Origin: a virus | Length of the DNA stretch: 64,000 nucleotides | IMG/VR virus record: IMGVR_UViG_3300042452_000984 | Location: 18,632 to 82,631 of that record | Strand: one strand, 5' to 3' | Part shown: positions 1 to 64,000 of the stretch, one piece after another | Layout of the letters: each line of letters begins with the position of its first letter | How positions within the stretch are numbered: position 1 is the first letter of the stretch | Program-made: the position numbers and the translations under genes | The notes under the pieces: generated by a model | The model's input: the letters and a program-made list of their open reading frames with translations, nothing else | The model's database searches: none | What the model was told of the DNA's origin: nothing

Positions 1-1026
1 TCCCCCCTTGCCCCCGATGACTTCAGCCAGTTTGAACCGACCGATATTATCGCGTTCCTGGATTGGTTTGAGCGACAGTACGAGGACGCGATCGCGCTTG
101 GCATTGTCGATGGCTATGTGGAGGGGGTAACCGAACCCTATTTGGTGAATATCTCCACCGGCCAACCGATACCGGAGTGGGTAGCGACCGTCCTCAAGGT
201 ACGAGAGGTGGCCCAGTGGGCGTACCAACAACAGGAACCGATTGCCGCCCGCCTGCGCCGCAACTTGGCCGCCATCATCCCGGATGACCAGGTGGCAGGC
301 TACGCCGCCCGGTTCAGGGTGACACCGCAGGACATTGCTAACGTCCCCCCGGCGGTGAGGGAAAGCTTTAACCAGGGCGCTCGCTTTTCATTGGACTGGG
401 TGAAACGCCTATCCGATGACGCCCGGGGCATGATGCGCGATGTGCTGGCGGTGGAGTCGCTAAAGAACCGTAACCCCGCCGGGGCCGTACCCATCCTTGA
501 AAACCTATTGCGCCGCGATCTAATCGCCCAGGAGCTAGGCGCTGACCCTAGCGCTGTCACCCCGGCCATGGTGCAGGAGTGGTTGATTAATACCGAGTCA
601 CGGTTGTTAAATGCGATCGCGTCCCGGGCGCAGACCATCTCCCGCACCGAATCTATGCGGATGATGAACCTAGGCATCCTGGCCACGCTAGAGGCAAGCG
701 AACAACGGTTGGCCTACGTCATGCCCCACGCGGGCTCCTGCGAGCATTGCCGCCGGTTGATTGACGGTCGCGTTTTTACAATAGAGGTGCTAAAGCGCAA
801 CCTATTTGCTAATTTTGGCGTTCGCCCTGATGCTTGGGTAGCCAGCCTACCTCAGCACCCTAACTGTCGCCATTCGGCTGGCAAGATACCGGTTAAATTC
901 AGGCGCAAGCTTGTCAACCTGGACATCCCACCAGAGGGGCTGGTGCTGCAATACTACGGCTTGCCTGGCGGTAAAACATCCATGGATGCCTTGGAACTGC
1001 CAGAGGTGGAATGGCTAGAGCCCTAG
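1..1026 (+). CDS. Head morphogenesis protein (Mu gpF/SPP1 gp7-like), 5'-truncated
   Basis: Frame open from base 1; RAQTISRTE motif and C-terminal CEHC...PQHPNCRH. Confidence 0.85.
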   Translation, partial: SPLAPDDFSQFEPTDIIAFLDWFERQYEDAIALGIVDGYVEGVTEPYLVNISTGQPIPEWVATVLKVREVAQWAYQQQEPIAARLRRNLAAIIPDDQVAGYAARFRVTPQDIANVPPAVRESFNQGARFSLDWVKRLSDDARGMMRDVLAVESLKNRNPAGAVPILENLLRRDLIAQELGADPSAVTPAMVQEWLINTESRLLNAIASRAQTISRTESMRMMNLGILATLEASEQRLAYVMPHAGSCEHCRRLIDGRVFTIEVLKRNLFANFGVRPDAWVASLPQHPNCRHSAGKIPVKFRRKLVNLDIPPEGLVLQYYGLPGGKTSMDALELPEVEWLEP

Positions 1027-1265
1027 CTAAGTCCCAGGATCGTCAGCCTGTCTTGATCGTAATCCTCTAATACTAGAACGCACTCCGCTCCATTGCAGAT
1101 GAAGTTGAGCGTGATCTGGGTATCTACATGACTCTTTAGCCATCGGGCTGCCACCGCCCCGCAGGCGCCATCCACGCCCTTAAAACGCAAGCGATCGCCA
1201 TCGCTGACAATGTACAGCGCATTTTCTCCGGGAACATACCGAAAACTTTTGAGCGTCATGTGCAT
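1023..1265 (-). CDS. Hypothetical protein
   Basis: 80 aa ORF with GGAGAAGGG RBS, divergent from the early promoter. Confidence 0.55.
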   Translation of the reverse strand: MHMTLKSFRYVPGENALYIVSDGDRLRFKGVDGACGAVAARWLKSHVDTQITLNFICNGAECVLVLEDYDQDRLTILGLS

Positions 1266-1298
1266 GGCTAGCCCCTTCTCCGTGAAATCACTAGATTA

Positions 1299-1339
1299 TT
1301 GCATATTTGCTTGACCATTGCTTATTTGCAATATACTAT
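1299..1339 (+). promoter_or_regulatory. Sigma70-type promoter overlapped by two operator-like sites
   Basis: TTGACC(1311)-17 bp-TACTAT(1334); TTGCATATTTGC 1299-1310 and TTGCTTATTTGCAA 1318-1331. Confidence 0.75.
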
Positions 1340-1403
1340 TTGAAATGTGAGCCACGGGGTTCACGACACTCAAAAGACCACTCAAAAGACCACGGAGAAG
1401 ACT

Positions 1404-1712
1404 ATGAAAAGCTTTATTGTTGCCACCCTGATCGCTACCCTGCTCCCCACCGCTGCCATGGCCACCACCGGGATGCCCGGGCGAGGCGGGGATGGGCACT
1501 GCCCCATCAAGGAGTTGGCCACAGACCCCGACTGCGCCCGCGAGGGCGCCCAATGGCGGGGCACTGGCCGGGAGCAAGCCAAGTCTAAGCGGGACGAATT
1601 CCCCCAGTGCCGAGCTAGCGGTGGCGGTCAGCAGACCGTCTACACCTGCAAGGGTAACCCCCGCAATGAGTTCCCTGGCGATCGCCCCCGGCAACCCCGC
1701 CACCTTGGCTAA
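1404..1712 (+). CDS. Secreted Cys-containing protein with RGTGR pentapeptide (PatX-like)
   Basis: GGAGA RBS; signal peptide MKSFIVATLIATLLPTAAMA; RGTGR at 1557-1571; 4 Cys. Confidence 0.65.
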   Translation: MKSFIVATLIATLLPTAAMATTGMPGRGGDGHCPIKELATDPDCAREGAQWRGTGREQAKSKRDEFPQCRASGGGQQTVYTCKGNPRNEFPGDRPRQPRHLG

Positions 1713-1725
1713 TTGACTGACCCTT

Positions 1726-1760
1726 TGGGGCTGGCTTCGGCTGGCCCCCATTTCGTTTAT
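1726..1760 (+). terminator. Hairpin, intrinsic terminator-like
   Basis: GGGGCTGGC-TTCG-GCTGGCCCC followed by a T-rich tract. Confidence 0.6.
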
Positions 1761-1779
1761 TTAGGAGAACCAGGCAACT

Positions 1780-2550
1780 ATGGCAGACATTGATCCAAAT
1801 TTGGCGATCGCACTCGCGTTAGAGGAGATCGCGGCATCCTTGAAGGCGATTGCGCTATCGGCAATACCCAAAAGTACTCAGCCCCTAGGCTTCCAGGCGG
1901 ACGCCGGGCGGCCAGAGTTTATCTTTGCCAACCTTGTCAAAGGGAATGGCGATGGCTGGTATCGGCTACTGGAAAATAACCAACAGGAAACCATGCCCCC
2001 TGCGTTCTGGGGTTTGGTGAAGGATTTGCGGTTTGTCCAGCGGGAACGGCGAGGCGAAGACGTTACCAAACTCGACTTGGTGATGGAGGGTGAAGACGGC
2101 AAGACTTATATTTTCGAGTCTGGCGCCCAGTCATTTTTTAGCCGCTCCCTACTGACCGCCTTAAGCCTATGCCCTGTAGCTGACTTACAGCAACCCATTC
2201 GATTGTTTAGCTACATTTCAGAGCTACAGACCGGCGACAAAACTCTAAACGTCAGCATCACCTCGCAATCCGGCAAGCTCCAGGCTAGCTGGAAGGCGGA
2301 TGACGACTGGCGGGCGATCGCTACCGAGGCAAAAACCAGGGTTTACAAAGCCTTGGGCAAAGAAGCGCCAGCACCGGAACCCACCACCCAACCAGCGGCA
2401 CCGCCACCAACCCGCAATAGTCCCCCGGCAGGTAATCCACCTGGCGGAGCCCGCGATCGCATTGCCCAACGTGCCAACGCTAAGCCCGTCGCCGCTAAAG
2501 TGACAGACTCGCGGGCGGCAACTGATTGGGATGAAGAGATACCGTTCTAG
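1780..2550 (+). CDS. Putative non-canonical single-stranded DNA-binding protein
   Basis: Beta-rich core, Pro-rich linker, acidic C-terminal tail DWDEEIPF typical of SSBs. Confidence 0.65.
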   Translation: MADIDPNLAIALALEEIAASLKAIALSAIPKSTQPLGFQADAGRPEFIFANLVKGNGDGWYRLLENNQQETMPPAFWGLVKDLRFVQRERRGEDVTKLDLVMEGEDGKTYIFESGAQSFFSRSLLTALSLCPVADLQQPIRLFSYISELQTGDKTLNVSITSQSGKLQASWKADDDWRAIATEAKTRVYKALGKEAPAPEPTTQPAAPPPTRNSPPAGNPPGGARDRIAQRANAKPVAAKVTDSRAATDWDEEIPF

Positions 2551-2558
2551 GAGTAGTT

Positions 2559-2756
2559 ATGAACCAACCTATTCAGCTATCGACTGAGGCAGAGTTTGCG
2601 ATCGCCCAATTTCAGCGATCGCTAGAAAGCCTGGAGTTTACCCGGGAAAACTTCAACGAACTCAAGACCATCGCCCTTGGCTTAAAGCGTCTGGAGGCGG
2701 CCCAACGGGCGTTTCTGGTAGCTCAGGTAAAAGAGTCCTGGGGGAGGCCATTATGA
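2559..2756 (+). CDS. nblA: NblA-like phycobilisome degradation adaptor
   Basis: 65 aa; MNQPIQLSTEAEF...VKESWG resembles NblA MNQPIELSLEQQF...LKHQWG. Confidence 0.75.
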   Translation: MNQPIQLSTEAEFAIAQFQRSLESLEFTRENFNELKTIALGLKRLEAAQRAFLVAQVKESWGRPL

Positions 2757-2986
2757 CCAACCTCAACCGCCTAGTTGACTTAATGCGACAAGCCCGACAG
2801 CGGGCAGTATCGGAGCGATCGCTAGTCATGCCCACTAGCTACTCATCGCGCCGTGGCGTTTCCCATGCTTTTCTCTGTTTGAACTGCAAGTTCTACAACC
2901 CTACCACCCAAGCTTACTTGCGGTGTGCGGTTCACCCTGAAGGGCCGAAGAGCGATACCTTCTGCACTGACAAGGAGGAGCGATGA
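2753..2986 (+). CDS. DUF6464-like Cys-rich protein
   Basis: CKFYN...YLRCAVHPEGP...C motif. Confidence 0.7.
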   Translation: MTNLNRLVDLMRQARQRAVSERSLVMPTSYSSRRGVSHAFLCLNCKFYNPTTQAYLRCAVHPEGPKSDTFCTDKEER

Positions 2987-3525
2987 GGAGACTGTTATTG
3001 CTCGACCACACCGCCCTGGTGCAGCACCGGAATGGCCCCGGTGTCTACATCAACAACCGGGACAATATGACATTGGTTCCAGGCATTCTAGGCGCCCTGG
3101 AGCCCTACGTTGACAGGAACTACAACGTCGCCATCTGTAGCAACCAGGGCGGCGTCGAGAAAGGCCACCTAGCGTTCGGTGCTTGCCAAAACCTATTCGG
3201 TGAAATGTTCAAGCTGTCCAACTATTGGGTTCAGGCCATTTGGTTTTGCCCCCTAGCCCGGGGCAGCACCGGCAGTTATGCCATTCAAATGACGATGCCC
3301 TACGAACCCAAGACCTATACCAAATGCCAAAAGTATGCCACCACCGGCTACCGGATGCCCCAGGCGGGCATGATTTTGGCCGCCATGGACTGGTTTGGGG
3401 TAACGCCTGAGCAGACCACCATGGTGGGCTTACAGCCGGAGGCTTACTATGCCGCCGCTGATGCAGGCGTCAAAAAGTTTGTCCACAGTTCGTACTTTGT
3501 TGAAAAAGCGGGAGTATTGCAATGA
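2983..3525 (+). CDS. HAD-IIIA (GmhB/PNK-phosphatase-like) protein with degenerate active site
   Basis: SNQGGV, FCP, R-x-P-x-x-GM and MVG motifs present; several catalytic residues substituted. Confidence 0.75.
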   Translation: MRRLLLLDHTALVQHRNGPGVYINNRDNMTLVPGILGALEPYVDRNYNVAICSNQGGVEKGHLAFGACQNLFGEMFKLSNYWVQAIWFCPLARGSTGSYAIQMTMPYEPKTYTKCQKYATTGYRMPQAGMILAAMDWFGVTPEQTTMVGLQPEAYYAAADAGVKKFVHSSYFVEKAGVLQ

Positions 3526-4640
3526 AATTTACAGTAGATGCGGGTGATCTGGCAGAGGCGATCGCGCTGTGCGATCGCGCTATCCCTAAGCGCCCTAGCC
3601 GCCCTATCCTGGGCCACATGCTAATGCAGCTAGACAATGGCAGCCTTACCCTAAAAGGGTTTGACGAGGCGCTAGGGATTAGCTTCTCGTTGCCAGTGGA
3701 TATGGAGCAATCCGGTGATTGTTGCATATCCCCAACCTACCTAAAGCCCATCCTGGAGCGCCTATCCGGGCAGGTGGCCTTAGACCTGCAATACCCTGTC
3801 CTGGTGCTAACCACCCTGGGCGCCGAGTACCGGATTAACACCCTCCTGGCTGAGGACTACCCCAACTTGCCCGAGGTGGACGGTACCCCGGTGGAGTTGT
3901 CTATCTCGTCAGAGGAACTACGAGCCGCGATCGCGGCTACGGTGTTCTGCGCCAGTACTGACGAAAGCAAGCAGGTACTTACCGGCGTTCACTTCTCCGT
4001 TACCCCCGGCGAAGGGGGGGAGGCAGGGGTGATGGAGTTAGCGGCCACCGATGGCCATCGGATGATCGCCTACCCGCTACCCGGTAGCGTTGTCATCCCC
4101 GATGACTATCGCCCCGTCACCCTGCCCGGGAAGAGCCTGCGGGAACTGCTAACCGTCCTGAAGGGCGAGGGTGCCGTCAAGCTGACGTTTGATGACGTGT
4201 CTGTGCGTGCCCTATGCGGGGACACCGAGCTCTATAGCCGGGTTATCGAGGGGCAATACCCCAACTACCGGCAGCTATTCCCCAAGGTGTTCTCTAAGGT
4301 GGCGACCTGCGATCGCAAGCCATTCTTAGCCGCCCTCGATCGCACCTTGGTGGTGGCCGGTGAAAACAAGGACATCGTTAAGCTGGAGTTTGACACCACT
4401 GGGCTGGTGATGAGTGCAGAGGCAAAAGAAGCGGCCAAAGCTCAGGAACATGTCGAGGGCGTAACCTGTAGCGAACCCATCACCCTAGCGGGGAACGGTA
4501 AGTACATCAAGGAGGCGCTAACCAATGCGATCGTGGGTGAAACCTTCACTATGGAAATGAATAAGCCAGAAAGCCCAGTGGTTTTTACAGATGGGTCCCC
4601 GGCGACCTATTTAATGATGCCCATTCAGATTAGGGGTTAA
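3522..4640 (+). CDS. dnaN: DNA polymerase III beta sliding clamp
   Basis: 372 aa; RPILG, STDESKQVLTGVH, ATDGHR, GQYPNY, YLMMPI motifs. Confidence 0.95.
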   Translation: MKFTVDAGDLAEAIALCDRAIPKRPSRPILGHMLMQLDNGSLTLKGFDEALGISFSLPVDMEQSGDCCISPTYLKPILERLSGQVALDLQYPVLVLTTLGAEYRINTLLAEDYPNLPEVDGTPVELSISSEELRAAIAATVFCASTDESKQVLTGVHFSVTPGEGGEAGVMELAATDGHRMIAYPLPGSVVIPDDYRPVTLPGKSLRELLTVLKGEGAVKLTFDDVSVRALCGDTELYSRVIEGQYPNYRQLFPKVFSKVATCDRKPFLAALDRTLVVAGENKDIVKLEFDTTGLVMSAEAKEAAKAQEHVEGVTCSEPITLAGNGKYIKEALTNAIVGETFTMEMNKPESPVVFTDGSPATYLMMPIQIRG

Positions 4641-4642
4641 CC

Positions 4643-4822
4643 ATGGACCTACAGCCCGGTTACGCGATCGCCTATCGTCCATCCACGGAAGAGCCCTGGC
4701 AGCAAGCGTCTGTCTTTGCGGTCATTGGCGACAAGGTGATGGTTAAGTTGCCCCTGGGCGGCAACACGTCCAGAATCGTCACGGTGGACATTGACAGTGG
4801 TTTGATAGGGCCACCGTTCTGA
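4643..4822 (+). CDS. Small beta-rich hypothetical protein (59 aa, not in ORF track)
   Basis: MDLQPGYAIAYR...GLIGPPF fills the gap; stop overlaps next ATG (TGATG). Confidence 0.65.
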   Translation: MDLQPGYAIAYRPSTEEPWQQASVFAVIGDKVMVKLPLGGNTSRIVTVDIDSGLIGPPF

Positions 4823-5562
4823 TGCAGGAGTTTTACATAGGCTGGCATCAGCCCGTCAACGGCCTGTCTGGCTGCGGGGATTTTCCCCGGTGCATGGTGT
4901 CAGTCAATCGACTTCTAAGGCGTCGCTCTCCCTTCCCGGTTCAGTCCTGGATATTGGATAGCGGCGCTTTTACTCGCATTGCTGGCGGACAAGGGCACCT
5001 GCCATTAGAAGACTATGCCAAAGAGATCCGGCGATGGGCAAAAAACGGCAACCTTGTGGCAGCTGTGGCACAGGACTATATGTGTGAACCATTTATCCTT
5101 GGCAAGACCGGGCTAACAATCCAAGACCACCAACGGCTAACCATAGAGAACTACGATCGCCTGCTTGCCCTAAATACCGGCGTCTATATCATGCCAGTAT
5201 TACAGGGCTACTCTCCCGCTGACTACGTTAGACACCTGCACGATTACGGCGATCGCTTGCACCATGGACAATGGGTAGGGGTGGGTTCTGTCTGCAAGCG
5301 AAACAGCAACCCTGGGGCAATTGAAGCCGTCTTGATGGCGATTAAGGCGGCCCGCCCCGATCTGAGGTTGCACGGGTTTGGCGTTAAGAAGACCGCCCTA
5401 GAATCTTCAATTGTGTGGGACTTACTTTACTCAGCAGACAGCCAAGCCCATAGCTTTGCAGCACGGATGGAGAACCGAAACGCCAATTGCCCAAAGGTTG
5501 CGCTTAATTACGCCAAAGGCATCGGCAGCCCCTTGCAGGCATCCATATTTTCAGCGTTCTGA
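4822..5562 (+). CDS. TGT-fold (queuine tRNA-ribosyltransferase/DpdA-like) transglycosylase
   Basis: ILDSGAF, QDYMCEP, MPVLQG, GVGSVCKR, LHGFGVK, SADS motifs. Confidence 0.8.
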   Translation: MQEFYIGWHQPVNGLSGCGDFPRCMVSVNRLLRRRSPFPVQSWILDSGAFTRIAGGQGHLPLEDYAKEIRRWAKNGNLVAAVAQDYMCEPFILGKTGLTIQDHQRLTIENYDRLLALNTGVYIMPVLQGYSPADYVRHLHDYGDRLHHGQWVGVGSVCKRNSNPGAIEAVLMAIKAARPDLRLHGFGVKKTALESSIVWDLLYSADSQAHSFAARMENRNANCPKVALNYAKGIGSPLQASIFSAF

Positions 5563-5573
5563 TGCCGCACCCA

Positions 5574-5615
5574 AAACAAAACACCCCGGCCAAATGACGA
5601 CCGGGGTGTTTTGTT
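5574..5615. terminator. Bidirectional terminator
   Basis: AACAAAACACCCCGG ... CCGGGGTGTTTTGTT between convergent genes. Confidence 0.85.
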
Positions 5616-5627
5616 GCTTGGATGACG

Positions 5628-5897
5628 CTATTCAACCTCAGCCTTCCTAAGAGCTTGCCAAATGTCTTGAAAATCAGTCTCTTCCTCAAGGTTAATAGGC
5701 TCGCACTCTTCTAACGCGGCTAAAGCTTGGGCGGCATAATACTCGCCAGAGGCGTAATCGTCAAAGATTTTGATAACAGTAGGGCTTACGTTTTCGGCCA
5801 TTAACCCAGAATAGGGATTAACGTTTGTGTCAGCATTTAACCGAGAAAAAGCTTGATTGATTTGAGTGGCATAGTCAGCAGCAGTAGCAGTAGTCAT
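5628..5897 (-). CDS. Hypothetical protein with its own promoter (moron-like)
   Basis: GGAG RBS before MTTATAADY. Confidence 0.65.
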   Translation of the reverse strand: MTTATAADYATQINQAFSRLNADTNVNPYSGLMAENVSPTVIKIFDDYASGEYYAAQALAALEECEPINLEEETDFQDIWQALRKAEVE

Positions 5898-5929
5898 AAT
5901 TGGTAACTCCAAGTGGTTCAACAATTTCA

Positions 5930-5958
5930 ATAGTAAAAGACCTTTATCGTATTGTCAA
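5930..5958 (-). promoter_or_regulatory. Sigma70 promoter
   Basis: TTGACA-17 bp-TACTAT on the minus strand. Confidence 0.75.
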
Positions 5959-6079
5959 CACTTTTCGATAAATTAGTTAAACCGTCGCGATCGCGTGTCA
6001 ACCCAACCATTTCTCGAACCTACGCTAAGATAGGCATAGCGTAGGCATAATTTATTTTTTCCTAGTCCGTATCTCCTCC

Positions 6080-9000
6080 ATGGTTCTTCCTCTGGAGGCT
6101 ATCCTGTCCAAGTCAGCCGATATGGTTGTGGGCGGGGTAGCCTCCAATTTTTTTAGAGATCTTGACGGCGATGCCATTTGCCCGGACGCGATTCAACGCG
6201 CTATTCCTGGCTTCATGGCAACCCGTGGCCCGGACGGGCTAAAGGGTGGCCCCATTCGCCTGCACCATGGTTTTTGGGAGCGATTTCTAAAGCAGTCCAT
6301 CTCTGCCCTTAATATTCCCTACGACCAGCAAGTGGGGCTACTTGCCGCGATCGCGCTCCCCCTGGGCCGGGTGACTGAGATGAGCGTTGATAGCGATGGC
6401 ACTACGCGTTGGCGGGGTGTTCTATCTGGCGCTAACCCCATCGCCCGGGTGGTGTGGAATATGCTCAAAGAGGGCATGGTTCACCTTGGCGTTAGCGTTG
6501 GCGGCAAGATCAACGGTGTACGCCCCGGTAGAGATGCGATCGGGCGGACCTGTAACCTAATTACCGACGTGCGGCTCGATGAGCTCAGCATCACTGACAA
6601 CCCAGCCAATCGATTAATTGAGTCCGAGACCCCCGACAATGGCGCGTACATTACCGCGCTTGCTAAATCTGTGGGTAATACCATGCTCGCTCAGAAACAA
6701 CAGCCTTACATCTACCTGAATGGCATCGCCTATACCGCTCACCCTAGCGAGGAACATGGCATTGTCCTACGCAAGGCAGGACGGCGGCGGGCACCCTCCC
6801 CGGGCCAGCTAGGCTTGTTTGGTGGGCACAATGAGGGCGATACCAAGGTAGAGGACGGTGTTACCTATCGGCTAAATAGCAATAGCCGGTGGGAGCGGAT
6901 GGATAAACCCAAGGCCAGCGGTAAGCCGTCTGGCGGGAAGAAGAAGGCGGAAAAGCCTGCGATCGTCCCGGTGGTGGAGGCGGAGAAACGAGCAGAGACA
7001 CCAGCAAAGGCAAAAGCGGCTAAGCCGAAGGCAAGACGACAAAAGGAGCCAAAACCATATCTAGAAGATCAAAGCCCTTCATTATTGGCGGCAGAGCTAG
7101 ACAAAATTAAGAATTTTCTGGCATTGGCTGATGCTGGACTTGTAAGCATAACTCCCAGAAAGCGCAAGCAAACCGAGGCTTACCTGAAGCAGGTCAAAGA
7201 CGCACTTTTTGAAATAACCAAGCCTGACGACGACGCGCCAAGCATGTCTGACAACGATCTCCTGCAGGAGCTAGGCGTAGCAGGCATGTCTGACGACGAC
7301 CTTATGCGAGAGCTAGGCGTTGAACCCGCCGCCCAGAACCCCGAACCCACCGTTGGCGAAATGCTGGAACAGCAGCAAGCGGAGATAGCTGAGTCGAAAC
7401 CAGTTATCTCAGGCAGGCAATTTGTCGAAGAGTTTATTTCCGCCTGGAATGACACCCATGGTTCAGAGTGGAACCGCGATGCTGCGGGGTACACAAAGGC
7501 CAAAATATGGGACAAAAAAGACGGGGAGATCCGGGTTTACTTTGGCTCCGTTAAGCAGCCATTGGTTTTCAGAAAGCAAGATAATGGCGAATACGTCGCC
7601 GCTGTAACCCCTGGTAAGTATGGACTTGACGAACAAATCGCCCCTATCCTTGACGATCTAAATTCACGGTTTTCTACCAAGCCTGAAAGCACTAAGGCTG
7701 ACCAAGGCTCTGCCGGAACCCAGCAACGAGTATTGATGCAAGAAGACGAAGACGGCGTTGTTGCACCTGCAGGACAACACGAACGTGGCGTCCATATCGT
7801 GCGGGAATGGTACGAGTCAGAACCATCTCCCAAGCCCACCGTTGGCGAAATGCTGGAACAGCAGCAAGCCGCGATCGCGGATGAGCCTATGCCTGAGAGT
7901 GAGGCGATGGAGGGGGCGGAGGATGGTGCGGCACCCACATGGGAAGACGTGCCTCAACTTTTTGAAAGCGGTGACTACGAAAAAATCCCTCAAGCCCTAG
8001 GAGTAGATCCTAGATATGGGCTGTCCCCGAGTCAGGCGTCTAGGTTTCTAAACATCCTTGGAATAAAAGAAGCTAAAGCCAAAAAGATTCTTGGGCAGGG
8101 CTACCTAGAGCAAGAGCGAAAAGAATACCCAAGCATTCAACCCGATCCCGATCCTAAACGCTACTACGATCTTGATAAGCTCGTTGACGCCATTAACGAG
8201 GCAAAGGCGTTTAAGGGAGTCAAGGCGCTGCAAAAACCTAAGGCAGAGCGCCCTAAGCGCGAACTAAAAGAAGAAGAGCTTACGCTAACGGATAATGACT
8301 GGAAGAGGCTAGCCAAGCTAAAAGGCGCCATGCCTTTCTCACCAAATTTTCTAGGTGATGGAGTTGGTGCGGAAACCTACTATTGGGTGCCAAATCATGC
8401 AATAAAAGACGCCGAATACCTAAAAAGAAAGTTAGGTTTTTATATAAAGCGCGATTTTAGCTGGAACAGAATAGAAGGCGCCAACTTTGTTATGCGGGAA
8501 GACGTCATTGATAATGTACTTGGCTACATTATTAAACCTAAATCCGAGCCCGCCGCCCAGGACCCCGAACCCACTCTCACCAAATCTCTCACCCCCTCAC
8601 TCCCCATGACTATCGATAACTTCCTCCGCAAAGCCCTGGGTAATCCTGGGCGTGAGTTTGGTTCTGGCTCATGGCGGGATACGGGCATCCCGGCGATGGG
8701 CCGTAAAGTTGACGCCAAAAGCCCGCAGCCCAAGGGCGGCAAAAAGGTACAAATGGATGAGTCCGGTAGTGCCCATGCCGGTAAGGGTATCGGTGGCAAA
8801 CAACCCAAGGCCCATCGCCCCTACTCTTCCGGCGGCATGCCCCCCACCGATGTATTTGGTATCACCATCACCCAACTAACCCGCAACTTGGCCAAAGCCT
8901 GCTACATGGACAAAGATGCCTGGGGTAGCCCGGAGACCGTTTCTTTCTTGACCGACAGCGCCAGGGCGATCGCGGGCATGACTGACACCCCGACCGACCC

Positions 9001-9244
9001 GATGGTGAACTTTGTCCGGTTTTTGCAATACTGCACCCGTTTCGCCCAAGAATTGCCGTTTATGAACGACTACCAGGCGGCGGGGACGGTGAAGGCGATG
9101 AATGCCGACCTAACCAAAGCGCTGGACGAATTCGTAGAGAAGATGCCTGAGGAGCTAAAGGGAAAACCTTTGCGCCCTGCCGGTTCACCCGGCGTTGTGG
9201 GCATCGACGTTCAGTTTCCCCAACAGTACGTTATTTACTCCTAG
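6080..9244 (+). CDS. Prohead protease (HK97-type) fused to a large modular insert and a C-terminal domain
   Basis: N-terminal GVAS..RDLDGD, IRLHH, GVSVGG, LDELSITDNPAN protease motifs; then about 600 aa of repeat-punctuated insert. Confidence 0.85.
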   Translation: MVLPLEAILSKSADMVVGGVASNFFRDLDGDAICPDAIQRAIPGFMATRGPDGLKGGPIRLHHGFWERFLKQSISALNIPYDQQVGLLAAIALPLGRVTEMSVDSDGTTRWRGVLSGANPIARVVWNMLKEGMVHLGVSVGGKINGVRPGRDAIGRTCNLITDVRLDELSITDNPANRLIESETPDNGAYITALAKSVGNTMLAQKQQPYIYLNGIAYTAHPSEEHGIVLRKAGRRRAPSPGQLGLFGGHNEGDTKVEDGVTYRLNSNSRWERMDKPKASGKPSGGKKKAEKPAIVPVVEAEKRAETPAKAKAAKPKARRQKEPKPYLEDQSPSLLAAELDKIKNFLALADAGLVSITPRKRKQTEAYLKQVKDALFEITKPDDDAPSMSDNDLLQELGVAGMSDDDLMRELGVEPAAQNPEPTVGEMLEQQQAEIAESKPVISGRQFVEEFISAWNDTHGSEWNRDAAGYTKAKIWDKKDGEIRVYFGSVKQPLVFRKQDNGEYVAAVTPGKYGLDEQIAPILDDLNSRFSTKPESTKADQGSAGTQQRVLMQEDEDGVVAPAGQHERGVHIVREWYESEPSPKPTVGEMLEQQQAAIADEPMPESEAMEGAEDGAAPTWEDVPQLFESGDYEKIPQALGVDPRYGLSPSQASRFLNILGIKEAKAKKILGQGYLEQERKEYPSIQPDPDPKRYYDLDKLVDAINEAKAFKGVKALQKPKAERPKRELKEEELTLTDNDWKRLAKLKGAMPFSPNFLGDGVGAETYYWVPNHAIKDAEYLKRKLGFYIKRDFSWNRIEGANFVMREDVIDNVLGYIIKPKSEPAAQDPEPTLTKSLTPSLPMTIDNFLRKALGNPGREFGSGSWRDTGIPAMGRKVDAKSPQPKGGKKVQMDESGSAHAGKGIGGKQPKAHRPYSSGGMPPTDVFGITITQLTRNLAKACYMDKDAWGSPETVSFLTDSARAIAGMTDTPTDPMVNFVRFLQYCTRFAQELPFMNDYQAAGTVKAMNADLTKALDEFVEKMPEELKGKPLRPAGSPGVVGIDVQFPQQYVIYS
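7242..8574 (+). repeat. Direct repeats delimiting domains inside the protease insert
   Basis: 35 bp identical 7346-7380/7835-7869; 29 bp (2 mismatches) 7322-7350/8546-8574; tandem MSDxDLxxELGV 7242-7320. Confidence 0.9.
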
Positions 9245-9259
9245 CTAGGTAACTAGAAA

Positions 9260-10084
9260 ATGGACCCACAAACCCTACAAGCCTTGATGGGAGTATTCCA
9301 ACAAGGCTTACAAATTCTGCAATCTGCCCAGGCGGGTGCCGGCGCGCCCCCTACCGCTGGTGCCCCCGCCGCCAATGGTGCCCCCGCCGCCAATGGTGCG
9401 CCACCCATGGCCGCCGGTGCCCCTCCCGCCATGGACCCCGACGACGAGGACATGGAAGAGGATGACGAGGACATGGATGCCCCCGATGCCATGGATGCTG
9501 ATGATGACGAAGACGACATGGACGACAGCGGCATGGGTGGTTCCTCCCTGCACGATCGCGTCAGTCAGCTAGAAAACCACACCGGCCTTAAGAAAAGCGC
9601 CCGGGGTGGCTCCTTACTTGATGCCGTCGCTGCCCTCGAAGAAACTATCCTTGGCACCGAATACGAAGGTCCCCTAGTAGATCGCGTCAACCAATTAGAG
9701 AAAGCGGCAGGTATCAGCCAACGCGCCCAGGACCAAGCACCGGACGAAATCCCGCTAGAAAACTTGATCAAAAGCGCGATCGAATCCGGCATCCAACAAG
9801 CCATGGCAACCCGTGACCCGGAGGCCAACGAAGACCCGGACGCTATCCCCGACCTACGCCAGATGCGCAAAGCAGCCAAGGGCCAGCGTTATGGCAGTCG
9901 TAAGGGCGTCGCTGGCGCGATCGTCAGTGATGAGGACCTGGTAAAGAGTGCTGCCAGCCTTGGCTGGGACGGCGATGACCTGGACCGCCCCGTGTCCTTC
10001 GGTGATGCGCTGTTGCTGCAATACCATTCACAACAAGCGGGTGAGCCACTGCCATTTTCAGCCGATGAGGCTGACGACGATTAA
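9260..10084 (+). CDS. Capsid scaffolding protein
   Basis: Between protease and capsid; low-complexity acidic and coiled segments; 18-bp GAPAAN tandem repeat. Confidence 0.65.
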   Translation: MDPQTLQALMGVFQQGLQILQSAQAGAGAPPTAGAPAANGAPAANGAPPMAAGAPPAMDPDDEDMEEDDEDMDAPDAMDADDDEDDMDDSGMGGSSLHDRVSQLENHTGLKKSARGGSLLDAVAALEETILGTEYEGPLVDRVNQLEKAAGISQRAQDQAPDEIPLENLIKSAIESGIQQAMATRDPEANEDPDAIPDLRQMRKAAKGQRYGSRKGVAGAIVSDEDLVKSAASLGWDGDDLDRPVSFGDALLLQYHSQQAGEPLPFSADEADDD

Positions 10085-10112
10085 TTTAGCTACGACATAA
10101 GGACCCCAAACC

Positions 10113-11102
10113 ATGACAAACGCTGCGCTTACCCGTCGGGCGCTACTGAAATCGCTAGGCATTAGCGATGGCGGTGGTGCCGAGGTTACCCTCCAAACCA
10201 CGATCGCCTCCGAGGTGATCCCCCTGATCCGGCAACAATGCTTCATGCGGCAGATCGCTGACCGCAGCAAGAGCCTGATCAATATGACCAAGCCCAAGAT
10301 CCGCATCCCCAAGCTGGTACGCGCCCAAGGTGCCTACAGCGTCAAAGCGGGCCAACCGGCGCCGGAATTTAAGGCACGACTCGACAGCATCGACCTAGTG
10401 CCCGAGAAGCTGATGACCTGGCTACCCGTGGACCAGGAAGTATTCGAGGACAGCACTATTCGAGATATTGAAGGGATGCTCAAAGAGGAAATGGCACGGG
10501 AATTTGCCCAGGCGGAAGAACTTGCCTTCCTGCTAGGGGATACCACCGTCGACCATGGCCCCGGCGACCCTAAGAATGTTTTTAATGGGTTATTCGCCCA
10601 AGCTGGAGCAACGCCCTACACCTACGACGCCTCCCTTGACACCAGCGCTAACGCTGTTGAGGCCGGTACTGTCACCAGCAACCTGGTACGCGCCATGCGC
10701 TACCTAGGCATCTACGGACGCAATAAGCGCGACGTAGTGGTGATGGTGGGCCTAGCCTGGGAGGAAGCCCTCCTGCGTAACCGTAGCTTCCAAACCATGA
10801 GCAGCTACGCCTATGGCTCTGGCGCTGGTATCTTCACCGGTGAGATCGGACGCCTAGCCGGTGCCCCGGTCATTGCTACCACCTTCCTGGATGCGCAACC
10901 CGGTGAAACCTACGGAAAAGCCCTGGTAATGAACCAATCAGCCTTTGCTATTGGGGACTGGCAGCGATTTAACATCAGGGTATACAACGAGATCCTGAGC
11001 CAGACAGACCAAACTGCAATCAGGGCAAGGGAACGTTTAGCCTTTACCGTTCGCTACCCTGAAGCTATTGTTGAAATTCTCAACGTTCCGTCTCAACCGT
11101 AG
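10113..11102 (+). CDS. Major capsid protein (HK97 fold)
   Basis: 329 aa; EFAQAEELAFLLGD, NGLF, IRARERLAFTVRYPEA. Confidence 0.92.
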   Translation: MTNAALTRRALLKSLGISDGGGAEVTLQTTIASEVIPLIRQQCFMRQIADRSKSLINMTKPKIRIPKLVRAQGAYSVKAGQPAPEFKARLDSIDLVPEKLMTWLPVDQEVFEDSTIRDIEGMLKEEMAREFAQAEELAFLLGDTTVDHGPGDPKNVFNGLFAQAGATPYTYDASLDTSANAVEAGTVTSNLVRAMRYLGIYGRNKRDVVVMVGLAWEEALLRNRSFQTMSSYAYGSGAGIFTGEIGRLAGAPVIATTFLDAQPGETYGKALVMNQSAFAIGDWQRFNIRVYNEILSQTDQTAIRARERLAFTVRYPEAIVEILNVPSQP

Positions 11103-11104
11103 TC

Positions 11105-11608
11105 ATGAAACAGTTAACCCTACATAGCGATCGCTTCCCTGGGCTAGGCGCACCGGTTCCACAGGTGCCGGGCGGCAAGCCTGGGGAGAAGGGTTCATTC
11201 ACCTTTGCGGTGGATGTGCCCTACGAGGTAAGCGATGACACCGCCGCCGCGATCGCTGCCTTGCTTGAGTCCTTCGAGCCGCGCATCCAACGCCATTTCC
11301 GCCTATCGCTGGTGGACCTGAGTACGGATGCGGTAGCGATCGCCGCCCCGGTTGAGCCGGAGGCAACACCAGAACCGGTGGCAGAACCCTTTGTCCTATC
11401 TACCGATGACCTGGAGTTAATCCAGGTGGAGGTAGAAAAGTTGAAGGGACTAACGATCGCCCAATCGACGCCCATCGTTGAAAATACGGCTCTCAATGAA
11501 ACCTTGCCGGTTGAACTGCGCCGCGCCTACCTACAGGCGGTAATCGACGCGGATACAAGCAAGGGTGTTGAAAAAAAGGCACAGGAACTCCTTAGCATCC
11601 TTAGCTAA
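11105..11608 (+). CDS. Head-associated hypothetical protein
   Basis: Directly after capsid gene, coupled. Confidence 0.55.
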   Translation: MKQLTLHSDRFPGLGAPVPQVPGGKPGEKGSFTFAVDVPYEVSDDTAAAIAALLESFEPRIQRHFRLSLVDLSTDAVAIAAPVEPEATPEPVAEPFVLSTDDLELIQVEVEKLKGLTIAQSTPIVENTALNETLPVELRRAYLQAVIDADTSKGVEKKAQELLSILS

Positions 11609-12945
11609 TGCCTGTCACCTATGGCACCTCGTTCGAGTATCCCTGGTTGGATAATTGGCCCATTGACATACAGTTGTGGGCCAACTCCAACCGGGGACCG
11701 GGCGATGAACTCGACCTAACACCGGCTACTATTACCGTCCTGGGGGTAAGTGTCCCCAGGGCATTGACGGTACGCTGGCGGGATGGCAACAATGCGATCG
11801 CGGTCAGTAGCACGACGGTAATTAGCATCCGCCATGCCAAACGGGGCGTGGTGCGGGTGGTGCCAGACCAAAGCATCTGGGACAAGATCAAACTTGACCA
11901 GGGCTATACGCTGGAGGTAATCGCCTATGGCACCCTTCAGCATAGTGAACCCTTCACCACCGCTACGCCGCCCAAGGCGACTAGCTACTGTGTCAACGGT
12001 GCTCTAGTCTATGCCGCCCCTAGGGAGGTGCTAGAGGTGCTAGGAAGCGTCCCTGGCGCATCGGTTCAGATTGCCGTCCCCCTGGTGGGGCTGGACTGGG
12101 AACTAAATGCCCTAGGTTACTGGGAGGCGGAACTAGCCGACGACCAGGTGTTGTATGGGCTATGGGTGGATGACCAACACGCTGCCCAGGTGGATTACAA
12201 AGACTTGGCTACCCGCTACGAACGGAGCTGGGCCAGGGTAGGCAGCACCCTTTACTACAACGGCCCGGAGAACCTAACGACAACCTACGTGGAAACCGCC
12301 TATAGCCGCTATGTACTGCGATGCCTGGAGGAAGCGACGGCTGAAGCAGAGCGCCGCACCGGTAGACGGTTTGCCAAATGGCGATACATCCGTCAGGCGT
12401 ACAATGGCCTTAGCCGTCAGCGACAGGTCCACCTGCGCGAACGTCCTTTGGTTATTGATGAATTTTTTAGGATAGATGCCCTCAGCTATAGCCGCACCCT
12501 ATTTAGGCGCTATACCGAAAAGGACTTTAACCCGCTCAATATTCGCAGCAGCGGCGCCCAATTGCTCCACGGCGACGCCGAGACCGGTGTAGTCACCATC
12601 AACCAAAATATTTGGGACTATTGGGACTGGGGCTATGCCGTTGGCGCTGATATTGGCATTGGTACGTTTGCTACCCTACCGCCCGGTATGAACAACGTAG
12701 AACTTACCTACACCGCCGGGTGGGACAAGATCCCCACCGACATTGCTGAGGCGATCGCCAACATGGCCGCCGTCCGGCAAGCAATTTTCTGGCAACAAGC
12801 GCTCACCCAGGGGATGCAGGCGCTTTCGATTGGTTGTGTGAATTTGAACTTTGGACAACTGTTCACCCAGTTTTCACCAAGCTGGCAACTATCGGCCAAC
12901 TTGATACTAGATAGCTACGCTCGACTTGACCTAGACATTTTGTAA
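11608..12945 (+). CDS. Head-tail adaptor with extra N-terminal and inserted beta domains
   Basis: EATAEAERRTGRRF and NNVELTYTAGWDKIPTDIAEAI connector motifs. Confidence 0.75.
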   Translation: MPVTYGTSFEYPWLDNWPIDIQLWANSNRGPGDELDLTPATITVLGVSVPRALTVRWRDGNNAIAVSSTTVISIRHAKRGVVRVVPDQSIWDKIKLDQGYTLEVIAYGTLQHSEPFTTATPPKATSYCVNGALVYAAPREVLEVLGSVPGASVQIAVPLVGLDWELNALGYWEAELADDQVLYGLWVDDQHAAQVDYKDLATRYERSWARVGSTLYYNGPENLTTTYVETAYSRYVLRCLEEATAEAERRTGRRFAKWRYIRQAYNGLSRQRQVHLRERPLVIDEFFRIDALSYSRTLFRRYTEKDFNPLNIRSSGAQLLHGDAETGVVTINQNIWDYWDWGYAVGADIGIGTFATLPPGMNNVELTYTAGWDKIPTDIAEAIANMAAVRQAIFWQQALTQGMQALSIGCVNLNFGQLFTQFSPSWQLSANLILDSYARLDLDIL

Positions 12946-12955
12946 GGAAACGACC

Positions 12956-13774
12956 ATGCCTCTCAATCCCCAAACCTCCCCCTTTCCCCCCATCTCTCAG
13001 CCCGAGCAAGGCTGGGAGCATAGCCTACGCAAAAGCCTGGAATACCTACAACCCGGTGAAGGCATCCGCGCCGGGCTAGAGCTAGGCTTGCCGCTCAGTA
13101 GCGGTGCGGTAACGACCGGGCTCACCCCTACCCTTACCTCTGGCGTGATCGTCGAGGGCGACAAGATCATTGGCCCCTACGGCCCCAAGGTGACCGCTGC
13201 GGCTGCCAAAAACCTGAGCAACAAAAATATCTACTTCGGGCTCCAAGGGCTCACCTACGGCGATACCAACAACGCCGCGCCCCTAGTCAGCGATGTGCTA
13301 ATCGGTAGCCTTTCTACCGACAATGAAGCCACCGCCTCAATCCTGCACATTGGCCAGCAGTACAACTATGGCGCCTGTCGCTTTGGCGTGCGGGGTGTCG
13401 TTAACCTAGCCAAATGCGCCAAGGGTTCAGACGTTACCTTTTTCACCTGGAGCGTCCCTGCTATCGGGCTTAAGAATGTACGGCTGACCTATGCCCATGC
13501 CCGAGTCGCGATCGCGGCTACCGCTGGCAATACTACAGGCGACGACTTTCTGTTGAAGGTGAAGCAAGGCGCCGCTAGCGCTGAAACTTTGGTGACCATT
13601 GCTGCCGCTTCCTTGGTAACCGCTGGCACCGTCGTTCGAGATGTGGCTGCTAGTGCTGACGCCCTGTCCTGGTACGATGTACCTTCTCTGACCTTCCAGT
13701 ACAACCAGACCGACACCTCCACCGTGATCGCCGGTGGGGCTATCGAGGTGATGGCTATCCTGGAAATGTTCTAG
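12956..13774 (+). CDS. Virion structural protein (possible head decoration)
   Basis: Beta-rich, Thr/Ala-rich; N-terminal LRKS site. Confidence 0.55.
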   Translation: MPLNPQTSPFPPISQPEQGWEHSLRKSLEYLQPGEGIRAGLELGLPLSSGAVTTGLTPTLTSGVIVEGDKIIGPYGPKVTAAAAKNLSNKNIYFGLQGLTYGDTNNAAPLVSDVLIGSLSTDNEATASILHIGQQYNYGACRFGVRGVVNLAKCAKGSDVTFFTWSVPAIGLKNVRLTYAHARVAIAATAGNTTGDDFLLKVKQGAASAETLVTIAAASLVTAGTVVRDVAASADALSWYDVPSLTFQYNQTDTSTVIAGGAIEVMAILEMF

Positions 13775-13776
13775 TC

Positions 13777-14286
13777 ATGCAGCCTAGCCTCGGTTTTACA
13801 GAGACACCGCAAGGCATCTTCATTCGCCAGGCGATCGCCGCGATCGCGTCCAATCCAATGGTTGGCACCACTGTCTACCATTGGAAGGCGGTGGAGGCCA
13901 AGCAGGCGACCTACAACGAGGCTGGGCAGCCTGACTATTTAGCGCCTGCAAGCGGGTTGTTTGACTCCGGCATCGACTACCGGCCCAACCCAAACAACCC
14001 ACTGAAGGGCATTTTCTGCAGGCCCAAACAAACGCCATTCCAGGACAAGGGCGGCATCTACTACCAGGGCGAGGCAAGCCTTTACCTGGCGCAAGATCCG
14101 GGTGAGGTATTTGTGGTGGTCAACGATCGCCCAAAGCGTCAGGACCGATTTCAGATAGCAGGCGGCATCTATTACGCCACCGCGCCGGTGATGCCGTGCC
14201 AGATGGGTGATACCGTTGCCGCCTTTCAAGTTTTTCTATCCCGCGAACGGTTTGGAGTAAAAGAAGATGGGTTATCGCGTTATTGA
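13777..14286 (+). CDS. Head closure/stopper protein
   Basis: Position and size; RPKRQDRFQIAG motif. Confidence 0.55.
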   Translation: MQPSLGFTETPQGIFIRQAIAAIASNPMVGTTVYHWKAVEAKQATYNEAGQPDYLAPASGLFDSGIDYRPNPNNPLKGIFCRPKQTPFQDKGGIYYQGEASLYLAQDPGEVFVVVNDRPKRQDRFQIAGGIYYATAPVMPCQMGDTVAAFQVFLSRERFGVKEDGLSRY

Positions 14287-14473
14287 TACCACCGGCGAGA
14301 TTAAGCAAGGTTCCATCTACCTACCGGTAGCTAAGCTGGTAGCGATCGGGGAGCCGGTGGTGGGTGTGCAGGTAGTCGCCCTCCAGGAGGAGTTAAGCGC
14401 TATCTATGGCGATCGCTTCAAGGTAGAAGAAATCACCGCCCCCAAGCCCGCTAAGGAAGCCGCAGCTAAATAA
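14267..14473 (+). CDS. Small hypothetical protein
   Basis: 68 aa, coupled to neighbours. Confidence 0.55.
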   Translation: MGYRVIDTTGEIKQGSIYLPVAKLVAIGEPVVGVQVVALQEELSAIYGDRFKVEEITAPKPAKEAAAK

Positions 14474-15066
14474 TGGCTTACCGCTATGCCATCAACCTGA
14501 AGTCTGGCCAGTTTGGGCTGGGCCAGGTGAAGGAGCTGATCCCTGAGATCGCCAAGGTAGCGATCCAGGATGCCTCCGACCTAATTACCACCTACGGCAA
14601 AGAGCACCTAAGCGGGGTGCCCTTCAGCAGCCGTACTGGCGGCCATGTCATTCAAAAACGCACCGGACGCGGTGCCGCTAGCGTCCAGGCGGAGTATCCC
14701 TACGGTTCTCCCTTTCGCTCTCGCATCTATGCCTCTGCGATGACCCGCTACGCGGACAACCCGGAGGAATGGAACTACCTTGCCATCCTGGAGACAGGCC
14801 GGGGTGAGGTGCGCCCTAAGTACACCCCTAGCGCTAAGGCTGGCTATGCGTCCAAAGCACGACTTACGATCCCAGGCGGCAATCATCAGCTTGTCAATGG
14901 CGAGAACGGCTTTAGGGGCATTAGTGGCCGTTATTTCTTTGCCAAGACGTTACCGCCAATGGCTGGTAAGTACTGGTTCGAGTCAGCCGTCAACCGGGCG
15001 GACCCGGAAATCCAACAGGCGATCGCGGCGGCGGTTCAAGACGTTCTAAAGGAGCATGGCTTCTGA
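14473..15066 (+). CDS. Neck/tail completion protein (HK97 gp10-like)
   Basis: KRTG..AASV, YLAILETG, PPMAGKYWFESA. Confidence 0.7.
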   Translation: MAYRYAINLKSGQFGLGQVKELIPEIAKVAIQDASDLITTYGKEHLSGVPFSSRTGGHVIQKRTGRGAASVQAEYPYGSPFRSRIYASAMTRYADNPEEWNYLAILETGRGEVRPKYTPSAKAGYASKARLTIPGGNHQLVNGENGFRGISGRYFFAKTLPPMAGKYWFESAVNRADPEIQQAIAAAVQDVLKEHGF

Positions 15067-15134
15067 TGCTATGGTTTATCGCGATCGCCGCTTTCTTGAT
15101 CATTCTCCTCTTCGAGATTGCCATCAATGGATAG
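15066..15134 (+). CDS. 22-aa single-TM micropeptide (not in ORF track)
   Basis: MLWFIAIAAFLIILLFEIAING; TGATG coupling upstream, overlaps next ATG. Confidence 0.5.
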   Translation: MLWFIAIAAFLIILLFEIAING

Positions 15135-15873
15135 CAACCTAGCGGGAGGTGAAAGCGCCCTTTTCGGGGAACGGTTCCCCTACCCCTGTGATGGAAAAAC
15201 CGTCCTACTAGACATTGCCCGACAATTTGCCAAGGACGTTAATGAGGCGGCCATCAAGCGCCTTAAAACAGACCATGGGGATAGTCGCGCTAGCCAATGG
15301 CTACCATTGGATGTGACTAGCGCCTATCCGACCGCCCGTCAACACTGCCCGCGCATCGCTATCCTCCGGCTCGGCTCAACCAATAAACCCACCGGGGTGG
15401 ACTTGGACTGGCATGAAGAGCCCGTACAACTGCCCGGGCGTGGGTTGACGGTTCGTAAATTTTCAGGGCTACTGGTTAACGACCAACTAGAGGCGGCCAT
15501 CTGTTGTACTAATGAACGCCTACGCGATGACCTGCATATCTGGTTCCAGCAATATTGCCTAGACGCGACGCTGTGGGCACTTCCACAACTGAGGACACTC
15601 GGCTTTTATCAACTGAACTGTACTAATGCCGCCGATGACCAGGTGGAGTACCAAGGCACCCAGAGTCAGCCAGGGTTTGAGTTTTACGTGTCCCGCCTAA
15701 CCTTTGCTGCCACCTACGACCTATCGGTAGTGACTGATGTGGATCAGTTGCAGCACATTTTCAGTTGGGAAAATTTCACCGCCGGTGGCCAATGGTCTGG
15801 TGCAGCAGGCGAAGGGTTGAACCAACTTAACGACATCACTCCCCCGGATAGACTCTATGCCGATAACGCTTGA
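15127..15873 (+). CDS. Tail terminator-like protein
   Basis: Position before sheath; AYP....PRIAI motif. Confidence 0.55.
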   Translation: MDSNLAGGESALFGERFPYPCDGKTVLLDIARQFAKDVNEAAIKRLKTDHGDSRASQWLPLDVTSAYPTARQHCPRIAILRLGSTNKPTGVDLDWHEEPVQLPGRGLTVRKFSGLLVNDQLEAAICCTNERLRDDLHIWFQQYCLDATLWALPQLRTLGFYQLNCTNAADDQVEYQGTQSQPGFEFYVSRLTFAATYDLSVVTDVDQLQHIFSWENFTAGGQWSGAAGEGLNQLNDITPPDRLYADNA

Positions 15874-16009
15874 ATTATTCGCTAATCAATACCTGTCAGA
15901 CCATCAACGCGCCGCCGCCCTGGCAACGCTGGCAGACTACACCGAGCCGCGATCGCTAGACGAATGGCGACGGCTATGGCAACGGGCATTACTCACTCCA
16001 GTTCAATAG
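15857..16009 (+). CDS. Small protein preceding sheath (50 aa, not in ORF track)
   Basis: MPITLELF...RSLDEWRRLWQRALLTPVQ fills the gap. Confidence 0.6.
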   Translation: MPITLELFANQYLSDHQRAAALATLADYTEPRSLDEWRRLWQRALLTPVQ

Positions 16010-16018
16010 GAAACTCCC

Positions 16019-18433
16019 ATGGCTTCTAGTGTTGTTTTCGGTCGGCCCGTCAGCCGTATTTTGCAACCCGGTGCCTACACCCAGGTGGATGCCTCCGCCC
16101 TGGAGTTGGCCCAGGAATTTGCCCCCAATGTTGTTTGTGTGCTAGGTGCAGCCCTAGGTGGCACGCCCCTGACCACCTACGCATTCAAAAATGCTAACCA
16201 AGCCCAGCAGGTATTTGGTGCTGGTTCACCCTTGGCTGATGCCATCACCCTTACCTTTCGCGGTGGCGTCAAGGGCGGTGCGCCCCTAGTGCTAGGGGTA
16301 CGGGCGGACAATTCCGCCAAAGCCTCCGGCACCCTCACCAACAATGGCACCACCCTAGTGGGTGAATTTAAGGACTTTGGCGGCTACGGCAATACCTTCA
16401 GTGTTCAGTTTTTACCCGGCTCCATCCAGGGTACCCAGGCGGTGATTGCTGGCACCCAACTCAATGGGACAGCCTATAAGCAGACCATTGACAATGTCCC
16501 CTCTGTCTCCCAGTTGCTTGAGCGCTTAAATGCTGAGTCACCGGTATCGGTGCGGGCCACCGCTGGCGGCACCAAGGCAACCCAGACCCTAACGATCGCT
16601 ACTTCCACCAGTGACGGCAAGGCAACACTGACCGGCGCTAGTGAGATTACCAATGCCGCATTCTTCTACCAATACCCGGCTAGCTTGCGGGTGAATACCA
16701 CCGACTCGCTCGCCTTCTCCTGGGATGGGACTAACCTAACCCCAACGCCTGCCACCGTGACGGTATCAGCGGCCCTGCCCGCCACTGTCAACGGCACCTA
16801 CAACGTTGTCCGCAAGGAGAACGTTTACACCCAAGCGGTTACTAACATGGCGGTCACCACCACCGCCTATGGTGCTAATATCTACCGCTTTGCCCTGCCT
16901 AGTGGCCAAACCTGGCAGCATGCCACCAACAAAGGTATTATTGGCTCTACCTTTACCATCGCCTCCGGTGACTACGCCGGCACCTATCAGATTGTTCATT
17001 ACGAATGGGATGGCACCGGCTTAGACCGGGTGCGCACGGTGCAAAAGCTAGACGCTGGCACCATTGCCGCTGGCACCGCCGCTAGTGCGTCCCTAGTGTT
17101 CCGGCAAACCCTGGTGGTAGATCCGCCCTCCCAGCCTGCCACTGAAGCGATCGAGACCCAGCTACCCGCCAATGGCATCCTGCAACGGGGTGGCCAATAC
17201 CTGAGCCTGTCGCTTACCCCCAGCGATCGCGCCGAAGGCCCCCTAACGGTGTTCTACTCCACCCTGCCTGGCGATACCATCCAGGCGGTAGGCATCGAGC
17301 TAGCCCGACTAATTAACGAGTCCAATGACTGGAGCGCCTACGCTGTTGCCAGCGCCGCCTACAATGCAGGCACCTACACCAGCACCATCACCCTGACCGC
17401 CGTGCCCCCGGGCATCAGCGCCAATGGCTGGAAGACTAATATCCTGGTTAACACCCAGACGACGGTGCTGGTGGCCGCCGGTGGTGTTGCCCTGGCCGGT
17501 GGCATTGACCCATTGCCGCCCAGCGGTTCCATTATCCTTAGCGGTGGCTTCGACTCTGTTCCTACCCTGCAACGATGGCTGGAAGCCCTCGATAAGGTGA
17601 AATATACGCCCCTGCGCTACTTGGTGCCCGCTGGCGTCACCGATGCAGGCGTCCAAGCGGCCTTTGCCGACCATTGTCGATTGATGTCTACCACCGCCCA
17701 ACGGCGGGAACGCATCTGCATCCTAGGCCACGCCCTAGGCTGGACTCAATCACAAATCCGGGCCAGGGCGGAAACCTTTAACAGCGAGCGGGTAGTATTT
17801 GTCTCCCCCGGACTGCGCATGGCGGACCTGGTGACCGGCAGCCAACGTACCTACTCCTCTGCCTATGCCACTACCGCGATCGTGGCGGGGATGCTAGCGG
17901 CTGAAGGGAATGGCGTCTCTGACCCGATTACCCATACCTTCCTAACCAATATCACCGCTGCTGAATTTGAGTACCAACCCGGTAGCACCGAGCTAGATGA
18001 TGCGATCGTCTCCGGCATTCTAACCATCGAGCGGGACCCTACCCTGGTGCGGGAGTCCCGGGGCTTCCGGGTGACCCGGGCCATTACCACCGCCCGTTCC
18101 TCTGTGGTATTTGAGCAAATCTCGATCATCAACCAGAGCGACTACGTGGCTCAGACGGTACGCGACCTGGAGGAAACCCTATTTATCGGCAAGGCGCTAG
18201 ACGGCACCACCCTGGGGCTTATCCGCGAGGCGGTGAACCTGACTCTAGATCGGCTCAGCGGCCAAGCCATTATCTATGGCTACGACCCTAGCTTTACGGT
18301 GGCGACGCTCAACCAAACCAACCGCAGCGCGATCGACGTGACCTACAAGATCTACCCGGCCCCCGCGATCGACTTTATCCTGAACTCGCAAATCCTGGCG
18401 CCGGTGCCAGATACCGCCACCGTGGCCGCGTAA
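16019..18433 (+). CDS. Tail sheath protein with large inserted domains
   Basis: PGAYT N-terminus, LSGGFD, FNSERVVFVSPG, C-terminal PAPAIDFI. Confidence 0.92.
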   Translation: MASSVVFGRPVSRILQPGAYTQVDASALELAQEFAPNVVCVLGAALGGTPLTTYAFKNANQAQQVFGAGSPLADAITLTFRGGVKGGAPLVLGVRADNSAKASGTLTNNGTTLVGEFKDFGGYGNTFSVQFLPGSIQGTQAVIAGTQLNGTAYKQTIDNVPSVSQLLERLNAESPVSVRATAGGTKATQTLTIATSTSDGKATLTGASEITNAAFFYQYPASLRVNTTDSLAFSWDGTNLTPTPATVTVSAALPATVNGTYNVVRKENVYTQAVTNMAVTTTAYGANIYRFALPSGQTWQHATNKGIIGSTFTIASGDYAGTYQIVHYEWDGTGLDRVRTVQKLDAGTIAAGTAASASLVFRQTLVVDPPSQPATEAIETQLPANGILQRGGQYLSLSLTPSDRAEGPLTVFYSTLPGDTIQAVGIELARLINESNDWSAYAVASAAYNAGTYTSTITLTAVPPGISANGWKTNILVNTQTTVLVAAGGVALAGGIDPLPPSGSIILSGGFDSVPTLQRWLEALDKVKYTPLRYLVPAGVTDAGVQAAFADHCRLMSTTAQRRERICILGHALGWTQSQIRARAETFNSERVVFVSPGLRMADLVTGSQRTYSSAYATTAIVAGMLAAEGNGVSDPITHTFLTNITAAEFEYQPGSTELDDAIVSGILTIERDPTLVRESRGFRVTRAITTARSSVVFEQISIINQSDYVAQTVRDLEETLFIGKALDGTTLGLIREAVNLTLDRLSGQAIIYGYDPSFTVATLNQTNRSAIDVTYKIYPAPAIDFILNSQILAPVPDTATVAA

Positions 18434-18469
18434 GCCTAACCAACCTTATTCACCCCAGGAGGTGTTATT

Positions 18470-19036
18470 TTGGCCTTCCGTACCCAATACAGCAGGGTTG
18501 AAAATTCTGTCCTTGCTAGGGCTGAATACAGCCTTGACATTGCTCTAGTCATCAACGGGTTACGCCTAGGGCGAATCCAGTCGATTTCGATCTCCGCCCA
18601 AACCCAGGCAAGACCCGCTATCGAAATTGGCAGCGATCGCGCTGTCGAATTTGTCCCTGGCATCAAACAATACCAAGGGCGAATCAGCTCCATGCTGCTC
18701 AAGTATGGCGACTTGATGAAACGCTTGGCATCGGTGTCTGGTGGCATCATCGATCGCACCAGCCGAGCGGCGACCATCACCAACATGCCCGAGTTCGACA
18801 TTGTGATTGCCCGTCGGGGCAGTGCCGGGGTAGGCGTCCCTCAGCTCTATGCCCCCACCCAAGGCCCCCAGGACCTATCCGGTGGTGGCGGCATCATTGG
18901 CACGATCTTTGGTTGTGTGATCAACTCCTGGGAGTGTAATTTCACCGCCCAGGACACCTTGATCATGGAAAACGTGTCCTTCTCAGCGATTGACCAAACC
19001 CTAAGCGATGGCGGCGGGTTGATCGCGCTTCCCTAG
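18470..19036 (+). CDS. Tail tube protein
   Basis: After sheath; AGGAGG RBS with TTG start; GRIQSISIS, EIGS..VEFVPG, IMENVSF. Confidence 0.8.
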   Translation: MAFRTQYSRVENSVLARAEYSLDIALVINGLRLGRIQSISISAQTQARPAIEIGSDRAVEFVPGIKQYQGRISSMLLKYGDLMKRLASVSGGIIDRTSRAATITNMPEFDIVIARRGSAGVGVPQLYAPTQGPQDLSGGGGIIGTIFGCVINSWECNFTAQDTLIMENVSFSAIDQTLSDGGGLIALP

Positions 19037-19056
19037 TTCTTTAATGCGAGTGCAAA

Positions 19057-19494
19057 ATGACGACCGTAACAATGACCGTGACGGGGTTTGAGCGGCTAGG
19101 CACCTTAGTCGTTCGACCCCGCACCTTTAACGACTCCATGTTTTTAATTCCTGCTTGCCAGGACCGGTTCATTAACCGTGCCCTGGCGGAGGCAGGCATT
19201 GAGGGGGTAGACGCAGGCGACCAGCTACGGTATAACGCCCTGGTGGTAGCGATCGCCCAGGCGGTGATTGTAGAACCAGTCGGGTTTGTGGAGCAGTTGC
19301 TAACCTCTACCAATTCAGAGGACTTTCAATTTTTTGGCAAATTTGCTGAGGAGTATTCCGCCTGGTTGGACCAGCAGGTTGAGGATGCCCAAGCAAAAAA
19401 ATCTGGGACGGTAGCGACAGCGGACGATGGGAAAAAATCTGTTTCATCCTCCGCGATCGCTACCGACTCCTCCCAACTGACCCTCGATGGTTAG
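19057..19494 (+). CDS. Tail assembly chaperone (short form)
   Basis: Between tube and tape measure. Confidence 0.75.
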   Translation: MTTVTMTVTGFERLGTLVVRPRTFNDSMFLIPACQDRFINRALAEAGIEGVDAGDQLRYNALVVAIAQAVIVEPVGFVEQLLTSTNSEDFQFFGKFAEEYSAWLDQQVEDAQAKKSGTVATADDGKKSVSSSAIATDSSQLTLDG

Positions 19495-19667
19495 CAATGA
19501 CAGAGGCTCAGGTGATCCTAGAGTATCGGCAAGTGATTGAGCTAGAGCAAGAACGCAATGCCGACGGCAATCCAGACAATAACGAATTCCACGACGATAG
19601 CTACCAGCAAGAGCTAAGGGAACTTGGGGTAACGCCTGAGATGCTCGACCAGATGCGTGGGAAATAG
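19395..19667 (+). CDS. Minus-1 frameshift extension of tail assembly chaperone
   Basis: Slippery A AAA AAA at 19395-19401; -1 frame open to TAG 19665-19667, contains LLPTDPRWLAMTEAQ. Confidence 0.75.
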   Translation, partial: KKIWDGSDSGRWEKICFILRDRYRLLPTDPRWLAMTEAQVILEYRQVIELEQERNADGNPDNNEFHDDSYQQELRELGVTPEMLDQMRGK

Positions 19668-19688
19668 CTTTAAGTTGCACCCGCAAGA

Positions 19689-19731
19689 TGCCCCCGTTGT
19701 TACCTCCCTCGTAACGACGGGGGCTTTTCTT
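19689..19731 (+). terminator. Intrinsic terminator-like hairpin before tape measure
   Basis: CCCCGTTGTTAC-loop-GTAACGACGGGG followed by CTTTTCTT. Confidence 0.7.
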
Positions 19732-19741
19732 ATTTACGGCC

Positions 19742-22700
19742 ATGGCTGACCAAGAACATAAGTTAGAGTACGTCCTAAACCTAGACCCGAGTGGCTTCAT
19801 TGAAGGGGCAGAACGCGCCATCAATAAGCAACAGGACCTAGAACGCCATTTCAGCACCGGTGCGCCCTCAGCGGCGGCAGCCTCAGCGGCAGGTGGTGGG
19901 GGTTCCTTTGAGCCATTGCCGCGCCCTACCACTGACACCGGTGGGGCATTGCCACCGCCCCCGCAGCCAACCACCGACAGGGGCACCCTAGGCGACTTCC
20001 AGCAACGAGTGCAAGCGGTACAGGCGATCGCGCCCAATGCGCCGGACGTGGCCAATATGGCCGCCTCCCGCCTGCAAACCTCGATCCTCCATGCGTCGTT
20101 GAAGGACCCGGATAGCGCTAAGGACTATCAAGACCTAATCAACTCCCTGCGGGAACTACGCAATTCATTGCAGGAGGACGGCAAAAAGAAGGACGGCACT
20201 AACGACTTGCTTGGCTGGATGAAAAATCTAGCCATCATGCAAACCGCCGTCAACGTAGGCTCATCGGTAGCTGGCAATGCCATGCAGGGCAATATCGGCG
20301 CCGCCGCTGGTGGTGCGGTGGGGGCAGGCATCGGCGGACTGCTTGGCATGTTGGGCGGCCCTGCCGGGATGATGACCGGGCTAGGGGTAGGTGCTTCCAT
20401 CGGTAGCGGCATCGGCGGCATGGTGGATCGCCTTGTCCGAGGCGCTGATCAATCCCTCGCCTACGAAACCCAGATCGCGGACATTAACCAGCGCTTTGGC
20501 GTAGGCAACGTTGGCAGGCTGCGTAATTTTGAACTAGGCACCCAGAACGGGTTTAGGGTAGAAGAAACCGCCGGGCTGATTGACCAGCTACGGGAAAACC
20601 GAGCCCTGAGTAACCCGGCCATGGCTGGACCCCTGGTAAATACCATCCAGGAGCTTACCCGGGCGCTAGGGCTCAACGTAGAGGCTACCGCCAATATGGC
20701 TGGCATCTACTCTCGCACTGGCGGCGAGAAGGGTGCTGAAGGCGTTCGTGGCTACCTATCCGACGTGGTAGGTGGTGCCATCCGCGCCGGGTTCGAGTCC
20801 AACATTCAGCAGTACGCTGACATGATGGGTAGCGCCCGCATGCAGGCGGTGCAGCAGACCGGCCAGGGGATGAGCGATCGCGCCTTTGGCTTGCTCCAGG
20901 ACGTAATGGCAGGGCTAACCGGTGGCAATTCCCGCACCTCCGCCCTGTTTAGGGATAATGTCCAGATGGCTGGGGCGGGCTTGCAAAGCTTCCTGTCCTA
21001 CGGTGGCACCGCTGACCCCTATAGCACCTCAGCAGCCTACCTGAGGCTAGCAGGCGTCGATGAGGCGGCCCTAGACTCGCGGTTTAATTCACCTGAGCAG
21101 ATGATGGCCAATGCGCAGCGGGTGCTGCGGATGACCACCAACCGGGTGCAGGGCATCTCCGGGATGGGTGCCGATGAATTTAGGGCGGCGGCGGCTAGTG
21201 ATCCGAATTTCGTCCAGAACTTAATTGCTGGCAATTCAGGGCTACAGCGGCAAACCTCAACCACACTGCAGGGCATCCTAGGACGACAAGCGACCGCCCA
21301 GGACCTCCGCACCTTTGAAGAGCTCGCCAATATCAGCGCTGCCAATGGCGGACGGCTGCCAACCGGCCCGGGCGGTGATGGCGGACGGGTGGAGCAATTG
21401 CTAGCCCAGCTACAGGAAAGCCCAGGCGACCAAGCGCGGAAATTAGAGGCGGAGGCGCATAACCTGACCATCAAAGCGATGTCTAACCTCAATGAGGCGT
21501 CGCTGAAGATGAAGGAAACCCAGGTGGAGCTATTGAAGCAGCTCAATGGGTTACCCCTTGAAGAGATCGGCGAAGGACTTACGGCAGCCATAGACGGAAT
21601 ACTTAAATTCATTCGTGAGGCGGGACCACAGATCGCCAACCTAGTTAAAGAAGGCATATCCGCCTTCCATAAACTCAGGGATACGATGAATGATTTTAGG
21701 AATAGCGCGATCGGTAGGCTGATCTTTGGGGGTGACACCAATTCAAGGGAAATTGGGGAACAGGTTGGCAGCGCCATCTCTAGCCCAGTAGGGCGATCCG
21801 CAGCACTTTCTTTTGCCGCCGGATTGCCCGGACCTATTGGCTCCATAGCAACGGCGGCCAATATCGTTCGGACTATCGAGGAGAACCCTGAAGCCATAAG
21901 TGTTGAAAATGCGCAGCAAGGCGCTGAGTACATTCGGCGCCATGGACCCTTTGGCGAACCCGCTAGGCGGATAATCCCTAGGGCTTTGAGAAGTGCTACA
22001 AACTACATTGGCGGCTTGATTGATGGTGCTTTCAACGACACCCCCGGCAGCGTTACCGCTGGACCTGGCTACAACGTTTTTGAGTTCGCCCCAGGGGATG
22101 TTGTCTCCGCCCGCATGGGTGGCACCAGCGGCGGTGCATCTCTGACTGACATCTTCCAGGTGCTTCGAGAGTCCAACCTGATGGATATTCAGGCGTACCA
22201 AACCGCCAGCGAACAGCGTAAGCTGCTGCAAGACGTAACCAACGACATCCTGAAGACCGACCTATTGATTCACGTCAACTCTGAAATCAATACCCAGCGG
22301 CAATTGCCCAGCATCATTCAAATGATGCAAGCCTTTTTCCCTCAGCTTATTTCAGCGGTGGACTCCGTACGGGAAGCATTGGTGTCAACGCTTAATTCAG
22401 TGATGGGTGGAGCAGGCGGTGGTGGTGGTGGGGCCAGTGGCGCTTTTGCTTCCGGGTTGTTCACTGGCCCTAGTCAATTTATCGGCGGCAGCACATCTAA
22501 CCATATTGACAGCAAATTCAGAACAACCCTGTCCTGGGAGGAAATTGACGGTTATTTCATGCAAATGGCGCAAGCCTACACTGAGCAAGGGCGACGGATA
22601 GAATTTAGCAATGATGCTGTTTCTGGGCAGGTTTACGATCCAAGCGCTCCACAAGCTGAACGCATTCGGTTATTGCAACGCGCCGCCGCCGCTCATAGCC

Positions 22701-23695
22701 ATAGTCAACATGAAGGCTGGTACAGCTTTGACTACTTCATCCCTATGGGTAATGATGCCCGCAGCACTGCGCCCGGAAGCAGCTCCGCCGGTGCTGAAAT
22801 TTACCTGCCTACTGTGCCAGACGGGCGGGTAAATTATGGCACTACAGGGAATTATGGGAACTATGCCAATATCTACGACGAGAACGGCAACTTAATTATT
22901 AAAACCGGACATGGGGATAACCGCCGCGATCGCCCCCAAGGCAGGACGTTCCCCAGTCAGCCAGCGGCAGCGGGTGGCGGTGGTGTCAACCTCAGCACTG
23001 GCTACGAGTCCCTAGAGCAGCTAAGCGGACAGCTAACCAGCCTAGACCCCCGGTTTAATACCAGTACCCCAGACGGACGGGCCGCACTCGCGATCGCTTT
23101 GGCGATCGGCGGGACTGAGGTTTATGGGCGCGGAGCAACAGGCACCGACTTCTTTACTCGACGCGGCGGAACAGGCAACAACATGCTGGGGTTTGCTCAA
23201 TTTAACCTTGGCTTTCACCGAGCTAACACCGACACCCCAGGCGAATATACCGACTTTCTGGCGGACATCCTGACCGGCGATCGCGCCCAACCGAATGGAC
23301 GCCAAGGGCGAAACTGGAGCGCCGAACTATCCAGGGCAGTACAGAGCGGGCAAATTGGCAGCGGAGCGGAGCTGCAGCAGTGGCTAAGGCGGAGCGGGCT
23401 AGGCGGTAGTAACTGGCAGGGCATTGACGACGGCTGGAGTCGAGTGCCTGGACTACCTGATCGACTGTTTCAAATGCTTCGGAGTGGCGGCGACAACCGC
23501 CAAGCCTCCAACAACCGCACTACCAACATCACCGTCAACATCGCCAGCGCCACCGACCCCGCTCGCACTCGGCAGGAGGTAACCAACGCCATCCACGCCG
23601 CCCGGCCCTACCTGGACGAATTTGAGCAAACCCGCCAAGGTAGCCGCGATCGCAACCCGCGCAATAGCGGCAACCTATCGCCGGTGTATGGGTAA
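19742..23695 (+). CDS. Tape measure protein with C-terminal M23-peptidase-like and additional domains
   Basis: 1317 aa Ala/Gly-rich helical protein; H...FDY...GAEIY...GNYGNY...TGH resembles M23. Confidence 0.85.
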   Translation: MADQEHKLEYVLNLDPSGFIEGAERAINKQQDLERHFSTGAPSAAAASAAGGGGSFEPLPRPTTDTGGALPPPPQPTTDRGTLGDFQQRVQAVQAIAPNAPDVANMAASRLQTSILHASLKDPDSAKDYQDLINSLRELRNSLQEDGKKKDGTNDLLGWMKNLAIMQTAVNVGSSVAGNAMQGNIGAAAGGAVGAGIGGLLGMLGGPAGMMTGLGVGASIGSGIGGMVDRLVRGADQSLAYETQIADINQRFGVGNVGRLRNFELGTQNGFRVEETAGLIDQLRENRALSNPAMAGPLVNTIQELTRALGLNVEATANMAGIYSRTGGEKGAEGVRGYLSDVVGGAIRAGFESNIQQYADMMGSARMQAVQQTGQGMSDRAFGLLQDVMAGLTGGNSRTSALFRDNVQMAGAGLQSFLSYGGTADPYSTSAAYLRLAGVDEAALDSRFNSPEQMMANAQRVLRMTTNRVQGISGMGADEFRAAAASDPNFVQNLIAGNSGLQRQTSTTLQGILGRQATAQDLRTFEELANISAANGGRLPTGPGGDGGRVEQLLAQLQESPGDQARKLEAEAHNLTIKAMSNLNEASLKMKETQVELLKQLNGLPLEEIGEGLTAAIDGILKFIREAGPQIANLVKEGISAFHKLRDTMNDFRNSAIGRLIFGGDTNSREIGEQVGSAISSPVGRSAALSFAAGLPGPIGSIATAANIVRTIEENPEAISVENAQQGAEYIRRHGPFGEPARRIIPRALRSATNYIGGLIDGAFNDTPGSVTAGPGYNVFEFAPGDVVSARMGGTSGGASLTDIFQVLRESNLMDIQAYQTASEQRKLLQDVTNDILKTDLLIHVNSEINTQRQLPSIIQMMQAFFPQLISAVDSVREALVSTLNSVMGGAGGGGGGASGAFASGLFTGPSQFIGGSTSNHIDSKFRTTLSWEEIDGYFMQMAQAYTEQGRRIEFSNDAVSGQVYDPSAPQAERIRLLQRAAAAHSHSQHEGWYSFDYFIPMGNDARSTAPGSSSAGAEIYLPTVPDGRVNYGTTGNYGNYANIYDENGNLIIKTGHGDNRRDRPQGRTFPSQPAAAGGGGVNLSTGYESLEQLSGQLTSLDPRFNTSTPDGRAALAIALAIGGTEVYGRGATGTDFFTRRGGTGNNMLGFAQFNLGFHRANTDTPGEYTDFLADILTGDRAQPNGRQGRNWSAELSRAVQSGQIGSGAELQQWLRRSGLGGSNWQGIDDGWSRVPGLPDRLFQMLRSGGDNRQASNNRTTNITVNIASATDPARTRQEVTNAIHAARPYLDEFEQTRQGSRDRNPRNSGNLSPVYG

Positions 23696-23794
23696 AGCAA
23701 ATTTGCAACCCTATCGCCAATCTGCGCGAACCGATAGTATCCTAGAACTAGGGTGGGCATCGTCTAATCAATAGCCCTACAGCTTTCCAGAAAA

Positions 23795-24586
23795 ATGCAC
23801 CAGCTAGCCCTGTTCAATACCATTGACAATAAGCCAATGGCCGACGATCGCATCCGGTTCTACCGTGGCGACGCGATCGCGGTCCTGAAGCAACGGCTAG
23901 CGGCAGGCGATCGCTGGGACTATTGCCTTACCTCCCCTCCCTATTACGGCCAGATAGACTATGGCCACGAAGGGCAACACGGGCTAGAGGATAGCCTAGA
24001 CGCCTACCTGGATACGTTGCAGCAGGTTTTTAGGCTGGTATACCAGGGGTTAGCCGAGGGCGGGGTGTGCTGGATTGTGATAGGCGATACCAGCAACAAC
24101 TACAGCCCGATACGCGCCAAGGGACAACGGCGACAAGCAGGAGAATGGCTCTACCGCCGTAGCCTGGAGGACGACTACCGCGAGAAAGAACCCTTACTGG
24201 TGCCTATCCGCCTGGCGGAGCGACTACGGGCTGATGGCTGGGTAATGCGGAAGATATTGATCTGGGATAAGGGTCAAAGTAGCCAGGTGGGCAAGGGTGA
24301 CGCGCCACCGGAAACCCATGAATATGTCCTGATGCTGGGCAAAAGCGGCAAAAACGGGCGGCCGATGCTGAACGCCAAGCCACTGCGATCGTCGGTGTTG
24401 GTACATCGCCCCTGTGGCCATCCTAGCCACCCCTGCCCATTCCCTGACTCGTTAGTCCACGAACTATTGTCTAGCGCCACAGTGGCCGGGGCGACGGTGC
24501 TAGATCCTTACTTTGGCACCGGCACCACCGGACGGGTAGCGTCCCTGCTTGGCATAAAGTCTATCGGCATTGACCTAGGAGCATAA
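23795..24586 (+). CDS. Beta-class DNA methyltransferase (probably N4-cytosine)
   Basis: TSPPY, HPCPFP, LDPYFGTGTTG. Confidence 0.9.
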   Translation: MHQLALFNTIDNKPMADDRIRFYRGDAIAVLKQRLAAGDRWDYCLTSPPYYGQIDYGHEGQHGLEDSLDAYLDTLQQVFRLVYQGLAEGGVCWIVIGDTSNNYSPIRAKGQRRQAGEWLYRRSLEDDYREKEPLLVPIRLAERLRADGWVMRKILIWDKGQSSQVGKGDAPPETHEYVLMLGKSGKNGRPMLNAKPLRSSVLVHRPCGHPSHPCPFPDSLVHELLSSATVAGATVLDPYFGTGTTGRVASLLGIKSIGIDLGA

Positions 24587-25330
24587 ATGCTAGTCCTTGA
24601 AATTACTGAGAACACGGTCCTAAAGCCAGGGCCGGAGCAAGCGATCGCCTACGATAAGGCAGCGACAGTGAATATCGGCAAAAGGCGATCGTTCCCGCTG
24701 TTGGCTTATCAGTTATTGCACGGCCATGTGCATTTCACCATCGACCCAAAACGGTTTGACTTGGTGAGCCTGCACCCGAGCGGCAGAAATACTTGGTGGG
24801 TATATGCGGGACACGCCAGCGATCCATCAGGGTTTGGTTCAGGCAATGATCCCAAGGATGAACCCCCGACTCGCCGGGACGGCCATCGAATTATCCTACC
24901 AGGGTTTGAGAACGACTGCTCCAGTACTCAGCCGATCTCGTCAAAAGCGCCTAACTTCACCTGGGGTGAAGCGCTCCATGTTGCCGCCGATGGTAGCTAC
25001 CGGCACCCTGAAAATGCCTCCGTGGTGTACGGCATCATTCGGGTGGCGGAGGTGATGCAGGACATTCGGGAGCGGTTTAAGCGGCCCATCAAGATCAACT
25101 CTTGGTATCGGGACCCGGCTACTAATGCCCGCGTGGGGGGCGCTCGTTTTTCTACCCACATGAAAGGCCATGCGGTGGACTTTAATATCCCTGGGCTGTC
25201 CCTGGCGGACATTTATAACGAGTTGGATCATTGGTGGGGTGGCCAAGGTGGGCTTGCCCGGGGTAATGGGTTTATTCATATCGACTGCCGTGGCAGCCGT
25301 GCCCGGTGGGACTACCCTGGGGTTAGGTAG
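24587..25330 (+). CDS. Endolysin, peptidase M15A family
   Basis: INSWYR...N..VGG..S.HMKGHAVD...FIHIDCRG. Confidence 0.88.
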   Translation: MLVLEITENTVLKPGPEQAIAYDKAATVNIGKRRSFPLLAYQLLHGHVHFTIDPKRFDLVSLHPSGRNTWWVYAGHASDPSGFGSGNDPKDEPPTRRDGHRIILPGFENDCSSTQPISSKAPNFTWGEALHVAADGSYRHPENASVVYGIIRVAEVMQDIRERFKRPIKINSWYRDPATNARVGGARFSTHMKGHAVDFNIPGLSLADIYNELDHWWGGQGGLARGNGFIHIDCRGSRARWDYPGVR

Positions 25331-25332
25331 CT

Positions 25333-26136
25333 ATGAAAATTTATACCCTTGCCGGGGTGCCCTATATCCCAGTGGTGACCGCTGGGGGCATTGTCCTAAG
25401 GAAAGCGGGACGACGGCACCAAGTGTCGCCAGGGCAGTTAGAGTTATTTGACACCCAACACCAGCAGGGCGAAACCCGCACCAACCAAGCGGGCCACCAG
25501 GAGGTGCTGCAAGAGGGGCGGTGGCACCTCGCTAACAGGACTGGACAGCCACAGCAGCAGCCAACAAAGAATCCTGCCACAATGCGATGGCACGTTACAG
25601 CGGCAGGAGATTTAATCCGGGAGAAAGGCTTTCAAGTTGGGCTTGGCGGTGGAGCGGGCGGTCCTCTGTCCGGCAAAGGCATTTCAGTTTGGAAAGACAA
25701 ACAAAAGGCAGATCAATTTCACAAGCAAATGCAAGAACTTGAAGACATAAGGTCTTCGGGTGATCCATTAAAAGCGGCAGAAGCTGCCACCAACCAGCCA
25801 ATTAGCTTAACTGACGGTATGGCAGGGCTGTGGGCTGGAAAGTTAGGACGCGCACTAGACTCCCGAGAACGTGCAATCATTCATGCTCAGTCGCTACTCA
25901 GCCCATACATACCGCCTGACTCGTTCTTTGGAGATGGGCCAAGGAGAAAATTTGAAAATCTCGCCGTCCATGTTTCCTCTGAGTCGCAAGAAAATAGCGA
26001 TGGATGGGTTAATGATGACGAAGAATTGCATAGTCCTGAAAAGGTAAAGCTGGCACAACCGCAGCAGCCAACGCTCACCATAGAAGGACTCCATGCTCTA
26101 CGCCAACAAGTTGCCCAGGAGTTAGCTAGTGGATAA
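25333..26136 (+). CDS. Putative head-packaged protein with ADP-ribosyltransferase-like domain
   Basis: Leader shared with the protease insert; WHVT...I.EKGF...GKGI and DG....E...PEKVK. Confidence 0.5.
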   Translation: MKIYTLAGVPYIPVVTAGGIVLRKAGRRHQVSPGQLELFDTQHQQGETRTNQAGHQEVLQEGRWHLANRTGQPQQQPTKNPATMRWHVTAAGDLIREKGFQVGLGGGAGGPLSGKGISVWKDKQKADQFHKQMQELEDIRSSGDPLKAAEAATNQPISLTDGMAGLWAGKLGRALDSRERAIIHAQSLLSPYIPPDSFFGDGPRRKFENLAVHVSSESQENSDGWVNDDEELHSPEKVKLAQPQQPTLTIEGLHALRQQVAQELASG

Positions 26137-26386
26137 ATCCCACATCGATCGCGCCTGTCAGTGGTACATCGACAACCGCGACCTCATCCGCACCATGCTA
26201 CCGCTGGAGTTGCGCCACCCCAATGGCCAAAGCCTTAGCCTATACCCGGCCAATTGGGATATTACCTACTGGGTAACCCGTTGGCAGGAGAACCGGCTAG
26301 CTACCAGCGACGCGGAGCAACTTATCTGTGCCCAGTTGCGACCCTTGTTTGACGTGGTGCGCGATCGCCGGGTGAGCCATGGTTAG
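26129..26386 (+). CDS. Hypothetical protein
   Basis: 85 aa, overlaps both neighbours. Confidence 0.6.
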   Translation: MDKSHIDRACQWYIDNRDLIRTMLPLELRHPNGQSLSLYPANWDITYWVTRWQENRLATSDAEQLICAQLRPLFDVVRDRRVSHG

Positions 26387-28109
26387 AACCATTGGCATTT
26401 ACAATCCCGCTGGCATGGGTGTCACCTCTGGCCATGAGTCCACGGTGCGTTTTGACCTGCGGATTATGACCCGCACCGGGGAGACCGTGGTGGACTTTGG
26501 CGAGTTTAAGGACTTGCTCAGCTACAACGACACCCTGAGCGTCGAAAGCCCTGCCGGTAGCTGGAACCTAAAGATGCGATCGCGGCTTGACAATGAAACG
26601 CTCCTAAAGCGCATCCATCCAGGCATGGTGATCGAAGTCTACGCCTCTCGCAACCAGGACCCGTTGACCAACGTAGAAGCATTTGTCCCCCAGGACCCGG
26701 ACACTAACCCGGTGGTATTCCAGACCGCTGATGGCAGTGGCTCTAACTTGAGTGATGCCTACGCGCCTGCCAATGGCCAACCTAAGCCACCCCCTGAGCC
26801 CGACTGGGAAGATTACCTAGACAAGGCACCCTACCTACTGATGCGTGGCATTACTAGCGCCTACGGACGGTCCTCAGCGGTAATGGGAGGCGGTGGGGCG
26901 GAGACTACCCTAACCTTATCGGGTGAGTCCTACGGCGCCATCTACCGCAATGCCCAAGTACTTACCGACACCAACGCGCCTACGTCCCTAGGGCGATCGC
27001 TGGAGGTACGGTTCCAGACCGTTGATGTCAATACTGTCGTTCCCATCTATTACGGCATCCTGCGCCACTGGGTAGAACAATTCTGGTTTGACCCAAGCGA
27101 CGGGCAAGGTGAAACCGGCTGGGAGGCTAGAACCCGACCAATCCCGATCCCGCCGGACGTATTCGCCAGGATTGCCAACGAGGGCAGCGCCTGGAGTGCG
27201 CTTCAGTACCTAACCGTCAATGGCATCTTTCAAATGTTTGTGGACCATACCGGCGCGATCGTGTGGGAAAAGCTACCTTACTCCGGCAAGTGTCAGACGG
27301 TGCTGGATTCGGAATACCTGAAATGGAGCGATCGCCCGCTACGCAACTGGGAAGACCTACCCTTTGTCCAGTGTCCATCGTCTAGCATCATCGCCTGGGC
27401 GGACAGGCTATCCTGCGATCGCATTGCTAACTATGTTCGTTGTACCCTCCAGGGGCAGATGGGCGCCTCCGCCGGTGATACCGCCATGGATGCAGGCCAG
27501 TGCTACAACATGGGCAGCATCAAGCAGTATGGCGGGCCGCGCAAGATGGAAATCGCTATCCCTGCTAGGCTTGCCAATAGCGGTAACAAAGATATTGACA
27601 TAGAGCGAGACGGACGGGCTAGCACGTTTATGGACCTGATCGCCCTCGAAGTCATCCGCTGGTACGATCGCCCGGTGCAGCGTTGCACCCTATCGGTACG
27701 GGGTGAGCCGGGCTGGCGCATTAATACCTGTGTGGAGGTGACAGAGAACTGGCATAACCCCGAGGCGGTGCCAGGACAGTACTTAATCCTTAGCCGTAGC
27801 CATAGCATCGAGCTAGCTACTGGCAGCTGGACAACTCAACTAGAATGTATCCGCGATCGGCGCAATCGTTACCTGGGCGCCGGGCTAACCGAAGACCGGG
27901 ACCAGCTAGGCGGCGAGGGGGAGGTAAACCCAGAACGCGCCTCCGGGCCAGTATCGACCGATGAGGAGCTAGAGGACTTTATCAGCCCCATCGAGCCTGA
28001 CTTTTACTACTGGTATAACCGCAAGGGCAACAAGATGGAAGCGATCGGCGGGGCGGAAGAGTATAACGCGCTGATTCAGGAGTATTTGCCGGAAGAATGC
28101 AAGAGCTAA
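26379..28109 (+). CDS. Baseplate hub protein
   Basis: Position; SIKQYG, SVRGEPGWRI, SRSHSI...WTTQLE hub-like C-terminus. Confidence 0.75.
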   Translation: MVRTIGIYNPAGMGVTSGHESTVRFDLRIMTRTGETVVDFGEFKDLLSYNDTLSVESPAGSWNLKMRSRLDNETLLKRIHPGMVIEVYASRNQDPLTNVEAFVPQDPDTNPVVFQTADGSGSNLSDAYAPANGQPKPPPEPDWEDYLDKAPYLLMRGITSAYGRSSAVMGGGGAETTLTLSGESYGAIYRNAQVLTDTNAPTSLGRSLEVRFQTVDVNTVVPIYYGILRHWVEQFWFDPSDGQGETGWEARTRPIPIPPDVFARIANEGSAWSALQYLTVNGIFQMFVDHTGAIVWEKLPYSGKCQTVLDSEYLKWSDRPLRNWEDLPFVQCPSSSIIAWADRLSCDRIANYVRCTLQGQMGASAGDTAMDAGQCYNMGSIKQYGGPRKMEIAIPARLANSGNKDIDIERDGRASTFMDLIALEVIRWYDRPVQRCTLSVRGEPGWRINTCVEVTENWHNPEAVPGQYLILSRSHSIELATGSWTTQLECIRDRRNRYLGAGLTEDRDQLGGEGEVNPERASGPVSTDEELEDFISPIEPDFYYWYNRKGNKMEAIGGAEEYNALIQEYLPEECKS

Positions 28110-28747
28110 ATCGCTGGTATCGGGTGCTAACCTATGACCCGATCGCTCAGACCTGTGTGCTAGCGCCTGCTAGTCAGCATCAGTCAGGCATCATCTATGA
28201 CGTACCCATCCTAGCCTGGGGCGGCAATTGGCAGGACCAAAAGCGCGTCCCATTGCAGCTTACCCAACCGGTTGACCCGGGCGCCTGGGGCAGTAGCGAC
28301 CAGGGGCCACGCTGGGGGGTAGCCTTCCCGGTGCAGCAGGGCGACCTAGCCAAGGTGGAGTACCTAGACGGCGCCGCCGTAGTGACGGGCTTTGCCAAAG
28401 GTATTCTTGGTAGCCAAGGACCGGCGATCGCGGCTGAGGAGCAGGGCGAATCCATCGAGGACCGCTTTGACCTATTGCTACCCTCCGGCGCATGGGCGCG
28501 ATCGCTAGGCGATGGTAGCTGGGTGCTAAGTACTGGCCCGGTGGGTAACCCCGCCGCCCAAATTACCCTAGCCGCTGATGGGACGATCACCCTAAACGGC
28601 AGCGCCTTGGTGATCAATACGCCCACTATCACCGTCAATGGCCAGACCAACTTTACTGAGGCAGGGCAGGCGATCAACGGCAAGGAGATCGCGGTGGTTG
28701 GTGCTGTTGATAGCGCTGGGCACCCGCTGACGGGCTCTAATCAATAA
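28097..28747 (+). CDS. Baseplate spike (gpV-like)
   Basis: PVQQGDLAKVEYLDG OB motif, beta-helix repeats, terminal His. Confidence 0.75.
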   Translation: MQELNRWYRVLTYDPIAQTCVLAPASQHQSGIIYDVPILAWGGNWQDQKRVPLQLTQPVDPGAWGSSDQGPRWGVAFPVQQGDLAKVEYLDGAAVVTGFAKGILGSQGPAIAAEEQGESIEDRFDLLLPSGAWARSLGDGSWVLSTGPVGNPAAQITLAADGTITLNGSALVINTPTITVNGQTNFTEAGQAINGKEIAVVGAVDSAGHPLTGSNQ

Positions 28748-28820
28748 AAAAGCCCAGCGTTTAGCCGGGCCACTGTCCTCTTTTCCAATCATGCTGCCCC
28801 CACTATAGCCGAGGTATTCC

Positions 28821-29219
28821 ATGCTCAAATCATTCCTGATCGGACTACTCAAGACCGTCATCAATACCGATGAATTTCGCGCTGTCATTGCCGATGGCGT
28901 CAAAAGCGCGATCGCATCTAGCCGCACCACTGCTAGCTTTGCCGACAAGGCAAACGAGATCGTTGGCGTGACCTCCGTCCGCTATGACGCGCTAGGGCTC
29001 AAGGGTAAATTGCTGAAGGGCTACCTGCTGCAATTGCTAAAAGAGCTTGCCAACGAAAGCCCTGCGATCGCGACGGGGTTACGCCATGGTGAGCCTTACC
29101 TAAAAGCAGTGCTTGACGGCATCAGCCCGGACGAGATCGCCACCGTCAGCATGTCGTTGTATAGCTTTCTGAAAATCCAGGCGATCAAGGTGGCTAAGGA
29201 GCAAGGGTTAGCTGAGTGA
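28821..29219 (+). CDS. Hypothetical protein
   Basis: 132 aa with GAGG RBS. Confidence 0.65.
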   Translation: MLKSFLIGLLKTVINTDEFRAVIADGVKSAIASSRTTASFADKANEIVGVTSVRYDALGLKGKLLKGYLLQLLKELANESPAIATGLRHGEPYLKAVLDGISPDEIATVSMSLYSFLKIQAIKVAKEQGLAE

Positions 29220-30409
29220 GTAAGAGCGATCGCGCCCGTTATGCCAGGGCAAACCATATTTTCTTTCGGCACGTTGGCCAGGAAACCAAGGACGTTTACT
29301 TTCGCGTAAACCCCCAGGCGATCCGTGTGCAACAGCAAAGTAAGGGTTCAGTAGTTGATACCCTGGGCGGGTACTTCAGAGAAATTCTGTACTCTGAAGA
29401 CCCGCAGCGTAATGGGTTGATGCTACCGGACCTGACGATTGAATGTGACACCGGCGCGGGCTACCGCAAGGAGTTACAAAAGCTGGAATGGATATGGCGC
29501 AACCACGGCACGCCCAAGGAGGATGGCTCCCCGGCGGATACCTACTTTATGGACATGGCGGACGAGGATACGCTTTGGTTTGATGGGGCAACGCCCACTA
29601 ACCCGTGGACCGATGGCGGCATTGGTGCAGGGCTCCCCCAGGGGACTGACCCAACGCCGCCCACCAACCCCGGGCTAACCCAGGCGCAACTACAAAAGGC
29701 GGTGGACCTAAAGCGGCAGTACAAGAGCAGCATCGCCAAGACCCTCAAGGGTAGTCGCTTTGTACCCCGGTGCTATCGCATTGAAATCCTTAGCTTTGCC
29801 TGGGATGAATCGGTGCAAGACCCTTACCGCATTCGGTTTAACTTTCGGTGCAAGATCCTCAAGGATGAATTTTGGCAAGTAGATCAACCCCTGGCTGAAG
29901 GCACCGCAGTACAACCGCTCGAAGAATGGACTGATGGCGGCATCGGGCCGACCAAAGCGCCCATTGGCGACAAGGGCAAAATGGTAGAAGAGGCGCTTAA
30001 GAAAAGTACCGACTTCCCCCTGAACCCCGCCGCCCAGGTAGCATTGATCCGAACCACCCTAGGCTTGCTGCCTGGCAACGTAGGCGCGATCGTGACGCCC
30101 TTAATCAATACGGTGATGGACTCCGTTGGACTAGGGGAAACCCAGATGCTTGCCAATGCCATGGAGCAGGGCTGGAGCGCCTATGACCCCGAGTTAGGGC
30201 AACGGCTCTATTGGCGCTCTGAATTTTCAGGTGTTCAGGCCACCCAAAATATGACTGAGCAACTAAAAAATGTTTACCCGGCCCTCCCCGCCTCCGTGCA
30301 GGCGGTACTGAGTCAGACGGGGATGCAGGTGGGGCCATGGTCGCCGGCGGCGGTGGATGGGCTATCAGCAGCGGTGCAGACGCTTAGCATTTTGGGAGTC
30401 AAAATCTAA
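29216..30409 (+). CDS. Baseplate/tail tube initiator-like protein
   Basis: FRVNPQAI...VDTLGG and ESVQDPYRIRFNF; WTDGGIG twice. Confidence 0.65.
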   Translation: MSKSDRARYARANHIFFRHVGQETKDVYFRVNPQAIRVQQQSKGSVVDTLGGYFREILYSEDPQRNGLMLPDLTIECDTGAGYRKELQKLEWIWRNHGTPKEDGSPADTYFMDMADEDTLWFDGATPTNPWTDGGIGAGLPQGTDPTPPTNPGLTQAQLQKAVDLKRQYKSSIAKTLKGSRFVPRCYRIEILSFAWDESVQDPYRIRFNFRCKILKDEFWQVDQPLAEGTAVQPLEEWTDGGIGPTKAPIGDKGKMVEEALKKSTDFPLNPAAQVALIRTTLGLLPGNVGAIVTPLINTVMDSVGLGETQMLANAMEQGWSAYDPELGQRLYWRSEFSGVQATQNMTEQLKNVYPALPASVQAVLSQTGMQVGPWSPAAVDGLSAAVQTLSILGVKI

Positions 30410-30738
30410 TGCCCCTCCTTCTCCCTAGCGAATATTCCCCGGAAGCCTTGATGGCCGATATACCTTTGCAACGGGCCGCCGTAAACCAGCTAACCATGCA
30501 GGTAGTCGCCCTTGATGAAGGCATCAACCTACCCATCTCGCCCACCGTTGGCCCAACCCGCCAGGGTGTACGCCAGTACGAGGTAGGCACCTTTGAAACG
30601 CTCCCCACGATCGCGGCTAAGGTGTACGGTTCCCCCGACCGATGGACTGCGATCGCGGCGGCGAATGGGCTTAGCTATCCGTACATTGTCACCCCTGGCC
30701 AGTTGCTAACCCTACCGGAGCTACCCGTCGATGGCTGA
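30409..30738 (+). CDS. LysM-domain baseplate protein (tail X-like)
   Basis: ETLPTIAAKVYGSPDRWTAIAAANGL...PGQLLTLP. Confidence 0.88.
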   Translation: MPLLLPSEYSPEALMADIPLQRAAVNQLTMQVVALDEGINLPISPTVGPTRQGVRQYEVGTFETLPTIAAKVYGSPDRWTAIAAANGLSYPYIVTPGQLLTLPELPVDG

Positions 30739-31165
30739 TGTGATTGAGTCGATCTTTGGCAGCGACATTGCCTTTGATGCTTCGCCCGGGCTAACCGATG
30801 CGATCGCCAGTAGCACGGAGACGGACCTAGCCTACCGGGTGGGGGTACTGAGCCTGCGGGAGGAGATCGAGCGGCTATTTATGACCCCCAAAGGTAGCTT
30901 TGTCGATGATCCGACCTACGGCATCGACTGGGGGTTAATTGGCACCAACTTTGACCCACGGGTAAGCCTGGGGATGGCCCGACTAGCGGCCCTCAATGCA
31001 CTCCAACACCCTAGCTTTAGAACCCGCTTTAGGGTGCGGCAACTGGAGACCGACTATAGCTTCCAGACGCCTAATGCTATCTACGTCTACGGACTACTAG
31101 AGGTATTTGGCTTTAGCGGTGCCGCATTTCAGTTCGGACCGATCGCCCTTCAACTCATGGGATAG
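30731..31165 (+). CDS. Baseplate wedge subunit (gp25/W-like)
   Basis: RLFMTPKGSF..DPTYG. Confidence 0.8.
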   Translation: MADVIESIFGSDIAFDASPGLTDAIASSTETDLAYRVGVLSLREEIERLFMTPKGSFVDDPTYGIDWGLIGTNFDPRVSLGMARLAALNALQHPSFRTRFRVRQLETDYSFQTPNAIYVYGLLEVFGFSGAAFQFGPIALQLMG

Positions 31166-31167
31166 CT

Positions 31168-32523
31168 ATGGCTGACAATGTACGGTTTCTCACCTGGCAG
31201 GAAGTATTGGACCAGATGCTATCCTTCCTGCCACCCCAATGGCGTGCCAACTTTACCGGCAAGCTATTTAAGCGCCTCCTGGTGGCCTTCAGCCTATCGA
31301 TGGAGGGATTATATGGGTTTCTCTCCCACGTGCTGCGGATGAGCATCCTAGCCACCAGTGAAGGGCAGTGGCTCAGGCAATTGGTAGCAGGCTTTGGCAT
31401 GAGCGCCAATGCGGGCATTGCAGCGGTGGCGGCGGTGCGCTTTGAACGCTACGGGGCGACAACAACCGCGGTTACCATCCCTGTGGGGACGGCGGTACAA
31501 ACCAGTGGTGGGCTTGTCTTTACCACCAATTCATCGGCAACGCTGGCGATCGCTCAAAGCTCGACCTTGGTAATTTGCACCTGTAGCCAGCCAGGGACGG
31601 TGGGCAATGTGGTTGGGGGCAGCATCAACGCGCTGCGATCGCCGATTGTGGGTATTGACAACGTGATAAACCTGGACCCGGCGGTGGGTGGTGCCGACCC
31701 GGAGGCGGACGCGTCGATTAAGGCCAGGGTGCCCCAGCATTTAGCAATGTTGCACCGGGCCACCATACCAGCCACCGAGGCGGCAATCCTGGGCCAGCCC
31801 GCGTTATTCCCGTCGGTGGTGAGCTTTATCACTGAACGGCGATCGGACCTACCCGGCTACGTGCGAGGGGTGCTAGCCGATGCCAGCGGCGGCGACCTAT
31901 TTCGCCCAGGCACCTGGCAAACGACGGACCTACCCGGCACCTATTACGTGGTGACCAGTCAAACGCCCCAGGGGTTAATCGAGGCGGGTTGGCCCTGCAA
32001 GCGCTTTGGTGTGGTTAGCCAAACCACCGACGGCAGGGAGCAATGGAACCCGTCTGACTCAGCGGTGACCGTCTCCCAGGGTAATTACCGATGGTTCTAT
32101 GACACCAGTAACAGCCGCCTCTATGCCCGGGGAAATGGCGGCAACTTGAATAGCCTGGAGATGGTGATCTACGCGGGGGTGGTATGGCAGGCGGTGCAGG
32201 AGCTAGAAACCAAATGGGTAGCGGCAGGGGTTGGGGTTGATGTGATCGTCCCCACCACCAGCCGGGTTGCCTTTATCCTGTCCTATGCCCTAGAACCTGG
32301 CTACACCGCCAGCACCGTAGAGGCTGCCCTGGCCGCTGCGGTCAATAGCTACGTTGGCACCCTGCGGATGGGCCAAACCTTAGAGGTAGAGGCACTCTAT
32401 GGTGTCCTAGGCGGCGTCCCCGGTGCCGGTGGCATATTGCTGATCTCGCCTGCCACCAACGTGACGGTGGAGCGCGGCTACATTATCCGGGTGGCATCGG
32501 TGCAAGTTATCAGACGAGGTTAA
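31168..32523 (+). CDS. Baseplate J-like protein
   Basis: IPVGTAV, PGTVGNV, GGADPEADASIKAR. Confidence 0.9.
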   Translation: MADNVRFLTWQEVLDQMLSFLPPQWRANFTGKLFKRLLVAFSLSMEGLYGFLSHVLRMSILATSEGQWLRQLVAGFGMSANAGIAAVAAVRFERYGATTTAVTIPVGTAVQTSGGLVFTTNSSATLAIAQSSTLVICTCSQPGTVGNVVGGSINALRSPIVGIDNVINLDPAVGGADPEADASIKARVPQHLAMLHRATIPATEAAILGQPALFPSVVSFITERRSDLPGYVRGVLADASGGDLFRPGTWQTTDLPGTYYVVTSQTPQGLIEAGWPCKRFGVVSQTTDGREQWNPSDSAVTVSQGNYRWFYDTSNSRLYARGNGGNLNSLEMVIYAGVVWQAVQELETKWVAAGVGVDVIVPTTSRVAFILSYALEPGYTASTVEAALAAAVNSYVGTLRMGQTLEVEALYGVLGGVPGAGGILLISPATNVTVERGYIIRVASVQVIRRG

Positions 32524-32586
32524 CCACCGCGAACCCCGTTAAAATAGGCAGTAAATTGCGCTCTTTATCTCCTTCGGGTTCTGCCA

Positions 32587-34089
32587 TTGGCGGAACCCAT
32601 TTTTATGGCAACCCCTGTTAACCCTGCCTACCAATTAGACGCCTTCCAGGAATTTGAGCGGCACCTACCGCCCACCTGGTTTCGGCAATTGCACCAGCGA
32701 CAGGGACCGCTTTACCCAGTGGTATGGGCATTGTGTGGCGCGATCGCGGGCGCCCGGGAATCTATCGACTCAGCGCGATCGATGGCGATACCGCAAACCT
32801 CAGAAGGCTTTTGGCTATCGCTACACCTGCTAGGGCTAGGGCTAACCCGCCGTAGTGCTGAGAGCGACGCTCAAGCCCGCACCCGATACCGCCTTGAATT
32901 TAGCCAGTCTCGCAATACCCGCCAAGGACTCCAGCTATCGCTGACCACCTTCAGTGGACTATCCGCCAATGAGCTACGGCTAGAGACAGCCTTTTCAGAA
33001 AGGCGCTACGGTGAATTATCCTTAGTCGTTGATACCACCGACCCGTGGTTTGATATTGATTGGTGGTGGCTAGAGGATCTATTTACTAAGCGCGTTGCCA
33101 ATGGCATCAACTACAAAGCATCTATAACCGCCCAGGGGCTAGAGACGGTCGCCCTGCCGCCCTGGGACTATTACACCCGTTTCCCTACCTCCACGGACCT
33201 ATTAGCGCCCTTTTGGCAGCGACCCGCCTTCATTAATGAGCTGCGCATCATTGACAGTGACTTGTTGCTCGAAGAGGTAGTTAGCCTTTCGCTAGGTAGC
33301 TATAGCCTACCGGCTAGCGCTGATGCCCTGGACCTACCCGCCAGTGCCGATAGCTACGACCTGCCGGTGACCATCACCGCGATCGCGCTCACCCCGACCG
33401 CTATCAGCAATAGTCCCTTCTCTCGTAATGTGCTGGGCTTCATTTGCCGCACCAATTGGAATAACCATAGCCTGCGGTTAGCGGAGCTATGGCGCAACCT
33501 AGCCTATACCCAACAGCCGGGGCAACCCTTTTTCTATGTCGGTGAGGATAACGATTGTTCTCACCTAGTGGTTGATACCATCACCCTACCGACGCCTCCC
33601 TTTGTGGGCGATACCGCTGATGACCTATTTGGTTACGGGCCATGGCGATTGGCGCTAGGCAATAGCACCGCGGTAGCAACCACTATCACAAGCCCGATCG
33701 CGACTTTACCCCTAGCTGGACAATGGTGGACCGATGGCGACGTGGAGGAGCGATCGCCGACACCAATCATCGAGGCGGGTGTCCGTTACTTGATGCTGGA
33801 ATTTTTGTTGCCTAAGACCAGCACCGGGACAACCATTCGACAGTTAGAACTACTCCTAGGCTATGACCAAACTAACTATGACGTCGTACTGGACTGGAGT
33901 TTGCCAAGTAGTGCAGATGAATGGCTAGTGTCCCTCGAAAACCAATGGTTTCTGACAGCCGGCGAGGACAATGATGCCTTGACGCCTAACCTGCCTAGCC
34001 GTAGCAGCATCCATTACCGCACTGTCAACTTGACGGTGCCACCTGATGTGAATACAGCCTTTTTATTGTTGCTGGAGTATAGCCCGTGA
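32587..34089 (+). CDS. Baseplate wedge (gpI-like) protein
   Basis: TSEGFWL...GLTRRSAESDAQAR; LPASAD repeats. Confidence 0.7.
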   Translation: MAEPIFMATPVNPAYQLDAFQEFERHLPPTWFRQLHQRQGPLYPVVWALCGAIAGARESIDSARSMAIPQTSEGFWLSLHLLGLGLTRRSAESDAQARTRYRLEFSQSRNTRQGLQLSLTTFSGLSANELRLETAFSERRYGELSLVVDTTDPWFDIDWWWLEDLFTKRVANGINYKASITAQGLETVALPPWDYYTRFPTSTDLLAPFWQRPAFINELRIIDSDLLLEEVVSLSLGSYSLPASADALDLPASADSYDLPVTITAIALTPTAISNSPFSRNVLGFICRTNWNNHSLRLAELWRNLAYTQQPGQPFFYVGEDNDCSHLVVDTITLPTPPFVGDTADDLFGYGPWRLALGNSTAVATTITSPIATLPLAGQWWTDGDVEERSPTPIIEAGVRYLMLEFLLPKTSTGTTIRQLELLLGYDQTNYDVVLDWSLPSSADEWLVSLENQWFLTAGEDNDALTPNLPSRSSIHYRTVNLTVPPDVNTAFLLLLEYSP

Positions 34090-36287
34090 GCCTGAATGTT
34101 TACCGTCATGCCCGGGACTTAGCGATCCTTTGGCTGGGGCAGCAGTCTGATACCGATAGCCGGGTGCCGACCGCCGAGGAATTGGCGGCGACCGAGGATA
34201 TTATCCGCAGCCATGTCAGTGCTACCCGGCGATCGCGTCCCAATGGGTTACTGAACCGTCCTACCTTCACTGGCGGCAGCCAGACGGTGACCCTATCCTC
34301 CCTATCGCCTTGGCTCCATAGCCACCCTGGGTTAGCTACTATCCCATCGACGGCGGTGGAGCTACCACCTTTAACCAGTGGCGCTGTTGTCAACCGCTAC
34401 GACTACCTTTACCTGGTGGCCATGGCGGTACAGGTGGGCGCCGCCCAGGATGCTAACGTAGCGCTTACGTTTCAATGGCGCAGCGGCAACCTATTGCAGT
34501 CAGTCACCCGTGAAAATACGGCACGACTGCGTTCTGTCTATGGCATTTGGGTATCCCAGGGGGAGATGAGTGCCGCTGCGATCGCAACGGCGATCGGCAA
34601 CAGCATTGCTGTCTCCACCTCAGCACCGCTTATCTATGGCAACAGTCGCCTTTACCTGAGTGATACCGCCCTGGCTGATGGCGTCACCTACGCTATCAAT
34701 GGCACGCCGGAGGTAATTAGCCTATTGCGAGCATGGCGGGTACAGGGCAATACCATTGACGGATGGCAATGGGGGCCAACGGAGCAACCGCTCGAGGCCG
34801 CCATTCACTTGCAGCCAACCTATCGCTATGTGGGCGACGGGTGGGACAATTGGCGCGATCGCTTGCAAGAAAGCGTCTATCGACTAATGCGCGGTGAACC
34901 CTTGCAGAACGCACCAACCCAGGCAAGAGGTGTTTATAACTTGCTCAACGGGCAAGTGGGCAGCAATACGGCAGCGCCAGGGGTGGCAACCACCTCCCCC
35001 AATGGCTCGACGATGCTGGCCAATGAGCAGCGCATTACCTTCACCAATGAGGCGATCATTCAGACCACCTACGCGATCGCGCTAACCACGACCAGTGATG
35101 GCAGCAGCCCAGCTAAGGCACAGGCGACCATTAACTTTGCTGGCAATTCACCCACCGGGGCCACCTTTGCCAGTAGCGGCCATGCCATCTTTGATGGCAC
35201 CGGCGCTAATATCAGCGCCAATGGCAGCTTTACCGGCGGTGGTGGCACCGCCGCCCTAACCTGGACGGCAACGACAGCCGGCACACCTGCAGTTGGCACA
35301 ACGCTTTACTTGGTTCCCGCCATCTCCTACCCAGCAGGTTCAGGGTTACCCATCTGTGGAGCAATTGAAAAAGTCTACCTAAATGGCACCGCCCTGAGCC
35401 CTGCCAACGTGCGGGAGGCAGACATTACCGGCTATACCAACCCGGCAGCGGCGGAAAGCTACATTGTGGTGATGAACCGCAACAATGCAGCCGTTCAGTG
35501 GATTTACCGCAAATTTACAGTTACCTCCAGCGGCTCCGGCATCGTCACCCTACCCAGTGGCGCCCGGGGTGAAATCGCCTGGATTAGTGGCACCAATGCC
35601 CCCACGACGCGCCAGGATGCGCCGGTCATCACCGGGCTAGCCAATAGCAGCGAGTATTCTATCCTGTGCTACCACGCACCGCCCGCTAGTGAGCAATGGC
35701 AATTTCAGCTATTGTCTCCCGCCTATGCTGGCACCTTAGATCGGGCTTGGCTGAATGGCGCACGGGTGACGACGGCCCCCATGGCGATCGCTCACTCGCT
35801 TGGCGGTGGCACCACCTTTAACCCCCCTAGCCGCCCATTGCCGGACGGAGAGGTGCTGGGCCATTGTGTCGCGTGGCGGTTGCCGCGCAATAGTGAAGCG
35901 TTAGCGGTGGCTGACCATACCCTTAATGCTGAAATTAACCTGGGTGGGTTATTTAGCCGCAATGCGCCCTTTGTTGTTTTCCCCGTCTCTACGCCAGAGG
36001 CAGGTTTAGCTGGGCTACGGCCCGGGCAGGTGGTAAGCGTCACCAACTTAGTTGCCACCTACCCGCGATCTATGGCGGCAACGCTAACTGCCAGAGGCAC
36101 TGCGATCGGGGTATTTAAGCCAACCCTTAGCAATAGCAAGGCGTACCAATTGGTGATCTTTTGCGGGTTAGAAAAGGACGGCGACCATCGGTTTTTGGTG
36201 CTTACCTTCAACGGTAGCGGCAACAGCCTAGCGGCAAGCACCGATAGCACTGGCTATGCCGGGATTGATGTTTTTAGGTATTACTAA
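34086..36287 (+). CDS. Tail fibre/baseplate attachment protein
   Basis: 733 aa Thr/Ser/Gly-rich; follows baseplate. Confidence 0.65.
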   Translation: MSLNVYRHARDLAILWLGQQSDTDSRVPTAEELAATEDIIRSHVSATRRSRPNGLLNRPTFTGGSQTVTLSSLSPWLHSHPGLATIPSTAVELPPLTSGAVVNRYDYLYLVAMAVQVGAAQDANVALTFQWRSGNLLQSVTRENTARLRSVYGIWVSQGEMSAAAIATAIGNSIAVSTSAPLIYGNSRLYLSDTALADGVTYAINGTPEVISLLRAWRVQGNTIDGWQWGPTEQPLEAAIHLQPTYRYVGDGWDNWRDRLQESVYRLMRGEPLQNAPTQARGVYNLLNGQVGSNTAAPGVATTSPNGSTMLANEQRITFTNEAIIQTTYAIALTTTSDGSSPAKAQATINFAGNSPTGATFASSGHAIFDGTGANISANGSFTGGGGTAALTWTATTAGTPAVGTTLYLVPAISYPAGSGLPICGAIEKVYLNGTALSPANVREADITGYTNPAAAESYIVVMNRNNAAVQWIYRKFTVTSSGSGIVTLPSGARGEIAWISGTNAPTTRQDAPVITGLANSSEYSILCYHAPPASEQWQFQLLSPAYAGTLDRAWLNGARVTTAPMAIAHSLGGGTTFNPPSRPLPDGEVLGHCVAWRLPRNSEALAVADHTLNAEINLGGLFSRNAPFVVFPVSTPEAGLAGLRPGQVVSVTNLVATYPRSMAATLTARGTAIGVFKPTLSNSKAYQLVIFCGLEKDGDHRFLVLTFNGSGNSLAASTDSTGYAGIDVFRYY

Positions 36288-36667
36288 TGGCCACATACAC
36301 TGTCGAAAATGGTTACAAAAAGCTGGTCCTGGACGATGCGTCCAAGGTGGATGTTGTCGCTCCCTTGTCGCTCGACGAAGGACAATTTGTCCGACTTATC
36401 CCAGCTCAGCTAACGGTCCTCAACAATATCAAGACCGGCGTTGATACCCTCAACGCGGCAACCGGTGCCAACGATGCCCAGCTTGTCCTTAATGCTGAAG
36501 ACCTGGCGATCGCCTACACCTACAACGACCCTGGCACCGCCAACCAACGCATTGCCACCGTCGTCTATACCAGCACCAGTGCGGGGCATACGGTGACCGA
36601 TACCTACGCCTATGCCGGTAGTGCCCCCAACTATTACCTGACCTCTATCACCCGAGTAACCACCTAA
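36287..36667 (+). CDS. Small tail-associated protein
   Basis: Coupled, beta-rich. Confidence 0.55.
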   Translation: MATYTVENGYKKLVLDDASKVDVVAPLSLDEGQFVRLIPAQLTVLNNIKTGVDTLNAATGANDAQLVLNAEDLAIAYTYNDPGTANQRIATVVYTSTSAGHTVTDTYAYAGSAPNYYLTSITRVTT

Positions 36668-36669
36668 CC

Positions 36670-37959
36670 ATGGCTTTTAACTTTGGGGATATTCCCCTAA
36701 TCCTGCAAGAACTACGGCGTTATTTCGCTAGCAAAGCCCAGGGGACACTGGCCGATAGTGCTCTCCAACCCGGCGCGATCGGCTCTACCGTTCAAGGCTA
36801 TGATGCGGACCTCGCCGCCGTTGCCGCTATCACCACCACCGGAGGCATTAAACGCACCGGCGCTAATACTTGGACCACGTTCCCCCTCACCAATGCCGGG
36901 GAGGCGGTGACAGGGGCCGCTGATGCCGCCGCCCAACGGACCGCCCTGGGGTTAACTATTGGCTCTAATGTTCAAGCCTGGGATGCGGACCTGGATGCGA
37001 TCGCTGCCATCTCAGCCACCGGACCCATAGAACGGACTGGGGCAGGTACTTGGGCGGTCAGCGATCGGGTGAGGTTGTTTGGGGGTAATGGGCAGGGCGC
37101 CAATACAGACTTTAGTACTACTGGTAATACAACCCTTGGTGACGGGTTGTATTATTTTCGCGATTTCACCGTCAATACGGGCCACACCGTTACCATTAGC
37201 CGATTTGCTCGCATCTATTGCAGTGGCACCTTTACGGTACAAAGTGGAGCGACTATTACAGTTACTCAAGCAGCAAGGGCTCAAGGTGCTGGCCACGGCA
37301 TGAGTGGCGCAGATCAACGCATTTTAGAAATTGGCAACCTGGGAGGCGTTGGAGCTATTTACAACCCGTTTGTGTTTCCCTTTGGTTCACCGGGTGCTGG
37401 TGGTTCGTGTCGGACAGAGCCCGGCGGCGTTATTCAAAACGTTCCTCAAGGCGGCGATGGAGGTGGCGCTATTTGGGTAGAAGCCAACGGCGCTATTTCA
37501 ATAAGTGGCACTATTACAGCGATCGGCGACAATGGCAGTGCGGCAAATAGCCCTAGCGGCAATTACATTTCAACTGGTGGCGGTGGAGGCAGCGGCGGGG
37601 CTATTATGCTGACCAGTCTTGCCAGTATTACTATCGCCTCCACCGCCACCCTATCAGTCAGGGGCGGCAATGGTGCAAATGGTACGGCGGGAGGTATAGC
37701 TAACGCCCGTGGCTATGGCGGCAGTGGTGGCGGCGGTGGATGGGTATGGCTAACCGCACCTACTGTAACAACGACAGGTGCCACCATTACCCTATCCGGC
37801 GGCACCGTCGGCTCCCAAGGTAGCACCGGCGGAACTGCTACGACCACGGAAGGAATCGCCTGGGGTGGATCATTCGCAGGAGCAGGTGGGACGGGTGCCA
37901 TTGGAGCATCCGGCGGATCAGGCACCCTGGTTACTCGCACCTATAAGGCGGTGGCATAA
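36670..37959 (+). CDS. Tail fibre with glycine-rich receptor-binding domain
   Basis: Two IGSxVQx[YW]DADL repeats; GGGGG-rich C-terminus. Confidence 0.8.
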   Translation: MAFNFGDIPLILQELRRYFASKAQGTLADSALQPGAIGSTVQGYDADLAAVAAITTTGGIKRTGANTWTTFPLTNAGEAVTGAADAAAQRTALGLTIGSNVQAWDADLDAIAAISATGPIERTGAGTWAVSDRVRLFGGNGQGANTDFSTTGNTTLGDGLYYFRDFTVNTGHTVTISRFARIYCSGTFTVQSGATITVTQAARAQGAGHGMSGADQRILEIGNLGGVGAIYNPFVFPFGSPGAGGSCRTEPGGVIQNVPQGGDGGGAIWVEANGAISISGTITAIGDNGSAANSPSGNYISTGGGGGSGGAIMLTSLASITIASTATLSVRGGNGANGTAGGIANARGYGGSGGGGGWVWLTAPTVTTTGATITLSGGTVGSQGSTGGTATTTEGIAWGGSFAGAGGTGAIGASGGSGTLVTRTYKAVA

Positions 37960-38465
37960 TGTTTTTCTTCATTGACCAAGACAATCAAATTGTTGGCTAT
38001 TGCAACGACGAAAGCGTCGGCACTCCCTCCGGCTTTACCTTAGTCGAAGGGCCAGACGCTAGCCGCGACGACCTCTATTACGACGGCACCGCCATTCAGC
38101 TAAAGCCCGATCGCCCCAGCGATACCGCCTATTGGGACAACACCACCAACACCTGGCAGGAGCCACCCCCGCCTCCACCCGCGCCAGTGCTGCCCAACTG
38201 GGGCAACCTCGCCGATCGCTTGGTGGCTGACATCGACATCCTCGCCATCTTGGCCACTAACCCGTTATTCCCTGCCTTGGTGGGCCGCCTGCAAACCCTG
38301 CGCAATGGTGGCGCCATGGGTGACCCGGAACCTTTGATAGCGCTCTGGAACCACCAGTCCTATAGCTTCACTGAGGCACAGCTAGATACCCTCAACCTGA
38401 TGGCCGAAGAGGAGCATATCCCGCTAGCGATCACGCCGGAGGGGACGTTAGCGGCTACGTCTTGA
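37959..38465 (+). CDS. Tail fibre assembly chaperone
   Basis: Follows fibre; RPS..YWD....W motif. Confidence 0.7.
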   Translation: MFFFIDQDNQIVGYCNDESVGTPSGFTLVEGPDASRDDLYYDGTAIQLKPDRPSDTAYWDNTTNTWQEPPPPPPAPVLPNWGNLADRLVADIDILAILATNPLFPALVGRLQTLRNGGAMGDPEPLIALWNHQSYSFTEAQLDTLNLMAEEEHIPLAITPEGTLAATS

Positions 38466-38559
38466 AGTAGCGCCAAGTGCCGATCGCACCCCCCGCGATC
38501 GCGGCTAGGCCAGCGGCAAGCATAATTACATCCCCAGCGCGAATTTGCGCCAGTATCAC

Positions 38560-38600
38560 TAAAAAGACCCCATAGCCTAGGCTGTGGGGTCTTTGCTTTG
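38560..38600. terminator. Bidirectional terminator ending the structural operon
   Basis: AAAGACCCCATAGCCTAGGCTGTGGGGTCTTT. Confidence 0.8.
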
Positions 38601-38645
38601 ACCATTCAAAAGCCGCCTGGATGGCGGCCAACACCCGCATTAAAG

Positions 38646-39221
38646 TCATTGAGCAAGCGACCTAGGAGAACTGCCTGTCATACTAGCATTATTGCTACTG
38701 GCTAGCAGGCGACCGTAGAAATGGGTGCCGTGGAAGAAGGCTTCTGGCCCCACCACGTTCAGCCAAACTGGAAAGGCGCTAATCGCCCAGAGCGATGGCA
38801 CGCCAAAAGCAAGCATCGACGTTCTCAGGTTGTACGAGTACGCCCAGAAGCCGCCATAACCCAGGGCCAGTACCACCGCTATAGTAACCACGGTCCCCAA
38901 GGACCGGCTGACCACGTTGTCCGAGCTGAGCCGCTTGATTTCGCCATAGGCCAGCGGTAGCCCCTGGGGGTGGAAGGCAATGCCACTGATCACCAAGCAC
39001 AGCAAGTCAGTCGCGATCGCACTACCGTAGCGAGCGATCATCCCCTCCATGCCCGCCCGGGCGGCCACTGGGGTAAAGTCTACCGTCGCCGCCGCCTTGG
39101 CGACTGCACCAATCCCCACTGCCGAATAGTGGATATTGGTGGCCATCAACAGGGCAGCGATCGCCAGGGCGCCGTAGTTCAGGCTACGGCTAATCATTGG
39201 GTTGCGGCCTATCGCGGTCAT
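38646..39221 (-). CDS. Multi-pass membrane protein
   Basis: About 4 hydrophobic segments. Confidence 0.7.
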   Translation of the reverse strand: MTAIGRNPMISRSLNYGALAIAALLMATNIHYSAVGIGAVAKAAATVDFTPVAARAGMEGMIARYGSAIATDLLCLVISGIAFHPQGLPLAYGEIKRLSSDNVVSRSLGTVVTIAVVLALGYGGFWAYSYNLRTSMLAFGVPSLWAISAFPVWLNVVGPEAFFHGTHFYGRLLASSNNASMTGSSPRSLAQ

Positions 39222-39868
39222 GATTTTACGTCCTTTATCAACGAAATAATCCGGTTATACTTTTCAGTCCCTTTGGACTGACCAAACACCACAGTGACGA
39301 TCTTGTTTTGACTAACCCCTGCTGTTATCGCCCGCTCCACCCAAACAGACGCATTAACCAACGCCTTGCGATCGCGATAATTAGTAACCTGAGCAGGCGG
39401 TAAATGCACTGGAAAAAAGCATTTGTTTTGCTCCAACCATTCGTTAGGCGGTAGTGTTTCCACCTCACTACAACCGGTTGCTCCACCGGTTGTACAACCA
39501 GTTGCTACAACCGGTTGTAATGCTGGTTGCACCAAGGTTTCAGGGGCATGTGAGGGGGTAGGCTCAGGGGCGGTTGCAGGTGAGTCTATGCCTACCCAGG
39601 GGTAACGCTCGATCGCTTCTATTTCTTCTTTTGAATACTTACGATCTAACTCATCCCAAAATTGCTTAGACGCCGTTGCCCGCACTGGCGGCTTCTCCAC
39701 TTCAACCCTAGCAGTAGCCATGGCTGGACTTGCTAGCCAGGGTGAACCCTCCCCGCCTGTTCTCGCCACCAATTCCAGCTGCTCCCGCTCGTTGTCCCAT
39801 TGCGCAAGCTTAGCGGCGCCAACACCTAGAGCAAGGAAGAAAAAGAAAGCGATCGCGTTACCCATATG
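39218..39868 (-). CDS. N-terminally membrane-anchored protein with C-terminal HTH-like domain
   Basis: MGNAIAFFFFLALGVG; GVSQNKIVTVVFGQSKG..KY. Confidence 0.6.
   Translation of the reverse strand, partial: HMGNAIAFFFFLALGVGAAKLAQWDNEREQLELVARTGGEGSPWLASPAMATARVEVEKPPVRATASKQFWDELDRKYSKEEIEAIERYPWVGIDSPATAPEPTPSHAPETLVQPALQPVVATGCTTGGATGCSEVETLPPNEWLEQNKCFFPVHLPPAQVTNYRDRKALVNASVWVERAITAGVSQNKIVTVVFGQSKGTEKYNRIISLIKDVKS
39468..39519. repeat. Tandem array of four CAACCGGTTG-type palindromes
   Basis: CTACAACCGGTTG CTCCACCGGTTG TACAACCAGTTG CTACAACCGGTTG. Confidence 0.85.
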
Positions 39869-39881
39869 CACCCTCCAACCC

Positions 39882-40436
39882 TTAACTACCGGCAATCACC
39901 GCCACCAACACACCGAAAAACAATCCGGCAATAATCATTACCCCGCCGCCCTCGCCTGCCGTCTGGCTGACGGTGATATTAGGGTTTGACTCAACGTAGA
40001 TATGCTGTGGCTGTTGGGGCTGCTGCTGTTGGGCCATCATGGCCGCCAACAACGCATCAGAACGCTGTTGCTGTTGAGCCATTAACGCCATCATCTCAGA
40101 GACACCTGTAGGTGCCTCCTGAGGGCGTTGGGCGGCCTGGACGATAGCTAGGACATCAGCGGCGGTTAAGCCGCCTTCCTGGGCCGCAGAAGCGCCGGGA
40201 GTGCCGTGGTAATGGTTGTGGGTTTCATTGTGAACATTAACCACCATGACTGGCAGCCCTGCCTCTTTGCACAGCCGCACAAAGTCAGGCGGATCGTGAG
40301 TGATCGCATCCTGCAGGGTAGCCAAGTTATCAGGGCGACGCTGCACGGGCGGCAATGCCTCCCACGCATGGCGCGCGATCGCCGCCTTTTGTCGTGGGTC
40401 AGCAAGCGCGATCGCTCTCACATCAACGGTTTCCAT
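39882..40436 (-). CDS. Gln-rich protein with C-terminal TM anchor
   Basis: METVDV...GGVMIIAGLFFGVLVAVIAGS. Confidence 0.65.
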   Translation of the reverse strand: METVDVRAIALADPRQKAAIARHAWEALPPVQRRPDNLATLQDAITHDPPDFVRLCKEAGLPVMVVNVHNETHNHYHGTPGASAAQEGGLTAADVLAIVQAAQRPQEAPTGVSEMMALMAQQQQRSDALLAAMMAQQQQPQQPQHIYVESNPNITVSQTAGEGGGVMIIAGLFFGVLVAVIAGS

Positions 40437-40743
40437 TCTTCGCCTCCTTCTGCTTGGTGCGAGACATGGCGACAAGTGCCGCCACCGTGAGCCCAGCGCC
40501 AGCGGCCAGAATGCCAGGATCTAACACCGGCCCTGCCATTGGCGTATCAACCGCTGTAGTGCCCTGGGGAATACCTAGCACCTCCGCCTGGCGAGGTTCT
40601 TGCCCGGCGCAGTAGGTTGCACCATCTACCTGCACGTGGCTATCGCACTCGCGTAATTTCCGTTGCTCAATGTCTATTGCGGACAGGCACTCACTGGTCG
40701 TGCCGTCCTCGTATTCAAACTCCGTGCATTGGTTATCTTCCAT
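40423..40743 (-). CDS. Small Cys-containing protein with C-terminal TM
   Basis: 4 Cys; GILAAGAGLTVAALVAM. Confidence 0.6.
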   Translation of the reverse strand: MEDNQCTEFEYEDGTTSECLSAIDIEQRKLRECDSHVQVDGATYCAGQEPRQAEVLGIPQGTTAVDTPMAGPVLDPGILAAGAGLTVAALVAMSRTKQKEAKNGNR

Positions 40744-40811
40744 CGGTCTTTTGAGTGGTGGTTAGGAAAGGCGATCGCATAACGAAGGCGCTACGCGATC
40801 GCCTGGAGCAG

Positions 40812-41225
40812 TCATTCAGCCTTGCAATCCACCGATGAGGCGGAGGAAGGGCTCAAAGTTGCCTTGCTTGGCTGCCAAGACAACGCGGGCAGTGGTTCTA
40901 GGTCCAGGGCCACTGCCGCCGTGGACTTTGGGAGCGTTTCCAATTCCTCCTGAAGCAACTGCGCTGTGCGCCCCCACATCAGCTGTCCGCTCATAGCAGC
41001 GGCCAAAAACTGAGCGTTCTGATGGGCCACCCGGTCAATAGCCGCGATCGCGGCCTCCTGGATGCCTGCAGCATGGTCCCGCTGTTCTTTTAGCGCTAGC
41101 TGGAGAGGGTGAGAAACAGAAAGGCTGCTTGCCTCATTGGGTACACCCGGACCCGACTGGGTACAGTTGGGTACAGTCGCCCCCGGATTGCGGGGTTGGT
41201 TGAGCTTGTCGGTATTTAGAGCCAT
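40812..41225 (-). CDS. Coiled-coil hypothetical protein
   Basis: AGGAGA RBS before MALNTD; TGGGTACA repeats near the 5' end. Confidence 0.6.
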   Translation of the reverse strand: MALNTDKLNQPRNPGATVPNCTQSGPGVPNEASSLSVSHPLQLALKEQRDHAAGIQEAAIAAIDRVAHQNAQFLAAAMSGQLMWGRTAQLLQEELETLPKSTAAVALDLEPLPALSWQPSKATLSPSSASSVDCKAE

Positions 41226-41517
41226 TAGTTTTCTCCTGACGATATTTTTCAACTTGCCTGAGGGTGTAGTCCAACGCCTCTTGGTGGGTGTAACCCCAGC
41301 TCATGCACTGCCCGTAACAAACCAGCGCTAGGGCATCCTCCTGATCCCACTGCCGCCGGCGGCCAGGCTGACCAGGTTCATAGCCCAGTTTTGCCATCCA
41401 CCGGGATAGCGTGGAAGTAGGAATACTTCCACGGCTCAAACTCTCTGCCAGCAAGGCTTTGAGTTCAGTGTAGGTGTAGGTGACGGTTACTTCCATGGAA
41501 CTTCGTGGAACTTCCAC
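41134..41517 (-). CDS. MerR-like HTH DNA-binding protein
   Basis: YTYTEL...IPTSTLSRW..KLG....GRRRQWDQED. Confidence 0.7.
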   Translation of the reverse strand: MEVPRSSMEVTVTYTYTELKALLAESLSRGSIPTSTLSRWMAKLGYEPGQPGRRRQWDQEDALALVCYGQCMSWGYTHQEALDYTLRQVEKYRQEKTNGSKYRQAQPTPQSGGDCTQLYPVGSGCTQ

Positions 41518-41580
41518 GCTCTAGGACTCTTGTACTGTAGTTCCGCTATATCCTCCCTGTCAACCCCCTATCTAGGGGTT
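41410..41580. promoter_or_regulatory. Operator/promoter region with CGTGGAA repeats
   Basis: CGTGGAAGTA-GGAA-TACTTCCACG 41410-41433; CGTGGAACTTCCACG 41504-41518; minus-strand TTGACA 41558-41563. Confidence 0.6.
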
Positions 41581-41633
41581 AAGTAGGGAGAAAGCGCTAA
41601 AATGGGCGCACTACCTCGATGGAGTAAAATCAG

Positions 41634-41882
41634 ATGTTCCCCATCACAGAACCGATGCCTGCTAGCAAGCGGAGACTGAAAGAAATCAAGATCAACGTCC
41701 CCGAGGATTTACTGGAAGACGCCCAGCGATTGTTTGAAGCGATCGGGGTTACTGATGGCGATGGCCACCGCGACGTATGGATGGATGGAGTCTATCGCCT
41801 TGCGGAACGGTACAACAAAATTTTAGTTAGCAGGAAATTACTTAGGGATTCTGTCAAGGCAGACGAAACTGGTGATAATTAA
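41634..41882 (+). CDS. Ribbon-helix-helix-like protein
   Basis: KEIKINVPEDLLEDAQRLFEAIG. Confidence 0.55.
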   Translation: MFPITEPMPASKRRLKEIKINVPEDLLEDAQRLFEAIGVTDGDGHRDVWMDGVYRLAERYNKILVSRKLLRDSVKADETGDN

Positions 41883-42258
41883 TTCAGTACTTCTACTTAC
41901 TTCCATGGCATTTTTACCACCGCCTCCATTAAGCGCGATCGCGCAACTGATAGCGGCTAACCTTGGCCCGCTTGTGCCCGCTGGCTGTGATATGCAGCTA
42001 AAGCGCCACCCCAAAGGGGGATATGTAATTTACTTTTATGTAGCTAACGCTACCATCGGCGCTCTTATTGCAAATAATCTTTTATCTGTTATTGGTATTG
42101 CTAAAAACATAATTCCCCTAACCTCTGTCGAAGTCAGGGGAGGGTTTGAGCTGAAGGTAGATGCAGCACGGCTAGAAAAGCTATACCCTGATGAGACGAA
42201 ACTGGTGGACGGAAGGATTGACCTTGCTCTTAGGGGTTGTGGTTTGCCTCCTTCCTGA
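41872..42258 (+). CDS. Hypothetical protein
   Basis: Up to 128 aa; start uncertain. Confidence 0.5.
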   Translation: MIINSVLLLTSMAFLPPPPLSAIAQLIAANLGPLVPAGCDMQLKRHPKGGYVIYFYVANATIGALIANNLLSVIGIAKNIIPLTSVEVRGGFELKVDAARLEKLYPDETKLVDGRIDLALRGCGLPPS

Positions 42259-42574
42259 TGGTATGTCCGTAAACGTCCATCTCGCCAAGCAGCACTTTGG
42301 TCAGGTCATCTATTGATGGACGAGCCGTGCTTTCAAAAAAGGTAAATTCCGGCACCCTCGATAATGCCACTAGCACAATCCAGGCCGGAGTTTTTGCCAA
42401 CCGTCCCCCACGGTACAGAATGTCCTTGCTTAGCGGGATGCCAGAGCGATCGCTTATCCACTGGGTAAAATCTGTCCAGGGTAAATTGTCGCGTTTTGCT
42501 CTTAAAGCATCGACTAACCGCTTAAAGTTGCGGTTGCCCTCATCCGTCACGTAGCTTCTTCGTTCATCAGCCAT
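42230..42574 (-). CDS. Putative phage repressor (divergent XRE-like HTH)
   Basis: Divergent from the replication operon; LR.KR..LPWTDF...SG..LSKD.LYR helix pattern. Confidence 0.5.
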   Translation of the reverse strand: MADERRSYVTDEGNRNFKRLVDALRAKRDNLPWTDFTQWISDRSGIPLSKDILYRGGRLAKTPAWIVLVALSRVPEFTFFESTARPSIDDLTKVLLGEMDVYGHTIRKEANHNP

Positions 42575-42689
42575 TTTCAACTACCTACAAGTAACACCCG
42601 GTCTATCGCAATTCTAAACCCCAGTTGCAAAAATGTGAAAACTAGCACATTTGCACTACAATGAGGCGCAGTTAGTTGTAGGTGATGAT

Positions 42690-43049
42690 ATGGCCGAGTA
42701 CAGACGGATTGCATTGCCCCGGCGCTATACCCGGGTAGTAATGGGCGCTGCCGCCCTAAAGAACATGAAGCCGATCGCTTACCAGGAGAAAATCCTGGTG
42801 GCAGCGGCAAAGAAGGTGATTGAAGCGGGGCCGGACGGTAAAGGATTTAAGGCGATCGCCCGCAAGCCCGGCGAGCCGAATTTAGCCTTAATCTTTACCA
42901 AGGAAGGCTACGATACAATCAGGGCAGCCGTTCAGATCGAGGGGTTGAACCCTCCACAATTTGCCGTGAAGCATTTATTGCCCAGGGCGTTCAAGGACAT
43001 TGAAGCTGGCTTCAGAGCCATTAAGGCTACCTACGACGGAGCAGCGTAA
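42690..43049 (+). CDS. Putative Cro-position regulator (tandem RHH-like)
   Basis: First gene of rightward early operon; two similar strand-helix-helix halves. Confidence 0.45.
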   Translation: MAEYRRIALPRRYTRVVMGAAALKNMKPIAYQEKILVAAAKKVIEAGPDGKGFKAIARKPGEPNLALIFTKEGYDTIRAAVQIEGLNPPQFAVKHLLPRAFKDIEAGFRAIKATYDGAA

Positions 43050-43050
43050 T

Positions 43051-43090
43051 AAAAAAGGCGATCGCCGGTTATGCGATCGCCTTTTTGTTG
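43051..43090. terminator. Terminator whose stem is formed by two HIP1 sites
   Basis: AAAAAAGGCGATCGC-CGGTTAT-GCGATCGCCTTTTT. Confidence 0.8.
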
Positions 43091-43189
43091 TTTATTGCCA
43101 ATAACCACCAGTAAAGGCAATAGAGGTTTAATCGATGAGAGTAACACCTACCAGAGTATTACCAACAGAATCATTGAGGTAATTTTACC

Positions 43190-43711
43190 ATGAAATATTT
43201 CAAGCACGACCTTTTATCCCGCGAGGATGATAAAATTTGGGAACTCATTGACAGCCACGGGATGCAGGGGTATGGCATCTGGTGGGTCATCCTAGAAGAG
43301 CTTTACAAGACAGAGGCTACAGACTTCCAGGTGGAAGCAACCGATATTTGGCTAAAACGCCTTAGCCGCCAGCTAGGGTTAAGCGATTGGCTGACCATGG
43401 TGCGAACCCTCGATAGGCTTGCTGAACTAAACCTGATTGATGGGCAACTGTGGCGCGATCGCGTGATCTATGCCCACGGCATCGCCAAGCTGCACAGGGA
43501 CGGAGCGTACAGGAGACACAGAGATGCTGTTTTCGAGCGCGATAGGTATTGCTGTGTTTACTGCAGCGCGACGGAGGATTTAACCCTTGACCATGTGATT
43601 CCCTACAGCAAGGGTGGTTCTGATGAGCCAGACAATTTGGCCACCTGCTGCCGCTCCTGCAACAGCAGAAAACACGCTCGCACACCACAAGAATGGCTAG
43701 GAGGTCTGTAA
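43190..43711 (+). CDS. DUF4373/Lin1244-like N-terminal domain fused to HNH endonuclease
   Basis: MKYFKHD...GMQGYGIWWVILE; VFERD..C.YC...LTLDHVIP.SKGG...NL..CC.SCN..K. Confidence 0.85.
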   Translation: MKYFKHDLLSREDDKIWELIDSHGMQGYGIWWVILEELYKTEATDFQVEATDIWLKRLSRQLGLSDWLTMVRTLDRLAELNLIDGQLWRDRVIYAHGIAKLHRDGAYRRHRDAVFERDRYCCVYCSATEDLTLDHVIPYSKGGSDEPDNLATCCRSCNSRKHARTPQEWLGGL

Positions 43712-43712
43712 C

Positions 43713-44900
43713 ATGCAATGGTTTCGTTTTTACAGTGAATTTAGATGCGACCCCAAGTTGTCATTGATGACCCCTCACCACCAGTGGGCTTTCATCATCC
43801 TCCTATGCCTTGCTTCAGACAATTCAGAACGAGGAAGGATTGACAACCTGACCGACGAAGAAATTGCCTACCAAATCAGAATGCCGGTCGAGGACTGGCA
43901 AACCTTAAAAGCTAAATTCAAAGTAAAAGGCATGATCGATTGGGATGAGACGGGAATCAAGATCACCCATTGGGCAAGACGCCAGTTTGAATCTGACAAC
44001 TCCACCGAAAGAGTGCGAAAGCACCGTGAACAAAAGCGTTTAGCTACAGCTACGACAAAAGAAACGGGAGTGAAACGTTTCAGTAACGTTAATGCAACGC
44101 CCCCAGATACAGATACAGATCCAGATTCAGATCCGGAGATCGTTAAAAATCTATTAGAAAGTTCTATACCTAAGTGTCCGGAACCGAACATCGAGCCGCT
44201 TTGTAGCGCTGACGCGCTACGCGATCGCGTTTCTGAAGAAAAACATTCAGAACCCGAACCGGCTAAACAGGAAACAGCCGATACCTTTCCCCCTCTGGAT
44301 AGCCAGGTAGAAAAACCTGGGGCTCAACCAAAACCCCGGACAAGAAAAAAATCTGGCGGCAGCGCGCGAAAAATTAGCACACCCAAAAACCATCCCGAGC
44401 AGTTTGATGCTGCATGGGATTCCTACCGCAAGTTTTGCATAGCCGTAGAGAGCACTGTCGCCCTCTCTCAGGCGCGCAAAGAGGCTGTTAGGGAGTGGGA
44501 CAAGCTAATAGAGGGCGGAGACGCCTTAGAGGCGATTCTGGACGGGCTGAACTTCTACATGGAGGTAAAGCGGGTTGAGCATCAACGCAAAGGGGAAGCG
44601 TTTGGCATTTCCCACTTTTGCCGGTTTCTGTCTAACCGCAAATGGGAGGCCGCGATCGCCTACCGCGAGCAAAAGCGATCGCAGCCCGCCCCCGCCAAAG
44701 ACATCACTGCCAACGTCCACGCGGACCTGCAGGACATCACCGTCCTGCTACGTCAATTAGGCCGCTCCGCTGTGCTGCCCCCCGAGTGGCAGGAACGCAC
44801 CGGCAAAACCTTTACCCGCCAGTTGGACGCCGTTGAAAGCGACGACTATGTCGCCTACCTCAAGGGCGAACTAGAGCGTCTTGCTGTGGCCAATCCGTAG
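43713..44900 (+). CDS. Replication initiator (replisome organizer)
   Basis: MQWFRFYSEF..DPKL, W..RQ.ESDNSTERVRKHR, PPDTDTD linker. Confidence 0.85.
   Translation: MQWFRFYSEFRCDPKLSLMTPHHQWAFIILLCLASDNSERGRIDNLTDEEIAYQIRMPVEDWQTLKAKFKVKGMIDWDETGIKITHWARRQFESDNSTERVRKHREQKRLATATTKETGVKRFSNVNATPPDTDTDPDSDPEIVKNLLESSIPKCPEPNIEPLCSADALRDRVSEEKHSEPEPAKQETADTFPPLDSQVEKPGAQPKPRTRKKSGGSARKISTPKNHPEQFDAAWDSYRKFCIAVESTVALSQARKEAVREWDKLIEGGDALEAILDGLNFYMEVKRVEHQRKGEAFGISHFCRFLSNRKWEAAIAYREQKRSQPAPAKDITANVHADLQDITVLLRQLGRSAVLPPEWQERTGKTFTRQLDAVESDDYVAYLKGELERLAVANP
44060..44140 (+). repeat. Iteron-like repeats in initiator gene (candidate origin)
   Basis: GAAACG/GTAACG/GCAACG repeats, palindrome TGAAACGTTTCA, CAGATA/CAGATC repeats. 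Confidence 0.5.
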
Positions 44901-44962
44901 CAAATTTAATATAACTTTGCTGTTGCATATTTGCTTTATGCAGCGTATGGTTGTGTTAGGAG

Positions 44963-45496
44963 GTGATACCGATGAACCATAATCCGTTGGAGCCCGAAGA
45001 GCTGCGATCGCTGATGGCGACGCTGTGCGAAGCTCAGGGCTGGCGCCCTATTAGTGATGAGCTTTTGCAGCAATTTTGGCGGGAGGTTAAGGATATTTCT
45101 GGGCATGAGGTTATCCGCATGTTCGGGAACTCTATGGCAACGCCATACCTGAAGCCTGCCATGTTGCTAGATGGGCTTAAGCAAGAGCGCCGCCGACTGC
45201 TTGAGGAGCAGGTGGCTAGTGTCCCTAGTGGGCACAAACGTTACGCGGACATGTCGCCTAAAGAGCAGGCTGCCTATATGGCGGCTCAAAAGCTGGCAAG
45301 GGACAAGCTTAAGGCTGATTTGGCTAGTTTGTACCAACAAGGCAAAATCCCTACTACTCGTGTAGGAGGGTTTAGCAGCCTTGCTGACGTATTAGTCCGC
45401 AGTGGTCCTCACCGTGGCGAAAGCCTGATGGACGAAGTTATCGCGGAGGTAGAAGCCCGCGATCGCCTGGAGGCCGCTGGTGGATCGTTTAGATGA
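44963..45496 (+). CDS. Hypothetical protein (helicase-loader position)
   Basis: Follows initiator; AGGAGG RBS. Confidence 0.5.
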   Translation: MIPMNHNPLEPEELRSLMATLCEAQGWRPISDELLQQFWREVKDISGHEVIRMFGNSMATPYLKPAMLLDGLKQERRRLLEEQVASVPSGHKRYADMSPKEQAAYMAAQKLARDKLKADLASLYQQGKIPTTRVGGFSSLADVLVRSGPHRGESLMDEVIAEVEARDRLEAAGGSFR

Positions 45497-45746
45497 TTTT
45501 TTGGCACGTATCCAGTGCAATTTTAAGATGGCAACCCAGTTGCTAAATCAGGATGCTGCCAAAGTCGAGGGTTACATCTATCGGGTAGCTGTGCGCTCCA
45601 TTGTCCTTGAGGACGGTGTAAGCGAGGAAGAAGCTATCCAACGCCTGCAGGGTACATCCCCCATGGGTCAACTGTCGCTGATGTCCTACGAGGCATTAGA
45701 GGCACTTGACCGCAAATTTCAATCCGTTGTGGAGAGTTTTTTATGA
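45480..45746 (+). CDS. Hypothetical protein
   Basis: 88 aa; contains QLSLM. Confidence 0.55.
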   Translation: MDRLDDFLARIQCNFKMATQLLNQDAAKVEGYIYRVAVRSIVLEDGVSEEEAIQRLQGTSPMGQLSLMSYEALEALDRKFQSVVESFL

Positions 45747-46264
45747 TTACACTTACTCCAGATAAAGTGGCCCAAGTGGCCACCCATGCTGCTTTTAAGG
45801 GCGTACCAGGTGATTGCTTAGAGGCGATCGCTGCCCTGGCCGCCCAAGAAGTACAACAAGCCCAGCGTCCCCTAACCAAGGTGTTGGTGCGAAAAATTTT
45901 GGCTGATTATCAAGCAGGCTATGACTACAGCAGGCTTCAAAATACCTATGCCGATTACGGCTACTTTGGTTATTTCGCTCCCCTGGGGCGGAGAGTAGCC
46001 ACCTACCGATTTAAGTTTGAGTGCATCGGCTATACCCGCTTATTCCGCACCTTGGCGGAGGCGGACCAATATTTTATTGACACCGTCAGCCGTCAACCCA
46101 TGGCGGTTGGCAAGGGTTGCCCCACCTGTGTCTATAGCGGTAATGGTGACGTTGAGGGCCGGTTCTGTGCCTCTCAACGGTGTACGGTGCCCTACCGGCA
46201 GCTATGGCAGGCTCACCTGTCTTGCAATGGCTACAAGCCCTTCCAGACCGAGGTGACGGCATGA
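45743..46264 (+). CDS. Hypothetical protein with C-terminal Cys cluster
   Basis: CPTC...C...C...C. Confidence 0.6.
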   Translation: MITLTPDKVAQVATHAAFKGVPGDCLEAIAALAAQEVQQAQRPLTKVLVRKILADYQAGYDYSRLQNTYADYGYFGYFAPLGRRVATYRFKFECIGYTRLFRTLAEADQYFIDTVSRQPMAVGKGCPTCVYSGNGDVEGRFCASQRCTVPYRQLWQAHLSCNGYKPFQTEVTA

Positions 46265-46485
46265 ATGAACCAGTTGTTTCTATGGTGGCAGGCGTTAAGC
46301 CGCCCGTGGCCGCCGCGATCGCGGCCTACCTCGATAGCCATCGGGAATGGGACTGCGATCGCGTCGTCAACGCAGCCCTCGCTATGTTTTTGTTGCAGGG
46401 TAGCAATTCAGGTGATCCTGAGTTGGCCCGGGTGTATTTGCAGGCTGTTTTTGGGGATGTGTTTCAGGTGGAGGAACAGCCATGA
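46261..46485 (+). CDS. DUF2811-like protein
   Basis: YLDSHREWD.DRV..AAL.MFLLQ...RVYL..VF. Confidence 0.8.
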   Translation: MNEPVVSMVAGVKPPVAAAIAAYLDSHREWDCDRVVNAALAMFLLQGSNSGDPELARVYLQAVFGDVFQVEEQP

Positions 46486-46649
46486 GTCCTCAGGTAAGAC
46501 AAAACCTTGAGTTAGCGATCGCGCTAACCAAGCAGGAAAAACAAGTTGCCTATCAACTTGCCGAGGCGGTGTTAAAAATGCCGGATGCACCCCCTAAAGT
46601 GCGACAACTGGCGGAGAAGTTATTGAGGCCGTTGAAAGAGGCGGCATAG
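46482..46649 (+). CDS. Small helical protein (55 aa, not in ORF track)
   Basis: GGAGG RBS; ATGA overlap with previous gene. Confidence 0.6.
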   Translation: MSPQVRQNLELAIALTKQEKQVAYQLAEAVLKMPDAPPKVRQLAEKLLRPLKEAA

Positions 46650-46663
46650 ACAGGTGACTAACA

Positions 46664-46696
46664 TTAAGCGCCATGGGCTCCCGTGGCGTTTTGTTA
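46664..46696 (+). terminator. Intrinsic terminator
   Basis: GCGCCATGGG-CT-CCCGTGGCGT TTTGTT. Confidence 0.7.
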
Positions 46697-46745
46697 ATTA
46701 TTTGTGACATCCGATAGACTAAGGCTATGCACTCTCGTTAGAGAG

Positions 46746-47609
46746 ATGGACATTGACGTAAAGCGCTTATCAGATGAACTTCTCGAAATCCGGATGCGCT
46801 ACACCGGGGAGGAGACCCAGCACTTTTTGTTAGCCTCAGACATTCACCTGGATAACCCAAAGTGCGATCGCAAGCTATTCTTCTCTCATCTCGATAAAAT
46901 GAAGGCTCTCGGTGGTAGAGCCTTATTTTTTGGCGACGTGCTATGCCTGATGCAGGGCAAACGCGACAAACGCGGCAGCAAGTCCAGCATCCGCCCCGAG
47001 CACCAGGGGGCCAATTATTTTGACTTGGTATTCAAAGAGTCTGCCGATATTCTTGGCCCCTACGGCAAAGAAATTTTGATGATGGGCAATGGCAACCACG
47101 AAACTGCCATTATCAACAATCAAGAGGTGGACCCACTCGCTAACGTAGTGCAGCAGATGCGCGATCGCCATAAGGCGGTTACTGAGCACATGGGTTATCA
47201 GGGCTGGGTGCGTTTTGTGTTTTACAAGCAGCGCGGCAATGGCGTCGAAAAGGTACGACGCTGCACCCTGTTTTTTCACCATGGCGCCTGGGGCGGCATC
47301 ATCACCAAAGGCACCATGGGCGGCGGTCGCTACGCCAGTATCGCCCCAGATGCCGATATTATCGTCAATGGCCATAACCACGAACGCAGCATTGTCAGCC
47401 ACCCTTGCTATCGCTTGGCGGAGACCGGCAAGGTAAAAGTAACTCCGCGATACCATGTACAGACCGGCACCTACAAAGAAGAATTTGAGGGCGGCAACGG
47501 CTGGGCGGTGGAGCGCATTGTCATGCCGAAAAGCCTCGGCGGCGTCTGGCTGAAGCTTACCCCCGATCGCCAGTCAGGCGTTACCGTATCGCTAGAACCT
47601 GCTGTCTGA
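46746..47609 (+). CDS. Calcineurin-like metallophosphoesterase
   Basis: SDIH, GD, GNHE, HHG, GHNH motifs. Confidence 0.88.
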   Translation: MDIDVKRLSDELLEIRMRYTGEETQHFLLASDIHLDNPKCDRKLFFSHLDKMKALGGRALFFGDVLCLMQGKRDKRGSKSSIRPEHQGANYFDLVFKESADILGPYGKEILMMGNGNHETAIINNQEVDPLANVVQQMRDRHKAVTEHMGYQGWVRFVFYKQRGNGVEKVRRCTLFFHHGAWGGIITKGTMGGGRYASIAPDADIIVNGHNHERSIVSHPCYRLAETGKVKVTPRYHVQTGTYKEEFEGGNGWAVERIVMPKSLGGVWLKLTPDRQSGVTVSLEPAV

Positions 47610-48932
47610 CGGTTGCTTATTGGCAATAAACTTTAACCGCACCTCCACCACTTCATTCCCTTGCAAGATCACCCGTTCCACCAATTCCGCGTAAATTTCC
47701 CGGCGCCTTACCACCGGCAATAGGTTCAGGTCCGCCTGCGCGATCGCCATTGTCTTTTCCCGTAGCTCTTGCTGGTTAGCGCTGGCATGGCTTTCCATGC
47801 CCGCCAAGGCTTGTAGCTCCGCTTCGATTTCAGCTATTTCTTCGGCGATCGCCGCCCGGTGGGCCAAAGGTCGAAGTGCTTCTAGTTCTCGCTCCAGCGC
47901 GATCGCCTGCGGGTTCACCGTCGAGGGCTGTAGCATATCCGCCGCGATCGCCTCAGCGGCTTCTGCCAATGCCTCCTGAATGGCCGCCTCAATGGCATCC
48001 TGGCGGCAAGAACGGGTGTAGGAGCATTCCCGGTCATGGTAGTCAGCTTTGGCCGCACAGGCAAAATAGCGATGGCCCCGGCGGATAAGCGCACGGCACC
48101 GGCAGCCACAAACACAGGACACAATAGGCGGCACCGCATGGATGCGTCCTTGATTGTTGCCGCGCAACTGACGGTTGAGGCTAATCAGGTAATCAATTCG
48201 CTTGTATTCATCTTCGGTAATTAGTGCCAGATGGGTGTTGTAGCGCCATTCATCGGTGCTGGCATAGTGCAAATGCCCTCGTAGGGCAGCACTACGCAGC
48301 CACCACCGCCAGCCCGCCCGCGACTTATAAAACCCGTGCTCTTGCTCCATGTAGACCGATAGCCCCGCCACATTGCCGTGCTGCATGTAGTGTTCCACCG
48401 CCGCTCTTGCCTTTGCCCACTCTGGCCCCGGCTCATAACGACTACCATCCGGCGATCGCTGGTAGCCAAAGGGAGGTGGGCCACACATGGGGCGCCCCTG
48501 CCGCCTCATCTGGGCATAGGCACGCTGGATACGTTCGCCTAGTTCTACTGAGTAATAGTGGGCCATCAGCGACTTAACGCCAGTGGTGAGCAGCCCTGAG
48601 GCGGTCTGTAGCGTGATCTCCTGGCCGGTGGTTAGCTCCTTCACCTGCACGCCCGCCGCCTCCAATTGGGCTAGGCTTTCCATCGAATAAACCGTATCCC
48701 GTGCCCACCGGGTCCACTCAATGACCCATACTGTTACTTGATGACGTTGACCACGGAGGTCCAATGCTCGTTCCACCATGCGCAAAAATTCAGGGCGATC
48801 GCGCCGGCGCCCTGACAAATTTTCAGCAAATAGTTCGTCAAACTCCAGTTGTTGCTGGAATTGCTGCATCTGTAATTCCAGGCTTTGCTCTTCAGTCGAT
48901 ACCCGCCCGTAGCAAAGTTGATAGTGTGCCAT
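47592..48932 (-). CDS. Large serine recombinase/integrase (XisF-type)
   Basis: YGRVSTEEQ, SGRRRDRPEF, TRWAR, PPFGY, Zn ribbon, coiled coil. Confidence 0.93.
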   Translation of the reverse strand: MAHYQLCYGRVSTEEQSLELQMQQFQQQLEFDELFAENLSGRRRDRPEFLRMVERALDLRGQRHQVTVWVIEWTRWARDTVYSMESLAQLEAAGVQVKELTTGQEITLQTASGLLTTGVKSLMAHYYSVELGERIQRAYAQMRRQGRPMCGPPPFGYQRSPDGSRYEPGPEWAKARAAVEHYMQHGNVAGLSVYMEQEHGFYKSRAGWRWWLRSAALRGHLHYASTDEWRYNTHLALITEDEYKRIDYLISLNRQLRGNNQGRIHAVPPIVSCVCGCRCRALIRRGHRYFACAAKADYHDRECSYTRSCRQDAIEAAIQEALAEAAEAIAADMLQPSTVNPQAIALERELEALRPLAHRAAIAEEIAEIEAELQALAGMESHASANQQELREKTMAIAQADLNLLPVVRRREIYAELVERVILQGNEVVEVRLKFIANKQPSDSRF

Positions 48933-49022
48933 GGCTAAACCCCTCTCCAGTTTCAGCGTACTACGCCGCTTTCAGAGGGAGGTGCCATGGTGAGAATTGC
49001 TCAGAGGTCTAGCTATGGCACA
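48925..49022. repeat. 17-bp imperfect inverted repeat at integrase start (candidate att/recombination site)
   Basis: TGTGCCATGGCTAAACC vs revcomp TGTGCCATAGCTAGACC (15/17). Confidence 0.6.
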
Positions 49023-49078
49023 ACTAGCCTAAATTAAAGTGTTATCGTAAGATATACACAAATAGAACCGGAGGCAGT

Positions 49079-49303
49079 ATGGTTTTGCGTCCCCAGGCTT
49101 GCTTGGACAATTTAACCCCCAAGGAGCCTTTCTATGACGAGCATAAGAAGCGGGGACAGCTTAGCTTGACGCCTACCGCGTGGGCTATCCTCAGCACCTT
49201 GGCAAAAAAAGCAGGCTTATCTCGTTCTGAATTTATAGAGCGGCTTGCTCGCGCCGAATTAAGCCTTATCGATGGCGAGGTTATTCAAAAAACTCCTTCA
49301 TAA
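49079..49303 (+). CDS. CopG/RHH DNA-binding protein
   Basis: LSLTPTAW..L..LA...GLSRSEFIERLAR. Confidence 0.8.
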   Translation: MVLRPQACLDNLTPKEPFYDEHKKRGQLSLTPTAWAILSTLAKKAGLSRSEFIERLARAELSLIDGEVIQKTPS

Positions 49304-51167
49304 TTTCGCTTTGGGTCTTGCTGTAGTCAGACCCAAGCTCTATCGGCCCTGTAGGCTCATCTGAGCCCTCTTCTACCACCTCTGGCTCTGGTAGGCTATA
49401 GAATTCACCAGAGGCGGCTGATAGCTTACACAGTGCCCCCACAACCGACGCTACTGCATCGGCAATATCTTTATGGCTATCCACGTCACTACCTAAGGCG
49501 GTACGCGGGGCATCAATCCGTCCGGTCGATAGCCTTACCAATTTCCTTAGCTCCCCAAACAGTATCGGGTCGATGCGGTAAACCAACTGCCGGGCATAAA
49601 TCAGCGCCTTCAGTTCATCGTAATAGCCTGGGTTGCGGTCCACCGAGAAATTCTGGCTGCTAACCCCGTAGTGATAAAGCAGCTGTCGAGCCGTAGCGCT
49701 ATTGAATTGGTCAAACGTCACCCGCGCGATCGCAAACCCTAGTCGTTTACTCAGCAGTAGTACAAATTCCACCGGTGTCTGCAAGTCAATTTCCGCTTGG
49801 CGGATGTCCACAGTTGTGGACTCACCGCCCTCCCAGTTCATCCGCTGTAACTGGCCGCGCCCGGTGAAATGCGCTGCCTTCCAGCGAAAGGATAGGTCCA
49901 GTACCGGTATCAGCCGGTCTGCGCGATCGCCCACCGGTTCCAGGTGAGCCATGGCAAACCCGGCACTATCACCCGATAGCCCCAGGTCGATATGAATGTA
50001 ATACTCGCGTTCGGGCTTGCCCTTGAACCAGTTGGCTAACATCGGAAAGCCATAGCTATCCAGTACCACGTCACCAAATAGGTCGCGCTCTAGGATGGGG
50101 TCAGGGCTGCGATCGCTACCCGTCACCCCATAGCGCTTCAATAGGTCGGATGTCCCCCCACTGGCATGGCGGACGATGAGTTCAGGCGATCTAAAGTAGG
50201 CTTCAGTCGCCGCTCTGGGTTGGGCTGCTAACTTAGCCGCCGCTCCTTCTGGGTCGCGGATAAATTCAGTTTCAAAGTCTTTGTACTCCAGGTGGGGCAC
50301 TACCTCCCAAGTAGGGCGGCGCACCACAAATAGTTCAGGGAAGCGCCCCTCCTGGTGGGCTTCAATAAGCTGTTCCTGAGGGTCTGATACACTACGCGGG
50401 AAGCTGGTTAGAAAGCCCTTCCATGCCTTTCTAAAACGGGTGCGGCAGGAGGTGACAAAGGTATTGAACAATGCCTCCGCCGTGGCCCCCTGCGCCTCAG
50501 ACTCTAGCCCTGCAAACTCGCTAATTACAAAGGCCAGTAGGTTGAACCCCTCCGCGCTACTGCTAATCAGCGGTAGGTTGTGGATGCGGATATTGTGGGG
50601 TAGCTCAATATAGTCCGCCGCGTCGGTGGCTTTCTTGATATACCGGTCAACGTCTGCGATCGCAAACTCTGAACGCGCTAGGTGACTCTTTAACCAAGTA
50701 CAGGTCCGCAGCCGGTTCTTTAGCTTGGTGAAGGTTACCCGCCGCGTCTGGCGCAGGGTAGGTGAAGCTAGAGCAATATCAATGGGTTCCTGGGGGGCAA
50801 GCCCTAGAAAGTCTTGGGGGTCTCTCAGGCATAGCAGCACATGGGCAAACCACACAAGGCAGACGGAGGCCAAGGTATCTTTGCCCGCTCCCTTGCCGTA
50901 GCACAAAATGCCACAATTGTAAAGGGTCGGCGGGTTTTGGGTAAATAGTGCTTTAGCATCCGCCGCCGTTGTACCTAGAAACTGGCTTAGGTCTTGCTGT
51001 TGAATATCCCAGGGGGTAACGTCCAGGTAGGCGCGGCAGAACTCAGCTAGGGGTAAGGGGTCCTCTAGCCAAGGGGAGTCAGGCAGGGCGCGATCGCGCT
51101 CTTTTCTGCGTTCTCGTTCCCGCCGTTCTTTCTCAGCCTTCGCTTTCATCTGCAAGCTGCTAACCAT
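49281..51167 (-). CDS. terL: Terminase large subunit
   Basis: GKGAGKD Walker A; EGFN...SE Walker B region; IHIDLGLSGD, TFDQFNS, KDIADAV nuclease motifs. Confidence 0.88.
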   Translation of the reverse strand: MVSSLQMKAKAEKERRERERRKERDRALPDSPWLEDPLPLAEFCRAYLDVTPWDIQQQDLSQFLGTTAADAKALFTQNPPTLYNCGILCYGKGAGKDTLASVCLVWFAHVLLCLRDPQDFLGLAPQEPIDIALASPTLRQTRRVTFTKLKNRLRTCTWLKSHLARSEFAIADVDRYIKKATDAADYIELPHNIRIHNLPLISSSAEGFNLLAFVISEFAGLESEAQGATAEALFNTFVTSCRTRFRKAWKGFLTSFPRSVSDPQEQLIEAHQEGRFPELFVVRRPTWEVVPHLEYKDFETEFIRDPEGAAAKLAAQPRAATEAYFRSPELIVRHASGGTSDLLKRYGVTGSDRSPDPILERDLFGDVVLDSYGFPMLANWFKGKPEREYYIHIDLGLSGDSAGFAMAHLEPVGDRADRLIPVLDLSFRWKAAHFTGRGQLQRMNWEGGESTTVDIRQAEIDLQTPVEFVLLLSKRLGFAIARVTFDQFNSATARQLLYHYGVSSQNFSVDRNPGYYDELKALIYARQLVYRIDPILFGELRKLVRLSTGRIDAPRTALGSDVDSHKDIADAVASVVGALCKLSAASGEFYSLPEPEVVEEGSDEPTGPIELGSDYSKTQSEIMKEFFE

Positions 51168-51633
51168 TGATTAGCCGGTCTAGCTCCTCGTCGCTTAGTG
51201 TGGATAGGTCGATTTCCTGGCGTTCTGTCGCTAACCCTTCAGCCAATCGCTCAGCCTCTACAGCAAACTTTAGCCACGCTAATGCTTCTTGGGGTTTAAG
51301 CGTTGCCGGGTCGGTCGCCTGCATCGCCTGGAGTGCCTTCTGTCCTGCCAACCGGGCCGCCTTGATATGGCGCGTTAGCATCTCGGCGGTATCGACTAGC
51401 TTTGATACCTGTTGGGCCACATGCTGCGCCTCAGGTACAGTTGCCGTTATTGTACTAAGGTTGTCCTTAAACCGTTTGCGCTGTGCTGGCCAATCCTCCT
51501 GACTAGCGCGATTCCTAAGGGTTTGGTACTTTGGCGCACCTTGTACGTCAGCTAGCGATCGGTAGGTTACAGTGTCATCGCCTGCAACGTACCTATGCCG
51601 CCAATAGTCCCAGTCGATTTTAGCCATGATCAA
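51160..51633 (-). CDS. terS: Terminase small subunit
   Basis: Upstream of terL; N-terminal HTH (DW...YV.G...Y..LA), C-terminal DLSTLSDEEL. Confidence 0.75.
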   Translation of the reverse strand: MIMAKIDWDYWRHRYVAGDDTVTYRSLADVQGAPKYQTLRNRASQEDWPAQRKRFKDNLSTITATVPEAQHVAQQVSKLVDTAEMLTRHIKAARLAGQKALQAMQATDPATLKPQEALAWLKFAVEAERLAEGLATERQEIDLSTLSDEELDRLING

Positions 51634-52925
51634 AGGTGCCCCACTAACTTGGCAGTCTCGCCGGTAAATTTCTCATACCTGCGACAGATAACCTCAATGT
51701 AGTGAGGGCTTAGCTCAAAGCCATAGACGGTGCGATCGCCTTCCATCCCCTGCGCTGCGATCAGGGTTGAGCCGCTGCCTAAAAAGAAATCGGCAATCAG
51801 CTCGTTAGGGCGGCTGCTATTTTTAATAGCATATTGAATTAGCTCAATCGGCTTCATAGTCGGATGTAAATCTGACTTTAGTGGCTTGTCGAAATTCCAA
51901 ACTGAAAACTCCGACCTGCTGTCAATAAAATAATGTGTTGCACCAGGCTTCCATCCGTAAAGAATTGGCTCATGCTTGTAGTGATAATCGCACCGTCCTA
52001 AAACGTGATTGTTCTTTACCCAAACCAGCCCATGTTTAAGCAGCAAACCAGCATCTGCAATCGCTGTCATTAACAGCAGCAACAGTTCATCTCTTTGAGG
52101 TCCGCAGACATAATAGCTAGCGCCAGGTTTTGCAAATTTACATAAAAGCTGGAATACAGGTTTCCATATTTTGCCTGAAATTTCCTCTGGAGCTAAATGG
52201 TCGTTTTCGATTGGAGTCTGAATGCTATTGCCCCGGCCAGTCGCATTCAGACTCTTATTTTTGTCGGCATAACTGACGCCATAGGGCGGGTCAGTAAAAA
52301 TCAAATCAATTGTTTTGCCATCAAGCAGCGATCGCACATTATCCTCATCGGTGCTATCGCCACAGGCTATCCGGTGCCGCCCTAGTGCAATAATGTCCCC
52401 TACCTGAAAGCGGCAATCCATTTCGCCGCCTTCAGCTTCATCAATTAAGTCCGCTGTAGCCTCTTCATCTTCTTCTTCGCTAGGCTGCTCCCATTCGCCG
52501 CCTTCCATGCTCCATGCTGCTACCTCATCCTCAGTAAACCAATCCTCCAGCCCGATCGCATCATGGACCTCTTGCAACACCTCGGCGTCCCATTCAAGCC
52601 CTAGCTCTGACGCCCGGTTATCAGCGATCGCTAACTCCTTAGCCTTAGCATCCTTGGCTAGGTCCAGGTCAGTCCGCTGGACGACGACCAACTTAGTGCC
52701 ATCGGTAGGGACAACAATGACATCCTCCAGCCCGATCTCATAGGCTGCCTCTGTGGTCTTGTTGCCTGCTATCAGGACGCCATTCTTATCTATGAGGACA
52801 GAACGCCCAGCCCCAAGCTTCTGCAACGACTGACGCACCATGTAAGCGCCTCGCTCAGTCCCCTTGTTGGCATTGCCAGGGTCAGGCGTTAACTCTGATA
52901 GCTTGGCATTTCGTACATTAGCCAT
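51630..52925 (-). CDS. ParB-like domain fused to beta-class adenine DNA methyltransferase
   Basis: LTPDPGNA..IAGN..IADNR; TDPPY, HPTMKP, DFFLGSGST. Confidence 0.9.
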   Translation of the reverse strand: MANVRNAKLSELTPDPGNANKGTERGAYMVRQSLQKLGAGRSVLIDKNGVLIAGNKTTEAAYEIGLEDVIVVPTDGTKLVVVQRTDLDLAKDAKAKELAIADNRASELGLEWDAEVLQEVHDAIGLEDWFTEDEVAAWSMEGGEWEQPSEEEDEEATADLIDEAEGGEMDCRFQVGDIIALGRHRIACGDSTDEDNVRSLLDGKTIDLIFTDPPYGVSYADKNKSLNATGRGNSIQTPIENDHLAPEEISGKIWKPVFQLLCKFAKPGASYYVCGPQRDELLLLLMTAIADAGLLLKHGLVWVKNNHVLGRCDYHYKHEPILYGWKPGATHYFIDSRSEFSVWNFDKPLKSDLHPTMKPIELIQYAIKNSSRPNELIADFFLGSGSTLIAAQGMEGDRTVYGFELSPHYIEVICRRYEKFTGETAKLVGHL

Positions 52926-52992
52926 GGTTGATATTGATACCGCTAACTTAATCCTATCGAACAGGACGAGCCGCGATCGCGCCAATACCATC

Positions 52993-53607
52993 TCACTGTC
53001 CTGCTCCCAGCTTTGTCCGCCTCACCCGATCTCGCAATGCCCAAGCGACGGTATCAACGCTATGGCGGTTGGGAGAAAGCGTGGGGGTATAGTGTTCTCC
53101 CATCCATAGCCGCTTGGCAGTATCCACCTCCCAGGTCCAATCGGTAGCGTCTTGGTAAAAGGCCATCGCTACTTGGTAGAGAATCGCGATCGCGTAGGCG
53201 TCCCGTTCGGGTTGGTTGCCCTGCCAGTCGTCATCGATGCTATAGATTTGCTCAGCGTTGTAGCGCCCATCGTCATTTATCCAATGGTCAGCAACCAGGA
53301 TAGTCAGCCGGTGGGTGGAGCGCACCTTACCCCTACCCCTAGCCGGTGCCTTCATCCCTTCAAGGTGGTCACAGGTGATATGAATATCTCGAACGCCACC
53401 CTCCTGGCGATAGGGTTCAAAAATGTAGGCATCCACATGACGCGGGCATAGGGTGCGGGGACGTTGGACACGGTGCAATAGTCCACGCCCCGCTAGCCGC
53501 CATGTCTGCAAGATGCGGTAGGGTCGTTGCTTTACCTGTCGCTCCCGCCACCAGTTGCAGCGGTTGACGTAGCCAAGCAGGTCATTGACTATCCGATCTA
53601 CCTTCAT
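52993..53607 (-). CDS. Hypothetical protein
   Basis: 204 aa, in operon. Confidence 0.6.
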   Translation of the reverse strand: MKVDRIVNDLLGYVNRCNWWRERQVKQRPYRILQTWRLAGRGLLHRVQRPRTLCPRHVDAYIFEPYRQEGGVRDIHITCDHLEGMKAPARGRGKVRSTHRLTILVADHWINDDGRYNAEQIYSIDDDWQGNQPERDAYAIAILYQVAMAFYQDATDWTWEVDTAKRLWMGEHYTPTLSPNRHSVDTVAWALRDRVRRTKLGAGQ

Positions 53608-53938
53608 CGTCCGGGTCCTCCTCTGAGGATGATTCGCGGGGCATCGCGTTGGTGCCTAGCACCCCGGCGGCGCCGATGCTGATAATGCTTACCGCTAGAT
53701 CTCGCAATTGCTTCTGATGCTCCGGCGACCAGTTGAATAGCATCAAGGCACCAATGATCACCGCAGTGCTAAAGCCCAGGGTGAGCCGTTGCTGGGTCTT
53801 GAGTTTACGGGATTGCTCGCGATCGCTTTTCATCAGCTTCAGTTGCCGCTCTTGCAACTCCTGTAGCTTTTCATTAATCAACTTCAAATGCTTCTCTATT
53901 GAGTCCAAGCGACGGCACAGAATATCAAGGAACTTCAC
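53582..53938 (-). CDS. Coiled-coil plus two-TM protein (holin candidate)
   Basis: Two hydrophobic helices and a charged tail. Confidence 0.45.
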   Translation of the reverse strand: MKFLDILCRRLDSIEKHLKLINEKLQELQERQLKLMKSDREQSRKLKTQQRLTLGFSTAVIIGALMLFNWSPEHQKQLRDLAVSIISIGAAGVLGTNAMPRESSSEEDPDDEGRSDSQ

Positions 53939-54408
53939 GTTAAGGCTGCCTTTCGGACAAATTCCGAGGTGGGGAGGACGGTATCAACTGCAGCCCGCAT
54001 CCTGCGATCGCTAGCATATTTCCGATAGTCAAACCCGATCCACACCTCAACGATGCCGGATTCTTCTAACGGTGCGCGGCGTAGGTGGTCCAGGTCCACC
54101 ACTTGTAAGTAAGTAGGGTAAGCACAGTCTGGGAGGTTCATCGGGATAGTTAGTTCCACCAGGTCCCGCAGGCGATCGTCGATGTTAATCCGTTGCATCA
54201 GGCGCAGGCTAGCGGCTTGCCTAGTGTCTGGAAACAACCACAGCCAGCTTTCCTCTTCACCCTCCGCCGATAGCCTAGAAAAGTGACAATAGGCCGGTTC
54301 CTTTTGTTGCTGGCCCGGCAAAATTAACCCCGACTCACTCTCTGTCGCCAAGGATAGAAACTGAGCACTCCAGGCCCAGCTAAAGAGAGGGGACGGTAGT
54401 TGGTACAT
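53935..54408 (-). CDS. Hypothetical protein
   Basis: 157 aa, coupled. Confidence 0.6.
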   Translation of the reverse strand: MYQLPSPLFSWAWSAQFLSLATESESGLILPGQQQKEPAYCHFSRLSAEGEEESWLWLFPDTRQAASLRLMQRINIDDRLRDLVELTIPMNLPDCAYPTYLQVVDLDHLRRAPLEESGIVEVWIGFDYRKYASDRRMRAAVDTVLPTSEFVRKAALT

Positions 54409-54844
54409 AGGTTCCAGCGTTGATTAGTTGTAAGGTTTCTCGGCTTGGCAGGCTGGTCAGGCTTTCCAGCAACCGGCGATCGCGCTGTGCCCGAGCGTCT
54501 AGCCCGTCAAAATACCGAGTAAGGGCGATCGTCGTTAGTTCGTGGTAGTCCTTGGCATAGCGATACTTCACCGCGTACTCCCACCGGCCACGGGTATGGG
54601 AGTCCAAAGTAAAAGGAATGGTGCCGTCGTTATCAACCGGCTCGCACTCCAGCGTCCCGCCCGCCTCACAAGCTTCGATATAAAGGTCGGTGGTCCAGCG
54701 CACTAGGTCAGCAACGCTCGCTAGTTCCCGCCCGTCCTCTGTCGTTACCCGCGACTTTAGCCGTAGGAAGGTTGCCTCCCGCCTCACCCGGGCCGCGATC
54801 GCCTCGGGCACCAGTAAATTAATCCGCTTGTGCTTAGTTGGCAT
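54380..54844 (-). CDS. Tandem RHH-like protein
   Basis: KRINLLVPE...VADLVRW and TIPFTLD...HELTTIALTRY. Confidence 0.5.
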   Translation of the reverse strand: MPTKHKRINLLVPEAIAARVRREATFLRLKSRVTTEDGRELASVADLVRWTTDLYIEACEAGGTLECEPVDNDGTIPFTLDSHTRGRWEYAVKYRYAKDYHELTTIALTRYFDGLDARAQRDRRLLESLTSLPSRETLQLINAGTYVPTTVPSL

Positions 54845-55196
54845 TGAGCAGCACCTCCATAAAGCAGCCCTCCGCCAGCATCAGCGCTGTTTGGGTATGA
54901 CTGGTGTCTGAATGCTCTAGCGCCCGCCCTAGCCGCTCCATCGTCCAGCCCAGCAGGTGAATGGCAATTAGCATCACCGCCGCGCCGCGATCGCGCACCA
55001 TCAACGACGTTATGGCTTGCTCAATATCCGCATTGGTGAACCGTTCCGCCAGCCCCATCGCCTTGAAGCCATGGCCGGTTAGCACCAGGTTGGGCACCCC
55101 GGAGACGATATGGCCAGAGGACATAATATTATCCAGGTTGCCGCTGCCCCATTGCTGGAGCAGAAAACCAAGCTGCGACGGGCTATAGGTTGCCAT
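54834..55196 (-). CDS. Sigma-region-4-like HTH protein (possible late regulator)
   Basis: DIEQAI..L......L.GWT.E.LG..L pattern. Confidence 0.45.
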   Translation of the reverse strand: MATYSPSQLGFLLQQWGSGNLDNIMSSGHIVSGVPNLVLTGHGFKAMGLAERFTNADIEQAITSLMVRDRGAAVMLIAIHLLGWTMERLGRALEHSDTSHTQTALMLAEGCFMEVLLNAN

Positions 55197-55293
55197 TGTC
55201 TATTGCAAATACCCACAGCCCTATCGTATCGAACTAGGATAGGCGCGATCGTTTTGACAACCTGAGAGCGTGATCACAATCGAAACGTGTTGA

Positions 55294-55446
55294 CTACAGC
55301 TTCCCCGCAGCTGCCAGCCATACCAGCGCTGCCACGGCACCCACCACCACGCCGGATAAAGTAAAGCGGATCTCGTGGAGCATTACCTCATGCCGGGCTA
55401 TCTGGGTAGCGATCGCCTTCACTTGGGCCAGTTGATCCTCAGACAT
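55294..55446 (-). CDS. 50-aa membrane peptide (not in ORF track)
   Basis: AGGAG RBS; MSEDQLAQ...GVVVGAVAALVWLAAAGKL. Confidence 0.65.
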   Translation of the reverse strand: MSEDQLAQVKAIATQIARHEVMLHEIRFTLSGVVVGAVAALVWLAAAGKL

Positions 55447-55698
55447 GGCAAGTCTCCTGAGATTTGCCGGTGATTATAGCAAACAAGCAATGGAAAAGCC
55501 CTAGGGCTGAGTCTAGGGCTTGGCGCAGTGTTAGGAGAATGGGGCTATTGTAGCGGATGCCAGCGGCGAAAGGCGGAGGAAGCGCGATCGCACTTAGCTA
55601 GGGCGCGATCGCGGGTATCAAGGTGTATCTAACGGTGTTGATTATAGCGGATAAGCAACAAAAAGCCCCCGAGGGGGCCAAGCATACAGCGCGTGGTT

Positions 55699-55917
55699 TT
55701 ATGGTAGCGGACTGCCTTTGGTGGGATCAACGTATTGAATTAGATCCTGGGGAGAACAGTCTAACGCTTGACATAACTTGGCTATCCGATCAAACCAATC
55801 GACGCCAGACCGATTATTTTCCCAATTCCTGACCGTAGTTTCTGTAACCCCAACAAGATCGGCTAACTCCCTCTGAGTGAGGGTTTTAGCTTTGCGCAGC
55901 TCGGCGACCCGTGACAT
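55699..55917 (-). CDS. XRE-family HTH transcriptional regulator
   Basis: LRKAKTLTQRELADLVGVTETTVRNWE...LCQALDC. Confidence 0.92.
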   Translation of the reverse strand: MSRVAELRKAKTLTQRELADLVGVTETTVRNWENNRSGVDWFDRIAKLCQALDCSPQDLIQYVDPTKGSPLP

Positions 55918-55954
55918 TGGTATCTCTCCCATAACGTGATTTATACCAAGACTA

Positions 55955-56011
55955 TAGCGTAAATAGCTTTTCGTAAGATAGTTGACACCGTAAAGTTCTT
56001 TACGCTATTAT
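55955..56011. promoter_or_regulatory. Divergent promoter with palindromic operator
   Basis: TTGACA 55982; CGTAAAG-TT-CTTTACG 55989-56004; related copy 55958-55973. Confidence 0.7.
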
Positions 56012-56090
56012 TGAGCATGACAAAGCAAGCCCCGCCCGGGTTGCAGCCCAAGCGGGGAAGTAAAACCACTCACCAAAGAGGTCTGCTGAC

Positions 56091-56333
56091 ATGTTAACCC
56101 AAGTTGTTGAAACCCGCACTCCTGTTACCGCCACCCCTGCCCTTGTCAAATTTTTTGCCTCTTTAGTCGGGGAGGTGGACGGCGAGTTTACCTTCACTGT
56201 TGAGGTTGTCGAAATTCAGGACAGCTACATGGGGCTGGAGGACAAGCAGCGGATTGAGGCTGCTGTTGAGGAGCAATTCCCAGGGCTGGCCGTCATGGAG
56301 TTCTGGCGGTGCCGCCGCGATAGCCTGCTGTAG
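56091..56333 (+). CDS. Hypothetical protein
   Basis: 80 aa, divergent from the XRE gene. Confidence 0.6.
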   Translation: MLTQVVETRTPVTATPALVKFFASLVGEVDGEFTFTVEVVEIQDSYMGLEDKQRIEAAVEEQFPGLAVMEFWRCRRDSLL

Positions 56334-56527
56334 TTGCGATCGCCGTCGCCCCACAGCGTTAGCGAGGGGGATTTGTCCTTACCAAATTTTGTTATGCCAC
56401 GTTTCGCTGTTTATCGTTGGTTAATGCGCCGCCTAGGACGGTCCCTGGAAGCCCTGGCCCACTGGATTGATAACACTCTAGCTAGCGCCTGCTACTGGCA
56501 GGCTAGGGAGCCAGGAGAAGAGTAGAA

Positions 56528-56596
56528 TCAAAAGACCTCCGTAGATCGCTACAGAGGTCTTTTGAGTGATGCCCTGGGGAAACCTGGGGCTTTCCT
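56528..56596. terminator. Paired terminators between convergent units
   Basis: TCAAAAGACCTC..GAGGTCTTTTGA and GCCCTGGG-GAAA-CCTGGGGCTTT. Confidence 0.75.
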
Positions 56597-58501
56597 TTAG
56601 ACGGCTAAATCGCCAAAAATGCTTGGCTGTTGATGTTCTGGCAGATTAAGCAAAGGATCGCTATCCAAAAATTGTTTTTTCTTTTTTGAATCAAACTGAA
56701 TTTCCCATATAGTCTTAAACTGTTGCTGAAGAGGGTTTTCTAGGCAAGCTTTAAGCTTTTCTATGTCTTCCCAAGATGTATCGTAAATTTCAGTCCACAG
56801 CCATTTGAAGAAAATCTCTTTTTGAATAAGACATCTAGCTCTTTCATGGCTGCAACCTATCCGACCGTTTTTATTAGATACAGTTATGCCGATGCTGTAA
56901 CACTCCCTAACCCTGCCTACACGTTGCATATCGGCAAATATGATATAAACAGCAGGATTGAAAAGCTTAACAGGCTTTCTCCCGTCCCAACAGTGCCAGT
57001 TTGGCAGGCCAGAGGGAGTAAACATAGGGGGCAACCCGAACTTTTCAACTATTTCATTGGATCTTGTCGTGCTAGGAGCAATCCCTGCAAACTCTCCATC
57101 TATTGACTGGACAGAGAACGGTTGAGCCTTTTTAAGAGCTCTTTCAAAACGATACTCCATGTTGTTGTCTGCTTGAGCAAGGCGTTGATCAATCTGATCA
57201 ATCCGATCATAAAGCGAAGTGTGAGCCAGATCGCCGGTTGGTATTGTGTCTAACTGCCTATTCCTGCCGTTGTCAGCGGCTTGCTTGACCATAGCGGGGA
57301 TGCTCTGAATTAGCCGTATAGTGGCATCACGAACGGCTCGACCCATCTCACCCTCGCTTATCCAGGACATCCGCAACACCCCGGCCATGTTGTAGATGTT
57401 GGCTTGAGAGATGTATTTAGGCAAAGAAGGCTTCCCAGAGGCTACCAACTCTGAGTTGGTAGCCTCCCGGAAGTCCCTCAGAGCGTGACTTTCAAGCTTT
57501 TGGACCTCCCCAGCCTCTATAAATTCATCCCTGTGTCTCTGGAAATTTCTATCAAGCGCTCTAGAAGAAAGCCCTAAAAACGCTGCAACCTCGTTAGTGG
57601 TCATCCATTTGGTGTCTTGCCATTGCGCCCAAAATAGGTCTTTAATGTTCAACTCGCTAAAAACCTCTTCCATGGGGCGGCTATCGCCAAAGCCCGCCAT
57701 AGCGGATTGCCTGGATTGCTTCTTGGTGTACAGGTCGATAGCGCCTGGGGGTTCAACAACCTCCGCCGCCACCTCAGCAGGGGGCTCAACAATCTCCGCC
57801 ACTATAACGGGAGGCTTAATCGACTTAGCCTCAGCGACAGCCGGGGTAGGCTCTGGCTTGCTGTGAGGGTTTACACAGTAGTAGGTCGTAAACCGATCTT
57901 TCCAAGTATGCAACCTTCCCTGGGCCAGCAAAAGATCTCTTCGAGGAACAACATATTCTTGAAAACGTTTCCTATCTGGTCCGCTAGTCCTAGCCTTCTT
58001 GTACAAAACTTTTGCTGTAACCGGATGGCTAGCACACTCCAAAATCCTTTGATCAATAATTTCCCAGATCTCTTCTTTAGTCTTTAAACTAAATGAGAAC
58101 TTTTTGGCGCGACGATTTGATCTAGTTGCTGGCTTGGCCGCAGCTTGCTTAACTTCGACAACCGGCTCAGTGTTCTCTGGTAGCAGCTTGAACAATGGCA
58201 GAACCGGTTGCTCAGGAGCTTTGTCCCAACATAAAACCTTGTAGTTGCCTTTTCCTTTGGGAGGCTGCATGTAAGGGAAAATCAATTCGATTTGTTGTTT
58301 TGTATACCAACTGCCATGGGCTCGCGCAGAAATGATGATGTCTTTGATTAGTTGCGGCGTGCTGTTCAGCTTTTCTACCGTATTCAACGCACGACGAACA
58401 AGCTCAGCGCTTGGATGTGCCCGTTCTGCTTTGGGCATCACATAAATAACCCAGGAAAGATCCTCGGGGGAATATAGACGATCTTCAGAAGAAGCGTTCA
58501 T
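56597..58501 (-). CDS. Multidomain antirepressor-like protein with ORF6N-type domain
   Basis: MTTNEVAAFLG...NFQRHRDEFIE...KLE...LRDF...GVLRM. Confidence 0.65.
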   Translation of the reverse strand: MNASSEDRLYSPEDLSWVIYVMPKAERAHPSAELVRRALNTVEKLNSTPQLIKDIIISARAHGSWYTKQQIELIFPYMQPPKGKGNYKVLCWDKAPEQPVLPLFKLLPENTEPVVEVKQAAAKPATRSNRRAKKFSFSLKTKEEIWEIIDQRILECASHPVTAKVLYKKARTSGPDRKRFQEYVVPRRDLLLAQGRLHTWKDRFTTYYCVNPHSKPEPTPAVAEAKSIKPPVIVAEIVEPPAEVAAEVVEPPGAIDLYTKKQSRQSAMAGFGDSRPMEEVFSELNIKDLFWAQWQDTKWMTTNEVAAFLGLSSRALDRNFQRHRDEFIEAGEVQKLESHALRDFREATNSELVASGKPSLPKYISQANIYNMAGVLRMSWISEGEMGRAVRDATIRLIQSIPAMVKQAADNGRNRQLDTIPTGDLAHTSLYDRIDQIDQRLAQADNNMEYRFERALKKAQPFSVQSIDGEFAGIAPSTTRSNEIVEKFGLPPMFTPSGLPNWHCWDGRKPVKLFNPAVYIIFADMQRVGRVRECYSIGITVSNKNGRIGCSHERARCLIQKEIFFKWLWTEIYDTSWEDIEKLKACLENPLQQQFKTIWEIQFDSKKKKQFLDSDPLLNLPEHQQPSIFGDLAV

Positions 58502-58619
58502 CGCTTGTGCCCAGACTGCAAATATGTCGCCCTATCAATCACAGATTGTATCTATAATAGACGCTTGTTTGCAATATGATACTGAAGCAGCAATTTAGCC
58601 ACTCTATTGTAAAAGTGCT

Positions 58620-59899
58620 CCCCATGCCCTTAGCCGATCGCCCCTCCTACCGCAACGGCTAAAGTTATTGACTTTTAACACTACGGTAGCTTGTTGGCAA
58701 TAGCTTGTTATACTAAAGGCGACTTTTCGCATCGTGGCAAAGTCCACGATTTTTTATGACTGAGCCTGCTACCGTGACTGGACTTAAAGAGCTTCGGAAA
58801 CTGAAATGACTATTTATTTTATTGAATGTGGCAGCACTAATCAAATTAAAATAGGGTTTTCTCAAAATCCAGCGGCTAGGCGCAGCTCATTGCAAGTTGG
58901 AAGCACCGCCCCGTTGTCAATCCTTGCAACTGTGCCTGGAGATTTAAACAGGGAAGGTGAGATTCAGAACATGTTTAGTGATTTTCGGGCAAAAGGAGAA
59001 TGGTTTTTTCCGTCAGATAAAATATATGAGTTCATATACAAAAATAAACGATCTTTTGACCTGTGCGACTGGATCCCCGACGCTTCTTCATATCAAATTA
59101 AGTGGATTTCAAGCGATGGCGCTAATGTCGACTCATCTGCATCTCCCTTCCTAGTTACTGTTCACATGCCCGGACAAGGCAGTAAATTCCCAGTCATCGA
59201 AATAGACACTTATGTGGGAATCGCGTCAGCAAAAGATCGCTTAGCTTTTCAAAGGCAAGGGGGAATTTCACCGTTTAAGGCAAGGGCTCTTGATAAAATT
59301 GCCAAGGAATATGGATTTACTGTCCGCATGTTTGCGGAAAGTCAATTATATGAGAGTCGTTTTCTTAAAAAGCGAAACTTCAGTTATTGCAAAAATCCGG
59401 GTAACTTTTCTGAAATTCTAATAAATCCAGGAGAATCGGTAGGTCAAGTTATTCTTGGAGAGCTTTATCCTGATGATGAATACGCCAAAGCGGGGAAAAT
59501 TCTTTATAGATGGATGGGTACTCATTATGAATCACAGCGCAAAGAGGCTGAGATGCATCGAATTGCTCACGCGCTTAATCGCTGTGTGCGCCAAACAAAA
59601 AATGGTAGGACTAGGCCATGGGCCACTGCAGCCAAGGTGGATGAAGCTTATAGATGGTGCATGAAAAAAATAAGGAGTATTTCGCTTGAGGAAGTTTATT
59701 CTTTGATGGACCTGTCCACAGTGGTTTTGACGGATGACGATAAGCGCAACGGCCACTGTGGCCTTTTGGCTTGGAGAGGAAAGTCTGGAAAATCTGTCGA
59801 TTACCTAAGTGCCAAAAAAGCCATGACGGCTATGTACCATCAATTGCAATGTATAAGTTAACCCCATGCCCCTAGCCGATCGCACCTCCTACCGCAACG
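58620..59899 (+). mobile_element. AT-rich cassette flanked by 38-bp direct repeats
   Basis: 58620-58657 and 59862-59899 differ at 2 positions. Confidence 0.75.
58806..59861 (+). CDS. GIY-YIG (T5orf172/MUG113-type) domain protein
   Basis: IYFI......KIGFS..P..R...LQ.G...E..I...F...R..GEWF. Confidence 0.85.
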   Translation: MTIYFIECGSTNQIKIGFSQNPAARRSSLQVGSTAPLSILATVPGDLNREGEIQNMFSDFRAKGEWFFPSDKIYEFIYKNKRSFDLCDWIPDASSYQIKWISSDGANVDSSASPFLVTVHMPGQGSKFPVIEIDTYVGIASAKDRLAFQRQGGISPFKARALDKIAKEYGFTVRMFAESQLYESRFLKKRNFSYCKNPGNFSEILINPGESVGQVILGELYPDDEYAKAGKILYRWMGTHYESQRKEAEMHRIAHALNRCVRQTKNGRTRPWATAAKVDEAYRWCMKKIRSISLEEVYSLMDLSTVVLTDDDKRNGHCGLLAWRGKSGKSVDYLSAKKAMTAMYHQLQCIS

Positions 59900-60120
59900 C
59901 CCTACAAGCGCTCAGGGCTATCAAAGATACCACTGGCAATACGCCCCAGGTGAAAGCCATAGCGGCCTTCCTGCTAGAGGCGGCCAATGCTGAGTATCCA
60001 GGCGGCTACGTGGGCGACCCGAGCGACCCACGGGACAGGGCGGTAGTAGAGGCCCAGCGTGACTACTGGCAGCGGTTTATGGCAGGCGAGGACGTGGAGG
60101 AAAATTATTACGACCTGTAG
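59866..60120 (+). CDS. Hypothetical protein
   Basis: 84 aa; its 5' end is the duplicated repeat. Confidence 0.6.
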   Translation: MPLADRTSYRNALQALRAIKDTTGNTPQVKAIAAFLLEAANAEYPGGYVGDPSDPRDRAVVEAQRDYWQRFMAGEDVEENYYDL

Positions 60121-60172
60121 CCAAAACAAAACCCCCGGCGAGGGCCAGGGGTAAGGGTGGGTGGCGGTAGGG

Positions 60173-60322
60173 TTAGATTTTACCCTTTGCCTTTTCTGTG
60201 GCAGCCAGGGCCAGGATCGCCGCCCCAGTGGCAGCATAAAGGAACGCATTCTCTACGGTGCCGGGCACCTGGGAGGGCGGCTGCGGGTTATCAGCGGGCT
60301 GGGCCGTGCTAGTCGTTGACAT
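60173..60322 (-). CDS. 49-aa protein with hydrophobic C-terminal segment (not in ORF track)
   Basis: AGGAG RBS; MSTTSTAQ...AATGAAILALAATEKAKGKI. Confidence 0.5.
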   Translation of the reverse strand: MSTTSTAQPADNPQPPSQVPGTVENAFLYAATGAAILALAATEKAKGKI

Positions 60323-60497
60323 GGGTGGTAAGCTCCTGATTGATTTGCTCTAATGCAACCCGTGCGCGGCGCAGGGTTTCTAATGCTTGCTGAGCCTTGA
60401 GTACCGCCGCCCGTGCGGCTTGCTCATCAGCTTGTCTTTCCTCTTCAGTCACAAAATTTCCTCCGCGAATGGTCTTTTGAGCTTGAACAACGAACAC
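60309..60497 (-). CDS. Small coiled-coil protein
   Basis: Up to 62 aa; start uncertain. Confidence 0.45.
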   Translation of the reverse strand: MFVVQAQKTIRGGNFVTEEERQADEQAARAAVLKAQQALETLRRARVALEQINQELTTHVND

Positions 60498-60716
60498 CTA
60501 ACCCGCTTGGCGCAGATCCTCCATTAACAGAACAGTCCCTTGCACGTCCATAACGCGGATAATCCGCACCACATCCGCTTCGTCTAGTGGATCGGGTCGA
60601 TCTTGATAGTCCAATGCCCCCGCCTCTCGGCAGGCTTGGTTCCAGGCTTGCAGAACCCCTAACCCGTCCTGTATCAGCGCCCTAGCCCGACGCTCAATCT
60701 CCAATTGATCAACCAT
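60498..60716 (-). CDS. Hypothetical protein
   Basis: TTAGGAGA RBS; operator-like sites upstream. Confidence 0.6.
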   Translation of the reverse strand: MVDQLEIERRARALIQDGLGVLQAWNQACREAGALDYQDRPDPLDEADVVRIIRVMDVQGTVLLMEDLRQAG

Positions 60717-60841
60717 AACTATTTCTCCTAAATAAGTACCTGCAACTATTGCCGTTGCATATTTACTCTACCATGGCATATTTGCAATACGCAATAACTC
60801 AGAGGGAGAACCGCTAAAATTAGCCTAGAGACTGGCTACCC

Positions 60842-62374
60842 ATGGACCTCACCCGCCTCCACCGCCACCTAGAGACCTCCCCTGACCTGGATTTGCCCCT
60901 ATCCCAGGCACGGGAGCTAGCCAAACGCGCCAATGGCCGTGGCTGGGACGATGGCATCGACAAGAAGCCTGGCCGCCGCTATCGCACCACTCCCAATATC
61001 TGGACCACCTTTGAGGGACGCGGACAACCCCGCCAGGGCTTCCTTAGCCCCGAGGTGATGCGGATGGTCTACATGCGTTCCGAAGTTGTCCGCGCCTGTG
61101 TAGATACCCTGGTGGAACTGGTCTGCGGTTGTGATTGGACGATCCGCCCCATTGACGAAGAGAAAAGCCGATGGCTACGCGATCGCAGACCAGATGACTA
61201 CAAAACCCTCAAAAAGCGCATCCGCTGGCTAGAGAGATTTTTTACCCACCCGGCCAACCATTACAACCTGGACCAGTTCCACCGGTTGATACTGCGGGAC
61301 TTACTAATCTACGACGCGGCGGCCTACGAGATCGTGACTGCTGAGGTAAATGGCCACCGCCTGCCGCTGGAGTTAGGCGCGATCGCGGGCGATACGGTGG
61401 AGATCGACTGTGACGATACGGGTATCCCGCTGGCCTACTGGCAAAGCTATAACGTCAAGACCCATGTACGGTTTGAGCCGGAGGAACTAGCCTATATCCG
61501 ACTCAACCCGGTGTCCTGGAGTCCCTACGGCATCTCTCCGATTGAGACCGCCTACGTCAGCATCGCTAGCGACCTGAACGCTAACCGGTACAATGCCAGC
61601 TTCTTTGAAAAGAACGGCATCCCCCCGGCCCTCCTGGCGGTGATGGGGCTGTCATCAGCTGAGTTTCGTAGCCTGATGTCTCAGATGAGGCAGACCAGCC
61701 AGGACAACCCGTGGAATATCCACGCTTTCCGGGCCGCCCGGGATGCTGAGGGCAAGAGCCAGCAAGTATTTGATCTAGTGCCATTGTCATCAATATCTAA
61801 CCGGGAGATGCAGTTCACTGAATTGCTGACCCATGTGGTGCGACGGATTACGATGCTGTATCGCATCTCAGCTAGCCAGATCGGCTTTACCGACGAGGTA
61901 ACTGGCGGCATTGGTTCTGGGGTAGCTGAGACCCAGGTGGACTTGATGGAGTCCAAGGGCGTGGCGCCATTGCTGCGCAGCTTGTCCTCTATCCATACTG
62001 AACAGGTGATCCACGGTGTTTGTGGGTGGGAGGATTTAGAGTTTGCCTTCACCCAATCCCAAACCCCGGCGGAGCAGCAAGAATACCAGCGCGATGCCGG
62101 TGAAGTCACCATGGGCGCGATGACGATCAATGAGCTCCGCTCTAAATGGGGTGGCCGTGATGCCGTCGAGTGGGGTGACTCACCCCTCCAGCCGCCGCCC
62201 ATGTGGGCTCAGGAGAAGCAACAATCCCAGCAAATGCTAGCCCAGGCCCAGGGCATGATGGCCCCGCCGCCGCCCGGGCAGGAAGACCCTAACCAGCAAC
62301 AACCCGGCCAACCCCCGGAGGGCAACCCTGAGCTAGAGAAAAGCGCCAGGAGGCTAGTGATCCGATGGAACTAG
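60842..62374 (+). CDS. Portal protein
   Basis: V.ACVD, YGISPIE, YNASFF.NG.PP, REMQF, MTINELR. Confidence 0.92.
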   Translation: MDLTRLHRHLETSPDLDLPLSQARELAKRANGRGWDDGIDKKPGRRYRTTPNIWTTFEGRGQPRQGFLSPEVMRMVYMRSEVVRACVDTLVELVCGCDWTIRPIDEEKSRWLRDRRPDDYKTLKKRIRWLERFFTHPANHYNLDQFHRLILRDLLIYDAAAYEIVTAEVNGHRLPLELGAIAGDTVEIDCDDTGIPLAYWQSYNVKTHVRFEPEELAYIRLNPVSWSPYGISPIETAYVSIASDLNANRYNASFFEKNGIPPALLAVMGLSSAEFRSLMSQMRQTSQDNPWNIHAFRAARDAEGKSQQVFDLVPLSSISNREMQFTELLTHVVRRITMLYRISASQIGFTDEVTGGIGSGVAETQVDLMESKGVAPLLRSLSSIHTEQVIHGVCGWEDLEFAFTQSQTPAEQQEYQRDAGEVTMGAMTINELRSKWGGRDAVEWGDSPLQPPPMWAQEKQQSQQMLAQAQGMMAPPPPGQEDPNQQQPGQPPEGNPELEKSARRLVIRWN

Positions 62375-63864
62375 AATTTATCGGTGATTGGCAACCCTCT
62401 GACGCCCACGCGATCGCGCTACAGCTGCGTAAATCCTTAGGTGTTGACGCCGGCGGTGGTGCTGAAATAACGGTGCAGCAGTTGGACGATAACCCGATCC
62501 AACAAATGCTTAGCCAACGGCAAAAGCGATTGCTGGACCTGCTGCGGGAGGCGGGTAGTAAAACCTTCAGTGAAGCGCCCCTGGCCAAGGCACTATGGAC
62601 CGATGACCATACCTGCACCCCTGGTTGCCGCCATGATTGGCTGGAGGACTATAGCCTAGGCTCCTTGACCAAGGCGGTGAACCGTGGGGCACTCAAGCGC
62701 GATGCTCAGGGACGCGCCTATGTGTTTAATGCCAATAACCGCTGGCAGCGCTACAATGCCACGCCGCCCCCGCCTGGTGACTATCGTTTCCCCCTAGGCG
62801 ATGGTGACTATGGCCGGGGTGTTTATCTTCCTATCCTGGATACGCCCCAGGGCTACGCCAAGCTACGGGTGCGGCTCAACCTATCACCCGCCCAACTCAT
62901 CAGCGACGATGAGTTTTACGCCATCGAGGATAACTTCGCCATGGACCTGACCACCACCCTCGATCGCCAGGGCGTTCGGGGTGTGGTGCAAACTGAAGGC
63001 GATCTCGTCTCGTTGTTATTTCTGCGATCGCCCGCCGACATTGAAGTACTCGGGCTAATTGCTGACTCCGGCATCGTTCCCTCTGGCCCAGACTTTAGCT
63101 ATCGCCTATCCTCCTTTGTTGCCGCTGAAGACCATTGGACGCTGGACCTCGAGCTATCCCCCGGCGGTGATCCACCCTCCCCCCAGGCGCTTACCAAGGC
63201 GGCTAAGGTTACCCTATTTCCTGACACGCCCCTGGCTACCGCCACCACCAGCCGCGCTCGGGGACTGCTTAGCCGTCGCCTGCTGCGCGATGCCTGCGAT
63301 CGCTGTCGTGCGGATGGGCTACCGCTAGACAGTTGCACCATTCAACTGATTGATAGCGCCCCCGACTGGCTACCTCGCCATTGCAAAGCCTTTTGTCACC
63401 CCTCCACCGGCGTTATTTACCTGGTAGACCACGACCCCGCCGATGCCTTAATGGACCGGCTATTGATGCTCAGCCGCCAACTAGAGGACGCGGCTAGCGA
63501 TGGCATTATCACCTACGCCCAGGCGATGGATGCCCTTCAGTCCGGATTAAAGATGACTAGCCAATGGTGGTTAGAGTGTCTGCTACGGCGTTTTGTCGGA
63601 GCGTGCTTGGTGGTTAGCCGCCATGACCTATCAACCAGCGCTGACTACGGCCCCTGGCAGGACTACCTATCGCTGCAATCCGCCCGTGGCATTCAGTACT
63701 GGGGCGATCGTTCTGCGATCGTTCGGTGCATGGCCGAGGATTATCGCTGTTGCTTTGAACCAACGGGACTACCCAACGAGGTGACGATGATTTGGGATAT
63801 GGTGACGCCTGCGATCGCCAGGATGGCACAACAACGATTGATGGAGGTGTTGAGTAATGCCTAA
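62365..63864 (+). CDS. Head-associated protein with degenerate zincin-like C-terminus
   Basis: Follows portal; four LxK[AS] sites; LLRRFVGA...MAEDYR. Confidence 0.55.
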   Translation: MELEFIGDWQPSDAHAIALQLRKSLGVDAGGGAEITVQQLDDNPIQQMLSQRQKRLLDLLREAGSKTFSEAPLAKALWTDDHTCTPGCRHDWLEDYSLGSLTKAVNRGALKRDAQGRAYVFNANNRWQRYNATPPPPGDYRFPLGDGDYGRGVYLPILDTPQGYAKLRVRLNLSPAQLISDDEFYAIEDNFAMDLTTTLDRQGVRGVVQTEGDLVSLLFLRSPADIEVLGLIADSGIVPSGPDFSYRLSSFVAAEDHWTLDLELSPGGDPPSPQALTKAAKVTLFPDTPLATATTSRARGLLSRRLLRDACDRCRADGLPLDSCTIQLIDSAPDWLPRHCKAFCHPSTGVIYLVDHDPADALMDRLLMLSRQLEDAASDGIITYAQAMDALQSGLKMTSQWWLECLLRRFVGACLVVSRHDLSTSADYGPWQDYLSLQSARGIQYWGDRSAIVRCMAEDYRCCFEPTGLPNEVTMIWDMVTPAIARMAQQRLMEVLSNA

Positions 63865-63968
63865 CTGCTCTCCCCGCAACTATTCAACGCCTGAAACCCC
63901 TGACTATAGCGGGGTTGCGGTGAGGCACTGCTGTGGCTGGACTAGATTTGGACTAAATGAGGTAAACC

Positions 63969-64000
63969 ATGCCCGTTAACACCGTCTTAACGGCTGAAAT
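63969..64000 (+). CDS. Start of a gene running off the window (possibly the head morphogenesis gene seen at base 1)
   Basis: GAGG RBS and ATG; MPVNTVLTAE open to the end. Confidence 0.45.
   Translation, partial: MPVNTVLTAE

What the first reader, a model, noticed from the sequence alone, without database searches (positions are those of the whole stretch)
1404..1712. Phage-encoded PatX/PatS-like morphogen mimic (secreted protein with RGTGR)
Seen: first gene behind a consensus promoter with two operator-like sites and its own hairpin. It has a signal peptide (MKSFIVATLIATLLPTAAMA), then W-RGTGR-E at 1557-1571 between two Cys pairs. Known: RG[S/T]GR is the HetR-inhibiting pentapeptide of PatS, HetN and PatX. 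PatX proteins have a signal peptide plus this motif and co-occur with hetR in filamentous cyanobacteria. Inference: the phage exports a HetR-antagonist signal that could act on neighbouring cells of the filament, or uses it for phage-to-phage signalling. I know of no described phage example.
Basis: partly seen in the sequence, partly recalled or inferred. Interest (0 to 1): 0.87.

Follow-up and report, generated by a model that had tools for sequence, protein, structure and literature searches.

The report
Cyanophage exported protein carrying RGTGR cassette
A lake virus of cyanobacteria makes a small, probably exported, floppy protein that carries the exact short peptide filamentous cyanobacteria use to switch off their developmental regulator HetR, so it may tamper with host cell signalling, but its host and any binding are still unknown.

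Summary
Window 1404-1712 (+) encodes a 102-aa protein with a signal-peptide-like N-terminus, two Cys pairs and W-RGTGR at 1554-1571. It sits behind a promoter-like site with repeats and before a hairpin terminator.

The window is part of an 82.6-kb IMG/VR virus record, a myovirus-like phage with an integrase. HIP1 (GCGATCGC) occurs 127 times against 1.5 expected, so the host is a cyanobacterium.

The protein belongs to an orphan, module-shuffled family found almost only in lake viral and metagenome contigs.
- [W/Y]RG[S/T]GR is an optional cassette: 19 of 45 clusters carry it, and 27 of 78 in the profile search.
- Where present it is never degenerate.
- It is kept in all four phages of this lineage, although the gene falls to 42-63% identity between flanks that are 94-100% identical.

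Weaknesses:
- Most relatives lack the cassette.
- The cassette also occurs in a second phage group with no HIP1 at all.
- No PatX model matches.
- Binding is untested.

Best reading: a PatX-like exported HetR-inhibitor mimic (0.38).

This scan has flagged the same design before on other DNA. Five library searches found no paper describing it.

The parts
1023..1265 (-). Divergently transcribed 80-aa gene of unknown function; it shares the intergenic control region with the gene of interest
   Evidence: ORF list. No Pfam or PHROG match. 100/63/96% identical in L003/L004/L007.
1291..1339 (+). Promoter-like site (TTGACC 1311-1316, 17 nt, TACTAT 1334-1339) overlapped by two 19-nt direct repeats (ATTGC[A/T]TATTTG cores) and an inverted repeat: candidate operators
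   Evidence: Nearly invariant in the four group A phages (A2 alignment).
1347..1364 (+). Imperfect inverted repeat GTGAGCC-ACGG-GGTTCAC just downstream of the -10 element: a further operator-like site or 5'-UTR element
   Evidence: Read. Invariant in all four sequences of A2. Function not tested.
1367..1390 (+). Tandem duplication of a 12-nt unit (CACTCAAAAGAC x2) in the 5' leader
   Evidence: Two copies in the window and L003, one copy in L004 and L007.
1404..1712 (+). Coding sequence of the 102-aa exported protein P0001 (stop included), preceded by GGAG at 1395-1398
   Evidence: sense frame open in 7 of 7 loci. 44 homologs.
1404..1463 (+). Signal-peptide-like N-terminus (residues 1-20, predicted cleavage AMA|TT)
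   Evidence: Heuristic hydropathy and AXA scan. 38 of 45 family members pass. No SignalP was available.
1554..1571 (+). W-RGTGR cassette (residues 51-56), identical to the RG[S/T]GR HetR-inhibitor peptide of PatS/HetN/PatX
   Evidence: Codons compared. A population variant inserts 9 nt directly behind it and leaves it intact (run X23).
1727..1758 (+). Intrinsic-terminator-like hairpin plus T-rich tail, separating the gene from the downstream SSB-like, clamp and DpdA genes
   Evidence: The stem is invariant in all four group A phages.

Best explanation
P0001 is the product of a self-contained, hypervariable 'moron'-type cassette of a cyanobacterial myovirus-like phage that carries an integrase. 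The cassette has its own promoter, operators and terminator.

Proposed mechanism:
1. The protein is exported by a Sec-type signal peptide. This is inferred from sequence.
2. It is largely disordered. This is shown only as a low-confidence AlphaFold model.
3. In this phage lineage it displays an accessible [W/Y]RG[S/T]GR cassette between two small disulfide loops.
4. Like PatX, it is cut outside the cytoplasm, and the released RG[S/T]GR-containing peptide re-enters cells of the filament. There it blocks HetR, or whatever receptor reads RG[S/T]GR peptides in non-heterocystous filaments. The infected or lysogenic cell and its neighbours are thereby kept in a state that suits the phage.

Shown here: the anatomy of the gene, the cyanobacterial host signal, and the distribution and conservation of the cassette.
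Inferred: export, processing, uptake, HetR as the target, and a hetR-bearing host.
For: 1. Exact motif with only the natural S/T alternation.
- R, G, G and R are invariant in 19 of 19 cassette-bearing clusters. Position 3 is T in 11 and S in 8. The preceding residue is W in 16 and Y in 3. The downstream flank has 1.7-3.2 bits of entropy.
- In the profile search, 27 of 78 clusters carry a perfect motif, and my scan of the insert site found no degenerate version.

2. Retention under shuffling.
- The window, L003, L004 and L007 share flanking genes at 94-100% aa identity. This gene is only 63% (L004) and 42% (L007) identical, yet all four keep the cassette.
- In the DNA alignment the conserved islands are the promoter/operator region, the DPDCAREGAQ-WRG[ST]GR block, and the 3' end with the terminator.
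- The cassette occurs with both N-modules, all three C-modules and all three tails.
- All 11 clusters with this lineage's signal-peptide type carry it, against 8 of 34 others. Fisher p = 7e-6, not corrected for relatedness.

3. Codon evidence, small. Among four distinct alleles the 18 nt show two synonymous changes and one T-to-S change, and nothing else.

4. Design matches PatX biology.
- PatX has a Sec signal, and export is required for its activity.
- A periplasmic peptidase, PatP, cuts on both sides of HRGTGR, even when a large fusion partner follows.
- The free hexapeptide binds HetR at 88 nM.
- (PMC12756182, sections 8, 9 and 13.)

5. The protein is predicted to be disordered (mean pLDDT 49.7, pTM 0.11). 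That is compatible with a protease-accessible precursor.

6. The host is a cyanobacterium. HIP1 occurs 127 times against 1.46 expected, about 2 per kb. This is in the upper part of the 300-2700 per Mb range given for most non-picocyanobacteria in PMC4390886, Table 2.

7. Members of the P0005 cluster (P0005; also P0053, by length) carry a tandem RGTGRGTGR.
Against: 1. The host is not identified. No isolate phage or plasmid relatives were found, and only lake metagenome runs hold the sequence. By my inference from recalled GC values, 55% GC argues against the low-GC Nostocales bloom formers. A unicellular, hetR-less host of the Synechococcus elongatus type is not excluded.

2. The cassette is optional. 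26 of 45 clusters (51 of 78 in the profile search) lack it. A third allele, EEYQEQ, occupies the same site. The family's core function therefore does not need it.

3. The cassette also occurs in group B phages (L002, L009). These have no HIP1, and two whole group B records (G004, which holds L009, and G005) have no CGATCG at all. Their host is probably different and may lack hetR.

4. Two loci with moderate HIP1 (L012, L017) lack the cassette.

5. The 18 nt are identical between the window and group B loci although the flanks differ. Recent spread by recombination could therefore mimic conservation.

6. No PatX-named NCBIfam model matched any of 45 members at E<=10. The motif is central, and is preceded by W/Y rather than the H of PatX6 or the E of PatS6.

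7. Full-length signal-less PatX did not bind HetR in a two-hybrid assay, so everything depends on processing that has not been shown.

8. [quoted passage not shown]
Confidence: 0.38

Rival explanations
1. The family is an exported envelope or periplasmic moron protein with another job, for example superinfection exclusion, receptor masking or interference with competing phages. The [W/Y]RG[ST]GR cassette would then be one of several interchangeable linker alleles, perhaps a protease site or a contact for a non-HetR partner. Its identity with the HetR-inhibitor peptide would be coincidental.
For: - The invariant part of the family is the GDG.CP...DPDC loop, not the cassette.
- 51 of 78 clusters lack the cassette, and a third allele (EEYQEQ) sits at the same site.
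- Extreme diversification between near-identical phages (42-63% against 94-100% in the flanks) is what arms-race genes look like. That generalisation is my own knowledge.
- The family spans phage groups with opposite HIP1/CGATCG signatures.
- The gene has its own promoter and terminator, as morons do.
Against: - It does not explain why the cassette is never degenerate (27 of 27).
- It does not explain why position 3 uses only S or T, as the natural HetR inhibitors do.
- It does not explain why every member with this lineage's signal peptide keeps the cassette through module shuffling (11 of 11).
- No match to any defence or phage family: PHROGs gave none. PADLOC was not searched.
Confidence: 0.32
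2. The cassette is a selectively neutral or hitch-hiking 18-nt patch, spread recently by short-patch recombination among co-circulating lake phages. The match to RG[ST]GR is a chance hit surfaced by a motif-driven scan.
For: - The 18 nt are identical in the window/L003 and in group B L002/L009 despite divergent flanks.
- The number of RG[ST]GR in the record equals that of permuted controls.
- A scan of about 250,000 windows is expected to throw up thousands of chance pentapeptide matches. This is my own estimate from residue frequencies.
Against: - L004 and L007 carry synonymous differences and a T/S swap, so the alleles are not all recent copies.
- S and T versions are both common (8 and 11).
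- The preceding W/Y is also conserved.
- The cassette is retained in all four group A phages while both flanking modules were exchanged.
Confidence: 0.17
3. The protein is the precursor of a phage-to-phage communication peptide, analogous to arbitrium. It would be exported, cut, re-imported and read by a phage receptor to set the lysis-lysogeny decision.
For: - Signal peptide plus short conserved peptide, in a phage that carries an integrase.
- The gene sits at a divergent control region with operator-like repeats.
Against: - No receptor candidate. The neighbouring 80-aa and 256-aa products have no Pfam or PHROG match, and nothing in them suggested an AimR-type receptor.
- Communication peptides are expected to differ between phage lineages. 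Here the same peptide is shared by unrelated backbones, and many close relatives have none.
Confidence: 0.08

Closest known systems
PatX (Asl2332 of Nostoc/Anabaena PCC 7120 and the hetR-linked small ORFs of filamentous cyanobacteria)
   Same: - Small protein with an N-terminal Sec-type signal and an RG[S/T]GR motif.
- PatX must be exported, and PatP cuts out HRGTGR, which binds HetR at 88 nM (PMC12756182, sections 8, 9 and 13).
- P0001 has the same two elements and a disordered body.
   Different: - No sequence relationship: no PatX-named NCBIfam hit in 45 members at E<=10.
- 102 aa against 56 aa.
- The motif is central and is followed by 46 residues that include a second Cys pair.
- The residue before the motif is W or Y, not H.
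- Encoded by a virus and not next to hetR.
- No TCCGGA (DIF1) in 1266-1403, read.
- The cassette is optional within the family.
PatS (13-17 aa peptide ending in RGSGR) and HetN (reductase-like protein with an internal RGSGR)
   Same: Same pentapeptide. HetN shows that an internal motif can be active (PMC7761841 passages).
   Different: - P0001 is neither a 13-17 aa peptide nor a protein with a reductase domain; no Pfam domain was found.
- PatS and HetN are not described as Sec-exported in the passages I read.
Phage morons / lysogenic-conversion exported proteins (general class; recalled from the literature, not tested)
   Same: - Self-contained promoter-gene-terminator unit between conserved phage genes.
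- Small exported product.
- High variability between otherwise identical phages.
   Different: - No homology to any described member (PHROGs none).
- Carries a host signalling peptide.
Arbitrium AimP-type phage communication propeptides (recalled)
   Same: Signal peptide plus a short peptide that would need extracellular processing and re-import.
   Different: - No AimR-like receptor gene nearby.
- The peptide is internal, not C-terminal.
- The same peptide is shared across unrelated phage backbones.

Membership tests
PatX | RG[S/T]GR pentapeptide present | tested here: met
   RGTGR at residues 52-56, nt 1557-1571.
PatX | N-terminal Sec-type signal sequence | tested here: met
   My heuristic only: K2, a hydrophobic core of 2.69, and AMA|T. 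38 of 45 family members pass. SignalP was not available.
PatX | Sequence match to the curated PatX model of NCBIfam. The accession NF047413 is a lead from earlier scan notes; I did not verify it. | tested here: not met
   None of 45 members matched a PatX-named model at E<=10. The only weak hits were BRANT, HvfA, an amidase and TrbK.
PatX | Motif at or near the C-terminus of a very small protein (56 aa in Nostoc, PMC12756182 section 13) | tested here: not met
   102 aa. The motif is at 52-56 and 46 residues follow it.
PatX | Gene adjacent to hetR, or at least in a hetR-bearing genome | tested here: inconclusive
   No Peptidase_S48/HetR match in the virus record, but that search rang in none of the 14 control genomes either. 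The host genome is unknown, and cyanobacterial genomes could not be reached from a virus record.
PatX | Processing by PatP, and the released peptide inhibits HetR DNA binding | not testable with these tools
   This needs biochemistry.
PatS | 13-17 aa peptide ending in RGSGR | tested here: not met
   102 aa with an internal motif.
HetN | Short-chain dehydrogenase/reductase fold with an internal RGSGR | tested here: not met
   No Pfam domain at E<=0.01. Only noise at E<=10.
Phage moron (self-contained accessory cassette) | Own promoter and terminator, located between conserved phage genes, variable between close relatives | tested here: met
   Promoter-like site and terminator-like hairpin. Flanking genes are 94-100% identical while the gene is 42-63% identical. 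Expression was not shown.
Arbitrium AimP | Adjacent AimR-type receptor gene, and a C-terminal mature peptide | tested here: not met
   The neighbouring products have no Pfam or PHROG match. The peptide is internal.

The most novel reading that the evidence does not exclude
Temperate phages of filamentous cyanobacteria broadcast a counterfeit host morphogen. An infected or lysogenic cell exports a precursor whose RG[S/T]GR peptide spreads along the filament and switches off HetR in neighbouring, uninfected cells. A virus would then be steering the developmental pattern, or the HetR regulon, of a multicellular bacterium. The cassette would move as an independent module between unrelated phage backbones.
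Probability: 0.3. Interest if true: 0.9.

Novelty: new variant of a known kind. Interest (0 to 1): 0.7.

Why it matters
RG[S/T]GR peptides are the diffusible inhibitors of the best-studied bacterial pattern-forming system (HetR with PatS, HetN and PatX).

A virus-encoded, exported carrier of the same peptide would be the first viral mimic of a bacterial developmental morphogen. It would extend phage 'host signal hijacking' from quorum sensing to multicellular patterning.

It would also give an ecological handle on what HetR and PatX do in non-heterocystous filaments. The Leptolyngbya BL0902 paper calls this 'a mystery'.

No paper describing such a phage gene appeared among the papers listed by five full-text searches:
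- PatX + HetR + RGSGR
- cyanophage + RGSGR
- Lake Mendota + cyanophage + prophage + Cyanobacteria, any three of the four terms (only 12 of 467 matching papers were listed)
- RGTGR + phage
- cyanophage + HetR + PatS

The library does not hold most subscription journals.

If the motif turns out to be unrelated to HetR, the gene is still a clear example of a module-shuffled, hypervariable exported phage protein.

Tried and rejected
Host identification led nowhere.
- No near DNA match in the phage collection.
- No capsid or P0001 match in the phage collection.
- Sheath and terminase hit only distant Bacillus, Gordonia and Streptomyces phages.
- Clamp, methyltransferase, integrase and P0001 against plasmids were uninformative or empty.
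- No tRNA genes. No Rfam family. No psbA in G001-G005.
- The capsid protein in IMG/VR found only metagenome-derived records.
- The one genome-contig hit, L002, is a 2.8-kb contig binned into a Limisphaerales MAG. That MAG showed no match to the phage exonuclease, so I treat the contig as a stray. Neither does this prove it is one.
- Sequencing-run search: all 24 runs listed are lake or freshwater metagenomes.

Expression: RNA contigs of run X24 laid on window 1-10000 did not cover 335-1670.

Binding: complex prediction with two copies of Swiss-Prot HETR_NOSS1 and residues 21-102 of P0001 (alignment A1) gave 'no answer' with score 0.00. This is not evidence for or against binding.

Fold and family:
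- The AlphaFold model is low-confidence, so no fold search was run.
- Nothing was found in Pfam at E<=10, a PDB profile search, PHROGs, NCBIfam or among longer proteins.
- The ESM Atlas gave only hits below 0.9.

Rejected ideas:
- That the antisense 151-aa ORF is the real gene. It has stops in 5 of 7 loci.
- That the record is an integrated prophage with host flanks. G003 is a rotated version of the same gene order.
- Prochlorothrix as host. It has 711 HIP1 per Mb against about 2000 here. This is a weak argument.

Supplementary tables that could bear on host inference were not available to me: Elhai 2015 Table S2 (per-genome HIP1 counts) and Xu 2025 Table S3 (hetR, patX and patP by genome).

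Papers:
- PMC7761841: listing abstract and passages.
- PMC12756182: outline, abstract and sections 8, 9, 10, 13 and 14.
- PMC11298460: passages.
- PMC4390886: passages and section 6.
- PMC5861425: listing abstract and passages.
- Elhai & Khudyakov 2018: not seen; known only through citations in the papers above.

Full report
WHAT IS THERE.

Window 1404-1712 (+) is an open frame of 102 codons. The product is MKSFIVATLIATLLPTAAMA|TTG..., with these features:
- a positively charged start, a hydrophobic core and an AXA-type site (heuristic);
- Cys33 and Cys44;
- W51 followed by RGTGR (52-56, nt 1557-1571);
- Cys68 and Cys80;
- a Pro/Arg-rich tail ending in HLG.

A GGAG lies 5 nt before the ATG (1395-1398). 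Upstream there is one promoter-like site, TTGACC-17-TACTAT at 1311-1339, matching 9 of 12 positions. It is overlapped by two 19-nt direct repeats and an inverted repeat. Downstream, a 9-pair hairpin at 1727-1748 is followed by a T-rich tail.

The sense frame is open in all 7 loci I checked. The antisense 151-aa ORF of the window is broken in 5 of them.

WHAT GENOME IT IS IN.

The window is bases 18632-82631 of an 82.6-kb IMG/VR virus record with CheckV completeness 78%. It encodes:
- a major head protein, tail sheath and baseplate wedge;
- a portal and a large terminase;
- a large serine-recombinase-type integrase (PHROG 95, E = 3e-43);
- a sliding clamp and DpdA.

It is a myovirus-like phage. 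Because it carries an integrase it is probably temperate, though integration was not shown.

GCGATCGC (HIP1) occurs 127 times in the window against 1.46 expected. Over the whole record it occurs 173 times against 1.8 expected. That is about 2000 per Mb, in the upper part of the 300-2700 per Mb range that Elhai (PMC4390886, Table 2) gives for most cyanobacteria outside the picocyanobacteria. The host is therefore a HIP1-rich cyanobacterium. GC content is 55%.

The gene lies between a head-morphogenesis gene (1-1026) with a divergent 80-aa gene, and a run of early or replication genes. These are a 256-aa product ending in DWDEEIPF, then the clamp, then DpdA.

THE FAMILY.

P0001 has no Pfam, NCBIfam, PHROG or PDB relative. 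Search results were:
- 44 homologs of 88-126 aa in the 5.8-billion-protein set;
- 13 cluster representatives in the 1.84-billion set;
- 78 clusters in a profile search;
- no longer forms.

Sources are metagenomes. The gene was found in 7 IMG/VR contigs of 29-92 kb, 11 short JGI contigs, and one 2.8-kb contig of a lake MAG among 185,579 species genomes. The sequence is held by 23 lake or freshwater DNA runs. This is a virus-borne family, not a host gene.

The invariant residues are G29, D30, G31, C33, P34, D41, P42, D43 and C44. The rest is a mosaic:
- two N-modules (GRGGDGHCP or LRGDGYCP);
- three C-modules (CRASGGG..YTC, CMNGxC, CRNWxxGxPxPxGC);
- three tails (HLG, PRAV, PRAPRK).

With the 45-row alignment AlphaFold gives mean pLDDT 49.7 and pTM 0.11. 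The protein is probably largely disordered.

THE CASSETTE.

[W/Y]RG[S/T]GR is an insertion after CAREGAQ.
- It is present in 19 of 45 clusters and 27 of 78. An early count of 20 in my notes was wrong.
- The remaining clusters have either no insert (Q-[TQ]LSKSS) or a third allele (EEYQEQ) at the same place.
- Where the cassette is present, R, G, G and R are invariant. Position 3 is T (11) or S (8). The preceding residue is W (16) or Y (3). The residues after it are highly variable, at 1.7-3.2 bits.
- My scan of the insert site found no degenerate version among 78 clusters.
- One cluster has RGTGRGTGR.
- A population variant in DNA run X23 inserts 9 nt directly behind the motif and leaves it intact.

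TWO PHAGE BACKBONES, AND A HOT SPOT.

Group A consists of the window, L003, L004 and L007.
- Neighbouring genes are 94-100% identical, but this gene is 100%, 63% and 42% identical respectively.
- The DNA alignment shows conserved islands at the promoter/operator region, at the DPDCAREGAQ-WRG[ST]GR block, and at the last 40 nt plus the terminator. The modules between them have been swapped.
- All four keep the cassette.
- All 11 clusters with this group's signal-peptide type (M[KR][SN]F) have the cassette, against 8 of 34 others. Fisher p = 7e-6, not corrected for relatedness.

Group B consists of L002, L005, L006, L008, L009 and most of the short contigs.
- It has a different backbone; the clamp is only about 33% identical.
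- It nevertheless shares an exonuclease at 87-88% aa identity and an integrase at 67-71%, with one in-frame TAA.
- It has no HIP1 and no CGATCG at all in two whole records of 72.8 and 77.5 kb, where the reversed control pattern occurs 100-109 times. Group A records have 209-250 CGATCG.
- Of the group B loci, L002 and L009 carry the cassette and the rest do not.

Two further contigs with moderate HIP1 (L012, L017) lack the cassette.

CODONS.

The 18 nt are identical in the window/L003 and in L002/L009 although the flanks differ. L004 has one synonymous change. L007 has one synonymous change and the T-to-S change. By my rough count, three changes that are all synonymous or T/S is unlikely under neutrality (about 0.02). 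The sample is tiny, and identity across the two groups also fits recent short-patch recombination.

IS IT MORE THAN CHANCE?

The single occurrence is not. The six frames of the record hold two RG[ST]GR, the second in a 33-codon antisense frame, and permuted controls gave 0-3. A motif-driven scan of this size must produce many chance hits.

What is unusual is the combination:
- a cyanobacterial virus;
- a signal-peptide-like N-terminus;
- a disordered body;
- a cassette that is perfect wherever it is present, with exactly the S/T alternation of natural HetR inhibitors;
- retention of the cassette through module shuffling in this lineage.

COMPARISON WITH WHAT IS KNOWN.

PatX of Nostoc (56 aa) has a functional Sec signal, and export is required for its activity. 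The periplasmic peptidase PatP cuts on both sides of HRGTGR, even when MBP follows. The hexapeptide binds HetR at 88 nM and releases it from DNA. Signal-less full-length PatX did not bind in a two-hybrid assay (PMC12756182, sections 8, 9 and 13). The same paper reports patP in 86% of cyanobacterial genomes, and patX and hetR mainly in Nostocales and Oscillatoriales (section 14).

P0001 works like PatX on paper: signal, accessible motif, and a possible internal cleavage. It is not a member of the family:
- no model match;
- the motif is central;
- W or Y precedes it rather than H;
- it is not linked to hetR.

It is also neither PatS nor HetN, by size and by domain content.

In Leptolyngbya BL0902, deleting patX or hetR changes hundreds of transcripts. 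There the effects of PatX seemed largely independent of HetR. In non-heterocystous hosts the target of an RG[ST]GR peptide may therefore not be HetR alone.

VERDICT.

The design and conservation pattern point to a functional, exported RG[S/T]GR carrier.
- The decisive facts are missing: a hetR-bearing host, processing, and binding.
- The optional nature of the cassette, and its presence in HIP1-free phages, keep the unrelated-function and neutral readings alive.
- I put the PatX-mimic reading at 0.38, another envelope function at 0.32, a neutral patch at 0.17 and phage-phage signalling at 0.08.

Earlier notes of this scan describe the same design in a close relative (e1-6028655) and in other cyanophage families. 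I used them as leads only. No paper describing a phage-encoded RG[S/T]GR protein appeared among the papers listed by five full-text searches (one search listed only 12 of 467).

Noticed in passing
whole records G004 and G005 (loci L009, L006) against G000, G002, G003: The two phage groups share an 87-88% identical exonuclease and a 67-71% identical integrase, but have opposite site statistics. Group B has zero CGATCG in 72.8-77.5 kb (reversed control pattern 100-109) and no HIP1. Group A has 209-250 CGATCG and about 2 HIP1 per kb. Group B is instead enriched in TGGATCCA (22 against 1.1 expected) and GCTAGC. This looks like total restriction-site avoidance versus HIP1 amelioration, and points to different hosts or lifestyles.
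   Followed up: partly
window 46704-47609; L005:11701-12561; L009:12123-12983: At the two HIP1 sites of the window's exonuclease gene, the group B copies read GTGATCGC and GCGGGACCGC or GCGGGGCCGC. The HIP1 sites therefore differ by point changes within an otherwise 78-80% identical gene.
   Followed up: partly
window 1780-2550: The 256-aa product downstream of the terminator ends in DWDEEIPF. From memory, this resembles the acidic C-terminal tip of bacterial SSB proteins. It has no Pfam or PHROG match.
   Followed up: no
window 6080-9244: The 1054-aa product upstream of the capsid gene is highly mosaic between close relatives. Lake contigs skip 344-1913 nt inside it (for example 6690 to 8604 in an RNA contig, and 6980 to 8545 in a DNA contig). 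L003, L004 and L007 match it only in blocks.
   Followed up: no
G004:C1:45001-46323 and G005:C1:62391-63722: The integrase homologs of the two group B records each contain one in-frame TAA. They may be broken genes or a recoding or assembly issue.
   Followed up: no
window 56000-60000: A low-GC island (0.445-0.495 against about 0.56) holds a 634-aa protein with a weak anti-repressor-like match and a 351-aa protein with a MUG113/T5orf172-type domain. No HIP1 occurs between 56343 and 61179.
   Followed up: no
window 60842-63864 and G003: The portal gene lies at the right end of the record while the head genes lie at the left of the window. In G003 the order of the integrase and the P0001 gene is rotated relative to G000. 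This suggests a circularly permuted genome of roughly 88-92 kb.
   Followed up: partly
window 1367-1390: A perfect 12-nt tandem duplication sits in the 5' leader of the gene. It is present in the window and L003 but is a single copy in L004 and L007.
   Followed up: partly

What the first reader, a model, noticed from the sequence alone, without database searches (positions are those of the whole stretch)
3522..4640. Private beta-clamp with clamp-binding motifs on modification and cargo proteins
Seen: a full dnaN with no polymerase or clamp loader in the window. QL[x]LF-like motifs sit at exposed positions: MTase N-terminus MHQLALF (23801), protease insert QLGLF (6806), ART-like protein QLELF (25435), TGT-like C-terminus QASIF, antirepressor C-terminus QPSIF, ORF45480 QLSLM. 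Known: QL[SD]LF is the beta-clamp binding consensus. Inference: the clamp is a platform that couples protective DNA modification to replication and recruits injected proteins to DNA.
Basis: partly seen in the sequence, partly recalled or inferred. Interest (0 to 1): 0.7.

Follow-up and report, generated by a model that had tools for sequence, protein, structure and literature searches.

The report
Phage sliding clamp and docking peptides
A virus of cyanobacteria carries its own copy of the ring-shaped sliding clamp used in DNA copying, and its DNA-modifying enzyme and several capsid-packed proteins carry the short peptide that normally hooks proteins onto that ring, which suggests DNA protection is tied to DNA copying, although no binding has been measured.

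Summary
Window 3522-4640 encodes a full bacterial-type beta clamp (DnaN). The 82.6-kb virus record shows no Pol III alpha, PolA, PolB or clamp loader.

The DpdA tail (QASIF) is a degenerate copy of a family-wide C-terminal peptide, typically P-x-Q-L-S-I-F. It occurs in 91 of 120 relatives, in a floppy tail, and matches the beta-clamp-binding consensus QL(S/D)LF.

Three of the four QLxLF hits are paralogous copies of one capsid-cargo leader. There the motif lies in a low-confidence linker and is kept in 26-29 of 37 distant relatives.

The methylase QLALF is a lineage-only N-terminal extension. QPSIF and QLSLM have no support beyond being present.

The "private clamp as platform" reading is only partly supported. 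None of 44 other DpdA-carrying viruses has a clamp, and one close relative has the clamp but no DpdA. So the peptides are aimed at beta clamps in general, normally the host's. Accessory dnaN does sit beside dpdA in two other, unrelated genomes.

No binding was shown. This scan had already noted clamp-docking tails on DpdA in other DNA. My searches of the held paper library found no paper that links DpdA to a clamp.

The parts
2983..3525 (+). HAD/PNK3P-like 180-aa gene, first gene of the coupled operon; its stop overlaps the dnaN start (ATGA)
   Evidence: Weak Pfam PF08645 match, E 0.0066, below cut-off. No PHROG match. Overlap read.
3522..4640 (+). dnaN: beta sliding clamp, 372 aa, diverged from cyanobacterial DnaN (35-39% identity) with a conserved peptide-binding cleft
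4643..4822 (+). orf59, a small ORF between dnaN and dpdA; its stop overlaps the dpdA start (TGATG). It is kept next to the protease gene in relative G002, which lacks dpdA.
4822..5562 (+). DpdA-family DNA-guanine transglycosylase, 246 aa
   Evidence: PF23859 E 5e-37. AF2 model mean pLDDT 90.9.
5536..5550 (+). DpdA C-terminal QASIF, a degenerate copy of the family-wide P-x-Q-[LM]-S-I-F tail. Best-supported clamp-binding-motif candidate.
   Evidence: Q239 invariant and P237 at least 90% conserved in 41 sequences; the tail after the last helix, 224-233, is coil; the last block has pLDDT 66.
6080..9244 (+). 1054-aa prohead-protease/cargo polyprotein carrying the leader (hairpin, LRKAG, QLGLF, RW module) at residues about 207-285
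6806..6820 (+). QLGLF inside the cargo leader of the protease polyprotein
23795..24586 (+). N6/N4 DNA methyltransferase, 263 aa, with a lineage-specific 14-residue N-terminal extension
   Evidence: PF01555 E 2.5e-29.
23801..23815 (+). QLALF at residues 3-7 of the methyltransferase
   Evidence: Kept in 4 of 4 lineage members. G001 shows two synonymous changes in the Q and L codons and has unrelated DNA upstream of the ATG. Absent from the homologues outside the lineage.
25333..26136 (+). 267-aa free-standing cargo protein that starts with the leader
25435..25449 (+). QLELF in the linker between the hairpin (strands 4-24) and the RW module (strands 48-66)
   Evidence: AF2: block 31-40 has pLDDT 54, while the flanking modules have 88-97.
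56597..58501 (-). 634-aa anti-repressor-like protein ending in QPSIFGDLAV (QPSIF at 56629-56615)
   Evidence: PHROG anti-repressor E 5e-6. The motif is kept in the one relative available, which is 90% identical. This is not informative.
45480..45746 (+). 88-aa ORF with internal QLSLM (45669-45683); no evidence beyond presence
   Evidence: No Pfam or PHROG match.
43713..44900 (+). DnaD-like helicase loader / replication initiator. It indicates that the phage recruits the host replisome.
   Evidence: phrog_10469 E 1.3e-14; weak PF09681 match.

Best explanation
The ORF is a genuine, full-length bacterial-type beta sliding clamp. It is carried by a temperate virus that has no polymerase of its own and whose clamp is closest to those of filamentous cyanobacteria. 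The virus has a serine recombinase and a DnaD-like initiator. The clamp has diverged to 39% identity or less but keeps the cleft that binds QL(S/D)LF-type peptides, so it should work with the host Pol III and clamp loader and with any clamp client.

The clamp gene is translationally coupled to dpdA. DpdA's floppy C-terminal tail carries a clamp-binding motif that is conserved across this DpdA family. The most likely mechanism is that DpdA docks on beta clamps left on newly replicated DNA and exchanges guanine for a 7-deazaguanine base there, which would make the modification replication-coupled. In most phages with this DpdA the clamp must be the host's. In this lineage the phage adds its own clamp, probably to enlarge the clamp pool.

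A second conserved QLxLF lies in the disordered linker of the leader shared by three capsid-cargo proteins. It is probably also a clamp-docking peptide. The methylase has gained an N-terminal QLALF in this lineage only.

Shown: the gene identities, the motif positions, their conservation and predicted disorder, and the operon structure. Inferred: binding to any clamp, which clamp is used, and the consequences.
For: Clamp:
- Three Pfam domains above cut-off.
- The closest non-kin relatives are named cyanobacterial DnaN at 35-39% identity.
- The cleft segments ATDGHR, EGQYPNYRQL.PK, N..Y, SP and YL.MP.QIR are 32 of 45 identical to the consensus of 36 other clamps, against 110 of 317 for the rest.

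Operon: ATGA and TGATG overlaps link HAD-like, dnaN, orf59 and dpdA.

DpdA tail:
- Of the 120 listed relatives (55-98% identity, out of 5,927 hits), 40 have Q[LM][SD][LI]F in the last 30 residues, 60 have a slightly wider pattern and 91 have Qxx[LIMV][FWLMY].
- The two stricter patterns occur in 0 of 120 protein bodies.
- Q239 is invariant and P237 is at least 90% conserved in a 41-sequence alignment.
- The tail after the last helix (224-233) is coil with lower pLDDT.
- The cultured Sinorhizobium phage phiLM21 DpdA ends in QMEMFA.

dnaN next to dpdA elsewhere:
- This occurs in 2 of 80 bacterial genome loci.
- In Calothrix a domain-III remnant lies upstream of a DpdA that ends in QLSLF.
- In a Dehalococcoidia MAG a full dnaN lies downstream of a DpdA that ends in QPAML.
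- Each of those genomes has three DnaN domain-III matches, so these are accessory copies.

Leader:
- Of 43 cluster representatives whose match spans hairpin to RW module, 32 have Q[LMF]x[LI]F and 35 do when longer variants are counted.
- Without the 6 own-lineage representatives the figures are 26 and 29 of 37.
- The background in the same proteins is 13 per 65,353 residues.
- The motif sits in a pLDDT-54 coil between two confident beta modules.
- The Dps cargo has the hairpin and the RW module but no QLxLF, so the motif is not needed for whatever the leader itself does.

Precedent: phage Mu MuC binds the E. coli clamp through an N-terminal QHDLF and a C-terminal QPDLF, and L-to-A changes abolish binding (PMC12867686, passages read). 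The consensus QL(S/D)LF is taken from PMC9690074 (passages).
Against: - No binding data exist for any of these peptides.
- The window's own DpdA motif departs from the consensus at position 2 (QASIF).
- DpdA and the clamp are separable. 0 of 44 other DpdA-bearing virus records have DnaN, 0 of 76 non-kin IMG/VR loci and 0 of 80 metagenome loci have DnaN in their flanks (only 24 of the 80 metagenome loci are 8 kb or longer), and relative G002 has the clamp but no DpdA.
- The tail motif is far from universal in more distant DpdA: 32 of 76 IMG/VR copies and 33 of 80 genome copies, with only 1 of 18 in genomes labelled cyanobacterial.
- Both extra dnaN-dpdA cases show decay. Each has an in-frame stop or frameshift in dpdA, and one has only a clamp fragment.
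- Three of the four QLxLF hits are paralogues.
- The MTase extension is seen in 1 of 120 listed homologues, and its start codon is not proven.
- The leader motif could equally serve capsid assembly.
Confidence: 0.55

Rival explanations
1. The clamp is only a replication accessory. A polymerase-less temperate phage brings extra processivity factor to favour replication of its own DNA by the host Pol III. Its position next to dpdA is incidental, and the motif-bearing proteins use the host clamp or none.
For: - No polymerase or loader in the record, and a DnaD-like initiator is present.
- DnaN-like genes occur in 172 phage records.
- 0 of 44 other DpdA-bearing viruses have a clamp.
- G002 keeps the clamp without DpdA.
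Against: - Translational coupling of dnaN, orf59 and dpdA.
- dnaN lies next to dpdA in two further unrelated genomes, against about 0.24 expected among 80 loci. That expectation is my own rough estimate.
- The cleft is conserved much more than the rest of the protein, although the polymerase and loader also use that cleft.
Confidence: 0.25
2. The QLxLF in the cargo leader is not a clamp ligand. It is part of the capsid-addressing or maturation machinery, for example a contact for scaffold, portal or the prohead protease next to the LxK[AS] sites. Its likeness to the clamp motif is coincidental.
For: - The motif always lies just downstream of the hairpin and the LRKAG-type putative cleavage site, and upstream of the RW module.
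- It travels with that leader as a cassette between cargo genes.
- RW-only matches in long polyvalent proteins mostly lack it: 2 of 30 have it.
Against: - The Dps cargo and 5 of the 43 spanning relatives have the hairpin and RW module without the motif or a close variant.
- The distance from the motif to the RW module varies from a few residues to about 50.
- The variants seen (QMSLF, QLDLF, QMDLF, QLSIF and six-residue forms) follow the clamp consensus closely.
- Some proteins carry two copies (P0134, P0182).
Confidence: 0.3
3. The phage clamp is a buffer or decoy. The phage floods the cell with clamp-binding proteins, which would starve the host replisome of free clamps. The extra clamp prevents that, or alternatively it soaks up host clamp clients.
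For: - At least five phage proteins carry candidate motifs.
- Overproduced MuC is lethal through clamp binding and is rescued by co-expression of hda and dnaN (PMC12867686 abstract).
- The phage depends on host replication.
Against: This is purely inferential. Expression levels are unknown, and the many DpdA phages without a clamp manage without one.
Confidence: 0.15
4. All the motifs are chance matches to a short degenerate pattern.
For: - The loose pattern Qxx[LI]F is only about twofold enriched, and 12 of 300 shuffles reach the observed count.
- QPSIF and QLSLM have no support from conservation.
Against: - The family-wide conservation of the DpdA tail and of the leader motif is far above background.
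- 0 of 300 shuffles give four QLxLF.
Confidence: 0.03

Closest known systems
Bacterial beta-clamp clients with the QL(S/D)LF clamp-binding motif (polymerases, MutS, Hda and others; review PMC9690074, passages read)
   Same: A five-residue Q-hydrophobic-[S/D]-hydrophobic-F peptide in a terminal or linker region outside the folded domain, and a clamp with a conserved cleft.
   Different: The carriers here are a DNA-guanine transglycosylase, a capsid-cargo leader and a methyltransferase. None of these is among the clamp clients in the review passages I read. No binding has been shown.
Phage Mu MuC/Mor, which bind the host beta clamp through an N-terminal QHDLF and a C-terminal QPDLF (PMC12867686, passages read)
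   Same: A phage protein with near-consensus motifs at residue 2-3 of the N-terminus and at the extreme C-terminus. This parallels MHQLALF on the MTase and QPSIF on the anti-repressor-like protein. It also couples a phage process to replication through the clamp.
   Different: Mu uses the host clamp for late transcription. Here the candidate clients are DNA modifiers and cargo proteins, and the phage also brings its own clamp.
Eukaryotic Dnmt1-PCNA coupling of maintenance methylation to replication (as described in PMC9690074)
   Same: A DNA-modifying enzyme tethered to the sliding clamp, so that new DNA is marked behind the fork.
   Different: A different clamp family and motif (the PIP box), a different chemistry (base exchange rather than methyl transfer) and a viral setting.
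Phage-encoded DnaN-type clamps (172 phage records with a match, for example Synechococcus phage S-H1, Nodularia, Arthrobacter and Mycobacterium phages)
   Same: A bacterial-type beta clamp carried by a tailed phage.
   Different: All are under 30% identical to this one. Here there is no phage polymerase or loader in the record, and the gene is coupled to dpdA.
Clamp-docking tails on phage DpdA noted earlier by this scan on other DNA (e1-5756890 and e1-5908420 for beta-type; e1-5983881, e1-5772749, e1-5370378 and others for gp45/PCNA-type clamps)
   Same: DpdA ends in a floppy, conserved clamp-ligand-like peptide.
   Different: Those are unchecked AI notes on other phage groups, mostly with T4-type clamps and the phage's own polymerases. 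Here the motif is the bacterial QLSIF type in a small DpdA subfamily whose phages mostly lack any clamp gene.
Polyvalent or capsid-delivered proteins of phages (Iyer et al. 2017, PMC5512222)
   Same: Multidomain cargo with recurrent small modules. The RW module found here also occurs inside proteins of 1,000-3,200 aa.
   Different: That paper's main text has 0 occurrences of 'clamp' or 'sliding'. A clamp-type peptide in a cargo leader is not described there.

Membership tests
Beta sliding clamp (DnaN) | Three tandem beta-clamp domains in a protein of about 370 aa | tested here: met
   PF00712, PF02767 and PF02768 all match above cut-off across residues 1-367. Full-length alignment to 55 solved clamps, best E 2.5e-30.
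Beta sliding clamp (DnaN) | Conserved hydrophobic peptide-binding cleft between domains II and III, including the C-terminal M-P segment | tested here: met
   The segments ATDGHR, YPNYRQL, N..Y, SP and YLMMPIQIR are kept: 32 of 45 positions identical, against 110 of 317 elsewhere. Which segments line the cleft is recalled from E. coli structures and was not computed here.
Beta sliding clamp (DnaN) | Forms a head-to-tail dimer ring and is loaded by a clamp loader | not testable with these tools
   No loader gene in the record. Loading by the host loader is inferred.
Beta-clamp-binding motif client | Peptide matching QL(S/D)LF or an accepted variant | tested here: met
   DpdA family: QLSIF in 31, QMSIF in 8, and QLSIW, QISIF and others in the rest; 40 of 120 are strictly canonical. 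Leader: QLGLF, QLELF, QMSLF, QLDLF and others. MTase: QLALF. The window's DpdA copy, QASIF, departs at position 2.
Beta-clamp-binding motif client | Motif lies in an exposed, unstructured terminus or linker | tested here: met
   DpdA tail 234-246 is coil and the last block has pLDDT 66. The leader motif lies in a coil with pLDDT 54 between two beta modules. The MTase motif is at residues 3-7. The 634-aa and 88-aa proteins were not folded.
Beta-clamp-binding motif client | Motif conserved among homologues while its surroundings vary | tested here: inconclusive
   Met for DpdA and for the leader. Not met for the MTase outside its lineage, where 1 of 120 homologues has it. Uninformative for QPSIF, with one 90%-identical relative. 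Not tested for QLSLM.
Beta-clamp-binding motif client | Physical binding to the clamp cleft | not testable with these tools
   Needs a binding assay or a solved complex.
DpdA (DNA-guanine transglycosylase, PF23859) | Profile match above the curated cut-off over most of the domain | tested here: met
   127.8 bits against a cut-off of 27, residues 3-223. AF2 gives an alpha/beta fold at pLDDT 90.9.
DpdA (DNA-guanine transglycosylase, PF23859) | Presence of 7-deazaguanine in the DNA, or of a preQ0 pathway | tested here: not met
   QueC (PF06508) has 0 matches in the record. Only QueC was searched. The base would have to come from the host. DNA chemistry cannot be tested here.
Capsid-cargo leader (hairpin, LxK[AS], RW module) noted earlier in this scan | Shared N-terminal hairpin plus RW mini-module on otherwise unrelated proteins | tested here: met
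   Local similarity links five proteins of this genome. A profile search found 73 representatives. AF2 gives two confident beta modules. Packaging and cleavage themselves were not tested.

The most novel reading that the evidence does not exclude
The virion delivers proteins whose processed N-termini carry a beta-clamp-docking peptide. On injection they would seize the host's sliding clamps, either to place cargo enzymes on DNA or to stall host replication. The phage's own fast-evolving clamp would keep phage replication and clamp-tethered DpdA and methylase working meanwhile. This would amount to a virion-borne system that targets the clamp and also supplies a replacement.
Probability: 0.2. 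Interest if true: 0.85.

Novelty: new variant of a known kind. Interest (0 to 1): 0.6.

Why it matters
7-Deazaguanine modification of phage DNA is said to occur after replication (PMC10516641, passages read). How DpdA finds new DNA fast enough is not addressed in the passages I read.

A conserved clamp-docking tail would give a simple, testable answer. It would also add DNA base exchange, and possibly phage methylation, to the processes that ride on the bacterial clamp. That would be a bacterial-virus parallel to Dnmt1-PCNA.

A clamp-type peptide inside a widespread capsid-cargo leader would be a new idea for what injected phage proteins do first in the cell.

Both ideas can be tested with a few peptides and two clamps.

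Tried and rejected
- Complex prediction: phage clamp alignment A3 with DpdA residues 215-246 from alignment A2. The verdict was 'no answer': score 0.27 against a mark of 0.32, and the controls were not run. It is not used as evidence either way.
I therefore could not inspect the contigs of the closest DpdA relatives (60-70% identity, mostly from Logan assemblies) or of the leader representatives for a neighbouring dnaN. Whether clamp and motif co-occur in those closest clades remains open.
- The metagenome scan returned mainly the 53-64% identity clade and short contigs.
- The search for related loci with the leader used patterns that include the motif itself and found almost only the phage's own lineage. 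It is not usable as a conservation test. The three other records it found are 13-41% complete and have no DnaN.
- Megablast of 3000-9500 against the phage collection found no match. tblastn of the leader against the phage collection found no match. The DpdA profile matched no solved structure.
- I first took the MTase motif to be a mis-called start, because the nearest homologues begin at about the position of Met15. I softened this after seeing that G001 keeps the ATG and QLALF despite unrelated upstream DNA and two synonymous changes. It is still unproven.
- I considered the QLxLF enrichment as independent evidence and rejected that, since three of the four hits are paralogous.
- The supplements of PMC10516641 (the lists of DpdA proteins) and of PMC12867686 could not be opened. 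They may hold DpdA subfamily assignments or motif tables that bear on novelty.
- Claims that something is not in print rest on these searches:
  - DpdA + clamp: 25 papers held both terms, the top 15 were listed, and none of those 15 is about a DpdA-clamp link.
  - 7-deazaguanine + sliding clamp: 10 papers, 9 listed.
  - Clamp-binding motif + phage + methyltransferase: 4 papers, 3 listed.
  - Polyvalent proteins + clamp: 4 papers.
  - Clamp-binding + capsid + bacteriophage: 2 papers.
  - Zero occurrences of 'clamp' in the main texts of PMC10516641 and PMC5512222.
  - For the papers in the search listings I saw only titles and the starts of abstracts.
- The following are recalled and come from no call: E. 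coli Pol II QLGLF, Pol III alpha QADMF, TrfA QLSLF, T4 capsid-targeting sequences, and the E. coli residue identities of the cleft.
Full report
**What the window is.** The window is bases 18632-82631 of an 82,631-bp IMG/VR virus record that CheckV rates 78% complete. Its genes are those of a tailed temperate phage:
- major capsid protein, sheath and portal
- large terminase and a serine recombinase on the minus strand
- a DnaD-like helicase loader/initiator, an HNH/replication protein and a repair exonuclease
- two N6/N4 methylases
- upstream of the window: a 1,665-aa SNF2/ResIII helicase protein, DUF5131, a sigma-70 factor, a 1,000-aa DUF3560/primase-like protein and a Dps-domain protein

**The clamp.**
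- ORF 3522-4640 (+) gives 372 aa with all three beta-clamp Pfam domains above cut-off. It aligns end to end with 55 solved clamps.
- Six-frame searches of the whole record found no Pol III alpha, PolA, PolB or clamp-loader domain. Pol III alpha is also absent from three close relatives that are 72-87% complete. Because the record is incomplete, absence is likely but not proven.
- Apart from its own lineage (92-100% identity), its closest relatives are chromosomal DnaN proteins of filamentous cyanobacteria at 35-39% identity, including Leptolyngbyaceae, Pseudanabaena, Phormidesmis and Halomicronema.
- In a 40-sequence alignment, the segments I recall as lining the E. coli peptide cleft are 32 of 45 identical to the consensus of the 36 other clamps, against 110 of 317 for the rest.
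- Phage-borne DnaN as such is known. 172 phage records match, all under 30% identity.

**Operon.** The stop of a HAD-like gene overlaps the dnaN start (ATGA). dnaN is followed two bases later by a 59-codon ORF, and that ORF's stop overlaps the dpdA start (TGATG). DpdA matches PF23859 at E 5e-37. QueC is absent from the record, so the base would have to come from the host. Only QueC was searched.

**Motifs and chance.**
A seventh, QLGLF, lies in the 1,000-aa protein outside the window.
- QLxLF occurs 4 times in 26,435 residues, against 0.31 in shuffles. 0 of 300 shuffles reach 4 (Poisson 5e-4).
- Three of the four lie in one paralogous module: hairpin, [IV]LRKAG, RR..SPGQLxLF, G[DE]T...RW. Counted as two independent events, P is 0.05.
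- The loose pattern is weakly enriched: 10 against 5.4, with 12 of 300 shuffles reaching that.
- Motifs within 15 residues of a terminus number 3 against 0.64 expected, with 13 of 500 shuffles reaching that.

**DpdA tail.**
- Of the 120 best relatives listed (out of 5,927 hits; 55-98% identity), 91 have Qxx[LIMV][FWLMY] in the last 30 residues, 60 have Q[LMIFV][SDGANTC][LI][FWL] and 40 have Q[LM][SD][LI]F. The commonest forms are QLSIF (31) and QMSIF (8).
- The two stricter patterns never occur in the bodies of these proteins.
- The motif is followed by 0-23 variable residues. The Q is invariant and the P two residues before it is at least 90% conserved in a 41-sequence alignment.
- In the AF2 model (pLDDT 90.9) the last helix ends at 233 and the tail is coil with falling confidence.
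- More distant copies keep it less often: 32 of 76 in IMG/VR and 33 of 80 in bacterial genomes. Only 1 of 18 copies in genomes labelled cyanobacterial has it, and a Nostoc clade carries a different C-terminal extension.
- Among cultured phages, phiLM21 DpdA ends in QMEMFA, mycobacteriophage Validus in PLTLFDVA, and a Microcystis phage copy has no motif.

**Is the private clamp the partner?** DnaN is absent from all 44 other DpdA-bearing virus records searched, 27 of which are at least 90% complete. It is present only in this phage's kin. A local profile search of flanks gave:
- no DnaN next to DpdA in 76 non-kin IMG/VR loci
- none in 80 metagenome loci, of which only 24 are 8 kb or longer
- DnaN next to DpdA in 2 of 80 bacterial genome loci

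The two positive cases are these.
- In Calothrix a 98-aa domain-III remnant lies directly upstream of a DpdA that ends in QLSLF.
- In a Dehalococcoidia MAG a full 386-aa dnaN lies directly downstream of a DpdA that ends in QPAML. A second short contig from that MAG repeats the arrangement.
- Each of the two genomes has three DnaN domain-III matches, so these are extra copies.
- Both dpdA genes carry an in-frame stop or frameshift.

Conversely, relative G002 (clamp 94% identical) has no DpdA anywhere in its 76.9 kb. There the order is HAD-like, dnaN, a 150-aa ORF, orf59, protease, with a C5-methylase-like gene upstream. So the tail is aimed at beta clamps in general. A phage or island clamp next to dpdA is a recurrent but optional addition.

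**Cargo leader.**
- A profile of five leader copies found 73 cluster representatives at E 1e-3 or better among 1.84 billion proteins.
- Of the 43 whose match spans hairpin to RW module, 32 have Q[LMF]x[LI]F and 35 do when longer forms such as QMSLDLF, QMSLGF and QLSFGF are counted. Three more have QMSFF.
- Leaving out six representatives of the phage's own lineage, the counts are 26 and 29 of 37.
- Of 30 matches to the RW module alone, 2 have the motif. The background elsewhere in these proteins is 13 per 65,353 residues.
- The spacing to the RW module varies from a few residues to about 50, and two proteins carry two copies.
- AF2 of the 267-aa cargo gives confident strands 4-24 and 48-66 with the motif (35-39) in a pLDDT-54 coil.
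- The Dps cargo has the hairpin and RW module without the motif.
- Earlier notes of this scan read the leader as a capsid address with LxK[AS] cleavage sites. If so, the motif would lie near the mature N-terminus of the injected proteins. That step is inference.

**Methylase and the rest.**
- Only 1 of 120 listed homologues (97% identical) has the MHQLALF extension. The next 15 (55-68% identity) begin about where Met15 lies.
- All four lineage members keep M[HQ]QLALF. In G001 the DNA upstream of the ATG is unrelated, and the Q and L codons carry synonymous changes. This suggests that the extension is translated.
- QPSIF is kept in the single relative found, which is 90% identical. It resembles the QPDLF of MuC.
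- QLSLM was not examined further.

**Comparison with what is known.**
- The consensus QL(S/D)LF and the Dnmt1-PCNA parallel come from passages of PMC9690074.
- Phage Mu MuC binds the host clamp through N- and C-terminal near-consensus motifs, and this has been tested by mutation (PMC12867686).
- The main paper on phage DpdA subfamilies calls the modification post-replicative and never mentions a clamp in its main text (PMC10516641).
- The polyvalent-protein paper does not mention a clamp either.
- The library searches for a DpdA-clamp link or a capsid-clamp-motif link found nothing relevant.
- This scan, however, had already noted clamp-docking tails on DpdA in at least eight other genomes. 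Those notes are leads, not evidence.

**Verdict.** The most likely picture is a polymerase-less temperate cyanophage whose DpdA, and probably its cargo leader and methylase, dock on beta clamps. The phage's own clamp would be an optional extra supply rather than a dedicated platform. Binding is untested. The one complex prediction gave no verdict (see Tried and rejected).

Noticed in passing
L005 8539-11753 (relative G002): This close relative lacks dpdA. It has a 150-aa ORF between dnaN and orf59, and a 308-aa C5-cytosine-methylase-like gene just upstream of the HAD-like gene. The modification gene next to the clamp therefore seems to be exchangeable.
   Followed up: partly
L139 5618-6939 (Calothrix sp. 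HK-06 contig) and L170 4953-6969 (Dehalococcoidia MAG contig): Accessory dnaN, or a domain-III remnant of it, lies directly beside dpdA in two unrelated bacterial genomes. Both dpdA copies have an in-frame stop shortly after the conserved LHGFG segment. L275 repeats the Dehalococcoidia arrangement with a frameshift instead.
   Followed up: partly
window 25333-26136: Beyond the leader, the 267-aa cargo protein is predicted to be all-helical with low confidence. Nothing in the model resembles an ADP-ribosyltransferase fold.
   Followed up: partly
L002 9877-12879 (upstream of the window): The 1,000-aa leader-bearing protein matches a PHROG annotated as primase (E 1e-31, residues 626-921) and DUF3560. 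It ends with another hairpin-LRKAG copy.
   Followed up: no
L003 5018-5338, L005 4249-4587, L006 816-1154: Relatives carry further cargo genes with an almost identical L[SC]KAGRRR.PSPGQLGLFGG...RWER leader in other gene contexts. The leader appears to move as a cassette.
   Followed up: no
L110 about 1440-1560 (relative G001), equivalent to window 23696-23840: Homology with the window starts exactly at the methylase ATG, and the upstream DNA is unrelated. This marks a recombination joint at the gene start.
   Followed up: partly
L157, L159, L164, L169, L176, L178, L184 (Nostoc and related genomes): A cyanobacterial DpdA clade of about 280-295 aa replaces the QLSIF-type tail with a longer conserved C-terminal extension (..RLPKKYIP....W.E..). 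Its role is unknown.
   Followed up: no
window 4643-4822: orf59 is conserved and stays next to the protease gene whether or not dpdA is present. It has no family match and was not studied.
   Followed up: no
L002 7954-8643 and L170 8532-9347: A DUF5131 gene lies within 15 kb of dnaN in this phage (14.2 kb away) and within 2 kb of dnaN in the Dehalococcoidia island. This may be coincidence.
   Followed up: no
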